A stretch of DNA of 63,402 nucleotides, filler included, from Folioceros fuciformis (Eukaryota): assembly GCA_049999805.1 (NCBI GenBank). It is 5 parts of 5 records of this genome, joined end to end, with 100 filler letters (N's around TTAATTAATTAA, not from the genome) between each part and the next. Parts side by side here need not be neighbours in the genome. Positions count along the whole stretch, not along the records: positions 50,517 to 61,550 come from JBNGIO010004088.1; 4 more parts are not named here. One strand, written 5' to 3'. Below the pieces are notes generated by a model. The model was not told where the DNA came from, searched no databases, and worked only from the letters and a program-made list of their open reading frames with translations. The position numbers were made by a program, and so were the translations under genes. Below, in pieces: positions 1 to 63,402 of the stretch (its first letter is position 1; each line of letters begins with the position of its first letter).

Positions 1-3000
1 AATACGAGTCGAATAGTGCAGGGCTCCTCTCAGAGGAGTCGGGAGACGAGCCTGAGGCTCCGGCACTGGAGGAGATCAGGTTGGAGGCTATACTTCATTT
101 TAGAGGACATAGTTCGTTTTGGTGCGGTGGGATTTGAAATCGGAACAGCTGAGCCCGTTTGATTGGGTTGTCTCTGCAGCTCGGTCACGTTCAACGGGGA
201 CTCAGCGATGCTCAATCTCCATGTTGGGCAGGTTTTGTCTCGTGCTTTAACCAGAATTTCGTCAAGTGATTAATTTTTCCTTGTTCGGAGGGCTTTGTTG
301 CTGTAGGCATGTCGATTGAGTGGTCCGGTTGACACTGCAGGTTGCGTGCATGGATGGATGTGCCACGGTCACTTGTGTGAAAGGCGGTGCAACTATGTTG
401 GGGTACAACCTCCTTCATGGTGTCGAAGTGTACGTCTGCTCGAGCTCGAAGATATCTCCTGTCGTCTGCTTCGAGCCATGTTTGCTCCATACGAAGGCGA
501 AGGGCTCCAGGAGTTCCTCCAGGAAAGATGATGCAGGATGCATTCTGGAGTTCAAGTCCCATCACGGGGGCCTTTCTACAGATGATGGAACTCAGAGGCT
601 GTCGTTTAAGATTGTGAGTGTTGTTTTCACGTCTGTGCATGTCTGTGAGCTGTGAAGTAGCGGGAGTCACTAAGCTGCATTGGCATTTATTGCGTTGAGT
701 GGCGCAGGTGGTCTGTGAGGCAGGGGTTGGAGGGAAGGGGGATTCGGTAGCTGAGCCAATGGATGGCTCGGGAGCTGAGATCAAGGTGAAGCAAGCTAGG
801 AAGCACGGGGAAACTGACTCGGATGGTTGTGATTCTGAAGCAGAGGCCTCAGATGAAAGTATGGATGAAGAGAAACAGATGGATATTGATAAGCCACTAG
901 TCTTGCGGAAGAGGATGAGGGCAGACGATCAGGACATGCCAGTCAAGAGAAGAAAGGAGATGCAAGATGACATGCGATCAATTGTCCTTCCTCCTTCATG
1001 GTGTGCTGCAGCTGATGCGATTCTGCAGTATAACAAACCTGGTGGACCCATTGTGGCAGTATGTGGGGCAAAGAATACAGGGAAATCTACTTTCGGAAGA
1101 TACCTTGTCAACAGACTACTGAATAGGTGCCTGTGATCCATGCTCACAATTTTTTGTTGCGCTTCAGACATCTAGCGTAAGGATGTTTTCATGTGCTGCC
1201 TGGTCCACGTTTTTGTTATCGATGTCAGAAGCGCGTGTGAGAGTCTGACTCTTGAATGTTTGAACTCAGTTATGACGCAGTAGCATACTTGGACTCCGAC
1301 GTGGGGCAACCAGAGTTCACAGTTCCAGGATGCTTATCTCTGCACATAATTGATAAGCCAATAACAGGTGTGTAGACTAACCTTGTCTGAGCGTTGGTAT
1401 CTCTTCCCTGTACACGTCTTCATGTTTGCTTTTTCCTAGTGTATCACGTTTTCTGCAACCTACTAGGTGGGTGCGAATGCAGGTCCACCAGCATTCCACC
1501 TTCACAACCCAGAGAGGTGACCGTTTGATTTCTGATGATTTTCACGGGCAATGTTTGTGAAAAGCATTGGCTCTCTCATGACCACTGACCGGTTACTGGT
1601 GGGCGTTGAAGCTCAGGTGTTTCTTCTTTGGTGATATTTCTCCGAAGAGTAATCCAACGCTATACATGCAGCAGTTTGAAAGTCTCTACCATTCTTTTCA
1701 GAACTTAATTCGCTGTGCGGATGGGGAGTTGACAGGTGACCGCCAGACTCCCCTGGTGATCAACACTCATGGGTGGGTTAAAGGTGAGGTAACTGTCAAG
1801 CTGGAAGCCTATCGTAGAGTAGCCTAATCTGGAATATTGTGCCGCTGACCAGTGGTCTGTGATGTAGGTGTGGGTTACAACTTATTGGTCCACCTTCTTG
1901 GACATACCAATCCTACCCACACTGTGCAAGTCTTGTCCCAAGTTGACAGCAAGAACCTGCCGCGTAGCAGGTTCTGGGACGTTCAAAATGAAGTTGTGGT
2001 TGATACAGAGCTCCTATACATTTCAACTCCCTCACCAGATCGCGGGGATGCTGTGTACGAANNNNNNNNNNNNNNNNNNNNNNNNNNNNNNNNNNNNNNN
2101 NNNNNNNNNNNNNNNNNNNNNNNNNNNNNNNNNNNNNNNNNNNNNNNNNNNNNNNNNNNNNGTGTACGAATCTTCCTATGGCTCTCCTGTTCTTCTCACT
2201 GAAAGTAACAATTTAAGCATGGAAGGGGGTCACAAATGGTTTTGTTGCGGTTTGATGTGTATCAGGGATGGTAATGGGCATGCAGGTAGAAGTGCTGTAC
2301 ATATGAGAGGCTTACGAGTCTTGTCATATTTTCAGCAGTGTTTTGGTCGTGATCTCGCCCCTCTTCCATTCAGAGAAGAAAGGCTGTTTACGCAGACAGC
2401 GACGGACCTAACTTTTCAGGTACCTTATGTGGTCTCCTCATCCGCTGTGAAGGTGGTTCATCTGCACTCAGAGGTGAGGCCTACGTTCTGCATTCTTTGG
2501 GCAATGCGCGCCTTATTTTTCTCGGCATTGTACATAGTCACTGAAAGCTTGATTGACTTCCGCTCTCAGGTGCCAAGGGGTGAGAGCTTATACAGCATCA
2601 ACGGGGAATTGGTCGGGTTGGCCATCGGTGGCTGTCCCAAGGACGGAGAAGATCCGCTGCAGAATTCGCATCCGTTGTGCGTAGGGTTTGGTATGTGAGT
2701 GCTATTTATTGCATAGCAAGGATTTCTCCCTGCCATTCCGGCATCTGACGACACTGGTGTGCAGGTATTGTACGCGCTGTTGACTTGAGTGTCGGCTTAA
2801 TCTACCTTATTACTCCTATGCCTTTGGAGCAGCTGGAGGACGTCGACACTGTCCTGCAGGGCCGTGTGAAATTACCATTGCCGTTACTCCTGGTAGTCGA
2901 ACCTTCCGGTCACCCTCATTCAATCACAAATTGTGTAGATAATTGCTCTTCTCTCACACGGCTTGAATAACAGTCCCGTTTCCACTTGCAGGCAAAGGGT

Positions 3001-3099
3001 TATGAATCCCCTTACCTCTGCCTCAACTCAGCTGATGCTTATGGCACTGGCGCAGCAGCTATGAAGACTAATAGTTCAACTCCACGCAGAGTGGCATGA
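1..3099 (+). CDS. NOL9: Polynucleotide 5'-hydroxyl kinase NOL9/GRC3 family (CLP1-like P-loop), multi-exon, 5' end lies before the window
   Basis: Walker A VAVCGAKNTGKSTFGRYLVNRLL, YLDSDVGQPEFTVPGCLSL (~1271-1367), FFGDISPK, PLVINTHGWVKG and CVGFG|IVRAVD motifs joined by short GT-AG introns. Last exon reads AKGYESPYL...PRRVA* with TGA at 3097-3099. An N gap lies at 2062-2161. Confidence 0.9.
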
Positions 3100-3292
3100 C
3101 CCATGTAGCTTTTCGCTGCCCAATGTTGCAACTTCTTCCTCCCACAATAAAGGAGAAATTCCTCACTTGTCGACGCCCGTCTTTCTGCAGCTCTTCCGCA
3201 GACTTAACGTATGGTACAGATTCCAGTAAAACATCCAGACAGACCAATATGACGAAAGAGCCTTATCTTGGAACAGGACACGGCTTCCAACG

Positions 3293-5303
3293 CTACTCTT
3301 CGTCGCTGGCCGTCTCCCATTCAGAGTCTCCGTCAGATTCCTCCGGAGGACTACCCGGAATGTCATCTTGGTACTGGATGGGCCCATACACAGCAGCTGC
3401 GTCCTTGAACAGCCAGGCTTCCTTCATCTGCTTCTTCACAAACTTCTCCACGTAAGGGGGAACCTTCTTGGCACGCCGTTCAGGCTCCCCATTTACGGTT
3501 TGCGTGCACTCATTGATGAACAAAATGGCGTCCAATAAACTCTCCTTCACCAAGCCTAGTGCAGCATACGCCTGCGCCCTCCTCCACAAACTGCTGCTGT
3601 GTCGGTTCACAGGATCGTGCAAACACAAGGCCCGAGTGGCATCGCTTATAGCCGCCTTGGCGTCTTTCCGCAGCAGATGGCACTGTGCCCGGTTACTGAA
3701 CAGAACCACCCTCTCCTTCTTGGCCTGCAGGGGACAGACCTCCAACGCCTGGCTGTACTTCAGGGCCGCCCCTGCAATATCCCCTGCCGAAAACTTGGCG
3801 TTCCCCTCCAGCTTCACCACCAAAGCCGCAGCCTGCTTCAGCCGGAAATCCTCCTTTGGCAGATTCCTCTCCGACTTCATCCTCTGCCATAACCTGGAAA
3901 GCTCCTTCAGCTGGGCGATGGTCCGAGGAGGCAGATGGGAGCTCTGCATCGATAGCGCTGCGGTAGCATACTTCCGCAACACTGCGGCCGTGATCAGCTC
4001 CCCCGCCTTCTGGTGCGACCCCAGGCTGGAGAGCTCCGCCAGGTCCACAATCGCCTCCAATGCGGCCTCCAAGACCTGTGATAACACGACAAACCACCAC
4101 AAAATCAGCATCAAGAGCCCATACCACAAGAACCCACCTCACCATCGTGAGGCACCACAACAACAACCCACCACACCGTCCGGATGCATCACAAAAACCC
4201 ACCACAGAATCCGTATCCAGAATGCGGAATCCATAAACCAAACGCCACCCATCAGCGAAAAGCACCAATCTGGCAGGAGGGGAGCAGAGAGTGTAAACCT
4301 TGAACCTGGTTTTGGAGTCCTGCAGCAGCCAGACGAGACAATCCACGGCCATGTACTGCCAGTCATCAGACGAGCGGGAGATGTTACACAGCGACTGCAC
4401 TACAACAGGGCAATCCGCCACGAGCGGCCTCCCGGCCTTCTGGTGGCAGATGGTCCTGAGCAGCCCGACCCCGGCCGGGGAAACCTCATTCACCAGCCCT
4501 CCCCACATGGCGGGCAGTCGGCCCAGGAACTCGCTCTTGCAAATCGTACACAAGAACTCATCCTTAAACGCGAAGCAGTTGATGAGCTGCAAAGACCAGC
4601 ACTGGAGCTGGGAGGCCCACTCCTCCGCCTTCCTGGCCTCCATCTCCGCACCTCCCATCCCCCTCGTGAGCAGATCGCAGTGGTACGGCTCCCGCTTCCC
4701 CGCCGCCTGCACGAACTGCACATACACGATGTCCAAGGCGTTCATGGCCAGCTGAACCGCCAGATCCAACACCTCGTCGTAGGCAGCCACCTGCGGGAAC
4801 GTGGAGTCGTAGGTAGCAATGTGACCCAGAGCCCGCACCGCCACCCGCTGCTCCACCCATGTGAGCCGCCCCCGCAGGAGCTCCAGCAGCGGGGGCACCA
4901 CGGCCGCCGCCACCGCCCTTTCCGCAAACGCCTCCACGTTCATGCAATACGAGCCCACGATGTGCGCGGCGTAGTAGGGAACGTAGACATTCTGATCCTG
5001 CGCCAGCCAACTCCGGTCCTCGATCCCCTTCCACATGAGCGCCGCCATGCATTCCATAACCCCGAGCTCCACCAGCTCCGGATCGTTGGGATGCGCCATC
5101 GCCCGGTTCCATATCCCGCTCACCGCAATCACTTGCCCCTCCTCCTCCCGCCCCGGCAGCTCCTTGAAGAAATTGGCCAGCCCAGAGCGCCGCTTCCCCG
5201 GACTGCGATCCTTCATCACGCAGAAGAAGCAGTCCGGAAACAAACACTCCGCCTCCTGCTCCTCCCTCTCCCTCCCCTTGCCCTTCTCCCTCCGCCCCTG
5301 CAT
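3293..5303 (-). CDS. ARM-repeat plus C-terminal TPR protein (plant family resembling At5g10200); 2 exons, intron 4076-4298
   Basis: Exon 1 has ECLFPDCFFCVMK...YVPYYAAHIVGSY...LQCWSLQLINCFA. Exon 2 has TPRs KLEGNAKFSAGDIAGAALKYSQAL and LFSNRAQCHL, and an acidic tail SEWETASDEE. The phase-0 GT...CAG intron joins the two frames. Confidence 0.88.
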
Positions 5304-6854
5304 CTTTCACGACCCAGGCCCTCCCTATCCCTCTCCCCCGCGAGCCTCATGGCCTTCCTCACCTTCCTCTGCCCATCCCTCGCACAAAGCGCTGCGTCCT
5401 CGCAACCAGGCCGCTGGGCGGGCGCGTGTCCGAGCCCTCCTGCCCGTGGGATCTTTGCTTTTTTGAGATACAACAGCATGAACACTGTACCGGACAAAGA
5501 CAGTCCCTCCGCTCCGCTGTGCCCTGCCCTGCTCTGCTTTGCTCTGCTCCTCACCCAACTTCACTTCACGGACCACACCTTCCTGGACAACCATCCGCTT
5601 TCACAAGATTTCCCGCTTTTAATACCTTCAAAAACAACGCATCTCTATGTACGAGTCAATAAAGAGGCAGCCAAGCCAAGCAAAGCCTTCATGGGCTGGG
5701 CTTGTCAGATCTCTCGGATCGACTCCTCATCAGAATCACCATCAATTTTGCTGTGGACACTGTGCACATGGCAATGAAATCTTTTCAATTATACTTACTC
5801 GTATCGAATTAATAAACAAAACGTGTTGACCAAGATTCAAGTCTACCTTTGTCCTTCCACTATCATCGCACCTGCGTGATGGTATTATTCTTCCAATATA
5901 AAAGAGGTTGATGGCACTTTAGGGTAAATTTAAGGGTTCCTTAATTGTCTCCTGCGGCCAACCTCGGTAAAAACAATTTGACCTAGAGTTTTAAAGCTTT
6001 TTTTACTTTTTTTATTCCTCAAGATAATTTATACTTTAGTACAGTGTCAAATAAAGTTTTTTAGTCTAAACTTGGAGGCCTAAAATTATTTTATCTCAAA
6101 ACTTAAGAAATTCTTTTCCTTTCTAAAAACTTTCTTAGAAAATAATTATTCAAAAATATGAAGGTAAAGATTTTGTGGATTCATAAATCATCAAACCAAA
6201 TACATGACTCAAGGTTATCCTACTTTGCCAAATCTTAACATATATTAGAGGCCATGTATGGTACCATCCCCTATAAGCTTTGTAAGGGGCCATGCATGTT
6301 ACCATCTCAGCACAAGCTTTGTCGGATGCCATACCTCATATTTGATTAATTATATGATAACATTGAATGCAAGGTGCGTTATTCCTGCCATAGTAATACG
6401 CTATTTAAAAAAAAAAATTAAACCATAAAGAACTACGAAATAGAAGTTAGCACTAAGTTGCTAAGTTTCTCGTTCCAATGTCCAAACAAATCCTTTTGAT
6501 AAAATTGAAAAGTCATGTTAATATAAAAATAAAATTATTATTAAATGTTAATTAAGTCATAAATAACATTTAGGTACTTACTAGTAGTTTAGTATATGCT
6601 TTGTACTCTACACATAGGGCAACTTCTAAGCATACCAGTTTAATTCCATTTTTATAGCAAATCTATTTTTATGGCATCAGTTTAATTATTGTAGTATTCC
6701 CAAGGTATATTAAGAAAGTAGCTTTTATCAAAAATAAAGGAGGAACTTGAACATCTGGACAAATTATGTGGCCTCTAATTTAGATTAACTTATAGAAAGT
6801 ACTCTAACATCATTTTATGACTTAAAAATTATTTATTTATTTATTTATATACTA

Positions 6855-6932
6855 ACATAACTCCTAAATTTTGTGAATAGAATCTGTTTGGACATAACTC
6901 CTAAATTTTGTGAATAGAATCTGTTTGGACAT
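6855..6932. repeat. Perfect 37-bp tandem duplication inside AT-rich degenerate repeat DNA
   Basis: ACATAACTCCTAAATTTTGTGAATAGAATCTGTTTGG occurs twice. Its right end and flank also form a ~30-bp imperfect inverted repeat with ~6461-6493. Confidence 0.85.
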
Positions 6933-7266
6933 TGAAGCGAGAAACTTAAGAATACTATGAAGATTATTTAGAAATAGAAGAGGAGCTTGAACATTTGGGT
7001 AAACTGTGCAATTTGTTGTTAAGGTTAGTTTTTAGTTGCCCACTTAGTTTTCTTTATAGCTAGCTGACTTAGGATGGCATAGACTTGTCTAAACTCTTCA
7101 TGTGTTTATTATGTAAATTATGATCTAATGATTTGGTTAATATTTTTTTAGTTTGGATGTAATTCATATATATGGTTTTGTTTTCTAACATTTCATGAAT
7201 GTAATGGTACTCTACTATTATGTGTCTTGATTTGAAGTAGAAGATGAGATTTCTAGCTAGGGTAAC

Positions 7267-7449
7267 TGTTAAATATATGTAACCACATTTGCTAGCTACT
7301 TAAGCTAGGGTTAGCTTAGCCTAATATGAACAATTGTATATACATTGTATAAAAAGTTACACTTTACTTTATATATATTATTAAGTTTTCTATACAAGTG
7401 TTTGCTCTTTGTGCTCTGATATAGCTAGCCAATTTTGCTATTATTTACA
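7267..7449 (+). repeat. 5' LTR (183 bp) of the Copia element
   Basis: TG...CA termini; direct repeat of 13653-13824, roughly 90% identical by hand count over the first 120 bp. Confidence 0.95.
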
Positions 7450-8623
7450 TAGTATTAGAGCATGTAATTGCCCATGTAATTGCTAGAAGATGGTCAAGTC
7501 AGAATTTTGCACATTATCCACATTTCAACAATGGAATATGGATTGTATGTAATACCCTAACTTAACCGTCAATTTGTTGTTCCTAATCTCCTAGCTATAG
7601 ATGAAAATGTTGAGAAGTGAAAATAGGCATAGTATCCAAGAGTCACAGAAATTACGTGACCCTCTTATCATGTGTCCAACACCTTCACCTCACTTGGCAA
7701 TCAGCATGCATAGTATATTACAAACAATTCCGCTGCCTCTACGCTAGCTTCGCAGTGTTTAATTAGACGTTAAAATGACTCATTGAAAAACTAATTTTGG
7801 ACATTATGAGTCTAGGCCTCATGCTTCTCCTCAGGACATAGATCAACGTCGTAGAGTTTGGACTAGTGGAGAATTTTTGAATCAGTCACGAGCAGCCCAA
7901 TCTTGCCAATCTCCTTAGAGATTCTCTCAGATTTCCTTGCCACACAATACACACAAACAAGCATCACAAATCTTTTGTGCTGCAGAGATAAGGCTTGCTC
8001 AACATACATCAAGAAGGAAGTTTTTCAACACACCTGTGTATTTCCAGGAGCGAACACAAACTGTTCAGGAAATACAGATGAAGCATGAGCTTCTTGCCCT
8101 CAATTTGGAGATTTCCAAGGTGAGCTCGAGGGTGAAGGAACTGGCGTTTGATCTGCAAATCTTATGCAAACATTTAGCAGATACTTTCGGCTTGGATCAA
8201 GCATCCATCGAAGAGCAGAAGCTCTTCAATGTTCTGACGATCTCAAACTAGAGCAAGCTTCCCGGGAGTGGCTTCCCGCTGTGACTCTGGGAGCTACGAA
8301 TCGTCGCAAGCACAGCAGCCAAGCGACACCAATCTGCATGCAGGGGGTGGTTTTTTTAGTTAGTCATCAGACGCAGAAACTTGGTGTGGCATTTGTGAGC
8401 ATCGACGGGACATGAGGGCAGGAAATTTGAAGGGACGCAAGCTTGCCATGGTGTAACTGTCTCGGCCCCCTTATCACCTGTTTAGTTCACGACTGTTGCA
8501 CAGTTTACTGCACGCCTCTTCCACAGCTGCCTGAAAAGCCGCCAGTTTCCTTTCTCCCCCTGCCTCATGCACACACAATTCTTCAGCACTACCTGAATTG
8601 CCGGCACAAGTCCTACCTCTACC

Positions 8624-11600
8624 ATGTCTGGCTTAGGCCCTTCCACAGCACCTAGATCTACGACAAACCAGGATGTAGACCAAGGGCAAGGCACAAACTG
8701 GATGACCGGGCTGAGCAACGCCGCTGGCCTTCTCTTCGGCGGTCCGGCAGTGTCTGCCACAACCTTCACCACGTCTCCAGCACTTCTCGGTGCCGCATGG
8801 TCAGCCAATTCTGCATCAGCACAAGCTCAAGGAACTGTGGCTAGCTCTTCCTCCGGACCCTCGGCAGGGTCTGGATTTCTCAACCCTCTTCCGCCTCTAG
8901 GGGCTGGACTTGGAGCTTCACTGCCAACAGGAGCTGGAGCTGCCAATCCTTTGCCTAGAGTTAGAGTTGGGCGCGGAAATCCACTACCTAGAGTCGAGGC
9001 AAGCTCTAGTGCACACAACCCTTACCTTGGCGCTCTTCAGAATCCACCGCCTGCTGCTGGAGCTGCACCTGGACAACACATGTTTGCCCTTCATGTGCAC
9101 CAACCTACTTATACATCAAAATTTAAAGAGCAAGACCATTTCAATGGGCAGAAGTATCCTATGTGGAGTGTCCGTATGAGGACTGCTCTTGAAGCTCAGC
9201 ATGTGTGGGACGTGGTGTGTGGGAGTACCCCTCGCCCTGCAGCACATGCCAATCAATTTGATCAGGACAAGTGGCCACACTCTAATAATGTTGAACGAGC
9301 TCTCCTCATAAGCGATTTGGACGATGTGCTTGTCCCAGACGTTGCTTACCTCACCAGTGCCGAGGAAATGTGGAAAGAGCTCAGTGGCACTTATGATGTG
9401 AAGAACATGGTCACCATGTGTTCTGTCCGAAGCGAGTTGTTCTCTCTTCGCATGCGTGAAGGTGATAAAGCCGCTGCTTTTGTAGGCAAGTTCCAACAGC
9501 TCAGGTCCCAATTCATATCCCTTGGCTGTACCATGATTGAGCTTGATGCTGTAGCACAGCTTTTAACTAGCCTTCCACCTAGCTATCAGCCCTTTGTGTC
9601 TAGCTATCAAGCCACTCTTCGGGATGCTAGTAGAGCCTTAGCTGCAGAACAACCTTCACTTGTCAGCCTTACAGAAGTAATTGGAGCTCTCTACCAAGAA
9701 GAGCAAACCCGTCAAGGAACACATACCTTCTTTAGTCGAACCAAAACAGACAAGGTGCTATTTTCCAAATCTAAGCAATACAGCAAAGTACCTCGTCCTC
9801 CCACAGCTGGCGGTGCCAAGGATAACAAATCCAGCTCAACCAAACGTGCTAGATCTTGTAACTTGTGCGGTGCCCTAGGCCACTGGGAACGAGAGTGCCA
9901 TAAAAGGAAATCTAGAGAACCGAGAAAGGCCGAGAGAGCTTCTAAACAAGTTGAGGACCATAACGTCTCTAAGGATAAGCCTTCTCAAGCTAGCTCTTCA
10001 CATCGACAACCTGTGGTGATGACAACATGCCTCTCGGTAGCTTCCAAATCTGGTGACTCTTGGTATCTTGGCTCAGGGGACACCACACACATCTACCACA
10101 ATTGATCTTTGTTGAGCAACTTTGTTCCCCTTTACACAATAGAGAGTGTTTTGCTTGGGGAAGAGCTCACCAAAACAAGTCTGAAGATACTTGGCCATGG
10201 CTCCTGCTGCTTCTAGCAAACAGATGGAGAGCTTCTCCAACTCGACAATGTGCTTTATGTCCATGACATGGCCAAGCACCTTCTGTCGGTTAGTCAGCTC
10301 ATGAAATTACGACATTTCCAGCTTACCTTTACCTTCACTGGCTGCTTGCTCTCTCATACAGGTTCCAAGTTTGTCGTAGCACGAGGTGTCCTTGAGGATG
10401 ACCTATACAGGATAGACATCCGCTCTGTCTCAGCTAAGAGTGTTCAGGTAACGGAAAAGTCACAAGCCTCACTAGCTCAATTGTGGCATGCTCATCTAGG
10501 TCACGCTAACCGAGACTAGCTTATCAAAATGTCCACTCTTGAGTGTTATAGAGAACCCTTACCTAGGTGTTTTAAGGAGCTCCCCTTGTGTGAATTTTGT
10601 GTCCTGGCTAAACAAAAGGAGTACCCTTTTCCAAACACTCCAGCCTTTAGAACTAGCCATGTCCTTGACCTTGTGCATGCCGGCATATCTGGCAAAATAC
10701 ACATTCCGTCTTTGGGTGGATCCCTTTACTACGTGACCATCACTGACGATTTCAGCCGTTATTCCTAGACCTATCCACTAAAGAAGAAGTCGGATACCTT
10801 TTCTTTCTTCCAGGAATTGCTGACCATGATCCAATGACAAACAGGACATTACCTTAAGTGCCATCGCTGCGACAATGGTACAGAATTCGTGAACTCTCAG
10901 TTTGACGAGTACCTTTCCTCATAAGGCATCAGAAGGCAGCTAAGTATACCCTACACTCAGCAACAGAATGGCGTTGCAGAGCGCCGTAACCAGACCTTAT
11001 TAAATATGACTCGGAGTATGCTAGCCTGGTCTAGACTTCCCAAATCATATTGGGCTGAGGTTGTAGTTACGGCTACTTACATCTTAAATCGCCTCCTTAC
11101 TTCTGCTGTACCGGATCGAACCCCTTTCAAAGTTCTCTGGCAAAGGAAACCTAGCTTGCTTCATTTACGTGTCTTCAGCTCTCCTGCATATGCTTACATC
11201 CATGAGGAACAACGTAAAAAGCTTGAAGCTCGGGCACAGCCCCTTATTTTTGTCGGCTATGGTGAAGAAATCGAAGCATACAAACTTTATGACCTGGTTT
11301 CACACACCTCTCTATTTGCCAGGAGTGTTACCTTCAAGGAGATCACAAGCTCTCAGTCTGCGGCTGCTCAAAATTCTGAAACTCCTGATTCAACTATAAT
11401 TCCTAGTTCTGTTCTCGACGCCTTTGTTTTCAATGATTCCCCTTCAGTTTTTCCACAAGATGCCGTATATGAATTGCTAGCAGCTGCCGTTTCTATACCT
11501 ATTTTAGTTGCTAGCCCTTCAGGAGGTGGATCACAGCCATCACAGCAGCCGCAGCCACAGGAGACTTTACAGAGCCCTGCACAATTGCCACAGTTGCCAA

Positions 11601-13592
11601 AGTCATCATAGCAGTCCATTTTCCATCCGCTACATAGCCCACAACAGTCACAACCAAGTAGCGTACAACCGGACTCACCTACTGCTCTGGCTTCATTGAA
11701 TTTTGAAGTCGATCTTGAGGTTTTAGAGCCAGCCGATTTAGCTGTAGCATCTGATTCAGACACTCCTGATTCATAGCCCGCTGACGATGGAGACATGACT
11801 AGTGCAGAACCCGCTGTTCTAGTACCTGTCCCATTACTCTCACAACCAGGTGCAGAGGAAGAACGCAGATACCCTACTCGTTCTCGCCCTTCTTGAGAAA
11901 ACTAGCAAACTAAACCCTATGAAGCCAGAAAACTTTAGGCGACCACGTTCTGCACGTCTCTGCCAAGTCTTCTCATCCAGCACTTCTTTTCCAGCAGAAC
12001 CTTGCACATACAGAGAGGCCATCACAGGGAAGAATAAGAAACAGTGGATTCCATCAATCCAGGACGAATATGACTCTTTGATGAAAAAAGAAACCTGGGA
12101 ACTCTGCCCCTTGCCTACAAGAAGGAAAATTGTGAGCTGCAAGAGGGTGTTCAAGCACAAGTTAAATGCACAAGGAGAGATAGCACGTCACAAGTCACGT
12201 CTTGTTGCACAAGGTTTCTCCCAAGTTGCAGGTGTCGACTTCAACGAAACATTCAGCCCTGTTGTGAAGACACAATCCATAAGAATCATTATGGCACTTG
12301 CTGCTGCTCGTGATTGGGATCTCGAACAAATGGACGTCTCGACTGCATTTCTATATGGAGAGTTAGAAGAGGACATTTATATGGATCAGCCAGAGGGTTT
12401 TCTGGATCATGAACACCCAGACTGGGTTTGCAAGCTCAAGAAGACTCTTTATGGGCTTAAGCAGAGTGCAAGGAAATGGTACAAATGCATTGATAAATAC
12501 CTCAAATCTATTGGCTTCATTCAGAATCCAGCAGATGCCAACGTATATATGTATACCAAAGGAGGACACATTGTGATCCTAGCCCTTTATGTCGACGACG
12601 CCATTTTAGCCTCCAACAATCGAGATCTTTTAGATTGGGTCAAGGGCATGCTGCACAATCGCTACGACATGAAAGACATAGGTCAGCTTACATTTGTCCT
12701 TGGTGTTCAGCTTTTGCGCGATAGGCAAAATCATACCTTGATTCTTCATCAGACCAAGTATGTTCATGAGACACTTCGCCGCTTCAACCTAGCAGATGCC
12801 AAGCCTGTTAGCACACCAGGCACAGTGGGTCAGAAGTTGTCTGCTGAGCAATCCCCACAGGATGAAGAAGAAAAGGCAGCCATGAGTCAGATCCCTTATC
12901 GTCATGCAGTAGGCTACCTGAATTACATAGCCTGCCGGACAGGGCCTAATATTCAGCATTCTGTGAGCTCCATATCACAATATCTTGAGAACCCAGGCCA
13001 GGACCATTGGATGGCTGTTAAGCGCATCATTCGCTATTTAAAGGGAACATCCACCCATGGGTTATGCTTCAACAGAGCTGAGAATTCCAATACCATTCAA
13101 CAGTATGCTGATGTTGACTGGGCAGCAGATCCTAACCAGCACAAAAGCATCGCAGCTTATTGTTTTCTGCTTTCCAATGCTGCTGTTAATTGGAGCTCGA
13201 AGAAGCAAGCCTTTGTTGCTCTTTCCTCCACGGAAGCGGAGTATAAGACACTCACGGATTCAGCTAACGAAGCTGAGTGGGAGCGTACTTTTCTCTCCGG
13301 CCTGAATTGTCCTCAACCAGCTCCAACTATCATCTATTGCGACAAGAGATCAACAATTGCGCTTGTTGGGAATCCCCGTTTCCATGCCCGCACCAAACAT
13401 ATCGAGATCCAACATCATTTTGTTCGCCAATTTGTGGAGTGCAAGGTGATTCAGATTAATTACATTCCAACAGAGCTGAACACAGCAGATGTTCTCACGA
13501 AAAGCTTGCCTACCAATAAGCACTGTTTTCATATGGAGTCGTTGGGCTTGGTGGATTACACTTCCTACTTGCCAAACACTACTTCCGCATAA
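8624..13592 (+). pseudogene. Copia gag-pol polyprotein, disrupted
   Basis: Gag FNGQKYPMWSVRM and zinc knuckle CNLCGALGHWEREC. Protease WYLGSG (catalytic D to G). Integrase LWHAHLGH..CEFC, CDNG, NGVAERRN. RT LALYVDDAIL, RNaseH SSTEAEY and TKHIEIQHHFVR. About 8 in-frame stops between 10103 and 11775, plus a frameshift near 11920. Confidence 0.95.
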
Positions 13593-13652
13593 TTTCCAAG
13601 GCTCGCCCCCGTCATTAGTTTGAATTTAACCAGCATTGTGGTTAAGGGGGTG

Positions 13653-13824
13653 TGTTAAATATATGTAACCACATTTGCTAGTTACTTAAGCTAAGGTTTG
13701 TTGTGCCTAATATGAACAGTTGTATATACATTGTATAAAAGGCTACACTTTACTTTATATATATTGTTAAGTAATGTCTGATCTTGTCCACCGATATAGC
13801 TAGCCAATTTTGCTATTATTTACT
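13653..13824 (+). repeat. 3' LTR (172 bp) of the Copia element
   Basis: Follows the PPT, matches the 5' LTR and is followed by the TSD GTAAC. Confidence 0.95.
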
Positions 13825-14320
13825 GTAACCCTATATACCTCCCTAGTGAACAAATATGTGCAATTGTTTTGTGAATAACCAAGTTCACTGTTTTGTGAAT
13901 AACCTACTCCATACTATATCTTTGAGATTGAGGTTAGAAGTCTATACTTTGACTTAATACTTGAGAAAGAAATAGTAGATTGTTTCTTACTTGACCAAGA
14001 GATGGAAGCACCACTCAATAGTAGAACATAGTTAGATACAAATTTGCGAGTTTCTATATCGCTAGTCTAGTTAGCATCAGCTTATGCTACTAGAATTAAC
14101 TTGGATATGTTGGGTTTGTATTTGTACGTTAATCTAGTGTGCATGGTTACTTTGAAGTATCTGAAAATACGTTTGAATGGTAACCAATCCTCTCTTCCAC
14201 AATTCTACATGAATTGTCAATCTGCAATAACTTCAACAGAAATGTCTGGTCTAGTAAAGTTACTTAAATAAAGTAGAGTGTTAATCGCATGTCTATAAGA
14301 AAGTACTAACATTTCTTGCT

Positions 14321-14420
14321 NNNNNNNNNNNNNNNNNNNNNNNNNNNNNNNNNNNNNNNNNNNNTTAATTAATTAANNNNNNNNNNNNNNNNNNNNNNNN
14401 NNNNNNNNNNNNNNNNNNNN
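14321..14420. other. Artificial scaffold linker
   Basis: N44-TTAATTAATTAA-N44, which places stops in all six frames; identical to three other linkers in the window. Confidence 0.97.
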
Positions 14421-14947
14421 AGGCGAGCACAAGAAGGGGGCCTACTGAAACATGTACAGCATGTTGTAGATATTGTTGGGTGTATCAACAATGAATGTCG
14501 GTCGTAGTGTAGTGGTTGGGGTGTCATGATGTACATACCTGTGGAAGTGCCAGTTCCTCGCACTTGCAGAATCCACAGGCGGTTTGATGAACCAGAGTCA
14601 CGTGGTCGTCTGAATCTTTGAAAACTGGATCCTAGCCGAGGACGTTCTTTATGTCTGAGTCACAGTAGTAACGGGCTTAAACATCAAAGCACGTTGGATG
14701 CTTTTCACCACAAGATGACTACGAGTTGAATTGGAATTTGTCTATGGCTGTATAGGTTCACAGAACATAATTAGCATGAATACAGTGCCTTATGGTGTAA
14801 GAAACTAGTCTACCTCTTTGCTTAAGTCTTGCCCTTGCAGTGGTTTCCAAGCTACTAAATAAAGGTTTGATTTACGAAAGAAAAGCGCGGGTCCAGATGC
14901 GGCACGCACCATTCTGGTTTCAATGGAGGATCAAGGTCTTTCAGCCT

Positions 14948-17410
14948 TCAAAAGGCACTTCCACTCGTGGGACTCTGTGCATCCCCACACACAAAAGTAT
15001 GCACACCCCCATCCATGTCTGCCCACCAGCTCTGGCCCGGTCGCTTCCATGCCCCGATTCTTTTCCTACTCACCTGCATCTGCTGTGCCTCCTCCCACAT
15101 CTGGGCACCAGAGTATATGTTGGACATCGACACATATGCTGAAGCATCTCTTTCGTCTAGCTTCAGTGCCTCTAGAAAAGCATGTCGACCCACTTCCACG
15201 TTGCCCCATTTCTGACAAGCTCCCAGAAGAGTGTGCCAAACTGCATCGTGAGGCTGCACAGGCATGGTCCTAACCAACGCCAGAGCCCCGTCAAGTTGGC
15301 CTGCACGGCCTAGGAGATCCGCCATGCACGAGTAGTGCTCCGTGGTGGGAGCGATGCCATAGTGTCTGCTCATGGACTCAAAGTACTCCCACCCTTGCTT
15401 CACTAGACCTGCATGACTGCATACTTTTAGCACGCTAAGGAACGTGATGCCGTCTGGCAGTATACCATCCTCCGTCATCTTGCAAACCAGGCTGAAGACC
15501 ACGTCACTGTCTCCTTCTTGGGTGTATCCTGCGGTCAGGGCATTCCAGGTGACGATGTTTCGTTCAGGCAGTGCATCAAATACCTGCTGGGCATCAACCA
15601 TGCTCCCGGACTTCGCATACATGTTGATCAAACTATTGGCTACAATCACATCGGCTTGAAGCCCTAGTTGTTCGATCTGCGCATGCACCTGTCTTCCCAC
15701 CTGCAAAGCCGCCACATTTGCACACGCCTGCAGGAGGCACACGAATGTCACAGAAGTAGGTGTAACGATGCCATCTGCAAGCATAGCGTTGTACAGTTGA
15801 AGGGCCCCCTGACCCATGCCCTGCTGGGAGTATGCCGCTATCATGGCATTCCAAGTCACCACATTTTTGTGAGCAAGTTCATCAAAGACACCCCGAGCAT
15901 CCTCCAGGCTGCCACACTTTGCATACATATTTACCAGGCTGCAACCTACAATCACATCTTCCTGGAGTCCTCGTTCTCCCATCTGCGCATGAAGTTCCTT
16001 CCCCTTCTCCAAAGCCGAGGGACCTACACTTGCACATGCCTGCATCAGGCACACGAATGTCACGCAATCGGGGGCAGCCATGCCTTCTTGTTGCATGCAA
16101 CTGTGTAGACCCAGCGCTTCCTGACCCATACCCAGCTGACAGTATCCTGCTATCAGAGCCGTCCACGAAACAACATCTTTTCCACTAAGTCCTGCAAACA
16201 CTCTGTGAGCATCCTCTATGCTGCCACACTTGACATACATGTATATCAAATTGTTGCCTACAGTCACGTGAGCTTCCAGCCCTCGTTCTCTGATCTGAGC
16301 ATGAAGGAGCCTCCCTTTCTCCAAAGCGGGCGTCCCCACACTTGCACATGCTTGCAGGAGACACACAAACGTCACAGAATCGGGTGCAACCAACCCTTCA
16401 TTCTGCATAGCACAATACAGATGAAGGGCCTCCCGACCCATGCCCTGCTGAGAATACCCTTTTATCAGAGAGGTCCATGTCACCACATCCTTTCCATCAA
16501 GCCCGTTGAACACCCTCTGAGCTTGTCCCAAATTGCCACACCTTCCATACATATCCACCAAGCAGTTACAAACAAACAAATCAGGCTTAATGCCACTGGC
16601 CAACACATCAGCATGCACCAGCTGGCCACCTTTCAAGTCTGCTTCCCTAGCACATGCCTGTAGGGCTACCACAAACACATGACCATCTGGCTTCACTCCT
16701 GACTTGCGCATTCGATGGTACAGTTTTATGGCCTGCTTAGCTTGTCCATGTTTGACATACGCTGAAAGTATAGAGGACCACGTAAAGGCATCTGGTTTGG
16801 GCATGACGGAGAACAGATCCACCACTTCCTGCAGTCTGGCATGACAAGAGTACAGTCGCAGAATTTGATTGCACAAGAACGTGTCCGACTCATACCCCTC
16901 CTTGACGGTGAGGGCATGAATCCGGCGACCCAGCACCAGATCCTGTTTATCCACAGTTCTTTTCAGGACAGTGGAAAAGAGAGATGTGGGAACAGGACAG
17001 TCTGCCTGCACCAAAACTCCCAGGGCATCGACAGCCTCGGCGAGCTGTCCTTGCTGACATAGTATCCTCACGGTCTCGGATGTCATACCTCTTTCGTATC
17101 CTGCCTGCCTGTGAGGGACAGGACCATCCGGCAAGTTCCAGGTGCATCTAGTGCCAGGACTGGCCAGCTGCATGCTCAGAACCTCCACCCAAGAACGAGA
17201 ACTCCCCTTCTGTTGCCTGTTATCCTGTCTCCACACAACATGCGCTCTTGTTCCGCTGCAGCTTCCTGCGTGAGCGTTTGAGGCCAGGTGAGTGCAAGTT
17301 CGTTCTAGAGTGTGTGCCAATCCACCAGATGATGGAATGGCTAAGGGGCCATGTTGGACCCTGCGTGAATCTCTTTTTTGTCGAGGCGCGAGAGTGTGGT
17401 GCGTGAGCAC
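14948..17410 (-). CDS. PLS-class PPR protein with E domains and PG box (PGQSWW), no DYW deaminase; start uncertain (first in-frame ATG at 17173)
   Basis: Intronless ORF with repeated S-P-L triplets (NSLINMYAKSGSMVDAQQVFD, VVTWTSLIKGY, VTFVCLLQAC), EHYSCMADLLGRAG, VWHTLLGAC and WKRPGQSWW. Confidence 0.93.
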   Translation of the reverse strand: MLTHHTLAPRQKRDSRRVQHGPLAIPSSGGLAHTLERTCTHLASNAHAGSCSGTRAHVVWRQDNRQQKGSSRSWVEVLSMQLASPGTRCTWNLPDGPVPHRQAGYERGMTSETVRILCQQGQLAEAVDALGVLVQADCPVPTSLFSTVLKRTVDKQDLVLGRRIHALTVKEGYESDTFLCNQILRLYSCHARLQEVVDLFSVMPKPDAFTWSSILSAYVKHGQAKQAIKLYHRMRKSGVKPDGHVFVVALQACAREADLKGGQLVHADVLASGIKPDLFVCNCLVDMYGRCGNLGQAQRVFNGLDGKDVVTWTSLIKGYSQQGMGREALHLYCAMQNEGLVAPDSVTFVCLLQACASVGTPALEKGRLLHAQIRERGLEAHVTVGNNLIYMYVKCGSIEDAHRVFAGLSGKDVVSWTALIAGYCQLGMGQEALGLHSCMQQEGMAAPDCVTFVCLMQACASVGPSALEKGKELHAQMGERGLQEDVIVGCSLVNMYAKCGSLEDARGVFDELAHKNVVTWNAMIAAYSQQGMGQGALQLYNAMLADGIVTPTSVTFVCLLQACANVAALQVGRQVHAQIEQLGLQADVIVANSLINMYAKSGSMVDAQQVFDALPERNIVTWNALTAGYTQEGDSDVVFSLVCKMTEDGILPDGITFLSVLKVCSHAGLVKQGWEYFESMSRHYGIAPTTEHYSCMADLLGRAGQLDGALALVRTMPVQPHDAVWHTLLGACQKWGNVEVGRHAFLEALKLDERDASAYVSMSNIYSGAQMWEEAQQMQVSRKRIGAWKRPGQSWWADMDGGVHTFVCGDAQSPTSGSAF

Positions 17411-17536
17411 TAGACCACTCCACCAGCTAAAGAGTGAGCAGACCAGTACGCCGTTGGAAGCTAAGGTCCATGAGTATCTGGTGTTGGGTTTGCGAAGGAA
17501 GGGGCTTTCGGGGCTCGGTTTCTGCTCCCGCCAATC

Positions 17537-20254
17537 ATGGTTTACGGGAGCGTTGCACTTGAGTCATGGAGAGGGCGTCAGGAGCACTTGACTATCCAAG
17601 GATTTCCTGGGTTAGCAGTTCTCGTAGGACGACCTTGTTGCATCAGCCTTGCAAGGAAGGCAGTTCCTCCCGGAGAATGTCTCGCTGTCAGTGATTCTGA
17701 CCCTGGCAGGCCGGCAGGACACGAATGGGGCGTGACTGCTGAGACAGTGTGCAACCTTTGTCAGCAGGGGCAACTCACGGATGCCGTGGAGGCTCTAGAT
17801 GTTCTGGCGCACACAGAAATCTGTGTTTCCCAGTCTCTCTTTTATGCTGTTCTGAAAGCTTGTGTGGTTAAAAAGGATCTTGTTCTGGGTCGCCGTGTTC
17901 ATGCTCTCACCGTGAAAACGGGGTATGAGTCAGACACGTTCCTGTGCAACCACATCCTGCGAATGTATTCTTCTCATGGGCGCTTGCAGGAAGCGATGGA
18001 TGTGTTCACCAAGGTTGTCAAACCAGATGCCTTTATGTGGTCTTCAATTATTTCTGCCCATGTTAGGCAAGGAGAACCTAAGCAGGCAGTAGAACTGTAT
18101 CATCAGATGGTCAGGTCAGGCGTGAAGCCAGATTGCCATGTGTTTGTAGCTGCTCTCCAGGCTTGCGCAAAGGGAGCAGACTTGGAAAGTGGGCAGCAGG
18201 TGCATGCTGATGTACTGACCAGTAAGATCGAGCCTGATTTGTTTGTTTGCAATAGCTTGGTGGACATGTATGCAAAGTGTGGTAGCATGAAAGAAGCTCG
18301 AAAACTGTTCGACGGACTTCGTCACAAAGATGTCGTGACGTGGAATGCTCTGATTACAGGGTATGCCCAGCAGGGCATGAGTCATGACGCCCTTGATCTG
18401 TACAGTGCTATGTCCAAAGAAGGCAACACCCCACCCAATTCTGTGACATTCGTGTGCCTCCTGCAAGCATGTGCAAGTCTGGGTACATCTGCTTTGGAGA
18501 AGGGGAAGCAGCTTCATGCACAGATTGAAGCACAAGGACGTGAAGTTAATGTGATTGTTGGCAACAACTTGATAAACATGTACACTAAGTGTGGCAGCCT
18601 ACAGGACGCTTGGAGCGTGTTCCAATCACTCCGACAGAAAGACCTGGTCACCTGGACTGCTCTGATCGCTGGATATTCCCGGCAGGGCATGGGTCGTGAA
18701 GCTCTCCATCTGTACAGTGCCATGCAGCAGCAAGGAATTGCTGCACCAGATGCTGTGACATTTGTGTGCCTCCTGCAGGCATGTGCAAGTGTGGGTGTCT
18801 TTGCATTGGAGGCGGGGAAGCAGCTCCATGCGCAGATTCGAGAAGTAGGCCTGGAAGCCGACGTGACGGTGTGTAACAATTTAATAAACATGTACGCAAA
18901 GTGTGGCAGCCTGCACCATGCTCAGAATGTGTTTGACGGTCTGAGTGAAAAAGATGTGGTCTCATGGACTGCTCTAATTGCGGGATATTCCCAGGAGGGC
19001 ATGAATCAGGAAGCCCTTCATCTTTACAGTGCTATGCAAGAAGAAGGCGTCGCTGCACCCAATTCGGTGACATTCATTTGTCTACTGCAGGCATGTGCAA
19101 TTGTGGGCCCCCCAGCTTTGGAGTCAGGGAAACAGTTGCATGCACAGATTAGAGAACGAGCACTTCATGGCGACGATGTCATGGCTTCCAGCCTTGTAAA
19201 GATGTATGCAAGGTGTGGCAGTTTACAGGATGCTCAGAACGTGTTCGACGGAATTCAAGAAAGAGATGTCACTGTGTGGAATGCCATGATTGCCGGATAT
19301 TCCCAACAGGGCATGGACCAGGAAGCCCTTTGCCTCTTCAGGGCCATGGAACAACAAGGCGTTACTGCGCCCAATGCTGTAACATTTACTTGCCTCCTGC
19401 AAGCATGTGCGAGTGTGGCAGCTTTGCACGACGGGCGACAGCTTCATGCCCATATCAAAGAGCTGGGGCTTGAAGCTAATGTGGTCGTAGCCACCAGTTT
19501 GATGAACATGTACTCAAAGTCGGGGAGCATGGGTGATGCACAGCAGGTGTTTGATTCCTTGCCAGAACGAGACGAGGTTGCCTGGAATGCATTGATTGCA
19601 GGATATGCAAGACAAGGAGACTGTGACGTGGTCTTGAACTTGGTTCAGGGAATGACACAGGAAGGCTGGCATCCAAACGCCGTCACATTTCTCAGTGTAT
19701 TGGCAGTATGCAGTCACGCAGGTCTGGTAAGCAAAGGGCAAGAATACTTCAAGGCTATGACCAGAGACTATGGCATCACTCCCACAGCAGAGCACTACTC
19801 GTGCATGGTAGATCTCCTGGGTCGGGCCGGCCAACTTGACGACGCACTGGTTTTGGTAAGGGCGATGCCTGTACAGCCTCATGAAGCAGTGTGGCACGCT
19901 CTGTTGGGGGCTTGTCAAAAGTGGAGCAACGTGGTGGTGGGACGGTATGCCTTTGATGAAGCTGTGAAGCTGGATGAGAAAGATCCGTCAGCCTATGTAT
20001 CGATGTTGAATATATATACCGATGCTCATATGTGGGAGGAGGCAGAGGAGATGCAGCTGAGGAGAACTTCCATCGGGGCATGGAAGCAGCCGGGCCAGAG
20101 CTGGTGGACAGACATGGATGGAGTGGTGCATACATTTTTGGTAGGGGACACAAAGCATATCAAGAGCGAAGAAATGTACGGGAGGTTGCAAGAGCTCCTT
20201 CCCAAGATGAAGACGGAAGGTTACCATAGGCATGTCTGGTCCAGCTGCGAGTAG
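17537..20254 (+). CDS. PLS-class PPR protein (E+ type, PGQSWW), no catalytic DYW core; paralog of the adjacent gene
   Basis: 905-aa intronless ORF with one more PLS triplet than its neighbour. Ends WKQPGQSWWTDMDGVVHTFLVGD...KMKTEGY before any HxE/CxxC motif. Confidence 0.94.
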   Translation: MVYGSVALESWRGRQEHLTIQGFPGLAVLVGRPCCISLARKAVPPGECLAVSDSDPGRPAGHEWGVTAETVCNLCQQGQLTDAVEALDVLAHTEICVSQSLFYAVLKACVVKKDLVLGRRVHALTVKTGYESDTFLCNHILRMYSSHGRLQEAMDVFTKVVKPDAFMWSSIISAHVRQGEPKQAVELYHQMVRSGVKPDCHVFVAALQACAKGADLESGQQVHADVLTSKIEPDLFVCNSLVDMYAKCGSMKEARKLFDGLRHKDVVTWNALITGYAQQGMSHDALDLYSAMSKEGNTPPNSVTFVCLLQACASLGTSALEKGKQLHAQIEAQGREVNVIVGNNLINMYTKCGSLQDAWSVFQSLRQKDLVTWTALIAGYSRQGMGREALHLYSAMQQQGIAAPDAVTFVCLLQACASVGVFALEAGKQLHAQIREVGLEADVTVCNNLINMYAKCGSLHHAQNVFDGLSEKDVVSWTALIAGYSQEGMNQEALHLYSAMQEEGVAAPNSVTFICLLQACAIVGPPALESGKQLHAQIRERALHGDDVMASSLVKMYARCGSLQDAQNVFDGIQERDVTVWNAMIAGYSQQGMDQEALCLFRAMEQQGVTAPNAVTFTCLLQACASVAALHDGRQLHAHIKELGLEANVVVATSLMNMYSKSGSMGDAQQVFDSLPERDEVAWNALIAGYARQGDCDVVLNLVQGMTQEGWHPNAVTFLSVLAVCSHAGLVSKGQEYFKAMTRDYGITPTAEHYSCMVDLLGRAGQLDDALVLVRAMPVQPHEAVWHALLGACQKWSNVVVGRYAFDEAVKLDEKDPSAYVSMLNIYTDAHMWEEAEEMQLRRTSIGAWKQPGQSWWTDMDGVVHTFLVGDTKHIKSEEMYGRLQELLPKMKTEGYHRHVWSSCE

Positions 20255-20353
20255 CCGAATCTCTTCCACCAAAGCACACGGTATGGACTCGCTATGAGCA
20301 TCCTCAACTGGCTCTGCCACTTCTATCCTCTCTCGAGGTTAATGCTCGCAGTC

Positions 20354-20870
20354 TTACTCCTCACCTCTCCTCCATCGAGGCGGCACACGATACATGACAA
20401 AGGCATCACTTAAAAACTGGATCCAGGTCGCCCTCTGGCTGACACGCATTTTCTTCACCCGATCTTGATTATGCTGAGAGCAAACGAGCCTCAAATCTTC
20501 TAAACCATGAACACCTCTCAGCAATCTTCTACCTTGACGATGCACACCACACGATCATCGAGACGCCTCCTGCACCCAGGATACAGACCTTCAAGTGAAC
20601 CCCGGTGCAAATTCCACTACTACAATCCGCTTGCCAGGTACATCACCTGGTCTTGTTGTCTGAACCACCGTAACAAGCAACCGGCATGCGGCCAAGGCAA
20701 CTCTCCAGCCTCAGCGTCACTCCTCTAGATGAACTGTGGTCTTTCTTTCGGCCTGCCTCACCTCTGCCAGTGAAGATCTCGGGACGCGAGAACATGCCGA
20801 CATTTAGCTCAGCGATAGCTTGCGACAAGCGCGCCCGGTCGCAAAACCTCGTGGCATGCCAGGGTAACTG
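20354..20870 (-). CDS. Possible small spliced gene or gene relic of unknown function
   Basis: Two canonical GT-AG introns (20570-20646, 77 nt; 20474-20532, 59 nt) join three segments in frame: ...MFSRPEIFTGR...DNKTR|RRLDDRVVCIVK|HNQDRVKKMRVSQRATWIQFLSDAFVMYRVPP. Confidence 0.35.
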
Positions 20871-21179
20871 TTAAAGTGACCAGCCAGAGAGCAGAAGACT
20901 AGTTAAACCAACGGTGGAAGGGCTACGACTTGGAGGTCCTATGCAACACGTTGAGCTTGTGTGTGCAAGGGAGTTGGCATTCCGTCGTTGCAGCATAGAT
21001 CTGGTGACTTGAAGGAGCGATTTGCCACGGCAGCATCTTGTACTATGGGACGGTTCTCAGCAGGGTAGTACGGGCTCAGGGCGGGCAAAGGTTGGACGAC
21101 GGCTGGCGGGGAGCGAGCCGGTGTTGGCGATCGGGCAGGGTTTAGTAGGCGCGCTGTCAGTCGTCCCAGCTTGCCTAGG

Positions 21180-22186
21180 ATGGCAGCATTTACAGGAAGG
21201 GATCTTTCCACCATGGGCGGGATTGCCACGGTCTCAGTGCTGCACTCCTTCATCCCTACCCACTGGCTACCATTTTCCATCGTTGGACGTGCACAGAAGT
21301 GGTCGATTTCGCAAACTCTGCTCGTCAGTAAGTGTCTAGCTTCTGTGCAAGGGATGGTGATGCTAGGGCTGCTGTGCCTTGGGATGCAGAAGGCTGTTTT
21401 GCTGCCCGTGTTACTCGTGTGTGTGGCAATTGATGCCGTCATTTTGCTTGTGCGGCTGAGAGTCGCTGAGCGCCTGGATGCAGTTTGCTTTGGAGCGGTG
21501 TGTCGTGGGTTTGTAGGTTACTGAGGGGTTAATAGTGTGATATCTTCATCGTTCTTTCTTGCTTCTGACAAGTTTTGGTTTTATCCCTCACCTCAGCTGC
21601 CTCCGGAGCGGTGTGCCATGTTCTGTCGACATCTTTGCTTGGTCTGACAGCAATTACCATGGCCAATACTATTGCTGGTGAAGAAAAGGTTCATGCACTT
21701 GCCTCTGGTCTTCTCGTATTACTGGGAGCCAGCTACATCTTGCTCTTCCTCTTCGGAAAAGGAGGGCATGGTCATGCCCACAATCACTCTATGGAGAAAA
21801 TGGCCGTGGCCGGACTTATTCTCGTACCAACACTGTCCCCGTGTGCCACAACTTTGCCTGTGTTTCTGGCTGTTGGCAATGCATCACGTGGAGTGCTTCT
21901 TCTAGCAATGGGGGTACTCCTGATCAGCACCCTTTCAGTGATGCTCACATTGGTTGCCCTATCCTTTTATGGAGCAGCTCAGTTGAAATTTCATTGGATC
22001 GAGAGGTATGACAAGGTTCTCGTGGGAAGTGTGCTTGTGCTGGTCGGGGTACTCACATTCTTGTTCCACGACCATGACCATGACCATGAAGGGGAGGTCG
22101 GTAGTCACGCCCATGCTCACGAAGCTGCCGAGGCTGCCGAGGCTGCTGTGGACCTGGTGCAGCGCAAACTGCTTGGATTTATTTAA
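21180..22186 (+). CDS. Conserved plant His-rich multi-pass membrane protein (Ni/Co transporter/UreH-like); 2 exons, intron 21328-21596
   Basis: MAAFTGRDLSTMGGIATVSVLHSFIPTHWLPFSIVGRAQKW, then GHGHAHNH loop, LSPCATTLPVFL and HDHDHDHE tail. Phase-1 GTAAGT...CTCAG intron. Confidence 0.85.
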
Positions 22187-24135
22187 AACTTTTTTAGGGG
22201 CAGCCCAACTTTCGGCCACCTATGCTCTTGTGCGCCGGTGCCATCCTGATTTTGCTTTCGAGCAAGGGGCTCATCAGTGGCAACGTCCCCCCCCCCCGCC
22301 TCATACATAAGTGTTCTTCCACGACTCGCGGCAGCGTACATTCTGTATGCAGGTGCCTTCATGTGCGGATCTCCGGGAACGTTACTGTCCTTCGACTCTT
22401 GTCCATCGAGCCTTTCCCTCGATCCCGACTTCATTGAACTCCGGAACTCTTGCCATCTGTGCTGCAGCCAGCCCATGTGTGAGAACTGGAAAGTGGCATA
22501 TGTATCGGCTGGACCAGTTCGTCTCTTGCAATACATCACTCAGACGAGCTCGTCTCCGGAATATATGTACACATGTATCAAGCCCTGTCATTTCAGAGTG
22601 ATGTCCGAGGTTTATGTATGCATGAGATCTGAGCAACTTTGAAGTGCGCGATTTAATAGACACAAAACTTGACTAATGTTACCAGCAGGAATAATTGGTG
22701 TAGATGTGCTGTCTTGTTCTGGCCACACGTGATTCTAACACACTTTTGCCTAACGATAGTGGGCTTACAAAGTGAATCAGTTCCTGCTTTATTGCAGGGC
22801 ACTTCATTTCCGTCGTCTCGCGAAGATCGAGGCAAGATCCGAAGCTGACCAACTCAACTGGCACCCAGAAGCCAAGTCAGTGACGTAGTCAACCTTTCAT
22901 CCCACGGAAAACCAGGGAGGCTACAGGGTACAACATACACATGTGCGTATCATACAATATATTTTTCTCCTTGGAGACTTTCCACAGGTACCCCAATTGG
23001 TCCACGGTAGTACACTGCGTTCGGTGTGTTCCAGTGTCTTCCTGTTTCCCTTCGACACCACACAATCCAAAGGCTGCCACATTCCTCATACTGTAATGTG
23101 AAACCATTCGCGGGAATATATGATCCTTCTAATCCGCATGTCAGTTGTGATGTCACTCATCTCTCATTGTGCTACACGCGAGGCTCTTGTCGTGCCCGAA
23201 TCCATAATGCACCTATCATTACTGACGAAAGATGCCCACCCCGCAGAAACGGAACGGGATGGAGCGGAGGCTTCCTTCCCGCACAAGAATTCGTGCACAT
23301 ACAGTAGTTTCTCAGCACATTCACTTGGAGTTTGTCCACATTTTTGTATGGGAGTGCTTGCGTTCATCCGCACAACATTGATGGAGTACCTTGGAGCATC
23401 CGAGCTACATTGATGGCGTGCCTTGGAGAAGGCAGTTTTTCCAGAAAATGTCAGGTGCGCTCCACCACAGGCAAAGGTACATGTACTGGAGGATCTGACT
23501 TGTTCTCCCTTCCAGCATGGCTCTTTTCGTCACCTTTGTCATGTCAGCGACGTAGGCGATACACCACACCCCCATGTTGGCCCAGAGTCCCCCACGCGTA
23601 GGGAAAGCACGTGGAATGGGCATCGAAATCTGAGCCACAGAAGCGTCCAGGACGTGCTGTCGGCCAGTGCGCATCTCCTGGTCCTGCTCGCCGTGACCCC
23701 CTGAGCTGGAATCCTAAACTACCCGTGACTTCGGTCCGTCATTCCTCCAGCTAGTAGCATGTAGAGTTTCCTTTCCTCTGTCGGCATGGTCAGCAGACAG
23801 CCATGCACGTAACAGCTGCTAGCCGCTAACGGACTGCCTCGTGTCGTTTTGCAGGAAGTGGGGAGATCCTTGCCCGGTCACCCAGCCCACACATAGAAGA
23901 CGAGAGTTCTCCATATTAGGAATTCTCTGAAGTCACGCGTTCAGTCCAGTACTGAATTGTGAGTTCACCCCCAAACTGAAGCTTCTCGAAAAAAGGAGGT
24001 GTTCAAAACTCATGAAAGTTGTGCCATATAGGGACNNNNNNNNNNNNNNNNNNNNNNNNNNNNNNNNNNNNNNNNNNNNNNNNNNNNNNNNNNNNNNNNN
24101 NNNNNNNNNNNNNNNNNNNNNNNNNNNNNNNNNNN

Positions 24136-24226
24136 GCACTATGGGTAATACCCTGCTCAAATGGCTTGCTCGGTCAAAGGTATGCAACATGGCACTATGG
24201 CTAATACCCTGCTCAAATGACTTGCT
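24136..24226. repeat. 35-bp imperfect direct repeat (period 56) beside an N gap
   Basis: GCACTATGG(G/C)TAATACCCTGCTCAAATG(G/A)CTTGCT occurs twice. Confidence 0.75.
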
Positions 24227-24492
24227 AGAAAAGGAGGAGCATTGAAAAGCAACTGTGAAGTTCATTCAAAAGCAACCGTGAAGTTTCCTCCGAGCTGCTG
24301 ATGATAGAATTGCAGAGTTTTTGCTGTTGTTTTTTCTGCGACTGTTGCGCACACTTGCCCTGCGGCCGGCGAGGGGGAGCAGGTCATCGGCAGGATTGCT
24401 GGCTTTCTCCTGGCCGCTGCAAGGGCATCCCCGGATCCGTGGAGCAGGGGGCGGGGGAGAGGCTCTGCTATCGCAGGTGCTGGCGCTGCGGC

Positions 24493-24500
24493 TATAAATA
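24493..24500 (+). promoter_or_regulatory. Candidate TATA box of the ABCC gene
   Basis: TATAAATA embedded in GC-rich sequence about 780 bp upstream of the inferred ATG. Confidence 0.45.
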
Positions 24501-25276
24501 GTGATTACCACGAGGTGGTGCTCTAGGCAGGCCTGATCGCTTTGCTGCAGCAGCGGGCTGCACCCGCGTCGCTGCGGTGCCCTCACTCTCCGACCCTTTC
24601 CTGTTACATGCATACCCTGTTCCGAGACATGTGGTTCAGGGCTCGGGGACTGGGGTGATCCCGCTGCCAGTTTTATGACCCCGGCTCCGCCCGGCCCGGC
24701 GTCCACCACCTCCTTCATCCCGGTGCTCGCACTGGGATCGAATCTGAGCTTCGATGATTCTCGCATTGATCATCTGTACATCTGTGGGCTGTGGAGCAGA
24801 CTGCCTACTCACCCATGTCGTAGCAGTATCTCCCGTGGCTGCTGCCCGAGTCAGGTTCGGCGGAGCCCGCCGGGAAGAAGTAGCTCCGCTTGAGGACACG
24901 GAATCCGCTGCTCGGATTTGAGGTGAGATTGCGAGAGACGTTGCAGCCGGCCGGGCACGGACGATCATTTCTTCGCTCCTTCTGTCATGCGTCCGAATCT
25001 AGAGCAGGATTTGCTGGGCAGGGATAGAGCTTGTTTCCTTTCGCTTCCTGAAAGATCAACCAGTCTAGTTGCAGAATTGCGGGAGAGGGAGTCTGAGTGT
25101 GTGTCAGGAACGACAGTATTGTCGGTTGTGGGTTGTGGCGGGTTTCTGTGCTCTGAAGCTCCAGTGCCTTGTGCTGTGCTGCTTGCTGTATGTGGCAGCT
25201 GAGAGGTTCGGGCCGCGCAGCCAGATGGTGCCAGTGCGGATTCCGGGTTGATTGAGATCTGCAAGCGCTATTCGCA

Positions 25277-28200
25277 ATGGAGGGTGAGTTGGGTTGTGGG
25301 CGATGTGTGAAATTGATATAGGTTTAAATTTGTGGGGACGACGAGATTGTCTGGATTATCTGATGGATGTTTGCTGGAACTTGCAGCGTCGCAGGAATCT
25401 TATGTGCGCTCGTCGTGGGCGTGGCTGACCACCACAGCCTGTTCTGGGCCGGTCAGGTTCTCCACACCGACGCTGGCTTTTTTTGTGGAACCGGAATCCC
25501 AGGGGGCGACCTTTGTCTCCTGGGTGGTGTACTTGCTGCTCGCACCGTGTCCGCAGCACCTGCTTGCGTTGGGGATCCACGTAATCTTTCTCCTCTTCCT
25601 CGTGCTGCTGTCGCTCCGGAAATTGAGCAATAGGTTTCTGTTTAAGAAGCAGCAGGCTGCTGGAGGGAGAATCGGGAAGGAAGTGAGTTCGAATCTGTAC
25701 TTTCGAGCTACCGTCTCTCTTACAGTGATTGTGAGCCTTTGCTACACGCTTGCAACTGTCTGGCGGGTCCTGGCCACTATTCGGAACGATTGGAAACCTC
25801 CCTTCGATGCACTGTATTCTGTGTTCCTGGGCGTTCAGGCTCTGGCATGGATTGCATTTGCGGTGACTGTGGCTCACGAGAAGCATTTCGGAGCTCTGGT
25901 TCACTCCTTTTCGTTGAGGGTGTGGTGGGCGATTAACTTCATACCATCCGTCCTGGCAGTTGTGTCTCTATCTCTTCGGGTTATTGTGGGTGTAGAGGAC
26001 CAAGGGCCAATTACATTGGAGGTGGATGATGGGTTTGTTGCTGCAACCTTTCCAATCACAGCGTTTCTGTTCGTGGTTGCACTGAGAGGGCATACCGGAA
26101 TCTCTGTCAGTGGAGGAGCAAATGGCTTGAGAGAACCCTTGCTAAATGGTCGTGTGGAGAATGGGAAGCATTCCCTAGCTAAAGACAGCGCCGTTGTGCA
26201 GACTGCTCCCGATAGCTATTATACCGAAGCAGGTGTTATCAGCAGGGCGCTGTGGCTTTGGTTGGGCCCTGTTCTGGAACGGGGCTCCAAAGCCACTCTA
26301 CAGCCGCAGGATGTTCCGCTGCTGGCTACCGAAGACAGGGCTGAGTTGCTGTATGCTCTGGTGCAGTCACGGATGCCCAAGGAGCTGGGCCAGAGCACTG
26401 TTGGCAGGATTCTCTTCGATTGTTTCTGGAAGCGTCTGCTGTTCAATGGAGCTTTGATGCTCATAAGGGTGTCTGTGATGTATGTGGGGCCAATTCTTAT
26501 CGCACAATTCGTCAGCTACGTAGCAGGAACCCGAGAACACTTGTACAAAGGTTACCTTCTTGTTTTGGTCCTACTGGCAGCCAAATGCACAGAGGTTCTG
26601 ACCTCCCATCAGTACAACTTCAGCAGTCAGAGGCTGGGAATGGTGATCAGATCTTCGATGATCACAACGGTGTACAGGAAGGGTTTGCGGCTGTCCAGTT
26701 CTAGTCGACAAGCCCATGGTGTCGGGCAGATAGTGAACTATATGAGTGTGGATGTTCAGCAGCTGTCGGACTCGATTCTTCAACTTCACAATTTGTGGGC
26801 ATTGCCTCTTCAGGTTGTAGTGGCCGTGGTTATTCTTTTCCAGGTTGTAGGAGTGTCTATGGTCGCTGGGTTGGTCACGATGATAGGCTTTGTGGCAATC
26901 AGTATCTCAGGCTCCCGACGACAGCGGGCTTGTCAAACCCACGTCATGGAGGAGAGGGATGCACGTATGAGAGCCACCTCTGAAGCACTGAATTATATGA
27001 AGATAATCAAGTTGCAAGCATGGGAGGAGCACTTCAGGAAGAAGGTGGAGGCGTGCAGGGAGAGCGAGTTTGGCTGGCTCGTCAAGTTCATGCAAACGAC
27101 CGGCCAGAACGTTTTCTTCCTGTGGATATCCGCCTCTGTCGTGTCCGTGGTGACCTTCACTTGTGCTACTCTCATTGGTTTTGAGCTCACTCCTGCAGCG
27201 GTGTTCACTGCAACTGCCACCTTCAGGATTTTGCAAGAGCCTGTCCGGTCATTTCCCCAAGCTCTTATTGCTATTTCTCAAGCACTGGTTTCACTGGACC
27301 GACTTGATAAGTACATGCAAAGCGAAGAACTGGATACAGGTGCTGTGACGAAGGTACCACGAGGAGCACAATTTGCTGTTAGTGTAGAAGGAGGCTCTTT
27401 TGCTTGGGAAGAGGATGCAGAAGCACCTACACTTTCCGACATCGACATCCACATTCGACCTGGCTCCCTTGTTGCAATTGTTGGCATGGTTGGATCTGGA
27501 AAGTCGTCCCTGCTTTCCTCATTGCTCGGAGAGATACCCAAGATTGCCGGCAAGGTAATGAGAGCCGCTGTTAGTGCTTTGTGATCAATCAGTCCTTCTA
27601 TGGCCCTTTCAGTCTGTACAATGCATAACAAAATCCTGTTTGGTGGAATCCAGGTAACTGTAAGTGGGAGCATGGCCTACGTCCCACAAACGCCTTGGAT
27701 TCAAAACGGGACAATTGAGGACAATATCCTGTTTGGACAGCCCATGGACACGGTCAAATACGCGCAAACAGTCCGGGTGTGTGCATTGGAGAGAGATTTG
27801 GAACTCATGGAGTTTGGTGATCAGACCGAGATTGGTGAAAGAGGCATCAATCTCAGTGGAGGGCAGAAACAACGCATTCAGCTTGCACGAGCTGTGTACC
27901 AAGACTCTGATGTATACCTTCTTGATGACATTTTTAGTGCAGTGGATGCTCACACAGGTTCAGCCCTCTTTAAGGTAAGCCTTGGAATTGTACGTAACAC
28001 ATTGACGTTAAGGTCGACACGTGCAGCTCGCCTCACGAGAGAGGAAATTTAACCACTGGTTCGGCATCGTCGCTGCAGGATTGTATTGGTGGAGTCCTGT
28101 CTGGCAAGACAATAGTGCTAGTAACTCATCAGGTTGAATTTCTACATAGCGCGGATCAGATATTGGTAAGCTTTTGCAAAGAGTATGGAAGTCAAGGCCT

Positions 28201-31134
28201 TGTGTGGCTTGTGCGCGAAAAGTCTGTGATGTTTCATTCAGTGATGTTCTGGGCTGTCGATTGCACAGGTCATGCGTGATGGGAGGATTGTTCAATCGGG
28301 CAAGTACAGGGATCTTCTTGAGGGAGGAACTGACTTTGATGCGCTAGTACAGGCACACAACCAAGCAATGGATTCCGTGGATGCAGACAGGGGAAATAAC
28401 CCTGATGAATTCGAGGACAAACATGGCACTGAGATCATGGCAAAGAGGGTTAAATACGCAATAGATGAAGCCAACTCTTCTGACGGATTAGCGAGCCCAC
28501 CGGTGGGGTCACCAAAAGGAGATGGAAGCCAAGGAGTCTCTATCTTCAAAAGTACGAGTTGTAAGGCAAGTCTGGAAAAGAAGCGGAACAATGTAGAACA
28601 GCCTGCACCTGCAAAGAAAGGGACAGCAAAGCTTATTGACGAGGAAAGAAGAGAAAGTGGCAATGTCGGGTGGCCTGTGTACTGGACGTACTTCACGACA
28701 GGCTATGGTTGGGTGGCTGTTGTGGCTCTACTCGTATTTCAATTCATCTGGCAAGCATTGCTCATATTGAGTGACTACTGGTTGGCTTATGAGACAGCGG
28801 AAGATCGAGCAAAAAGTTTCCAGCCTAAAAGGTTTATCCTCGGATACTTATACCTTGCAATAGGAGTCTGGGTGTGTGTTCTCGTCCGGACAGCTCTCGT
28901 TCTGGCAATGGGGTTAAAGGCATCACAGAGTTTATATGGAAGCATGTTGAGCGCTGTGTTTCGGGCACCCATGTCCTTCTTTGATACCACACCTGCAGGG
29001 AGGATATTGAGCAGGGTAAGAGTCTCAACCATGCCTTCCTCTCCTGCCGCCTGAGTTGTTGCATCTCCGAACTCGAAAATTTCTTTACCTCTCCTGTTGT
29101 TATGCAGGCCTCCTCAGACCAATCAACTCTAGATGTGTTTCTGCCCTTCTTTTGCGGAGGAGCTCTGGCAGTGTACTGTATGGCCATTGGAACACTATTT
29201 GTGATATGTCAAGTGACCTGGCAGGTCATTGCGATCCTGATTCCTCTGGGATTCGTCTACTTCTCTTATCAGGTGAGTGATTGCAATGCTTGCGTGATCT
29301 CATCCAGTAGTTGTTTGTTTCTATTCTTGAACTCCAATTGTGCTGGATGCAGGTCTACTTCCTTGCAACCTCCAGGGAACTCACACGCATCGACTCTATC
29401 ACCAAGGCCCCAGTCATTCACCACTTCTCAGAAAGCATTGCAGGATTTGCTGTCATTCGCTGCTTTCAGAAAGAGAGAGAGTTCTCGCAGGTGAATGTGG
29501 ACCGGGTAGATTCCAACCTTCGCATGGACTTCCACAACAACGCAGCCAACGAGTGGCTCGGCTACAGACTGGAAATGATCGGCACAATTGTCTTGTGCAC
29601 GTCCGCTCTTCTTTTGGTGGCCTTGCCACCAGGATTCGTTGACTCTGGTATGAGTCTCTGTGCACCTCAACATATGCTTAGTGTTCCGACGCCTGGAAAC
29701 CTGTTTACTCTCTTTGCTTCTTCCTCTCGCTCACATACATCCGGATGCAGAGCTGGTGGGACTCTCACTTTCATACGGGCTTGCTCTCAACACGTGCCTA
29801 TATTGGACTGTCTGGCTTGCTTGCACCGTGGAGAACAAAATGGTTTGTGTGGAGCGCATAAAGCAGTTCAGCAACATACCGAGTGAGGCTCCCCTGGTCA
29901 TCAAAGGAGCGGAGCCATCTCCGGACTGGCCACAGTTGGGCAACATCCGCTTCGTTAATTTACAGGTATGCTTTGAAATAGAGCTGCTCACAATCAGGTG
30001 CAAAGGACTCTCGTAGTGGAACTTCGTAGCAGACCCGTTCCTGATGCTGGCTCATGCTCACCTCCTTCCTTGTTTCTTTCATGGTTTCAGTTACGGTATC
30101 GGCCCAACACACCCCTTGTTTTGAAGGGGGTAAGGTTGAACATCAGGGGAGGAGAGAAAGTTGGTGTTGTCGGTAGAACTGGGAGTGGGAAATCTACTCT
30201 GTTGCAAGCTGTCTTCAGGCTTGTAGAGCCAGCAGGAGGCCAGGTGATCATAGACGGAGTGGACATCGCCACTCTAGGGCTCACCGATCTCCGTTCTAGG
30301 TTAGGAATCATTCCACAGGAGCCTACCCTGTTCGAGGGAACCATAAGAAGCAACATCGACCCACTTGGACAGTACGACGATCAGCAGATCTGGGAGGTAC
30401 AGTTCTACTACCTTGGGTGACAAAGCTTGGAAAACGGACGCTTGTATTTCCTCACAGTTCTACTATCTTGGGTTACAAAGATGGATGCTCGTCTTTCCCC
30501 TGTCTCGTCTCCTGCCGATGAACATGTTCCACGTGCAGGTGCTAAAAAAATGTCAGCTAGAGAGCATTGTCCGAGAGAAATCTGAGAAGCTTGATTCCGC
30601 AGGTGAGCAGTTTGTGAATGCCCCAGGGCTCTCATCATACACCGTTTCCGTGGTTTTCATGAGTGCATTGGTGATAAATGGCGTTGCTGTCTGTGTACAG
30701 TGGTGGACAACGGGGAGAACTGGAGCGTGGGACAGAGGCAGCTCTTCTGCCTTGGCCGAGTCCTTTTAAAACGTAGTCGCATTCTGTTCCTGGATGAGGC
30801 AACCGCATCTGTTGATTCCCAGACGGATGGGGTCATCCAGAAGACAGTCAGGGAGGAGTTCAATGACTGCACAGTGATCAGCATTGCTCATCGCATCCCC
30901 ACGGTGATGGACAGTGATCATGTCCTCGTTCTGGATGCAGGTAAGTATGCATGACAGAATTCCCAAGACGTTTCTGTTATATTCTTCGATGGATGGATGG
31001 ATAACCGATGGAATCCAATGTGTGGGACAGGTATGGTGACGGAGTACGACTCTCCATCAACCTTGTTGCAACAGCCAACTTCGCTGTTCGCAGCCCTTGT
31101 GAAAGAGTACTCTGCACGAGCAAGCACTCGGTGA
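25277..31134 (+). CDS. ABC transporter subfamily C (MRP4/ABCC4/ABCC14-like), multi-exon
   Basis: TMD0, [19 protein letters not shown]1 [10 protein letters not shown] / [17 protein letters not shown] and NBD2 GRTGSGKST / NWSVGQRQL. Ends [17 protein letters not shown]. Inferred 7-nt first coding exon 25277-25283 is spliced to 25387. Confidence 0.95.
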
Positions 31135-32757
31135 TGCAGAAGTTTTGGCAGCAGCCTGCACCTTGAGGACAGGATGCACTCCTCCAAATTTTATGGATGG
31201 ACGAACGAGGAACACTCCCTACGGCCAAGACCTTTGGAGCTTTGTCTGCAACACCGTCTTTGTCTCCAGCTGTATAACATCCCGCAAGTGCACACGTAAG
31301 CAGACAGGTGCAGAAAACTAAATTCCAAAAGGAAACCTGTTCAGACCACACCAATGAGTGTAACAGCCCACAAGAGCGCATTCAAGAAGTCAGCAGTCCA
31401 GGAAACTGACATGTACCATGAAACTTGCACAGATCATGGAAATAACTGTCACGTCGAAGCGCCAATGCCTATTAGCATTGAGAGAGCCTACGTCAACAGG
31501 TAAAGTCCACGATTTTACTCGCACAGAGGAGAACAATCTCAGAATACAACTCCAGACAAGACCATCCTGACCTCGTCAATAAGGTCCATCTCTATGACGA
31601 GCGAAGGATATAATTTCTGATGGCATGCAGCAGCCCCAGAACATAACTCAGATTTCCCGGTGGGTCGTACAGCATAGGAAGATGGGGAATGCTCCATGGA
31701 AGCAGTCTGACAAGATCATTCTCCGTGTCAAGATTATTGTTGGTGACTTGTAGAGAGACTGTCCCCGGCGACAAAACATGTCGGCGGAAGCGCGCTCTTT
31801 TCCACTCCGTTTTATCATCAGTAGAGGTTCTGCAGTCTACGATCACAAGCGCAAAAACGGATTCCATCCCAAAGCAGGAGGGAACCCAGGCTTAGTCACG
31901 GCCCTTTTATCTGACTTCTTTCGCTGGTCAGAGTTGGCCGAGTTCTCCTGCACTTAAGGATACATGTCCGTATGTACAGTACGACGTTTTTCTCCGCGTT
32001 ATATCCCAGAGAAGGTATCTTTTCATACAGCCCGCTCCTTGTGGGAGCTAATCTCTTACGACTGCGTGCCAGTGATGACAGCAGACAACTGTTCGCTTCC
32101 CTCCGATACTGTTCTTTTGCCTTGCCCATCATGGTGGATGGGGAAATTCCCTATCTCAAGAACCTGCAGAAGAGCACAGAGACGCACTACAGGAGTCCAT
32201 AAGGGGGCCTCCATCATTTCAGGCAATATTGCTGTTGAGAAAAGCGCATGGTGAAATGAAAATGTTTTGATCGTACCACTGATAAAAATGACAGCGCGGC
32301 CGAGGAAAGGCATTACTGAAAGACCAGACGTTGGCAACAAAATCTTTGACTTCAGGAGCACATCAGAGAACAATTTCTATTATATACAACTCCAGACAGA
32401 GACCAGCTTGGCCTCGGTAAACAATGTTATACTGCGGGTCTGTCCCTCTGACAAGAGCGAGATGGCGTAGCTTCGACCATATGCTGGACTTTGATAGCCA
32501 TGCAGCAGGTCCAAAGCCTAGAATCCGCAAATACAGAAAGCACGGCTTGCGCTGTACTAACAGCTCTGACGGACTGGCTATCCTCCACTCTGGGAAAAAG
32601 TTAGTACTAATGTCATCGATGACACAGGTGACTCAAAGATGGAAGGCGCAAAAACGTTGGCGGAGAGCTATCCTGTTGCCTTCCTCCGATCACACCAGGA
32701 CTCGAAACAACTGTAAATTAAGGAAGAAGATCCACGAACCTTGCCAGCCAAGATTTT

Positions 32758-34848
32758 TCACAAAGCCTTGGACCCCGAAGGCTCCTCGTCCTCAGGTAGA
32801 CCATCCTGCTCTGCATAGCTGACACCCATGATATCAGTTTCTAGTTCGTGAATCAACTTCTCCATCATCCTCCTGTAAGACGGCATGTAGTGGTCGTGAA
32901 TCATCATTCTGGATAATCGAATCTTGCCGTAGAGTCCTCTGTGAGTCAAATACAATCCAATGGTATCAGAACTTGTAGGGCCATCGTCATCTGTACAAGG
33001 CCCGCAAACCATATGCATGATTCGTCCAGGAGGGAAGAAGCGATTATGTGAGCTGCTCGAGGCCGATGAGGAAACAGTAGGATCGGTGACGATATTGCTA
33101 TGACCACTGATGGTAGCATTATTTACAATATCCACCTCCTCCTTGGTGATCTCCCTCGCAGCCTCTTCTACTTCAGGACCAGCAAAGCTAGTGCCCTTGT
33201 CCCGTTGCCTTTCGATTTCATGCTCTATCTGCTGCCAAATATACTCTTCACTGGGGATATCTTCCACCCCATGATGATTTTCCAGGTTTCCTTCCTCGTA
33301 CTCATCTCTGAAATCCTGTCCGTACACACTCCCTTCAAAGGCTGAACCGGAAACCAGATCACCAGTGCGTTTGACACCCCTGCACTCAACATCCTCACTG
33401 ACCCGTCCAGCGGGCCCCGCTGTCTCCGCAGAATCACCAAGCTCATGCTCCATGGAACTTGTGGGTAGCATAGTCTCAGTCAGGCTGCTGTGTGATTCAA
33501 CGTGTTCACTGCGACAGACCACAGCTTCTGCACTGTCCTCCTCAAGTACAGCCTGATCCGAAGCCGCCGCAGACTTTACAGTAACTGACCTCCTGCGGGC
33601 ACCCATGCAAGACCAGCCGACAAGCCCACCGTTTGACACAGGTCGCAAAATCGCACCGGCACTAGTGCGTGCTGCTTTTGCAACCGCAGCCGAATTGGGG
33701 TAGAGCTGAAACGACGCCTTCGAGATGCTTGCTATGGAATTCCCAAGAGCGGATGCAGAGCGCACCAAAGTTTTAAGAACCCTAGTACGCTCAATTTGCT
33801 CTCGGATATCATTGACCCAGGCAGATCTCGAGGCAGTGACTTCAGCCCGCAGATCATCCACAGAGGCAGCCGAGAAGGTGGGCACCAGATCCGTACCATT
33901 TATAAACGATGTGACAAACGGTAACCCTGAGACAGCCAGCTCCCATGTCATGCAAGCAGCAGGTGCAAAACAGATGCAATGAGCCGATCCAAACGCATCC
34001 TGTTCCCGAAGAATATAAGTCAACAGAGCAGCAGTGCCTCCTCCAAGAGAATGCCCAACAATCTTCAAACTGTAACAAGGATACTCCTTCAAAGCTTCCA
34101 AAAGCTTGGGTGTGGCATGCTGAGCAATCCACCTAGCAGCTGCAACCATGCCACAGTGAGCATACCCAAGGACCAGGCTCTGCACACCGCCCTCATCAAG
34201 CACGGTGTGATGGAAAGGCACCACAGCCCCAGTCAAGGCAGTCAAGGTGTCCTTCGTGCTATGCGTTCCTCTAATCAGCAGCAAAATGCACCCAGCCTCC
34301 TTATCCAGCAAGACCGTAAACGCAGGCCGCAGCAATCCCGCCTTCCCTTCCTGCACAAGCACATCCTCGCTCGCATACCCGCTCTTCTCCAAAAACCTAG
34401 GAAACGGGTTCTTCGAGAAGAGAATGCACAGATTGAGCAACCTCAGCAGCTCCCTCAACTCCCCCAGCACCCGAGGCCCTCTCAGCTGGCTGGCATCCTC
34501 CAGATACACATCCGCCACCCGCAAATGGCTCTGCTTCCTCAACAGGTAGTTGATGCCGAACGCCAAATCCCCGATTGGCCACTTTCCCAAAGTCTCCGCA
34601 TAAGTGAACCGGAGCGTCTCCGTGATGGTGGAGATGGCCTCATACCAGGTAAAGGGCGCCCGCGCAGGCTTGGGAGGCTCAACCCTCCTGCGCAAGAGAC
34701 CGGTCGTCTGCTCCTGCTGCTCCTTCTCGTCTGTGCCGGCAGACCCCTCGGCATCCTCAGCCGCTTTCACAGCCCAGGGAATGCCCCACTTTGTGTAGTA
34801 GAACACAACCGCAGCCCCCGCTGCCGTCGCCATCGCTGCAGCTGCCAT
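32758..34848 (-). CDS. Lipase class 3 / mono-diacylglycerol lipase family protein, intronless
   Basis: ETLRFTYAETLGKWPIGDLAFGI N-terminal domain, IRGTHS, GYAHCGM, nucleophile elbow VGHSLGG, DLVPTFS and DHYMPSY. Confidence 0.93.
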   Translation of the reverse strand: MAAAAMATAAGAAVVFYYTKWGIPWAVKAAEDAEGSAGTDEKEQQEQTTGLLRRRVEPPKPARAPFTWYEAISTITETLRFTYAETLGKWPIGDLAFGINYLLRKQSHLRVADVYLEDASQLRGPRVLGELRELLRLLNLCILFSKNPFPRFLEKSGYASEDVLVQEGKAGLLRPAFTVLLDKEAGCILLLIRGTHSTKDTLTALTGAVVPFHHTVLDEGGVQSLVLGYAHCGMVAAARWIAQHATPKLLEALKEYPCYSLKIVGHSLGGGTAALLTYILREQDAFGSAHCICFAPAACMTWELAVSGLPFVTSFINGTDLVPTFSAASVDDLRAEVTASRSAWVNDIREQIERTRVLKTLVRSASALGNSIASISKASFQLYPNSAAVAKAARTSAGAILRPVSNGGLVGWSCMGARRRSVTVKSAAASDQAVLEEDSAEAVVCRSEHVESHSSLTETMLPTSSMEHELGDSAETAGPAGRVSEDVECRGVKRTGDLVSGSAFEGSVYGQDFRDEYEEGNLENHHGVEDIPSEEYIWQQIEHEIERQRDKGTSFAGPEVEEAAREITKEEVDIVNNATISGHSNIVTDPTVSSSASSSSHNRFFPPGRIMHMVCGPCTDDDGPTSSDTIGLYLTHRGLYGKIRLSRMMIHDHYMPSYRRMMEKLIHELETDIMGVSYAEQDGLPEDEEPSGSKAL

Positions 34849-35526
34849 CCTGAGACATGAAACTCCCGAAAGCCTTCACCAACTCCTCCACCACAATCAA
34901 AACCCACCGCTATCAAAACCGATTACACCACCTCACACCGCAACCGCATCACACACCCCGCATCAGATCCTTGCCCTGGATGCGTGGCGTGTAGAAATCG
35001 CAGCAACAAGCACCCCACGTGGCGTCCACAACGCCTACAGTAAACAGTGTGCCCTGGTGACAATGGCCCCTGCCTTCTCACAAACATGGCTATGGCAGGC
35101 AGCCAAGGGCTTTCATATACTAAGCATATTCCGGGTAAGATACCATCCTTCCTCACGACTCGTAGTACAGTACCGATAGAAAAGGAAAAGGAGCACCTCA
35201 CCCTGTTTCTATACTCGCCAGCCGTCGACCATCGCATACCCATACCGTATCGCATGCTGCGCTTCAAACCCTAGCCAACCAAAACCCTCAACGTGTTTAG
35301 AAACCGTAGCCAACCAAAACCAGAAGCCGGGATGACCTGCACAATCTGCTTCTCCGCGCAACTCGCTGCGAAGCGCGCTCGACGAGGGTCTTGTGGAAGG
35401 GGAACGGAAGAGTCGAGAAGACGAGAGTAGGAATGGGAACGAGCGCGGGCGATAGGCTTACCGCGCGTGCTGCGCTAATATGGCTGCCGGGGTGGCGCAT
35501 CGCACAGGGTGCAGAAGGAGACCACA

Positions 35527-35961
35527 ATGGTAGGAAATGTGTGCCTGGTGTGCCAGTGCGAGCTCTCCTGCCCCGTGTGCGTAAAGGATGAGAGACAAGG
35601 ATCGCGACGGAGCCTGATGTCGTGCTTCGGTGGCAGGGGCGGGGTGGTGTGCGATCGCAACGCAGGGCATTCTCTGCAAGACAGTCTCTGCTGCCCGCGC
35701 TGCTACGTTAGGGCAAGACAGGATTTGGACGAGCAGTGGAACAGGAGCGAGCGGCTGAGATCGGAGCTGGTCCTACTCAGGAACTTGCCTTCTTGCAACC
35801 CTGTCACGTCTCCCACTTCCATCGCCCTTGCTCTGCACCGGCCCAAGCCTCCCTACTCCACCATTCCAATACCTGCCGCCGCTGTGGCCTCTGCTGCCAC
35901 CGCTCCGGAACCCCGACGCGGTGCGATCGCGGAGAGGAAGGCGGACTGCACCATCTTGTGA
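35527..35961 (+). CDS. Hypothetical 144-aa Cys-rich protein with C-terminal CaaX box (CTIL)
   Basis: ATG in good context (ACAATGG); CLVC, CPVC and CPRC pairs, a short heptad segment, a Pro/Ala-rich linker, and terminal RKADCTIL*. Confidence 0.55.
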   Translation: MVGNVCLVCQCELSCPVCVKDERQGSRRSLMSCFGGRGGVVCDRNAGHSLQDSLCCPRCYVRARQDLDEQWNRSERLRSELVLLRNLPSCNPVTSPTSIALALHRPKPPYSTIPIPAAAVASAATAPEPRRGAIAERKADCTIL

Positions 35962-36637
35962 TCCAGGTTGTCCTCTGCCAGGCCATGCCGCATCAGGTAC
36001 TACTCCCCTGGGCCTCGCGGGTGCCCTCATGCGCAGGACGCTGAATTCTGCTCCTCGAACACCGGAGAGGCACATGAACATGAACTCAGGATTCATCCTT
36101 CATAAATTCCAAGACATCCGTCCGTCTCAGCAAGCAGGCTCGGTCACGTGGTGGTCTGAGAGCAATGCTCTTTATCCTTTCTGTGCAGCAGGTTCTGCCT
36201 TTCCTTCCAAGCCAACGTGCTGTGGACCCTCAATGCCGGAGCCTCGTGCTCTGCGTGAGCACCCATCAACCAAGGCAGTCAAAGATTGAAGTTATTGTTA
36301 TCTTCAAACACTCCCTTTGAGACGAACATTTTGAGTCAATGTACGTACTTTGCTTGTATCCCGTCGCATGGATGCTGGCGCCCCTGCACATGCCGGATTC
36401 CCTCTCTTTTCCGTATAGAATTGAACTCAGGTCGGGGGATTACGTAGTAGATTGTTCTGTTGCATCGAACGAGTTTGATGCATCTTTTGGGTCTTTCTCA
36501 GACGAAAATTACACTTCTCATCATAGATGAAAACAACAGCCATCAAATATTTCATATGTGAACGCGTATCACGAATCGTGCGTATCGTACCTGGCAAACG
36601 GTCATGCTTAATTGACGTTGCGAGCTCTATGATTTGA

Positions 36638-36737
36638 NNNNNNNNNNNNNNNNNNNNNNNNNNNNNNNNNNNNNNNNNNNNTTAATTAATTAANNNNNNN
36701 NNNNNNNNNNNNNNNNNNNNNNNNNNNNNNNNNNNNN
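36638..36737. other. Artificial scaffold linker
   Basis: N44-TTAATTAATTAA-N44. Confidence 0.97.
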
Positions 36738-36968
36738 GGTACCGAACCTAAACCTTCCCAGCTCTGGGACCAAACCTATACCCACTCTTATAACCAAACC
36801 CACTATTTCTTGGTCAATTAACCCAATTAGCACAAAGAAAAATAGGAAAAATGACCAAAAAATCAAGGAAAATTAGGGAAAATAAGTTGAAAAAGAAAAC
36901 CAAACCATACCACTATTAACCCTTTTTCAACCAAAACAAACTACTACCCCAAACTTTGGAGGTTCACA
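36738..36968 (+). mobile_element. 3' end of an LTR (second family), truncated by the scaffold start
   Basis: Ends ...AAACTTTGGAGGTTCACA; reverse complement of 50072-50302 and of 48661-48881. Confidence 0.85.
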
Positions 36969-37644
36969 GCGCACCATATGATCCAGAGGATCACTCTAAA
37001 TCACTCTAATTCGTTGGAAATGCAGGTAGAAGAGCTACAACAGTCCATGTGAAGCTTAGCATTATTAACATTTGAGGATATGACAAGAATTGTTGATGTT
37101 GGATATCCAACAATGACAGCTGAAGAGTATCTGAACTTTGAAGAGGATGAAGGATTTGAGACTACGTATATTCTTATAGAGGACAGAATATGACAAGCAT
37201 TAATCCCTTCGCCTATCAATGAAGAGGGTGAGAAGAATGATACAGCGTCAGTGGAGACCATAGCGCCAAGACCGTATACGACAAAGGATGTCGTAGATAA
37301 TGTTATGAGGATAGCGAAGAGATGCCATATAACACTCTTGATACTTTGAAGTCGCATTCTCAGTGGGAAAACCATATTGTTAGTCATTGGATGAAAGCAA
37401 CTCAACATCAATAAAGGATTGATGATTGTTTTAACCCGGCAAACTAGAATTAGGTTGGCAGCTATGTAGTATGATGGAGCATTTTGGATTTTTTGAAAGC
37501 TTTTAAACTCTTTCGATTTAAAGGATTTTTTTAAATATTTTTATTTTCAAAAAAGATAAAAATGCCTAAACGGGAACTCCTCTACGATTTTTGCTACGAT
37601 TTTTGCTACTCCCAATTGTTCGCAATTAGAGGGGTCTGACTATA
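36969..37644 (+). mobile_element. Probable pogo/Tc1-mariner DNA transposon relic (right end)
   Basis: Stop-interrupted acidic frame EELQQ...MTAEEYLNFEEDE resembles pogo transposase C-termini. Ends GAGGGGTCTGACTA-TA, resembling a CAGT-type TIR with one G to A change plus a TA target. Confidence 0.45.
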
Positions 37645-37687
37645 CCTTGGGATACAATCTCTAGAGTCTAATATAGATATGTTGCAC

Positions 37688-37824
37688 AAACCCCATAGGT
37701 TTCTAAGGGACAGCTATGCGCAACCTTCCTTGCAAACGTCGAGCACAATGTGAATGTTGAAACCCCATAGGTTTCTAAGGGACAGCTATGCGCAACCTTC
37801 CTTGCAAACGTCGAGCACAATGTG
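37688..37824. repeat. Perfect 65-bp direct duplication (period 72)
   Basis: AAACCCCATAGG...GAGCACAATGTG at 37688-37752 and 37760-37824. Confidence 0.9.
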
Positions 37825-38641
37825 GACAACATTCACAAGCTGTGCACGTGGCAGTAGCCTGTGATCATGGGTACATGAACAAGGACGCACACAATTGAGC
37901 TGGATACCTCAGCTCAGCTTGTTTCAGCTGCCTCTCCCGGCCAGGACACGGTGACAAAATTGGGTTGGTCCGTGACCGAACGTTCAAGACCTCCGATGCA
38001 TGCGTCTCGAAATGGCATCCAGCCAGTGGCAGACGATCTTCCCAGTCAGTTTTCACGACCTCAACCAAATTTTTGGGGAGAAGTTTTGCCCTTCGGGCCC
38101 TCGGCTCGGGCCACCACACATGAATAAAAAAAAATTCTTTTTAGGATAATGTTGCTTGGAGCAAAGAAGGTCCCACCGGTCTATGGCATTACGGAACGCG
38201 ATCAAAGGACAGGGACGGGGGGGGACTCGGGACACGGGAGCCGCAATTGTCACCAATATTAATATCCACGCCCTCCCTCCTGTTCCTTGGTGCACCCGAT
38301 CCAAGACGTGCGAATATGCTGTCCTTGGAGTTCTCGACTCCCAGAGTCCCCACCCAATCCATCAACGCCGACTCCCTCCTGCCACGATGGCGAGATCGCG
38401 GAAAGTTCGCGCGCAGCTTCTTCATGTGGCGTTTGTATGATAACTGGCAGTGACATGGGTACAGATGTCACAAATGTGACAAAACGACAGGTAGCGGCAC
38501 CCGCGGCGGACAGGTAAAGACGGGGCCACATCCGGGCGAGGTGGAGAGAAGTGTATAAGGAGGAGCGGCCTACATCGGGCTCCTTCTCCCACCCAAGCTC
38601 GGAGCGGCGCCCTCTCGGGCCTGGATCGCTGGAAGGAGAAG

Positions 38642-41600
38642 ATGGCATCCTTCTGCCGCCCGGTGGCCGAGGGCGTGTGGGCAACACAGCTGCCCAACGG
38701 CTTCGGCAGCTTCACGCCCTGCCTGGTGGACGCCGCGGTGCTCGGAATCTCGCACACTGTTCTGCTCTGCCTGGCGTTGTGGCGGATCCACCTCCTGGTC
38801 TCCGTGCCCAGGCTGATCCGCTTCCGCCTCAAATCGCTGCTGCCGCAGACATTGAAGGCGGTCCTGGCGGCTTTCCTGGTGGCCGCCCCCGTGCTGGAAC
38901 TGTCCCTGGGATGGAGCACCGTGAATGCGCCACAGGACGGGGAGCAAGGGATGCCGCCCTCGGAAATTTTCGCCCTAGCCCTCTCCGCGGTTTCCTGGGC
39001 GGCCGTGCTGGCGGCCCTGGTGATCGAGGCCAGAGTGTATGTGAAGGAGTCCGCGTGGTTCTTCAGGTTTGGGGTGGTGTACGCGCTGCTGGCCCAGGCC
39101 ACCAGGTTCCAGTACTTCTTCGCGGTGAGGGGCTTCTTTGAATCCGGCGTGGTGGGTCTGTATGCGGCGTATGGCGCTGGGGAGCTGTTGTTTTCGCTGC
39201 TGCTGCTGCTACATCTCCCAGGGCTGGAGGAGCATCCGGGGTACTCGCAGGTGGCCCTGGAGGATGTCCATGCGGGCGTAGCGGGCGGGAAGTATGAGGA
39301 GCTCCCGGGGCCTCCCGGGTGGGAGGAGCCTTTCCCCGAGCGGACGGCGGGAATTCTGTCGTGGGTCACTTTTAGTTGGATGACGCCGCTCATGAAGCTG
39401 GGCCACAAGCGGCCCATTACGGAGAAGGATGTGTGGAAGCTCGAGGGTTGGGACCAGAGTGAGGCCTTGTATGCCAACTTCAGGGAGTGCTGGGAGAGGG
39501 AATTGAGGTCGCCGAGACCGTACCTGTTGCGGGCCCTGAATCGCGCGCTGGGAGGAAGGTTTTGGCTCGGGGGGCTGTGGAAGGTGGGGAATGATGCGTC
39601 GCAGTTCGTGGGTCCCATTTTTCTGAACCTGCTGCTGCAGTCTATGCAGAGAGGGGGGCCCGCGAGTGAGGGCTACTTGTATGCGGCGTGCATCTTTGTG
39701 GGCGTGGGGCTCGGGGTGTTGGCGGAGGGGCAATACTTCCAGAATGTGATGCGGACGGGGTTTCGGATCCGGTCGTCTTTGGTGGCTGCGGTTTTCAGGA
39801 AGTCATTGCGCCTGACGCATAATGGGCGGCGTGGTTACACCACTGGGAAGATAAACAATTTGATGACCACGGATGCGGAGGCGATGCAGCAGATTTGCCA
39901 GCAGTTGCACGGCCTGTGGTCCGCCCCGGTGCGGATTGTGGTGTCTGTGGTCTTGTTGTTCCAGCAGTTGAGGTGGGCGTCGCTGGTGGGGTCGTCGGTG
40001 CTGCTGCTGCTCTTCCCGTTGCAGACGATTGTGATCAAGAGGTCGCAGAAGTTGACTCGGGAGGGTTTGCAGTGCACGGACAAGCGCATTGGGCTCATGA
40101 ATGAGATATTGGCTGCTATGGACGTGGTGAAGTGCTATGTGTGGGAGAGGAGCTTTCAGAGTAAGGTGGCTGGGGTTCGCGGGCAGGAGATTTTGTGGTT
40201 CAGGAAGGCGCAGATTCTGGCTGCTGTGAATAGCTTTCTGCTCAACAGTATTCCGGTTCTGGTCACGGTTATTGCGTTTGGGCTGTATGTGCTGCTCGGC
40301 GGGGAGCTCACCCCTGCCAAGGCCTTCACTTCCCTTTCCCTTTTCGCCGTGCTTAGGTTCCCGCTGTATATGTTCCCCAACCTGATAACGCAGGTTGTGA
40401 ACGCTCAGGTGTCGCTCAAGAGGTTGCAGGACTTGTTTCTGGCTGAAGACCGGATTTTGGAGCCCAACCCGCCCCTTCAGCTGGGGCTGCCGGCGGTCTC
40501 GATAAAGGATGGCGTTTTCTCTTGGGATCCCACGTCTCAGAAACCTACCTTGGTGGATATCAACTTGGAGGTGCCGGTGGGCAGCTTCGTTGCCGTGGTT
40601 GGAGGAACTGGAGAAGGTAAATCATCTCTTCTTTGCGCCATGTTGGGTGAGATGCCGCCTGTTGCGACCAGCGAAGCCGTCATTAGAGGGAATGTAGCTT
40701 ATGTGCCACAAGTATCGTGGATTTTCAATGCAACGGTACGGGACAATGTTTTGTTTGGCCTTCCCTACGACCCCATTCGGTATAGCAGAGCAATAAAGGT
40801 TAGTGCACTGGACCACGATTTGCAGCTTCTTCCAGGCGGTGACCTTACAGAGATTGGAGAGCGAGGTGTGAACATCAGTGGTGGGCAGAAACAGCGGGTG
40901 TCCATTGCTAGGGCAGTGTATGCCGATGCTGATGTCTATCTGTTCGATGATCCTCTCAGTGCTCTGGATGCACATGTTGCGAAACAGGTGTTTGAGACCT
41001 GCATGAAAGAAGAGTTGAAGGGCAAGACCATTGTTTTTGCTACCAATCAATTGCATTTTCTGGCTCATGTGGACAAGGTCTTTCTCGTCCATGAAGGAGC
41101 TGTGAGGGAGCAGGGCACGTTCGAGGAATTGTTGGAAAATGGTCCTCTGTTTAAGCTGCTGATGGAGAATGCGGGAAGCCTGGAGGATGCTGAGGAGGAT
41201 CTTAATCACGAGGCCGCTGAAGGTAGCTTGTCTGAGGCAAACCTTGTAGCACTGAATGGTGGTGAAGTAACAAGGGCTCCCAGCTTTTCCAAGAAGCCTA
41301 GCAAAAAGGTTGAAGAGACTAAGGCAAAGTCGGTGTTGATCAAAACTGAGGAAAGAGAAACTGGGGTTATCAGTGCCAAAGTACTGCGCAGATATCAGGC
41401 TGCAGCAGGTGGAGCTTGGGTGATTGCTGTTCTGTTTTGCCTCTATGTTTTAGCAGAAGTGGTGAGGCTCTCAAGCAGCGCGTGGCTCAGCGTGTGGACT
41501 GATGTATCGGGAACCAAATCTCACTCGCCAAATTATTACAACGCTGTTTATGCCATCCTATCCTTCTCCCAGGTATTAGTCACCCTTAGTAACTCTTTCT

Positions 41601-43492
41601 GGCTTGTTTTCTCAAGTCTAGCTGCTGCCAGGAGCCTTCATGATGGTATGCTTGGAGCTATTTTGAGGGCCCCCCTGTCGTTTTTTCACTCCAATCCTAT
41701 AGGTAGAATCATTAACAGGTTTGCCAAGGACACAGGTGATATAGACCGCAATGTCGCAATTTTCACCAACATGTTCGTGAGCTCTCTTTTCCAGTTGTTG
41801 TCCACCTTCGTTATGATTGGTTATGTGAGCTCCTTGTCCCTTTGGGCGGTGTTACCTCTTCTTCTTATGTTTTATTATGCATATGAATATTTCCAAGCCA
41901 CCGCACGTGAGGTGAAGCGTCTTGATTCAGTCACGCGATCTCCAGTATATGCACAGTTCAGTGAAACTTTGAATGGTTTGGCCACCATACGTGCTTTCAA
42001 GGCACATGATCGCATGGCCCACATGAATGCTGCAACTATGGACATCAACGTGCGCTACACCCTCGTGAGTATGAGCGCAAACCGGTGGCTTGGTATTCGT
42101 CTGGAGTTCCTCGGTGGCCTTATGATCTTTGTCACTGCATTTCTGGCTGTTCTGGGGACTGCTCGAGCCTCCAACCCAGCAACATTTGCTCCTCAGATGG
42201 GTCTGCTTCTGAGCTACGCTCTGAACATAACTAGCCTCATGACGGGCGTCCTGCGCCTTGCCAGTGTGGCTGAGACCAGTTTCAATGCTGTTGAGAGAGT
42301 TGGAACCTACACCGACATTCCACCTGAAGGTCCGCTAGTTATTGAGGACACCCGTCCGCCACCAGGATGGCCGGATGCAGGAGCTATAGAATTCCGAGAT
42401 GTTATGCTGCGGTACCGACCAGAATTGCCTCCAGTGTTGAACGATCTGTCCTTTAGCGTGAGGCCTCATGAGAAAATCGGGATTGTGGGCAGGACAGGGG
42501 CTGGAAAATCGAGTATGATGAATGCACTTTTCCGAATAGTGGAGGTTGAGCAGGGTCAGATCTCGATTGATAACCTTGTCATTGCCAGCATTGGGCTGGC
42601 AGACCATAGGAGACACTTGGGAATCATCCCTCAGGTTCCTGTCCTGTTTTCGGGCACCATCAGGTTCAATCTGGATCCTTTTGGCGAGCACAGTGATGGT
42701 GATCTATGGGAGGCACTTGAAAGGGCGCATCTCAAGGATGTTGTCAGAAGGAGCTCTTCTGGCCTCGACATGGACGTTTCGGAGGGGGGTGACAACTTCA
42801 GTGTGGGGCAAAGACAACTTCTAAGTCTTTCTCGAGCACTGTTGCGAAGGTCTAAGATTTTGGTGCTCGATGAAGCAACTGCGGCCGTGGACGTTGCAAC
42901 GGATGCACTTATCCAGAGAACTATAAGGGAGGAGTTCAAATCTTGCACGATGCTCATCATTGCCCACAGGTTGAACACAATAATTGACAGTGACCGCATC
43001 CTTGTCCTTGACAATGGCCAGGTGATTGAGTTTGACACTCCTTATAATCTGCTAGCCAAGGAGGATAGTCACTTTGCCGGAATGGTCAGGAGCACTGGCG
43101 CCGCAAATGCTCGTCACTTGCAGCAACTTGTTATGGAAGCGCTGGAAGAGAAGAGAGAAGAGGAAGCACGGCTAGGACAGGTCAGAGATAGGATTACTTC
43201 AAGATGGGAGACCGCAGCAAAATGGGCGCTGGCTATGAGTCTGACCAGCTCAAACCGTGATTTGAAGGCGTTTTGTGATGCTGCCGAAGGACAGGAGGAA
43301 ACTATAATTGAGCGTAGTCGCGATGCTGCCAAGTTGTTGCAGGAGATCATGTTAAGAGAACATGATAATGAGATACAGGAGGAATTAGAGAGACGGGGCA
43401 TCCCTGAGGAACAGTGGTGGGCTGCGTTGCTCCGTGTTGTAGATGGCCTGGGAGGAATGGGGCGACAGCTGCGAAGGAATCTCTACAAGTGA
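38642..43492 (+). CDS. ABC transporter subfamily C, MRP1/MRP2 (ABCC1/ABCC2)-like, intronless, 1616 aa
   Basis: FCRPVAEGVW...FGSFTPC N-terminus, GGTGEGKSSL, GVNISGGQKQRVSIARA, GRTGAGKSS, NFSVGQRQLL, and the ABCC1/2-type C-terminal extension (SRW..AA.WALAMSLTSS.RDL). TATA-like TATAAG at about 38554. Confidence 0.96.
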   Translation: MASFCRPVAEGVWATQLPNGFGSFTPCLVDAAVLGISHTVLLCLALWRIHLLVSVPRLIRFRLKSLLPQTLKAVLAAFLVAAPVLELSLGWSTVNAPQDGEQGMPPSEIFALALSAVSWAAVLAALVIEARVYVKESAWFFRFGVVYALLAQATRFQYFFAVRGFFESGVVGLYAAYGAGELLFSLLLLLHLPGLEEHPGYSQVALEDVHAGVAGGKYEELPGPPGWEEPFPERTAGILSWVTFSWMTPLMKLGHKRPITEKDVWKLEGWDQSEALYANFRECWERELRSPRPYLLRALNRALGGRFWLGGLWKVGNDASQFVGPIFLNLLLQSMQRGGPASEGYLYAACIFVGVGLGVLAEGQYFQNVMRTGFRIRSSLVAAVFRKSLRLTHNGRRGYTTGKINNLMTTDAEAMQQICQQLHGLWSAPVRIVVSVVLLFQQLRWASLVGSSVLLLLFPLQTIVIKRSQKLTREGLQCTDKRIGLMNEILAAMDVVKCYVWERSFQSKVAGVRGQEILWFRKAQILAAVNSFLLNSIPVLVTVIAFGLYVLLGGELTPAKAFTSLSLFAVLRFPLYMFPNLITQVVNAQVSLKRLQDLFLAEDRILEPNPPLQLGLPAVSIKDGVFSWDPTSQKPTLVDINLEVPVGSFVAVVGGTGEGKSSLLCAMLGEMPPVATSEAVIRGNVAYVPQVSWIFNATVRDNVLFGLPYDPIRYSRAIKVSALDHDLQLLPGGDLTEIGERGVNISGGQKQRVSIARAVYADADVYLFDDPLSALDAHVAKQVFETCMKEELKGKTIVFATNQLHFLAHVDKVFLVHEGAVREQGTFEELLENGPLFKLLMENAGSLEDAEEDLNHEAAEGSLSEANLVALNGGEVTRAPSFSKKPSKKVEETKAKSVLIKTEERETGVISAKVLRRYQAAAGGAWVIAVLFCLYVLAEVVRLSSSAWLSVWTDVSGTKSHSPNYYNAVYAILSFSQVLVTLSNSFWLVFSSLAAARSLHDGMLGAILRAPLSFFHSNPIGRIINRFAKDTGDIDRNVAIFTNMFVSSLFQLLSTFVMIGYVSSLSLWAVLPLLLMFYYAYEYFQATAREVKRLDSVTRSPVYAQFSETLNGLATIRAFKAHDRMAHMNAATMDINVRYTLVSMSANRWLGIRLEFLGGLMIFVTAFLAVLGTARASNPATFAPQMGLLLSYALNITSLMTGVLRLASVAETSFNAVERVGTYTDIPPEGPLVIEDTRPPPGWPDAGAIEFRDVMLRYRPELPPVLNDLSFSVRPHEKIGIVGRTGAGKSSMMNALFRIVEVEQGQISIDNLVIASIGLADHRRHLGIIPQVPVLFSGTIRFNLDPFGEHSDGDLWEALERAHLKDVVRRSSSGLDMDVSEGGDNFSVGQRQLLSLSRALLRRSKILVLDEATAAVDVATDALIQRTIREEFKSCTMLIIAHRLNTIIDSDRILVLDNGQVIEFDTPYNLLAKEDSHFAGMVRSTGAANARHLQQLVMEALEEKREEEARLGQVRDRITSRWETAAKWALAMSLTSSNRDLKAFCDAAEGQEETIIERSRDAAKLLQEIMLREHDNEIQEELERRGIPEEQWWAALLRVVDGLGGMGRQLRRNLYK

Positions 43493-44159
43493 GGTTCTTC
43501 TTCCCCTCGATTCTCTTCCCGTCATGTTAGATTCACCATTTTTTTTTGGCAGACAGGGAGATTGTAATGAATTTGCATCAGCTTTCGGGAGGGGGGTAGT
43601 ACTCGATAATAGTCTTCAGTTGCTCTTGTCTCAACGAGGTTTGAAACGGGTGTAATCTTTGCACATGATAATGGCAATGGGAAAGGCCAAACAGCCAAAG
43701 GAAGCCCTTGTTGGGTTTGTTCCGTGACGGGACGACCTGCCCGGTAGCAGTGTATAAGTGAGAAAAGCTACAAAGGGCCTGGTACTTCGTAGCCTGGTCA
43801 TGCATCGTAACTAGTTGTGTATTACTTGTTCATATGCTTATGGACACTTTTACCTAGTTTGGAGAAGAATTCCGGACAGGGAGAAGAGGCTTATTTCCTA
43901 CCTCTCCGATCAACGAAACTGTGAACTAGCCTAAATTCCTTTATATTGTAACGTCCGAGGCTCCTTTCCATCCCATGTCAATGACATGGGCTCCGCATTT
44001 GGAAATAGACCTCAGCATGCCTTGTTCAGTTTCGTCGTGTATGTTCTCCTGTTTTCCTGCATTTCTGCATTCATATACATAACAAAAAGCTTGAGCACTC
44101 AAAATCATGTATAATCAGGAAATGGCATGAAGAGGAGGAGAGATACACTGCAGCGGGTA

Positions 44160-44460
44160 CCTTGTTACAATGTCTGTTGTCGAAGACGCAAAAGAGAGAC
44201 CATTTTGACTTCAGTATCCGGCTCCAAATATTCAAATCTTTGGTGAAACCGGTGCTATGTTGTGGTAGCGGAGGACTTCACGTCATATCACGTGAAGCCC
44301 TGAACGAGGGAGGAAGTTTCATGCTCAAAGCCAAGCGATTTGGCGAGGACAGGTTGGTGAGGGGAGCGGTCAAGGCATCCAACAGGTTGCAAGCTGCCTT
44401 GCACGATGGCTGGTTTCCAGAGATCTGTGCTTGGTACACACGGTGGCTACTGCCGTATGC
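44160..44460 (+). mobile_element. Possible non-LTR retrotransposon (LINE) RT C-terminal relic
   Basis: RLQIFKSLVKPVLCCG resembles the LINE RT thumb motif (LF.SLV.PVL.YG); nothing else is intact. Confidence 0.3.
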
Positions 44461-44978
44461 TGAGAGCCGGCTGACATGCGTTCCTAAACCCGAAAGCCAC
44501 CACCTTGTTCTCACTTGGAAGTTCTCCCCAAGCAAGGAGAACATTTTCTACGAGGCAAGGATGGATGGCACAGTGTACTCCAGCTGCTGTCTGCCTGTAG
44601 TAACCTCCAGTAACTCAAGAATGAAGCAAGCATTGCAAGCAGTTCATAATGCAAGCCAGCTCGTGACAACAAGGAACGCAGGCATGGGAAACATTCAGTA
44701 TACCCTGAAAATGTATCAAACAAGTGACGCAAGGGGAGGTCAGGTTGAATGCCATTTTGTGTTTTCACACCAGGCGGGAACAAGGAGAGGCTCAGCCCAA
44801 GAGGCCGCGCTTTTACACCACGCAGGATTCTCATTCCTACACACCGACCAAGAGCACGTTGCATCCTCCTACTCGACACCTTCAAACCATAGCTTGTGAG
44901 CATGATGAGCAGAAAAAGTAGAATGTGCGTTAGGCTCCAATCGCATAGGCGAACCGCAGAACCAGCCGGCCTAAATGC

Positions 44979-45871
44979 TTAGATCTCATCGTGCTTTGGA
45001 AACGTCGGAACACCGGGTAGGCCATTTACTGCGACCAACTCTGTGTCAAAGATCAGAGTAGCTCCACCTAACCCCCCAGCACACAACAAAACTTTTTAAA
45101 TGCCATGACTAACCGTGGACGAGCAGGAGCACGAACTCAGATGAAACAAGAAAGCAGGTATTCGCACTTCTGGGTACCTGGAATTTTTGGGGGAGATCCT
45201 CTGTCTCCATAACCCAGCTTGCTAGGAATCTTGAGTTTTCGCTTCTCCCCTACGCACATCCCCAAGATACCTTGATCCCAACCTGCGCACCAAAATCACT
45301 TGGTTAGCTAAAGACCACGGCATTTCTGGAACATCCAGCAGCAGAAGACACACCTTTGATCACCCGACCAGCTCCCAACGCGAACTCAATAGGCTCGCCC
45401 CTTTCATAACTTGAATCGAATACGGTTCCGTCCGTGAGAGTCCCCTACGCAGCCCGCGGACGTCAAGATCCACCACACAAGACTAGGGATCAAAGCCTCG
45501 TGAAGCAAGCACTGAAACCCTACCTTGTAATGCACCTTCACTGTATCCCCCTTGCGAGCCTGAAGTTCGCATGTTGTAGGTTTGAACTGTAACCCGCCAG
45601 AACCACCAAATCAGATCATGGGGCACAAGAGCGAACTCTTCACTACAGAGTGGGGACGAGCCAGTACCTTAACTCCAATCTGAAGCTCCTTCACCTCCTT
45701 CCCTTGCTTGGCGACAACTGACATGGCCACATGTTAACTCAACTGTGATGAAAATCTGCAACTGCCCCTCCAAAAGAACGCCCACAGCAATACATCACGC
45801 CTGCCACACGCACCTGCGATAGCGAGGAGTACAATGGAGAATGTTACTGGCAAACACTTTCGGAACGCCAT
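44979..45871 (-). CDS. FKBP15: ER FK506-binding peptidyl-prolyl isomerase FKBP15, 6 exons (absent from the ORF track)
   Basis: Spliced product [134 protein letters not shown]...HDEI*. Has a signal peptide and an HDEL-like terminus. Confidence 0.95.
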
Positions 45872-45998
45872 GGTTGCCCTTGATCAGCACCAACGACTCA
45901 ACAACAGCTGCTCAGTTTCAAACTAGGAGCCCATGTATATTAGGACGGCCGAAAGGGAGGACTGAGGTGTTGACGCGTTTGTGGATTTCTGGGTCATT

Positions 45999-47478
45999 AT
46001 GGCGGATATGCCAGGAGAAGAAACGTTGCCTACGGGACCGGTGCCCAGCTCTGAGGAAGAACGGGACGACGAGGAGATCCGCCACTATCTGAAGGCGGCA
46101 AATGGAGCAAGGATCGAGGAGAATCCTGCTCTGCGATGCATCCCTGTCGCTGTAGCAGTTTTGGTGGCTGCTGTCATGCTGCGGTTCATCGGTCCCGGCT
46201 CAAGCAATCCAGTACGCCTTTGCGGTTTCCTGGGCTGATGTCCAGCGGAGTAGGGGGTTTTGCTGAATAGGTTTACTGGTTCTCTGTCTCAGAAGCTTTG
46301 GACTCGGGAAGAACTTGCCAAGCATGATGGTTCCAGCAAACAGCATGCTATATGTTTGAGCATCTTGGGGTAGGTTTTGTGTCTTCCCAGGACAGCCTCA
46401 AGGAGTTTGAAGCTTAGCTGGTCATGTCTGCCCTTTGGATACAGGGAGTGAGACGCTGAGTTATCGAATCCATCGTGTGTTGTGGCAAGGCCAGGAGTGT
46501 CTTTGACGTTAGCAAGGGCTCTGAACACTACGGACCCGGTGGATCATACCATTACTTTGCTGGGCGGTAGTTTCTCCTAGCTTCTGTTGTCCGCAGTATC
46601 TGTTCTGACTTGTTTCTCCACACTTACGTATGTGCTGACCAAAGTAGAACTGTTTCCCCCTTACTCATGTCTGTTGTAGGGATGGCAGTCGTGCGTTTGT
46701 TACCGGTGATTTTACTGGTAATCATTCTTGCACCGATGACTTCTGTGCCAAAGTGCAGATTCAGTACATGGTCAGATCTAAAGTTAATTATGGGCTCTGC
46801 GCAGGTGGTCTCTCTGACTCAGTGGAAGGGTTGTCTCCCTCACAGGTGACTGTCCAGTACATGGTGCTCATGCTCTTGTCCATGTGCTGGTGTAACCATG
46901 TTGCGGTGGATGCCACATTCAGATTAAGAGCATCGATGACTGGAGAAACTTCTACCACAAGAATTACAGGTATGCATTATCGACTACTGCACATTCAGAA
47001 GAATCGTTCCACCGCATTCCACGGTCTCGCTGTCTCTTTTATTCTGCATTTGCAATGCAGATACGTTGGTAGGTTAATTGGAAAGTATTACGACTCGGAT
47101 GGGAAACCCAGCCTGGATTTGTTAGGAGTGGAGAAGCAAGCAGCCGTGGGAGCAGAGATAGCAAAGCATCAGAAGGCCGACGAGGAGTTGTATGTGAACT
47201 GCAACTCACTGTGGTCGTCAGAGGACGGGTCTCAGGTTAGCATGCAGCTACCAACATCTGCACCTAGCACGTTCTATGCAAAGTTAGTAATTAGATGTGA
47301 CGTGCAGGTTTGGTGCCAGTCTGGCTATCCTCGGAAGGTGCAAAAAACTGCTCAGGGCCCTTATAAGGGCACGGTGAGCAAAAGGTGCGCCTGCTTCCAA
47401 GACGCGGAGTTGGGCAGGCCGGGACTGGAGCTGTACGAAGGTTGTCATTCGCTTGCCACCTCCTGCAGAGTCTCGTAG
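45999..47478 (+). CDS. MAPR4: Membrane-associated progesterone-binding protein 4 / neuferricin-like cytochrome b5 domain protein, about 8 exons
   Basis: TM segment, then [76 protein letters not shown]..GYPR and KRCACF. Confidence 0.9.
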
Positions 47479-48660
47479 CTCTAGTTCACTAAAGGCCGAT
47501 CTTTGGCAATTTAGCTTCGTAGGCACTGCAAAGAGAAGCCAGTGCGTGAAGAAAGTCATCTTAAGCGGGCGGCACTAGCGCGGCCGAATCCAGTCTTTGA
47601 GACTCTCTTGAAGTTCTAGATGAGGACTGCTGGTGGGCAGCAGTTTCATCNNNNNNNNNNNNNNNNNNNNNNNNNNNNNNNNNNNNNNNNNNNNNNNNNN
47701 NNNNNNNNNNNNNNNNNNNNNNNNNNNNNNNNNNNNNNNNNNNNNNNNNNGCTTAGCTGCCTGTGTGGTGCCTGTCCCTTCCATCTGTGCGGAATTGAAA
47801 AGATCTGGAGTGCGACACCCGACTCGGGACAAGCTCAAGACCAATCGATACGTGTACGTACGAGTCCCGATTCGGGACTGGAATTGCGCTAAGAGGCGGT
47901 GCACCAAGACACAAGAAACGCATTTCTTCGAAACGTTGCCGTTTTGTGGTCATTTTTTTGTTCTTGACATAATAGAATGTAATATTTTATTTTACAGATT
48001 TAGAGATATCATATTCAGAATCCTCAAATTTAAGATCAGTGGCTGAAAAGTAAAACTGGTAGCATAGAATCCTAGCATAGAATTCAAGAAGTAATCCTCA
48101 TAGGGGAAATTTAGATTGGGTGTAAAGAACTCTTCATTTTGATTACACAACATGTCCAAAACCATATATTACAATTGAAAACTTCACTTGTAAGATTAGG
48201 ATCTCTTATCTTGTGTTATAACATTGCTAAGTGGCTCCAAAACCTTAGCTTCTTTGCTAAATCCCTCAAAAGCCTCAACTTGCATATCAGGCCTCATCTA
48301 CAAGAGAAAGATGCACAAAACAAAAGGTGGTTCCCATCATTGCAGTTAGTTGTTCATATAGAGAAGGAGCATGGGTTATTCTTCTTACCTTTTCATTGTA
48401 CTTGTCACTAAACATTCATACATGACTCACAATTGTTTATAGAAACGTTTGCTACCATTACAGCAACTTGCATCTTTTGCCCTCGTCTAGTTCTTCATCT
48501 TGCAAATTGTTACTTGAATCAAAAACACTCTAAAATTGGTAACTAGAAACACACTTAGTAGTCACAAAAACCCATAGCCTTCTCCAAGGCTTGATACAGT
48601 GTTGAGAAGGAGGGCACATGCTTGTGAATAGCATAATAGTTTGCAAGAGGCAACACTAAG

Positions 48661-50021
48661 TGTGAACCTCCAAAGTTTGGGGTAGTGGTTTGTTTTGGTT
48701 GAAAAAGGGTTAATAATGGTTTGTCTTGGTTTTCTTTTTCTACTGATTTTTTCTAATTTTTCTTTATTTTCTAGTCATTTTTTCTTCTGCTAATTAGGTT
48801 AATTGACTAGTAAGTAGTTGGTTTGGTTATTAAAGTGAGTATAGGGTTGGTCCTAGGCATGGAAAAGTTTAGGTTTGGTACTAGACCATAGAGTCGGGAA
48901 GGTTTGAATTTAGGTTTGGTAATGTATTTAATATTGATTAAAGATATGTAGTATTAATTAAATAATATTAAATAAGCAAATAATTGTTTGAACCTAGGAG
49001 CGGGAATATGGGGATATGTCAAGGTTGGCAGGGATATGCCAGAGGTTGGCAGGGATATTCCAGGGTCTGGCTGGCTGACAGGGTTGCATGATTGACTGAA
49101 CGGCCATGAGGACTACACTCTAGCTAGGGTAGGAATGTGGCCACTTTCATCTCCATTCCTCTTCCTCCCTTCCTTCTCCTACATTTTCCATCTCCGCTTC
49201 CTCTTTTCCCCCCTCCTTCTCCTACATTTTCCATCTCCGCTTCCTCTTTTCCCCCTTCCTTCTCAATCTCTTTGCCCCGTTTCCTCCTTGGATCCAAATT
49301 GTAGGCAAAAAGACCCTCGAGAGTTAGGATTTAATGTGCACCGGAGGAGCTTCAGCCGAGCTACAGAACTTGGGCGTTGCAGGGACCAGCGACGGCACAA
49401 CCCAGTCGGTCTCCTGATCCACCTCCATCCTTGATTTCCTTGTTCAGTTCCCATCGACACCCTCTTCTAGTCACATAACTGATCCAGTCCCTTGCTGTTG
49501 TTGTCCCTTCCCATTGCTGTAAATTGCTAGGTGATCTAGCCGGATTTCCAGCCCACCCCAGCCTACTCCGCCGATTTCCAGTGCACCATCCTGCCTCCCT
49601 AGCCAAATCTCCTCGCTTCGTCCCGAATTCTTTTCAGCCAATTGCATCGCTGGTGTAGCTGTGGAGTGATTTCTTACTCCCAAGAACCACCAAAAGGGCC
49701 ATACTTCCCCTTATTGTCATTGCAGTCTTATGATTCGCTCCCAAGGGAGTGAACTAGTGTCAAGGATACCTACAATTCCCTACTGCCACTCTATCTATCA
49801 GCCGATTCCTAGCCCTGACCGTACTCTAGCAAAAAGGTTAGAATCCCTAGCCTATCTTCAGCTCCACCCACCAATTCCACGCTCCAACACTTCAGTCCTT
49901 CAGCCCTTCATTTCTCCACTTCAGCTCACCCTCTGCACTCCAACAGCTCACCCTTCACTTCACCTCACTCCAACACCTCCACACTTCTCTTCAACTCACT
50001 CCGGGAACTTGGGACACAACA
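48661..50021 (-). mobile_element. Complete ~1.36-kb LTR of the second family, preceded by a polypurine tract
   Basis: Minus strand reads PPT AAAGGGGAGAAGT (50034-50022), then TGTTGTGTCCC...GGAGGTTCACA. Contains 20-bp tandem units (~49011-49065) and a ~40-bp pyrimidine-rich duplication (~49178-49260). Confidence 0.75.
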
Positions 50022-50071
50022 ACTTCTCCCCTTTGCAGTCTTCAAGGCAGTAGTATGGGGACTAGGACTGG

Positions 50072-50416
50072 TGTGAACCTCCAAAGTTTGGGGTAGTAGT
50101 TTGTTTTGGTTGAAAAAGGGTTAATAGTGGTATGGTTTAGTTTTCTTTTCCAACTTATTTTCCCTAATTTTCCTTGATTTTCTGGTCATTTTTCCTATTT
50201 TTCTTTATGCTAATTGGGTTAATTGACAAGGAAATAGTTGGTTTGGTTATAAGAGTGGGTATAGGTTTGGTCCCAGACCTGGGAAGGTTTAGGTTCGGTA
50301 CCAGGCCATAGGGTTGGGTGATTAGTTTAATATTAATTAAAGATATAATATTAAATGATTAATAATAATATAATAATATTAAATAATAATAAAAATATAA
50401 TAATGGTTTGAACATA
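50072..50416 (-). mobile_element. 3' part of another copy of the same LTR, truncated by the scaffold end
   Basis: TGTGAACCTCCAAAGTTTGGGGTAG... direct repeat of 48661 onward. Confidence 0.85.
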
Positions 50417-50516
50417 NNNNNNNNNNNNNNNNNNNNNNNNNNNNNNNNNNNNNNNNNNNNTTAATTAATTAANNNNNNNNNNNNNNNNNNNNNNNNNNNN
50501 NNNNNNNNNNNNNNNN
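50417..50516. other. Artificial scaffold linker
   Basis: N44-TTAATTAATTAA-N44. Confidence 0.97.
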
Positions 50517-53500
50517 ATACCCGGCGCGGCTACTGGGCAAGGGGAGCTGGAGCCGGAGCTCGCTCGCTCGCCGTCTCGCCACAAACGCACTCGCAGGCAA
50601 CAACCCAGCGCAGCAGCAGCAGCACAAGTAGCACAGGAGAAGCAGCAGGAGCAAGAGAAGGAGCAGGAGCTGGAGCCGGAGCGAGAGAGACAAGGCAAAG
50701 TGCCACAGCCCAGCTGCTCACTCTCTCGCTTTCGCACGAGCCCACCAGGTCCAGGGAGGAGAGCGGGCAACGCGGGTGTGGGGGAGAGAGGTGGAGGACA
50801 GGCCAGTCCAGGCCAGGAGAGGCGAAGGCAAGCCAAGGCTAAGCCAGGCAAGCCTGCCCCTCTTTCTCCTTCCCTTCCTCCGCGTCGCCTCTTTTGAGCG
50901 AATTGTGGGTCGATGTGTCCTCGACTTTTTCAGCTTGGCGGGCCAAACGCGAAACCGGACCCAGAGCCAAACCCGCAGGCGACGACATTCCCCTCCGTTT
51001 TCACATTCCCGGTACCCGTCAAACATGCCACTCCCACTTTCCCACCCCCCTTCGCTTAGCCCTACAATCATCTAACCAACTTGCCCCTATTCTTTCCTTT
51101 CCTTCCGCCCCTCCTTTCCCACCTCTAGCTTTACATTCCTTCTCACACACGCAGCAGATATAGCTATGTACCTCCATATCAGCTACAAGGTAGCCAGCCC
51201 AAAGGAAGAAGACACATGTCCTACTCTCGACAATCAGCCGTAGCAGTATCATAGGTTTGTCAGAGCTTTGTCATCCGGGATTTGTCATCGGAGCTTTGTC
51301 ATCGTCACACACACACACGTCCATAACCGACGGAAGGGACTGACAACCATCTCGTGGCCACTTCCACAAGAGTTGCAAGACTCGCTCCACTTGTCCTGGT
51401 ACCGCTTTGGTGGAGGTGGTTCAGCAATAGACAGATAAGATGGATAGGATAAGGTCACCCTTTCGTACATCTTGTCTCCAAGTAGGAAAGATAGCAGACC
51501 ATCTCTCCCACCCAACCATATCTGATTAGGTTAGGTATGCCCTACCTCCCTTCCTTTCTTCTTTCATGATGCAGGGTTGTAAGCCACTACAGCGGCTAGG
51601 GATTGGTCATCATTCTCCAATTAGCATTTGGGGAAAGATTAAAACTTGCCACTCAATGCAACCACACATGTACAACCTCTACCCTAGCAAGGAAAGGAAA
51701 GGAAAGAAAAGATCCGATGCTCTGGCACCAATCTGACACTAGATGGTAGGTGGGTTGTTGCAGAGAGTTGGACTGACTCCTCATTGTCTTGGGTCCCTCC
51801 AATGCTCCTCACTGTCCTGGGTCCCTCCAATGCACGATTGCTTTAACATATTGTTGGAGTGCACGATAGGGTAGGGTCCCGGTCCCTTGCAGAGTGGATG
51901 CATCCGATCCACCTTTGCTTTCAAGCTGTTGGTTGTACAATGCAGTGCACAATAATTTGTGGTTGTTGCTGACAAGATGCTTCCACTTTGTCCCATGACC
52001 TTGTTGTCATGTCGTTACCAACAAGCAACCTTGGGTGGTTCACCATGCTCTCATGTCAGAATTAGCTAGCTACGTGCGTGTGGGGTGTCATATTAACTGT
52101 CTGACACATGTAAGTTGTGAGAGAGAGAATCATTGTTTCGTTACCTGTCTTGAAATTTTGCATTTATCTTGGCACCTTCTTCCAAACAAATCCATCCTCC
52201 TTGTCCAAAGGACATGGATCTCCTATCTGGAGAACATGGGCGCATCATTGTTGCCCTTCTTTGCCATAGCAAAAATCGCTTTAGAAGGTGCCATTTCAAA
52301 CTCACAAGCTCTTCAATGGAGGCAAGTAAAATTGTTGGTGTGACAAGGACCACTAATCCCTAGAGCTCCCTTGTCCGAATGTTATGCTTTAAAATAAATA
52401 GCTGAAATTAATATAAAATTTTAATATTTGGTTATCTTGGACTTCAAAGACGTACCGCATCGTACATACATCCATCCTCTCGGAGTCAATCCCGAGAAGT
52501 TGACGATTATACAGGCATTATTTTGGATAGTGAGAATGGGGAAGGGATGGGTGCATGGGAGAGCTATTTGTCACGTATGATGCAAGCAATTGTGACCCTA
52601 AAAGCAAAATCTTCTGGATGGGTCAGAATAACGACTTGGGTCTTTGCAACGATTCCCAAGGAAAAGCCATTTTTTCATCTGTTTGGACTTGGCAGTGTAA
52701 GTACATCGGCAACGCTGAACGATTTATCTCCTGCAGGCTGGAATCGGCCGAATATTCGAATTTGAAGAGTGGCAGCAGATCCGGGGAACCCCGACCCCGG
52801 CACGGCGAGCGGTAAAAGACCGTGTCCCGCTCCAGTCACAGCTTGCTCAAGAGCTATAATAAGCACAGTACATGCCCTCCTCATCCAAAGATCGTACCTG
52901 GCTACCTTGAGAGATGCGGTAATTTGCGAAATGGTAGTCAAGCCGTAGCGACAGAGTAACGTTGAAGATGGAGAGCAAGACTGACGACTCCATCCCACCT
53001 GGCCTAACGCTCGATCCCTGTAATGCCGATGCTTGCCGTGCTGACTTAGCTTGTTGTGACATTTGCTCGGTTTCATCTCGAGCCAGTGGGATCTGGGGGG
53101 GGGTGGGCCGCCCGTCCCGCCCCCGGGGGCCTTTCACCCGCCCAACGTTAATTTCCAGGGATTGGCTAACTTCCCAGAATTGCAGCAGGATTAATCACAG
53201 CTTGGGAGGGCTGCCTGAGTACGGCCTAGCTCATCAATCGCAACCCACCCAGTTACCAGAACAGGAGGGCAGCCTGGCACAGCAATAAGATCAGATCCAA
53301 CTCGTGCGGAACCGTGTTCCTTCCCACCAGCAGCCCTCATTCTTCCATGTGGATTCCCTTGTGACGGTGTCATTCCGTTCATATATGGTTACTAGGCCAG
53401 CGCCTGTATCTTCGTTGCTCTATCTTCGTTTCAAGCCTTCCGGATATTGGGGTTGATTGGGAGGTTCCATCCTACACAGCGGACTCCAAGGATGCTGTGC

Positions 53501-53935
53501 TTGACCTGGCATCCACACGCTGAAATCGCGACATTCAGAAATGACATCCCTTCCTTCAGCAGGAAATTGTTGCCCAGGTCAACAGGCTGGAGAGACACAT
53601 GATAGGTCAAAGAAGCCCCGACAGGGCATCAAACCATTTGCCAACAGGTTCACTAAACTTGCGTCAAACGAAAATGTGCTACGTACAAGACGTGAACATT
53701 GGCAATGCTGAGAAAGCAGCAGCAGATGAGGATCCGTACCAGCCACTATTGTCTACCATGAACCATGCTCAACAGGGGCAGTTGTCTGAGCAAGCTGCAC
53801 GCCTGCCAGAAATCCTCCTCAGCGAAAGAGTTTCGAAAGTGCGCCATGGAAGGAAGGATCGTCGGGGAAAACTAGTCAGAACAAGGATAAACCAAACTCA
53901 GTTGTCACATGTGTCTGTCTGACTCCGGAAACCTC

Positions 53936-55362
53936 TCACGGATGTTCGGCAACCAAAGACACATATTCTGCTGTGATGCGACCCTTGAGCTTTGTGTTGA
54001 TGATGAACCGCTGTGGGTATCTCTTCAGCAAAGCTAGAAGGCCAGCCCAGGGCTTTAACTTGACCTCACTATCAGCATTGTTCCCAGCCTCTGGTGGCAG
54101 ATGTCGTTGAAGTACTGCAGGTGTGCATATATGAGAACAATGCTCAGTAAGCTGCAGCAGGACGAAGACAAAAAGCTGTCTTAGAAAGAAGGGGCGTCAA
54201 GACACGACTCACAATCTGCCTAGACATGGCCTACAACCTTTCACACCTGTTGTTAACCTAGTGAACAAACAAATCTCTAGTGCATCACATAACTCAATCA
54301 AGGTCCTGCCCAAAAGACCACAATTACAACTAGGCCTACGATGTTTCTCATAACTAACTGAGGTTTGACTCATCTGCGGTCACATGACCGAGCAGAGCAT
54401 GCTTCGAAAGCAGCAGCTGGCTAATCTAACAATTCATAATCTCATCCACACTGTCCAAGGTGCACCACGCAGTCCCCCACAAGGGAGTGGACAGCACACG
54501 TACCATCTCCACAGCTCTATGACGGGAACAACAACGTACCTCCGAGTATAATTTTGCCAATGGCATCCACTCCCCAGGGTTAGTGTGCTCTGCCAATGCC
54601 GTTGAGGCTGCTGACAGAACATCTCTGTCCTCAAGTTGCACGGCTGCGCTATCGGATTCAGAATCGGCCCGTCTTCTAGGCTCTGCCGCCATTGATCAAA
54701 GATCACAGCCATGAAGAACGGACACACATCATCAAAGCCACTCTCTAGACCTATGGTGTTGTCGGTGATTGCTGACCAGTAATAGAAGAAGGACCGTGTG
54801 CGGAGCTACTCCCGGCTGCTTCTCCAGCATGAGGAACCACGCCTGGCTCCTTCCTCCCTCTACCACTGCTGCCCTCGCCCTTGGGCTGACTCCTCCTCTT
54901 CGGAGGTGGCGGTTGAGAAGTACCATCCTCCAACGAGGCCTTGGACGTCCTCCCCGCACTGGCAGGCCTCTTCCTGGACGACCCGGCCGCACCCGCAGAC
55001 GCGGCCCTGGAAGACTTCTTGCTCACCACCGGCAACAGGAAGTAGAACTTCTTATCCCCGATTTGCAGCAATTCCTGCGAGTTCAGCTTCACGGGCTCCA
55101 GGCCCGGCTGAATATGATTTCCATCCACATAGCACCCGTTCTTTCCAAGAACTTCCAGCACAAACCCCTTCCGATCAAAGTCATAGAAGATCTTAGCGTG
55201 CTGCCGAGAAATGTTCATCCCACCTCCCCGACCTAGCGCCAAATCCACATCCACGTACGACTTCTTGCTGTTTCTCCCAAGAATGATGGAATACGATTGC
55301 ATGTAGTACTCGAAATCTTCCCCCTGCAGCTTTGCAAACCCGAGCTCCAATTTGTCCGCCAT
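53936..55362 (-). CDS. FHA-domain transcriptional regulator (plant FHA1/FHA2-like), 3 exons
   Basis: GFAKLQGEDFEYYMQSYSIILGRNSKKS.VDVDL...GGGMNISRQHAKIFYDF. Exon 2 (~54540-54682) has PGEWMPLAKLYSE. Exon 3 (53936-54151) has KPWAGLLALLKRYPQRFIINTKLKGRITAEYVSLV. Confidence 0.92.
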
Positions 55363-55510
55363 CTCGCTCTGCCCGCTCTTCCGCTCAACTCGTCTAGGGC
55401 AAACGCAAAACAAGTTTTCATAAACAATGTCAGACCACGGCTCCCTTCAGTTCATATGGTCCATACTCCGGTCTTTCCAAGACCTACGTTTTTCGGTTTG
55501 TGTGCCTGCC

Positions 55511-56253
55511 AGCTTTCTTTCGGTTCCAGTCAGTCCCGTGCTGCTCTAATGCCTCGTGTTAGGAGGCCATCACGCTCCGTTTTCGTTGCCTCCTTCTTGG
55601 CCTGCTTCCTACGCTCGGGGGATGGATGCCTGTGCTGCGTTGCTGCGTGCTCGGGGTACTTCTTATCCGTGCTTTCCTTTAGACAAGAGTTGTCCTCGAG
55701 GAGGACGTCTGTTTCTGCAACTGGTCTTCCGTTTCATGTTTCGAGCCTTTTAAAGTAGATACACTTTCCTTGACATGCGATGTTGGTATACAGCATTCAC
55801 TCCCCGCACTGCAGACGTAGTGTTGGCTTCAGGTGGTAAGGCTTCTAGGCTTCGCGACTTCGCTCGGGAAGAGAATGCACTCTTGATGAAGACAGGCAAG
55901 ACAGCCGTTGTGCGGATGAATTCCATATTCTTGATTCAATTGGGACAGAAAGGAAAAGGCTCCTAAGCTAAGCTTTCTTTCGGTTCCAGTCAGTCCCGTT
56001 CTGCTGTGATGCCTCGTGTTAGGAGGCCATCACGCTCCGCCTTCGTTGCCTCCTTCTTGGCCTGCTTCCTACGCTCGGGGGATGGATGNNNNNNNNNNCT
56101 ACGCTCGGGGGATGGATGCCTGTGCTGCGTTGCTGCGTGCTCGGGAAGAGAATGCACTCTTGATGAAGACCGGCAAGACAGCCGTTGTGCGGATGAATTC
56201 CATATTCTTGATCCAATTGGGACAGAAAGGAAAAGGCTCCTAAGCTAAGCTTT
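55511..56253. repeat. Near-identical tandem duplication (A-insert-B-A-B)
   Basis: 55511-55655 matches ~55971-56145 and 55862-55976 matches ~56139-56253. The second copy contains a 10-N gap. Confidence 0.85.
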
Positions 56254-56572
56254 TCCAGTTTATGATGATGGTGGAGGTTTCAGGATGTTAGGTATTGTAT
56301 TTGTTAAATTTCTGATCACTCATTTATATTTGTTTAGAAATATAATAATTACTGAAAATTTAGTGGAAACCCGGTGGCTCTGGTGTATCTAGGGGCTGTG
56401 GCGGGCATTCTTGTCCATGAGTCTGGTCGCCTTGACTCCGCGCTGGCTGCTGTGTAGGACACCGGTTTTTTTTTCAAGTAGAATTGGTAGTTAGGCGAAA
56501 TAGGAGGCCTTAACAACGTGGCAGGCTCGGAGAGAACTAAATTAAAGATGGAAACAAGGGGGCACCGTGGAG

Positions 56573-56581
56573 TATATATAG
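56573..56581 (+). promoter_or_regulatory. Candidate TATA box of the SBH transcript
   Basis: TATATATAG about 245 bp upstream of the uORF ATG and about 510 bp upstream of the main ATG. Confidence 0.5.
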
Positions 56582-56819
56582 AGTGAAGGCTAACCCCGCG
56601 GGTTAAGTCAGTGGAGAGGGAAGCTTCGTTGGCCGGTGAGAAAGGCCTCGTGTTGCTCTGGCCCTCGGCCAAGTCGTCCAAAGCTGACCCGCAGGCCAAG
56701 ATAGGGTTTGAGGTGGTGACGTGAGTTTCACTCACCGCAAGTTTAAATCGAGCGAGGTGGAGCTTGGAGAGCAAGGGAATTGGGTGGAAACCCTGTGTCA
56801 ACATTTTAGACGAAAGCAA

Positions 56820-56915
56820 ATGGCATACTGGGACAGCGACGAGATGATGAAAACCTGCTTTCCCTGTCTGTTGTTGTGGATTTATGCTGGCATGTTGAGA
56901 CCCGCGGTGTTGTGA
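56820..56915 (+). CDS. 31-aa upstream ORF similar to the SBH N-terminus
   Basis: AAAATGG context. MAYWDSDEMMKTCFPCLLLWIYAGMLRPAVL* aligns with the main ORF start MAF-LNDELLGIFSPIVVYWLYAGM. Confidence 0.6.
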   Translation: MAYWDSDEMMKTCFPCLLLWIYAGMLRPAVL

Positions 56916-57087
56916 GCAATTGGCAGCAGCAGGGACAGAGCAGCAGCAGTAGGAGCAGAGACACTGGTGCAGCACAGCTTGCAACAGGAGGAATACCAGC
57001 ACTGGCTTTAGGAGCAGCAGGACAAGCAGAGGCAGCAAGAGCAGGAGGGGTAGGCTGCAACAGCAGCTGCTTGTGACTGGGAGTGTC

Positions 57088-57938
57088 ATGGCGTTCTTGA
57101 ACGATGAGCTCCTTGGCATCTTTTCTCCCATCGTGGTGTACTGGCTGTACGCGGGGATGTACCACTTGCTGCCGCGTTTGGATCAGTATCGGATTCACAC
57201 GCGCAAGGACGAGGAAGCGCGCAACAAGGTGAGCCTGGGGGAGGTGGTGAGAGGCGTGCTGCTCCAACAGGCCATCCAGGCGACAGTGGCCGCGATTGTG
57301 TTTCAGGTATGATCCGGGACGCCTTCTCCGTTGCGGTGTCTTGCAGCCGGGTGAAGGCGATGCTGCCGGGCCGGCGTTGACAAGTGTGGTGATGTAATTG
57401 GCAGGTCGGGGGAACCGCAGGGACGAAGGTGCAGCCTCCTGTGATGATCCAGGTGGCGCAGATCTTCGCGGCTATGGTGGTGATGGATGCATGGCAGTAC
57501 TTCGTGCACAGGTTCATGCATCACAACCAGTTCCTCTATCGGCATGTGCACTCGTTGCACCATAAATTAGTCGTGCCCTATGCAATTGGGGCTCTGTATA
57601 ATCACCCGGTGGAGGCTCTGATGCTTGATACCTTGGGAGGGACTATTTCGTTCCTCATGTCAGGGATGACACCGCGGACTGCTATTTGGTTCTTCTGTTT
57701 TGCGACGATCAAAACGGTGGACGATCATTGTGGCCTTATGCTGCCTTTCAACCCCTTTCACTTCTTCTTCCAGAACAACACGGCGTACCATGATGTACAT
57801 CACCAGACTCAGGGCATCAAGTACAATTTTTCGCAGCCGTTCTTCGTGTCGTGGGACAAGCTGTTCGGGACTTACATGCCCTTCACTTTGGTGCGATCGG
57901 CTGATGGAAGCTTGCAGGCAAAGTTGGTGAAGAACTGA
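57088..57938 (+). CDS. SBH: Sphinganine C4-monooxygenase (sphingoid base hydroxylase, SBH/SUR2 family); intron 57307-57404
   Basis: DAWQYFVHRFMH, HVHSLHHKLVVPYAIGALYNHPVE, KTVDDHCG and YHDVHHQ histidine boxes, KYNFSQPFFVSWDK. Confidence 0.96.
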
Positions 57939-59800
57939 CAAGGTCCAGAAACCACGCTGGGCTGATATGGCTCAAGAACAGGCATGCACCCGGCTGTCTC
58001 CGGTGGTGCAACAGGGCTTGACATCTGTACAATTTGTGGTCGTAGGAAGCGCACAACCGCCCTTCTCTTACCTACTGCTCTGGATGGTTATGTATGTTAT
58101 TTGAGATCTTCGAAGAGCCGGCCACTCTCAGCTTGTTCCCAGGTAAGGATGCTTGTGCAGCAGAGGAGGCCGAGCTTGTGCTTCTGTCTTTGTCTCTGCT
58201 CATCAGCTGTCAGAGCTGCTTGAGCAGGGAGAGTGGCACATGCACGTTTGTGTATGGAAACAGACGATGAGTTCCTTACTAGTGATCTTTGACTGGGATT
58301 CCTGTATAAAGGAACTTGATTTATTCAATTCTGAATGCTTTGTTTGCAAAGCAAGAGTCCTATTCCTCTTTTCTGTTCGCATCTGAGTGTGTGTGAAATT
58401 CACTGAAAGCGAATGAGGTCCGCACCAGTCATCTGTGACTGGATGGACACACAATGCCAGTGAATCTTCTCGGATTCTTGCACACCAATGACTCTCTCAC
58501 AGATGCGCTTGTGTTGATTCTTCTATAAAGGGAATCTTCACAGCTATGGACTTCCAAATTTTGTAAATTAAAGAACTCGATTAATTTTACTCGGACGCGA
58601 ATTGATTTCGCAAAGGTTTGTTATCATCTCTAAATAGCAGAACATTTATGGCTGAATATAAAATTAAAACTCCTACTCTTAAAACGAATATACAGGTTTT
58701 CTCATTAAAAAGAGAGGGAAATTCACCGAAAGGATTATGCCTTTCTAAATTGAGGGGGGGACTAGCCCCGTGATAATGAAGCTAGCATGCTAAATCCTCC
58801 GTCAAAGCATTGTCCATGTATTTCGGCGTGTTGTTGGATTTTGTTAACCCTTGGAGGCTGAGTTTAGGAGATGTTGGCAAGTTTTGTTATGAAAGACGGT
58901 CAGGGATCCTCGAGGTTGAGATAACCGCATTTTGTAGTCTCAATCACTTCTGAACTTGCTAAAAACGAAGAGTGGGCTCGCAATCCTATTGGCTTGTTAG
59001 AGGAAGCGGAATGAGATGCCCTTCAGATATGAAAGGTGGTCACAAAAAGTGAAGCAAGGAGTCTCCTGTGTTGCTTGATTCCTGTTATTTCGTGTACTGG
59101 TGGGTAGAGTTGGGCCGGGGCCCGGTGTCTGTCCCAGGCCCTTGTCCTCGGGAGCTAAAGATCATTTCTATCCATAAAGTGTTGTCTATGTTCTTCTTTA
59201 AAAAAAACAGAATGAAGAAGACGTAAAGGAGCCGGATGCACAAAGCGTAGACTTTACAGCAGTGCAGCAACTTCTTCTTTATTCCCACCTGACCAGGTCT
59301 CCAAATCACCAGCCCTCCTGAAGAAGTAATATCCTGGGACCCCACCTGACAACAGATCGAAGCACAGGATGCTAAAGCCCGAAGTTCCTCTTGGACACAT
59401 ATTTGCAACAACTTCGGGCTAGGCCTTCGAGGACACCCTCCCGTCCTCCAAGGGACTGGAATGTCGGCCCCTGTTTTGCTGCTCGTTACCCGGGTGCCGA
59501 GCTCTCTCTTGGTATTGTCCTGTACACTTCTAGGACTTTCTACTCTTCCTCAGGGTGAGCCTGGCCAGAGCTTGGACCACTGCTGGCCAGACACCGTCAT
59601 TCACATCTCTGGTATGGACCAGTCCACGACCACCTGAAAAAAAACTCCAAATGGCAAGCAGCAGAGGGATCACCTTGCTTTCATGAATGGAGTTTAAGGG
59701 ATGATGCCGTGCAGGTACATCCCTGGCAGCTGATTCGAAGCCTCTTTTGTGTTGTGCATGATTTCAACCATGCAAAACACAAAAGTGCAGAATACTGAGA

Positions 59801-59862
59801 TTGTTTGCACAACCCCGATGGAAGGTTTCCAGCTTGTTTACACAACCCAGTGGAAGGTTTCC
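59801..59862. repeat. Imperfect 33-bp tandem repeat
   Basis: TTGTTT(G/A)CACAACCC..TGGAAGGTTTCCA occurs twice. Confidence 0.7.
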
Positions 59863-60087
59863 ATAGCTGGGAAACATATTGGGGGATGTCGATGAAACGG
59901 CAGAAGAGATCACAAGGTCTACAACAACCTGAACACAAACCAAAAACTTCACTTCAGTACGCTTGGTACCTAACCATCTCAAACACACTTGTGACACAAA
60001 TCGTTAACAGAAGACATGTATAAGATGACTTCACGTCTGCAACCCGAAGATTCCAGTAAACCCTTCAAACTGGGCAGGTCATTCACC

Positions 60088-60129
60088 AGAGGAGAGGAGA
60101 GGAGAGGAGAGAGGAGAGGAGGAGAGGAG
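60088..60129. repeat. (GGAGA)n microsatellite
   Basis: Direct reading of the sequence. Confidence 0.85.
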
Positions 60130-61550
60130 CAGAGCTGTTCTTCTTCTTTCAAGGTTTGAAAACACTGACTTGTCTGCTAACTCTAGAAGACCACCTTCCA
60201 GTGGCAAGAGCCTGGTCCCTTCATTTTGAAGATCCTGCAAAGGTCCTCCGAACACTACTTTCAGAGCCGAATCCTAAAATGTATCCACAGACATACAAAA
60301 CGTGAGTTTTTGATAAAAGTGACCGAAACCACGGTCGCATCCTGCTCAAACTGACCTCAATAATATGAGAAACCTGCCTCATAACATATCAAGCTAACAG
60401 ACGAAGGCCGGCAGCAATCTCTCACCTATGCCAACTTGCTCCATCTCCCGTTGTATTGTCCGGTCTCGCAAGGTACTCCGTCTCCAAAATTTACCCACAA
60501 CCATCCAAGAAAGCGTCCAGCCTCAACAAACGCCATGATTATTCTAAGTTCTAGAACCACTGCACAGAAAAGCAGGAAAAATTGTTCCCCACCAAGCAGC
60601 AGGAATGTTCACCGGCAGATCGAGCACTAGCCCCACTTCGCCTGCTCCCCATCCACTTCCGAAGAGGAAATTCCTAGAAAGCGCAGCTGTGGGGTTTACA
60701 ATTTCAAACAGCCATGACAAGATCTTGAGTCGTCTCGAACGACTCGGTCAGCAAGTGCCGAGCAGCAGCAACAGAGCCCACCGCCAGCCCGCTTACAAAA
60801 ATACAGTAGTCGGCCATTCGTGTGCCTCACAAGGGATATGGATCGGCGGACATCGATGCCTGCTTATTCAAGATTTGAATCTCCCACTGTATTTTCTGGA
60901 CCTACAGCAAGAACAGTATAGTGTTTTCCGATTCGCGGTTTTTTGAGTTGACGAGCCGTGTGGTTGTGCCCGCCAGCCAGTCGCTATTCATTTACGGAGA
61001 TCATCGGGACTGCGACCATGGCGATGCTTGCCTGGAGTATGTCTAACTATATCCTTAAAGAGCGTTCTTAGTGAGTGCAATCTCGGATGTGTGACTGCAC
61101 AGATCTCCAATCGTTGCCCAAATTGGTCCACGAATTCGTACCACACCTGTCGCATATGGGGTTGATCACTGCTGCACCTCCACCAGTTTCGTCAACTCCA
61201 CCAGTTCCGAGTTATTTGGACTCAGACGCCTGGCGGGACTGGCATACCAATGTTCTTATGCCTCTGGCGGTGCCAAATCATGGATTCCAACACAGGGAAA
61301 ACATTGTGGTGGCGCATCCGGATTCAGATCCGGTTTCTCAGGGAACCCCGCTTAACTACGAGTGAGCTCTTCCCGTGTAGCTGGCGGTGGACTGATTTCT
61401 GCAGCTGCATGACATTGTGCTGTTCAAAAGCTCTAAACTATATGCCGTGTGTTGCAGGCACCTGGTCGCGAATGCGTTCCAATGCCACCGGGGGGATTTC
61501 GTACAAGGGACGCTGCTTGTGGAGCCTTGCTATTTGACATCCATATTCAG

Positions 61551-61650
61551 NNNNNNNNNNNNNNNNNNNNNNNNNNNNNNNNNNNNNNNNNNNNTTAATT
61601 AATTAANNNNNNNNNNNNNNNNNNNNNNNNNNNNNNNNNNNNNNNNNNNN
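61551..61650. other. Artificial scaffold linker
   Basis: N44-TTAATTAATTAA-N44. Confidence 0.97.
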
Positions 61651-63402
61651 GTATATAACTTAGTTTTAAAAGATCTTAATAAAAATAAACTAAGATAATA
61701 ATACTTTTAAAAGAATATTTTATTAAAAACTTAAACTATAGATATATACTAAACTTATATATAGTAAAGTAAGTATTAATATACTTAAAAAACTTTTAAA
61801 TAAAAGTATTTAGATTAATAATAAGCTATATAAACTAAAGCTTAAAAAATAAAGCTTTTATTAATAAGATAATCTAGCTAATATAGAAAAGGTTTACTTA
61901 TTCTAAAGTTATATATAGAACTTATACTATAGAGTATTATACTTCTAGCTAACCTAAAGCTATATATCTTAATAATATTAATTAAGAAGATACAAAATAG
62001 AAGAAATCTATAGAAAAAAAAAGTAAGAATAAAAAAATATACTATACTTATAGTAAATCTAAGTACTTTACTAGAAACTATAAGTTTAAGAATAAAATAA
62101 TATATTATATTAGTAGTATTAAAAGAAAAGAAGACTACTATATCTTTAACTAAATACTTAATATACTTTCTTAATATTATAAATCTAGAGTAAAGTAGTA
62201 TAGTAAGTTATTTATAAAGAAATAGTAGCTAGTTAATTCTATATATAAATAACGTAGAAATAGTTATATAACTTCCTTAGACTCTTATATATAAAAAAAG
62301 GCTTAGTAGTAGTTCTCTATATAAAATATATAAGAAATTCTTAGGCTTCTCTAAGTAAGAAAAGCGAGAAATATAAATATATAGTTATTATAAGTTAATA
62401 TTACTAGAATAGTATAATTAACTTAGTTATCTAACTTAGATACTATACTTAAAACTACTTAGTTATTTTAACTCTTATTTATTAAACCTACTCTATCTAT
62501 AAAACTTAACCTAAGTACTACNNNNNNNNNNGTATATAACTTAGTTTTAAAAGATCTTAATAAAAATAAACTAAGATAATAATACTTTTAAAAGAATATT
62601 TTATTAAAAACTTAAACTATAGATATATACTAAACTTATATATAGTAAAGTAAGTATTAATATACTTAAAAAACTTTTAAATAAAAGTATTTAGATTAAT
62701 AATAAGCTATATAAACTAAAGCTTAAAAAATAAAGCTTTTATTAATAAGATAATCTAGCTAATATAGAAAAGGTTTACTTATTCTAAAGTTATATATAGA
62801 ACTTATACTATAGAGTATTATACTTCTAGCTAACCTAAAGCTATATATCTTAATAATATTAATTAAGAAGATACAAAATAGAAGAAATCTATAGAAAAAA
62901 AAAGTAAGAATAAAAAAATATACTATACTTATAGTAAATCTAAGTACTTTACTAGAAACTATAAGTTTAAGAATAAAATAATATATTATATTAGTAGTAT
63001 TAAAAGAAAAGAAGACTACTATATCTTTAACTAAATACTTAATATACTTTCTTAATATTATAAATCTAGAGTAAAGTAGTATAGTAAGTTATTTATAAAG
63101 AAATAGTAGCTAGTTAATTCTATATATAAATAACGTAGAAATAGTTATATAACTTCCTTAGACTCTTATATATAAAAAAAGGCTTAGTAGTAGTTCTCTA
63201 TATAAAATATATAAGAAATTCTTAGGCTTCTCTAAGTAAGAAAAGCGAGAAATATAAATATATAGTTATTATAAGTTAATATTACTAGAATAGTATAATT
63301 AACTTAGTTATCTAACTTAGATACTATACTTAAAACTACTTAGTTATTTTAACTCTTATTTATTAAACCTACTCTATCTATAAAACTTAACCTAAGTACT
63401 AC
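61651..63402. repeat. Two apparently identical 871-bp AT-rich copies (61651-62521, 62532-63402) with a RIP-like composition
   Basis: Copies are separated by 10 N. Per copy I counted 0 TG, 1 CA and 2 CG; nearly every C is in CT and every G in AG. Confidence 0.85.

Follow-up and report, generated by a model that had tools for sequence, protein, structure and literature searches.

Introduction

Why should the leader of a gene encode, in miniature, the beginning of the very protein that the gene specifies? This question is raised by a locus of Folioceros fuciformis (assembly GCA_049999805.1), at which a gene for a sphingoid base hydroxylase (SBH) is preceded by a short upstream open reading frame (uORF) whose predicted peptide resembles the N-terminal hydrophobic segment of the main ORF. 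A preliminary description of the locus had interpreted this peptide as a mimic of the enzyme's own first segment, which could sense long-chain bases and stall ribosomes, target the mRNA to the ER or act as a microProtein-type modulator of SBH. Here, we ask whether the resemblance reflects homology, what kind of copy the uORF represents and what it may do. The window denotes the whole stretch of 63,402 nt that was analysed, which consists of five parts of the genome joined by filler letters; all positions count along it and all features discussed lie on the plus strand.

Gene structure and leader architecture

The main ORF starts with an ATG at 57088, which has G at position -3 and G at +4. Exon 1 (57088..57306, 73 codons) encodes the N-terminal segment of the main ORF itself, MAFLNDELLGIFSPIVVYWLYAGM, and is delimited by the intron joint, by tblastn and by an HMM match (E 4.7e-15). 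It is followed by the sole intron of the gene, 98 nt in length and bordered by GT..AG (57307..57404; joint 57303->57402, cut +3), and by exon 2 (57405..57938, 177 codons plus TGA), which was assigned from Pfam, homologues and its translation. Exon 2 matches FA_hydroxylase (PF04116) in Pfam with an E-value of 1.4e-26 and 93.9 bits as compared to a cut-off of 31, and its translation displays three histidine boxes, HRFMH, HSLHH and HDVHH, the general form of such boxes being HX3H, HX2HH and HX2HH. In total, 1351 proteins match SBH at E <= 1e-10. Among the 120 matches listed, the identity of exon 2 to plant proteins is 64–76%, and the names given to these proteins include sphinganine C4-monooxygenase, sphingoid base hydroxylase (2) and GL1-9-like. 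The main ORF is a two-exon fatty-acid-hydroxylase/SBH gene which, as judged from its sequence, encodes a putative enzyme. Downstream, the 3' UTR is covered from 57939 to 58573, where an identical contig from the public run X1 ends.

Two side observations concern the relatives of this gene. Among the matches listed, exon 2 relatives from liverworts, mosses, Selaginella and seed plants are about equally distant (64–76%), and the ABCC protein of the window is likewise about equally distant from all of its named plant relatives (57–66% identity, matches listed). GC content, short introns and PPR genes would be in keeping with a hornwort. Two of the SBH matches come from Ginkgo and bear consecutive identifiers, Gb_30408 and Gb_30409, a weak hint that tandem SBH pairs may occur elsewhere.

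The 5' leader extends at least from 56689 to 57087, as defined by the identical intron-less contig from X1. Within it, reading of ORFs places the uORF at 56820..56915, with 31 codons plus TGA encoding MAYWDSDEMMKTCFPCLLLWIYAGMLRPAVL, and re-reading the sequence reproduced the ORF coordinates, the peptide and the distance of 172 nt to the SBH start exactly as they had been given before. The part homologous to SBH comprises codons 1–25, from the Met to YAGM (56820..56894; tblastn, HMM and alignment). Upstream, a pattern search returned the TATA-like box that had been noticed previously, a TATATAT at 56573..56579 that is located ahead of the 5' ends of the transcript contigs (see below) and has a putative promoter role. 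Scanning from 56561 to 56819 found no ATG, and the leader's first AUG is that of the uORF, flanked by C at -3 and G at +4. Three further in-frame AUGs are nested in the uORF (56844, 56847 and 56892). A second, out-of-frame ORF of 4 codons starts inside it at 56884. The uORF is in the +1 frame relative to the main ORF and therefore cannot yield an N-terminal extension of SBH by read-through. Its residues 13–31 form an intact hydrophobic stretch. The uORF stop is separated from the SBH AUG by a CAG-rich spacer of 172 nt (56916..57087; ORF coordinates and TRF), in which TRF reports a GCA run of period 3 at 56923–56958. The predicted fold of the leader is not more stable than those of shuffled sequences (z -0.08; equal or greater stability was reached by 46 of 100 shuffles).

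The uORF and SBH on one transcript-like contig

The region 56200–58700 was compared with four public runs, whose RNA nature is an automatic guess. They were read as transcriptomes because the 98-nt intron is skipped in all four, because their size is small, at 29–49 million letters, and because their contigs end near the gene ends; that an intron-less contig represents a processed DNA copy is a formal alternative. A contig of 1787 nt from X1 (record 2), corresponding to 56689..57303 joined to 57402..58573, has 0 differences from the window and unites on one molecule the uORF, a leader without any splice and the complete coding sequence of SBH. In two related organisms, the contigs reach upstream as far as 56655 (X3) and 56685 (X7), and the true transcription start site is probably located somewhat upstream of 56689. 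The ORF at 56820–56915 is thus a true uORF, with both its AUG and its stop codon inside the leader of a transcript-like SBH contig. The shared mRNA that the preliminary description had wished to see documented is represented by this contig, and the transcript start does not map downstream of 56915. In a further run, X2 (organism B), coverage begins at 56968 inside the CAG run and hence downstream of the uORF. A loose end of X1 at 56253 was considered as a splice site and rejected; an upstream direct repeat explains this end.

These data also bear on the idea that the uORF is an alternative first coding exon, which would be spliced into exon 1 to generate an SBH isoform with a different first helix. 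On paper, 14 in-frame, stop-free GT..AG combinations connect donors at 56894–56912 with acceptors in exon 1, and some transcript heterogeneity is indeed apparent near the uORF: a contig from organism D (X7 record 9) agrees with the window over 35 nt (56816–56850) and diverges upstream of them, the diverging sequence beyond 56816 having no match within the window. However, the only joint observed in all four runs is that of the 98-nt intron, the identical contig is collinear through the leader, and none of the paper donor/acceptor pairs restores the spacing that the family maintains between YAG and the conserved YRxH motif. Contigs drop rare forms, and a minor isoform would be compatible with them. 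No joint departs from the uORF in the four runs. We regard the alternative first exon, which had been named as a finding that would overturn the mimic, as very unlikely.

Homology of the uORF peptide to SBH

The similarity of the peptide to the start of SBH, previously seen in a pairwise alignment, stands up to statistical scrutiny. The local BLOSUM62 score of the uORF peptide against exon 1 of its own gene is 51, a value that was reached by 0 of 5000 composition-preserving peptide shuffles (maximum 40, mean 19.4, sd 4.1). When the foreign SBH proteins P0059 and P0115 were used as tblastn queries against all six frames of the 63-kb window, the uORF was the third-best match after the two real exons, with E-values of 6.7e-4 and 8.3e-4, respectively, over query residues 1–28; the next matches had E-values of 0.013–0.4. 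In addition, an HMM was built from the N-termini of those 84 foreign SBH proteins, out of the 120 matches listed, that have a full canonical start, and searched against the 2909 stop-to-stop six-frame pieces of the window. It retrieved the uORF with an E-value of 6.1e-6 as compared to 0.38 for the next piece, and the match starts exactly at the uORF Met and spans profile positions 1–28. A phmmer search of the peptide against 1.84 billion protein representatives, among which ORFs so small are rarely called, gave 0 matches at E <= 0.001.

A random leader ORF might resemble a hydrophobic N-terminus by chance, the more so as the segment is both short (25 residues) and hydrophobic and as similarity at the DNA level alone is not significant (see below). 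This explanation is contradicted by the shuffles and by the foreign queries and the family profile, which single out the uORF from its Met onwards with E-values from 6.7e-4 down to 6e-6, and we consider it extremely improbable. Judging from these comparisons, uORF codons 1–25 are homologous to the N-terminal hydrophobic segment of SBH.

Origin of the duplicated segment

What kind of copy is the uORF? When compared with foreign SBH N-termini, its peptide scores 65–73 for the 45 best of 120 matches, as compared to only 51 for its own gene; P0059, which begins MAWWDGYISDDVMGTIAPLVIYWLYAGL, scores 73 and P0115, which begins MVFWEGYVSDELMGTFAPIVIYWLYAGM, scores 72. The relationship becomes clearer in a three-way alignment of the uORF, the main ORF and the 84 of 120 family members. 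Codons 1–25 of the uORF correspond to residues 1–28 of canonical plant SBH minus a 3-residue deletion, i.e. the uORF lacks 3 family residues, while the main ORF lacks 4 different ones. In 3 columns the family residue is kept in the uORF and lost in the main ORF, whereas 11 columns are changed in the uORF and not in the main ORF. Altogether, 12 of 25 uORF residues are the commonest residue of the family, and the family-typical residues that are retained include W4, SDE, M, T, P, W and YAG. The separate deletions together with the lost and kept columns indicate that the two copies descend independently from a canonical ancestor, and the uORF copy has evolved about twice as fast as the main ORF copy.

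The copy is truncated: its homology to SBH does not extend past codon 25, the final six codons (LRPAVL) have no counterpart in the family, and tblastn detected no further SBH-like piece anywhere in the 63-kb window, from which the rest of such a gene is absent. It is also old, as follows from the different small deletions in the two copies and from the divergence between them (NG86 dN 0.49, dS 1.58), which dates the duplication event itself to the distant past. At the DNA level, the uORF and the main ORF share 42 of 72 bases (58%), and their alignment, with a score of 12, lacks significance when set against shuffled sequences (mean 10.5, maximum 15). The best local DNA alignment coincides with the stretch from ATG to YAGM, and the 130 nt upstream of each ATG are devoid of similarity (score 8, mean 8.5).

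These observations agree with a partial tandem duplication of the 5' end of the gene and also with the remnant of an upstream paralog that was deleted; the DNA comparison does not discriminate between the duplication of a tandem unit and a paralog stump. The stump of a deleted tandem SBH paralog had been listed in the preliminary description as a case that would refute the mimic. It fits at least as well as a functional mimic does.

Possible signs of selection on the peptide

The case for a selected peptide had rested on synonymous codons. The codon pairs quoted (GCA/GCG, GAC/GAT, TAT/TAC, GCT/GCG and GGC/GGG) are correct, and the numbers of identical bases at codon positions 1, 2 and 3 (16, 15 and 11 of 24 each) lean towards a similarity that is kept in the protein rather than in the DNA; however, the contrast is not significant (Fisher p 0.14), so that this claim is borne out weakly. 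The conclusion drawn from it, namely that a neutrally decaying duplicate would look different, does not hold, because purifying selection on the main ORF alone concentrates the differences at synonymous sites. Such codon usage therefore fails to separate a selected peptide from a decaying copy.

In simulations under a crude model, in which a neutral uORF copy was paired with a constrained main ORF and conditioned on the observed DNA identity, an amino-acid identity of at least 10/24 was obtained in 29–36% of the neutral runs. The observed BLOSUM sum of 59 was reached in 1.4–1.9% of them, and in 0.1% when all change was put on the uORF copy. The pairwise NG86 dN/dS is 0.31, with dS being saturated. 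Conservative replacements are thus somewhat more frequent than this crude neutral model provides, a weak hint at constraint on the uORF copy. All of these statistics rest on 24 codons in a case that was picked for its similarity and are subject to ascertainment bias, and the hint is equally explained by a working paralog that was truncated late.

The relatives seen, i.e. two related organisms, are ~94% identical to the window. The uORF is free of indels in X3, and in X7 its tail differs by a single in-frame insertion of 6 nt, corresponding to two codons. The spacer, whose indel-rich part is a CAG microsatellite, has indels of 3, 2, 6 and 3 nt in X3, a 14-nt insertion in X2 and a 36-nt repeat-back in X7. 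The leader differs at 21 of 386 positions in X3 and at 14 of 248 in X7. For comparison, 12 of 283 positions differ in the leader end together with exon 1, and 78 of 1052 in exon 2 together with the 3' UTR. In these relatives, the leader is not specially conserved, its divergence being similar to that of the remaining transcript.

Against this background, a selected uORF peptide or micropeptide, which would keep the shape of the first SBH helix because it is used, appears rather unlikely. Such a peptide could be a tail-anchored-like ER helix that modulates SBH or a partner, or a nascent chain that tunes SBH translation in cis. Several observations are in its favour: the family-typical residues are retained, with almost half of the positions showing the commonest one; the BLOSUM sum lies in the upper tail of the neutral simulations and dN/dS is low; frame-breaking indels are absent in the two related organisms; and the uORF starts at the first AUG of the mRNA and has kept its hydrophobic residues 13–31. 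On the other hand, the region is seen only in relatives that are ~94% identical, the start context is weak with C at -3, the statistics are short, biased and equally expected from a functional paralog truncated late, and a uORF of this kind is absent from the literature searched. Moreover, the C-terminal six residues are unrelated to SBH and varied by the two-codon insertion in X7. In stalling peptides, the residues nearest the peptidyl-transferase centre are usually critical.

Possible modes of action of the peptide

Of the three activities originally envisaged for the peptide, targeting of the mRNA to the ER is unlikely. The ribosomal exit tunnel holds about 30–40 residues, and a chain of 31 residues would end with its hydrophobic part, residues 13–31, still inside the tunnel at termination. 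Stalling by the uORF peptide is possible, in which case its likeness to the SBH helix would play no part. A single-helix modulator that is inserted post-translationally is also physically possible. The most far-reaching version of the latter is a functionally bicistronic SBH mRNA, from whose first cistron a 31-residue, tail-anchored-like membrane peptide would be made. Descended from the first helix of SBH, it would replace or compete with that helix, either in SBH itself or at a shared partner. We consider this distinctly improbable. If true, the shared partner could be the electron donor of SBH, and each mRNA would deliver the enzyme together with a stoichiometric modulator, by which the balance between di- and tri-hydroxy long-chain bases would be adjusted. 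The peptide would then be a microProtein encoded in cis that originated when the 5' end of a gene was duplicated.

The uORF as a probable relic of a duplicated 5' end

We favour as probable that the uORF is a relic, either of a duplicated 5' end of SBH or of the stump of a lost paralog, that now behaves as a generic uORF. The first ~25 codons of SBH, comprising the start codon, the first hydrophobic helix and YAGM, would have been duplicated long ago, and the duplicated segment would now form part of the leader of the SBH gene that survived. It could have arrived there through a partial tandem duplication of the 5' end of the gene, or an upstream tandem SBH paralog could have lost everything beyond codon ~25. 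Some of the scanning ribosomes would initiate at the uORF AUG cluster, whose context is weak (C at -3), and would finish at 56915. Leaky scanning past the cluster, or reinitiation once the 172-nt spacer has been crossed, would bring ribosomes to the SBH AUG. The expected effect would be a moderate, sequence-independent damping of SBH synthesis, with the uORF peptide having no function of its own. That the uORF is translated and that it influences SBH output are deductions from the scanning model.

Several observations speak for this reading. The homology to the SBH family starts exactly at the uORF Met, the peptide is closer to foreign SBH N-termini than to that of its own gene, the window holds no further SBH piece and the last 6 codons are unrelated to SBH. 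The copy is old, its DNA similarity is eroded and the sequences preceding the two ATGs share none. The amino-acid identity is reproduced by neutral models in which the main ORF is constrained, the X1 contig runs unspliced across the leader, and the leader is not specially conserved in the relatives. However, three points stand against a relic. If dS is really as high as 1.58, a copy that was always neutral should have decayed further; the BLOSUM sum falls into the 1.4–1.9% tail of the simulations, or into that of 0.1% with all change on the uORF; and the uORF frame is unbroken in X3 and X7 while the spacer of X3 alone has four indels. The same three points are also expected if the copy sat in a functional paralog until a late truncation.

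Discussion

Taken together, the uORF of this SBH gene combines true location inside the leader with homology to the start of the coding sequence that it precedes, and uORFs do not commonly originate in this manner. As a relic, it would be a clean natural example of a uORF that goes back to the 5' end of the gene itself, which was partially duplicated or truncated, a process that puts a start codon and a short frame ahead of the surviving copy. It also holds a warning for uORF screens: protein similarity between a uORF and its main ORF may be inherited from a shared coding past. As such similarity can date from the time when both copies were coding, it is not in itself a sign of peptide function. 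On the alternative and so far unsupported reading that the peptide is in use, it would represent the first case of an enzyme whose membrane helix is mimicked by a peptide encoded in cis, and it would open a new point of access to the control of sphingolipid hydroxylation in plants.

The remark in the preliminary description that a case of this kind had not been described for SBH genes agrees with the literature searched, in which we found neither a link of uORFs with SBH, sphingolipid, SBH1 or At1g69640 nor anything relevant on uORFs derived from duplication of the main ORF. The main text of two surveys that deal with homology groups of conserved peptide uORFs (CPuORFs) contains no SBH or sphingolipid gene (PMC7106846, PMC9305500). 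Like plant CPuORFs, e.g. those of SAMDC, S1 bZIP and PEAMT cited in the preliminary description, the SBH uORF is an AUG-initiated ORF that lies wholly inside the mRNA leader of a metabolic enzyme. It also resembles them in using the first AUG and in having a spacer long enough for reinitiation. In contrast to them, its peptide is homologous to the N-terminus of its own main ORF, its C-terminal residues are not conserved and the region is seen only in relatives that are ~94% identical.

Homology of this kind is dealt with explicitly in the ESUCA pipeline, which, as the survey text describes it, discards uORFs whose peptides match main-ORF-type N-termini in many orders (PMC7106846). The SBH uORF would be removed at this step, as its peptide aligns to SBH residues 1–28 in many orders, and the existence of such a step speaks for the relic. 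The 'spurious' CPuORFs and uORF–main ORF fusions mentioned in that text, such as OsUAM2, likewise match main-ORF-type N-termini in many orders; there, however, the uORF is a real N-terminal exon that is split off by a splice variant or by annotation (PMC7106846). Unlike in these cases, as far as the survey text presents them, the SBH main ORF keeps a complete segment of its own and the uORF is a second, paralogous copy. A fused form of uORF and SBH was not seen in the four runs compared.

Small proteins that regulate larger ones include microProteins of the LITTLE ZIPPER type and single-helix membrane regulators such as sarcolipin and phospholamban. The predicted product of the SBH uORF is likewise tiny and homologous to one element of a larger protein, and its length and C-terminal hydrophobic stretch would be compatible with one membrane helix. 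It differs from microProteins in being encoded in cis on the mRNA of its own target, an arrangement that, to our knowledge, is not known for microProtein-type regulators.

A further comparison is that with truncated tandem duplicates, which share with the SBH uORF the configuration of an eroded 5'-end copy located directly upstream on the same strand. In contrast to these, the SBH stump has kept its start codon and an open frame, and it is apparently transcribed within the leader of the surviving gene. Thus, what may have begun as the 5' end of a second SBH coding sequence has become a uORF of the first.

The leader of the sphingoid base hydroxylase-like gene and its upstream neighbour

An open reading frame of 31 codons (uORF, 56820-56915, plus strand) lies in the 5' leader of SBH, the two-exon sphingoid base hydroxylase-like gene. 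At its start, record 9 of X7, a run from the related organism D, provides a 488-nt contig in which 35 nt are identical to window positions 56816-56850, corresponding to the first ten codons of the uORF. The upstream continuation of this contig is absent from the window, and an AG dinucleotide is present at 56815-56816, just before the uORF. The contig could represent an alternative 5' exon that is spliced directly ahead of the uORF, or it could derive from a second locus that carries the uORF start.

The CAG-rich spacer separating the uORF from SBH (56916-57087) differs in length between related organisms. Four deletions (3, 2, 6 and 3 nt), an insertion of 14 nt and a repeat-back spanning 36 nt are seen in it, and breaks in the relatives' contigs also fall there. 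On the opposite strand, an open frame of 277 codons (56349-57182, minus strand) extends across the SBH leader and exon 1. Where it covers the CTG/CAG tract it is rich in leucine, cysteine and serine, and it seems to result from the repeat rather than to be a gene.

Further upstream, an exon encoding an FHA domain was detected on the minus strand (54751-55446; PF00498, E = 1.6e-12). The corresponding gene is divergent from SBH, and a short intergenic region would be common to both. Between this gene and the SBH promoter lies a direct repeat with a period of ~460 bp (55509-56255), in which 55509-55650 is similar to 55969-56130, and 55865-55976 to 56145-56255. The region includes a 10-N assembly gap (56090-56099), and the 55976/55977 form is spanned by a contig from X1, a public run read as a transcriptome. 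The repeat could have arisen by genuine tandem duplication, or an assembly problem could account for it.

Other genes and repeats in the window

Remains of a Copia-type retrotransposon (8597-13592, plus strand) comprise one frame resembling gag, another resembling integrase, and a reverse transcriptase of the RVT_2 type (PF07727, E = 1.1e-70). Two identical AT-rich frames of 109 codons each, 881 nt apart on the minus strand (61878-62207 and 62759-63088), indicate a repeated AT-rich unit at the window end. A pair of long PPR genes, both lacking introns and carrying E motifs, is arranged head-to-head (14948-17563, minus strand; 17474-20254, plus strand), their open frames overlapping by ~90 nt at the 5' ends.

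For an intron-less, 1616-codon ABCC-type transporter frame (38642-43489, plus strand), no close named relative was found in the protein collection searched, in which the window's lineage is therefore poorly represented. This frame shares 57-66% identity alike with its liverwort, moss, Selaginella and seed-plant homologs.
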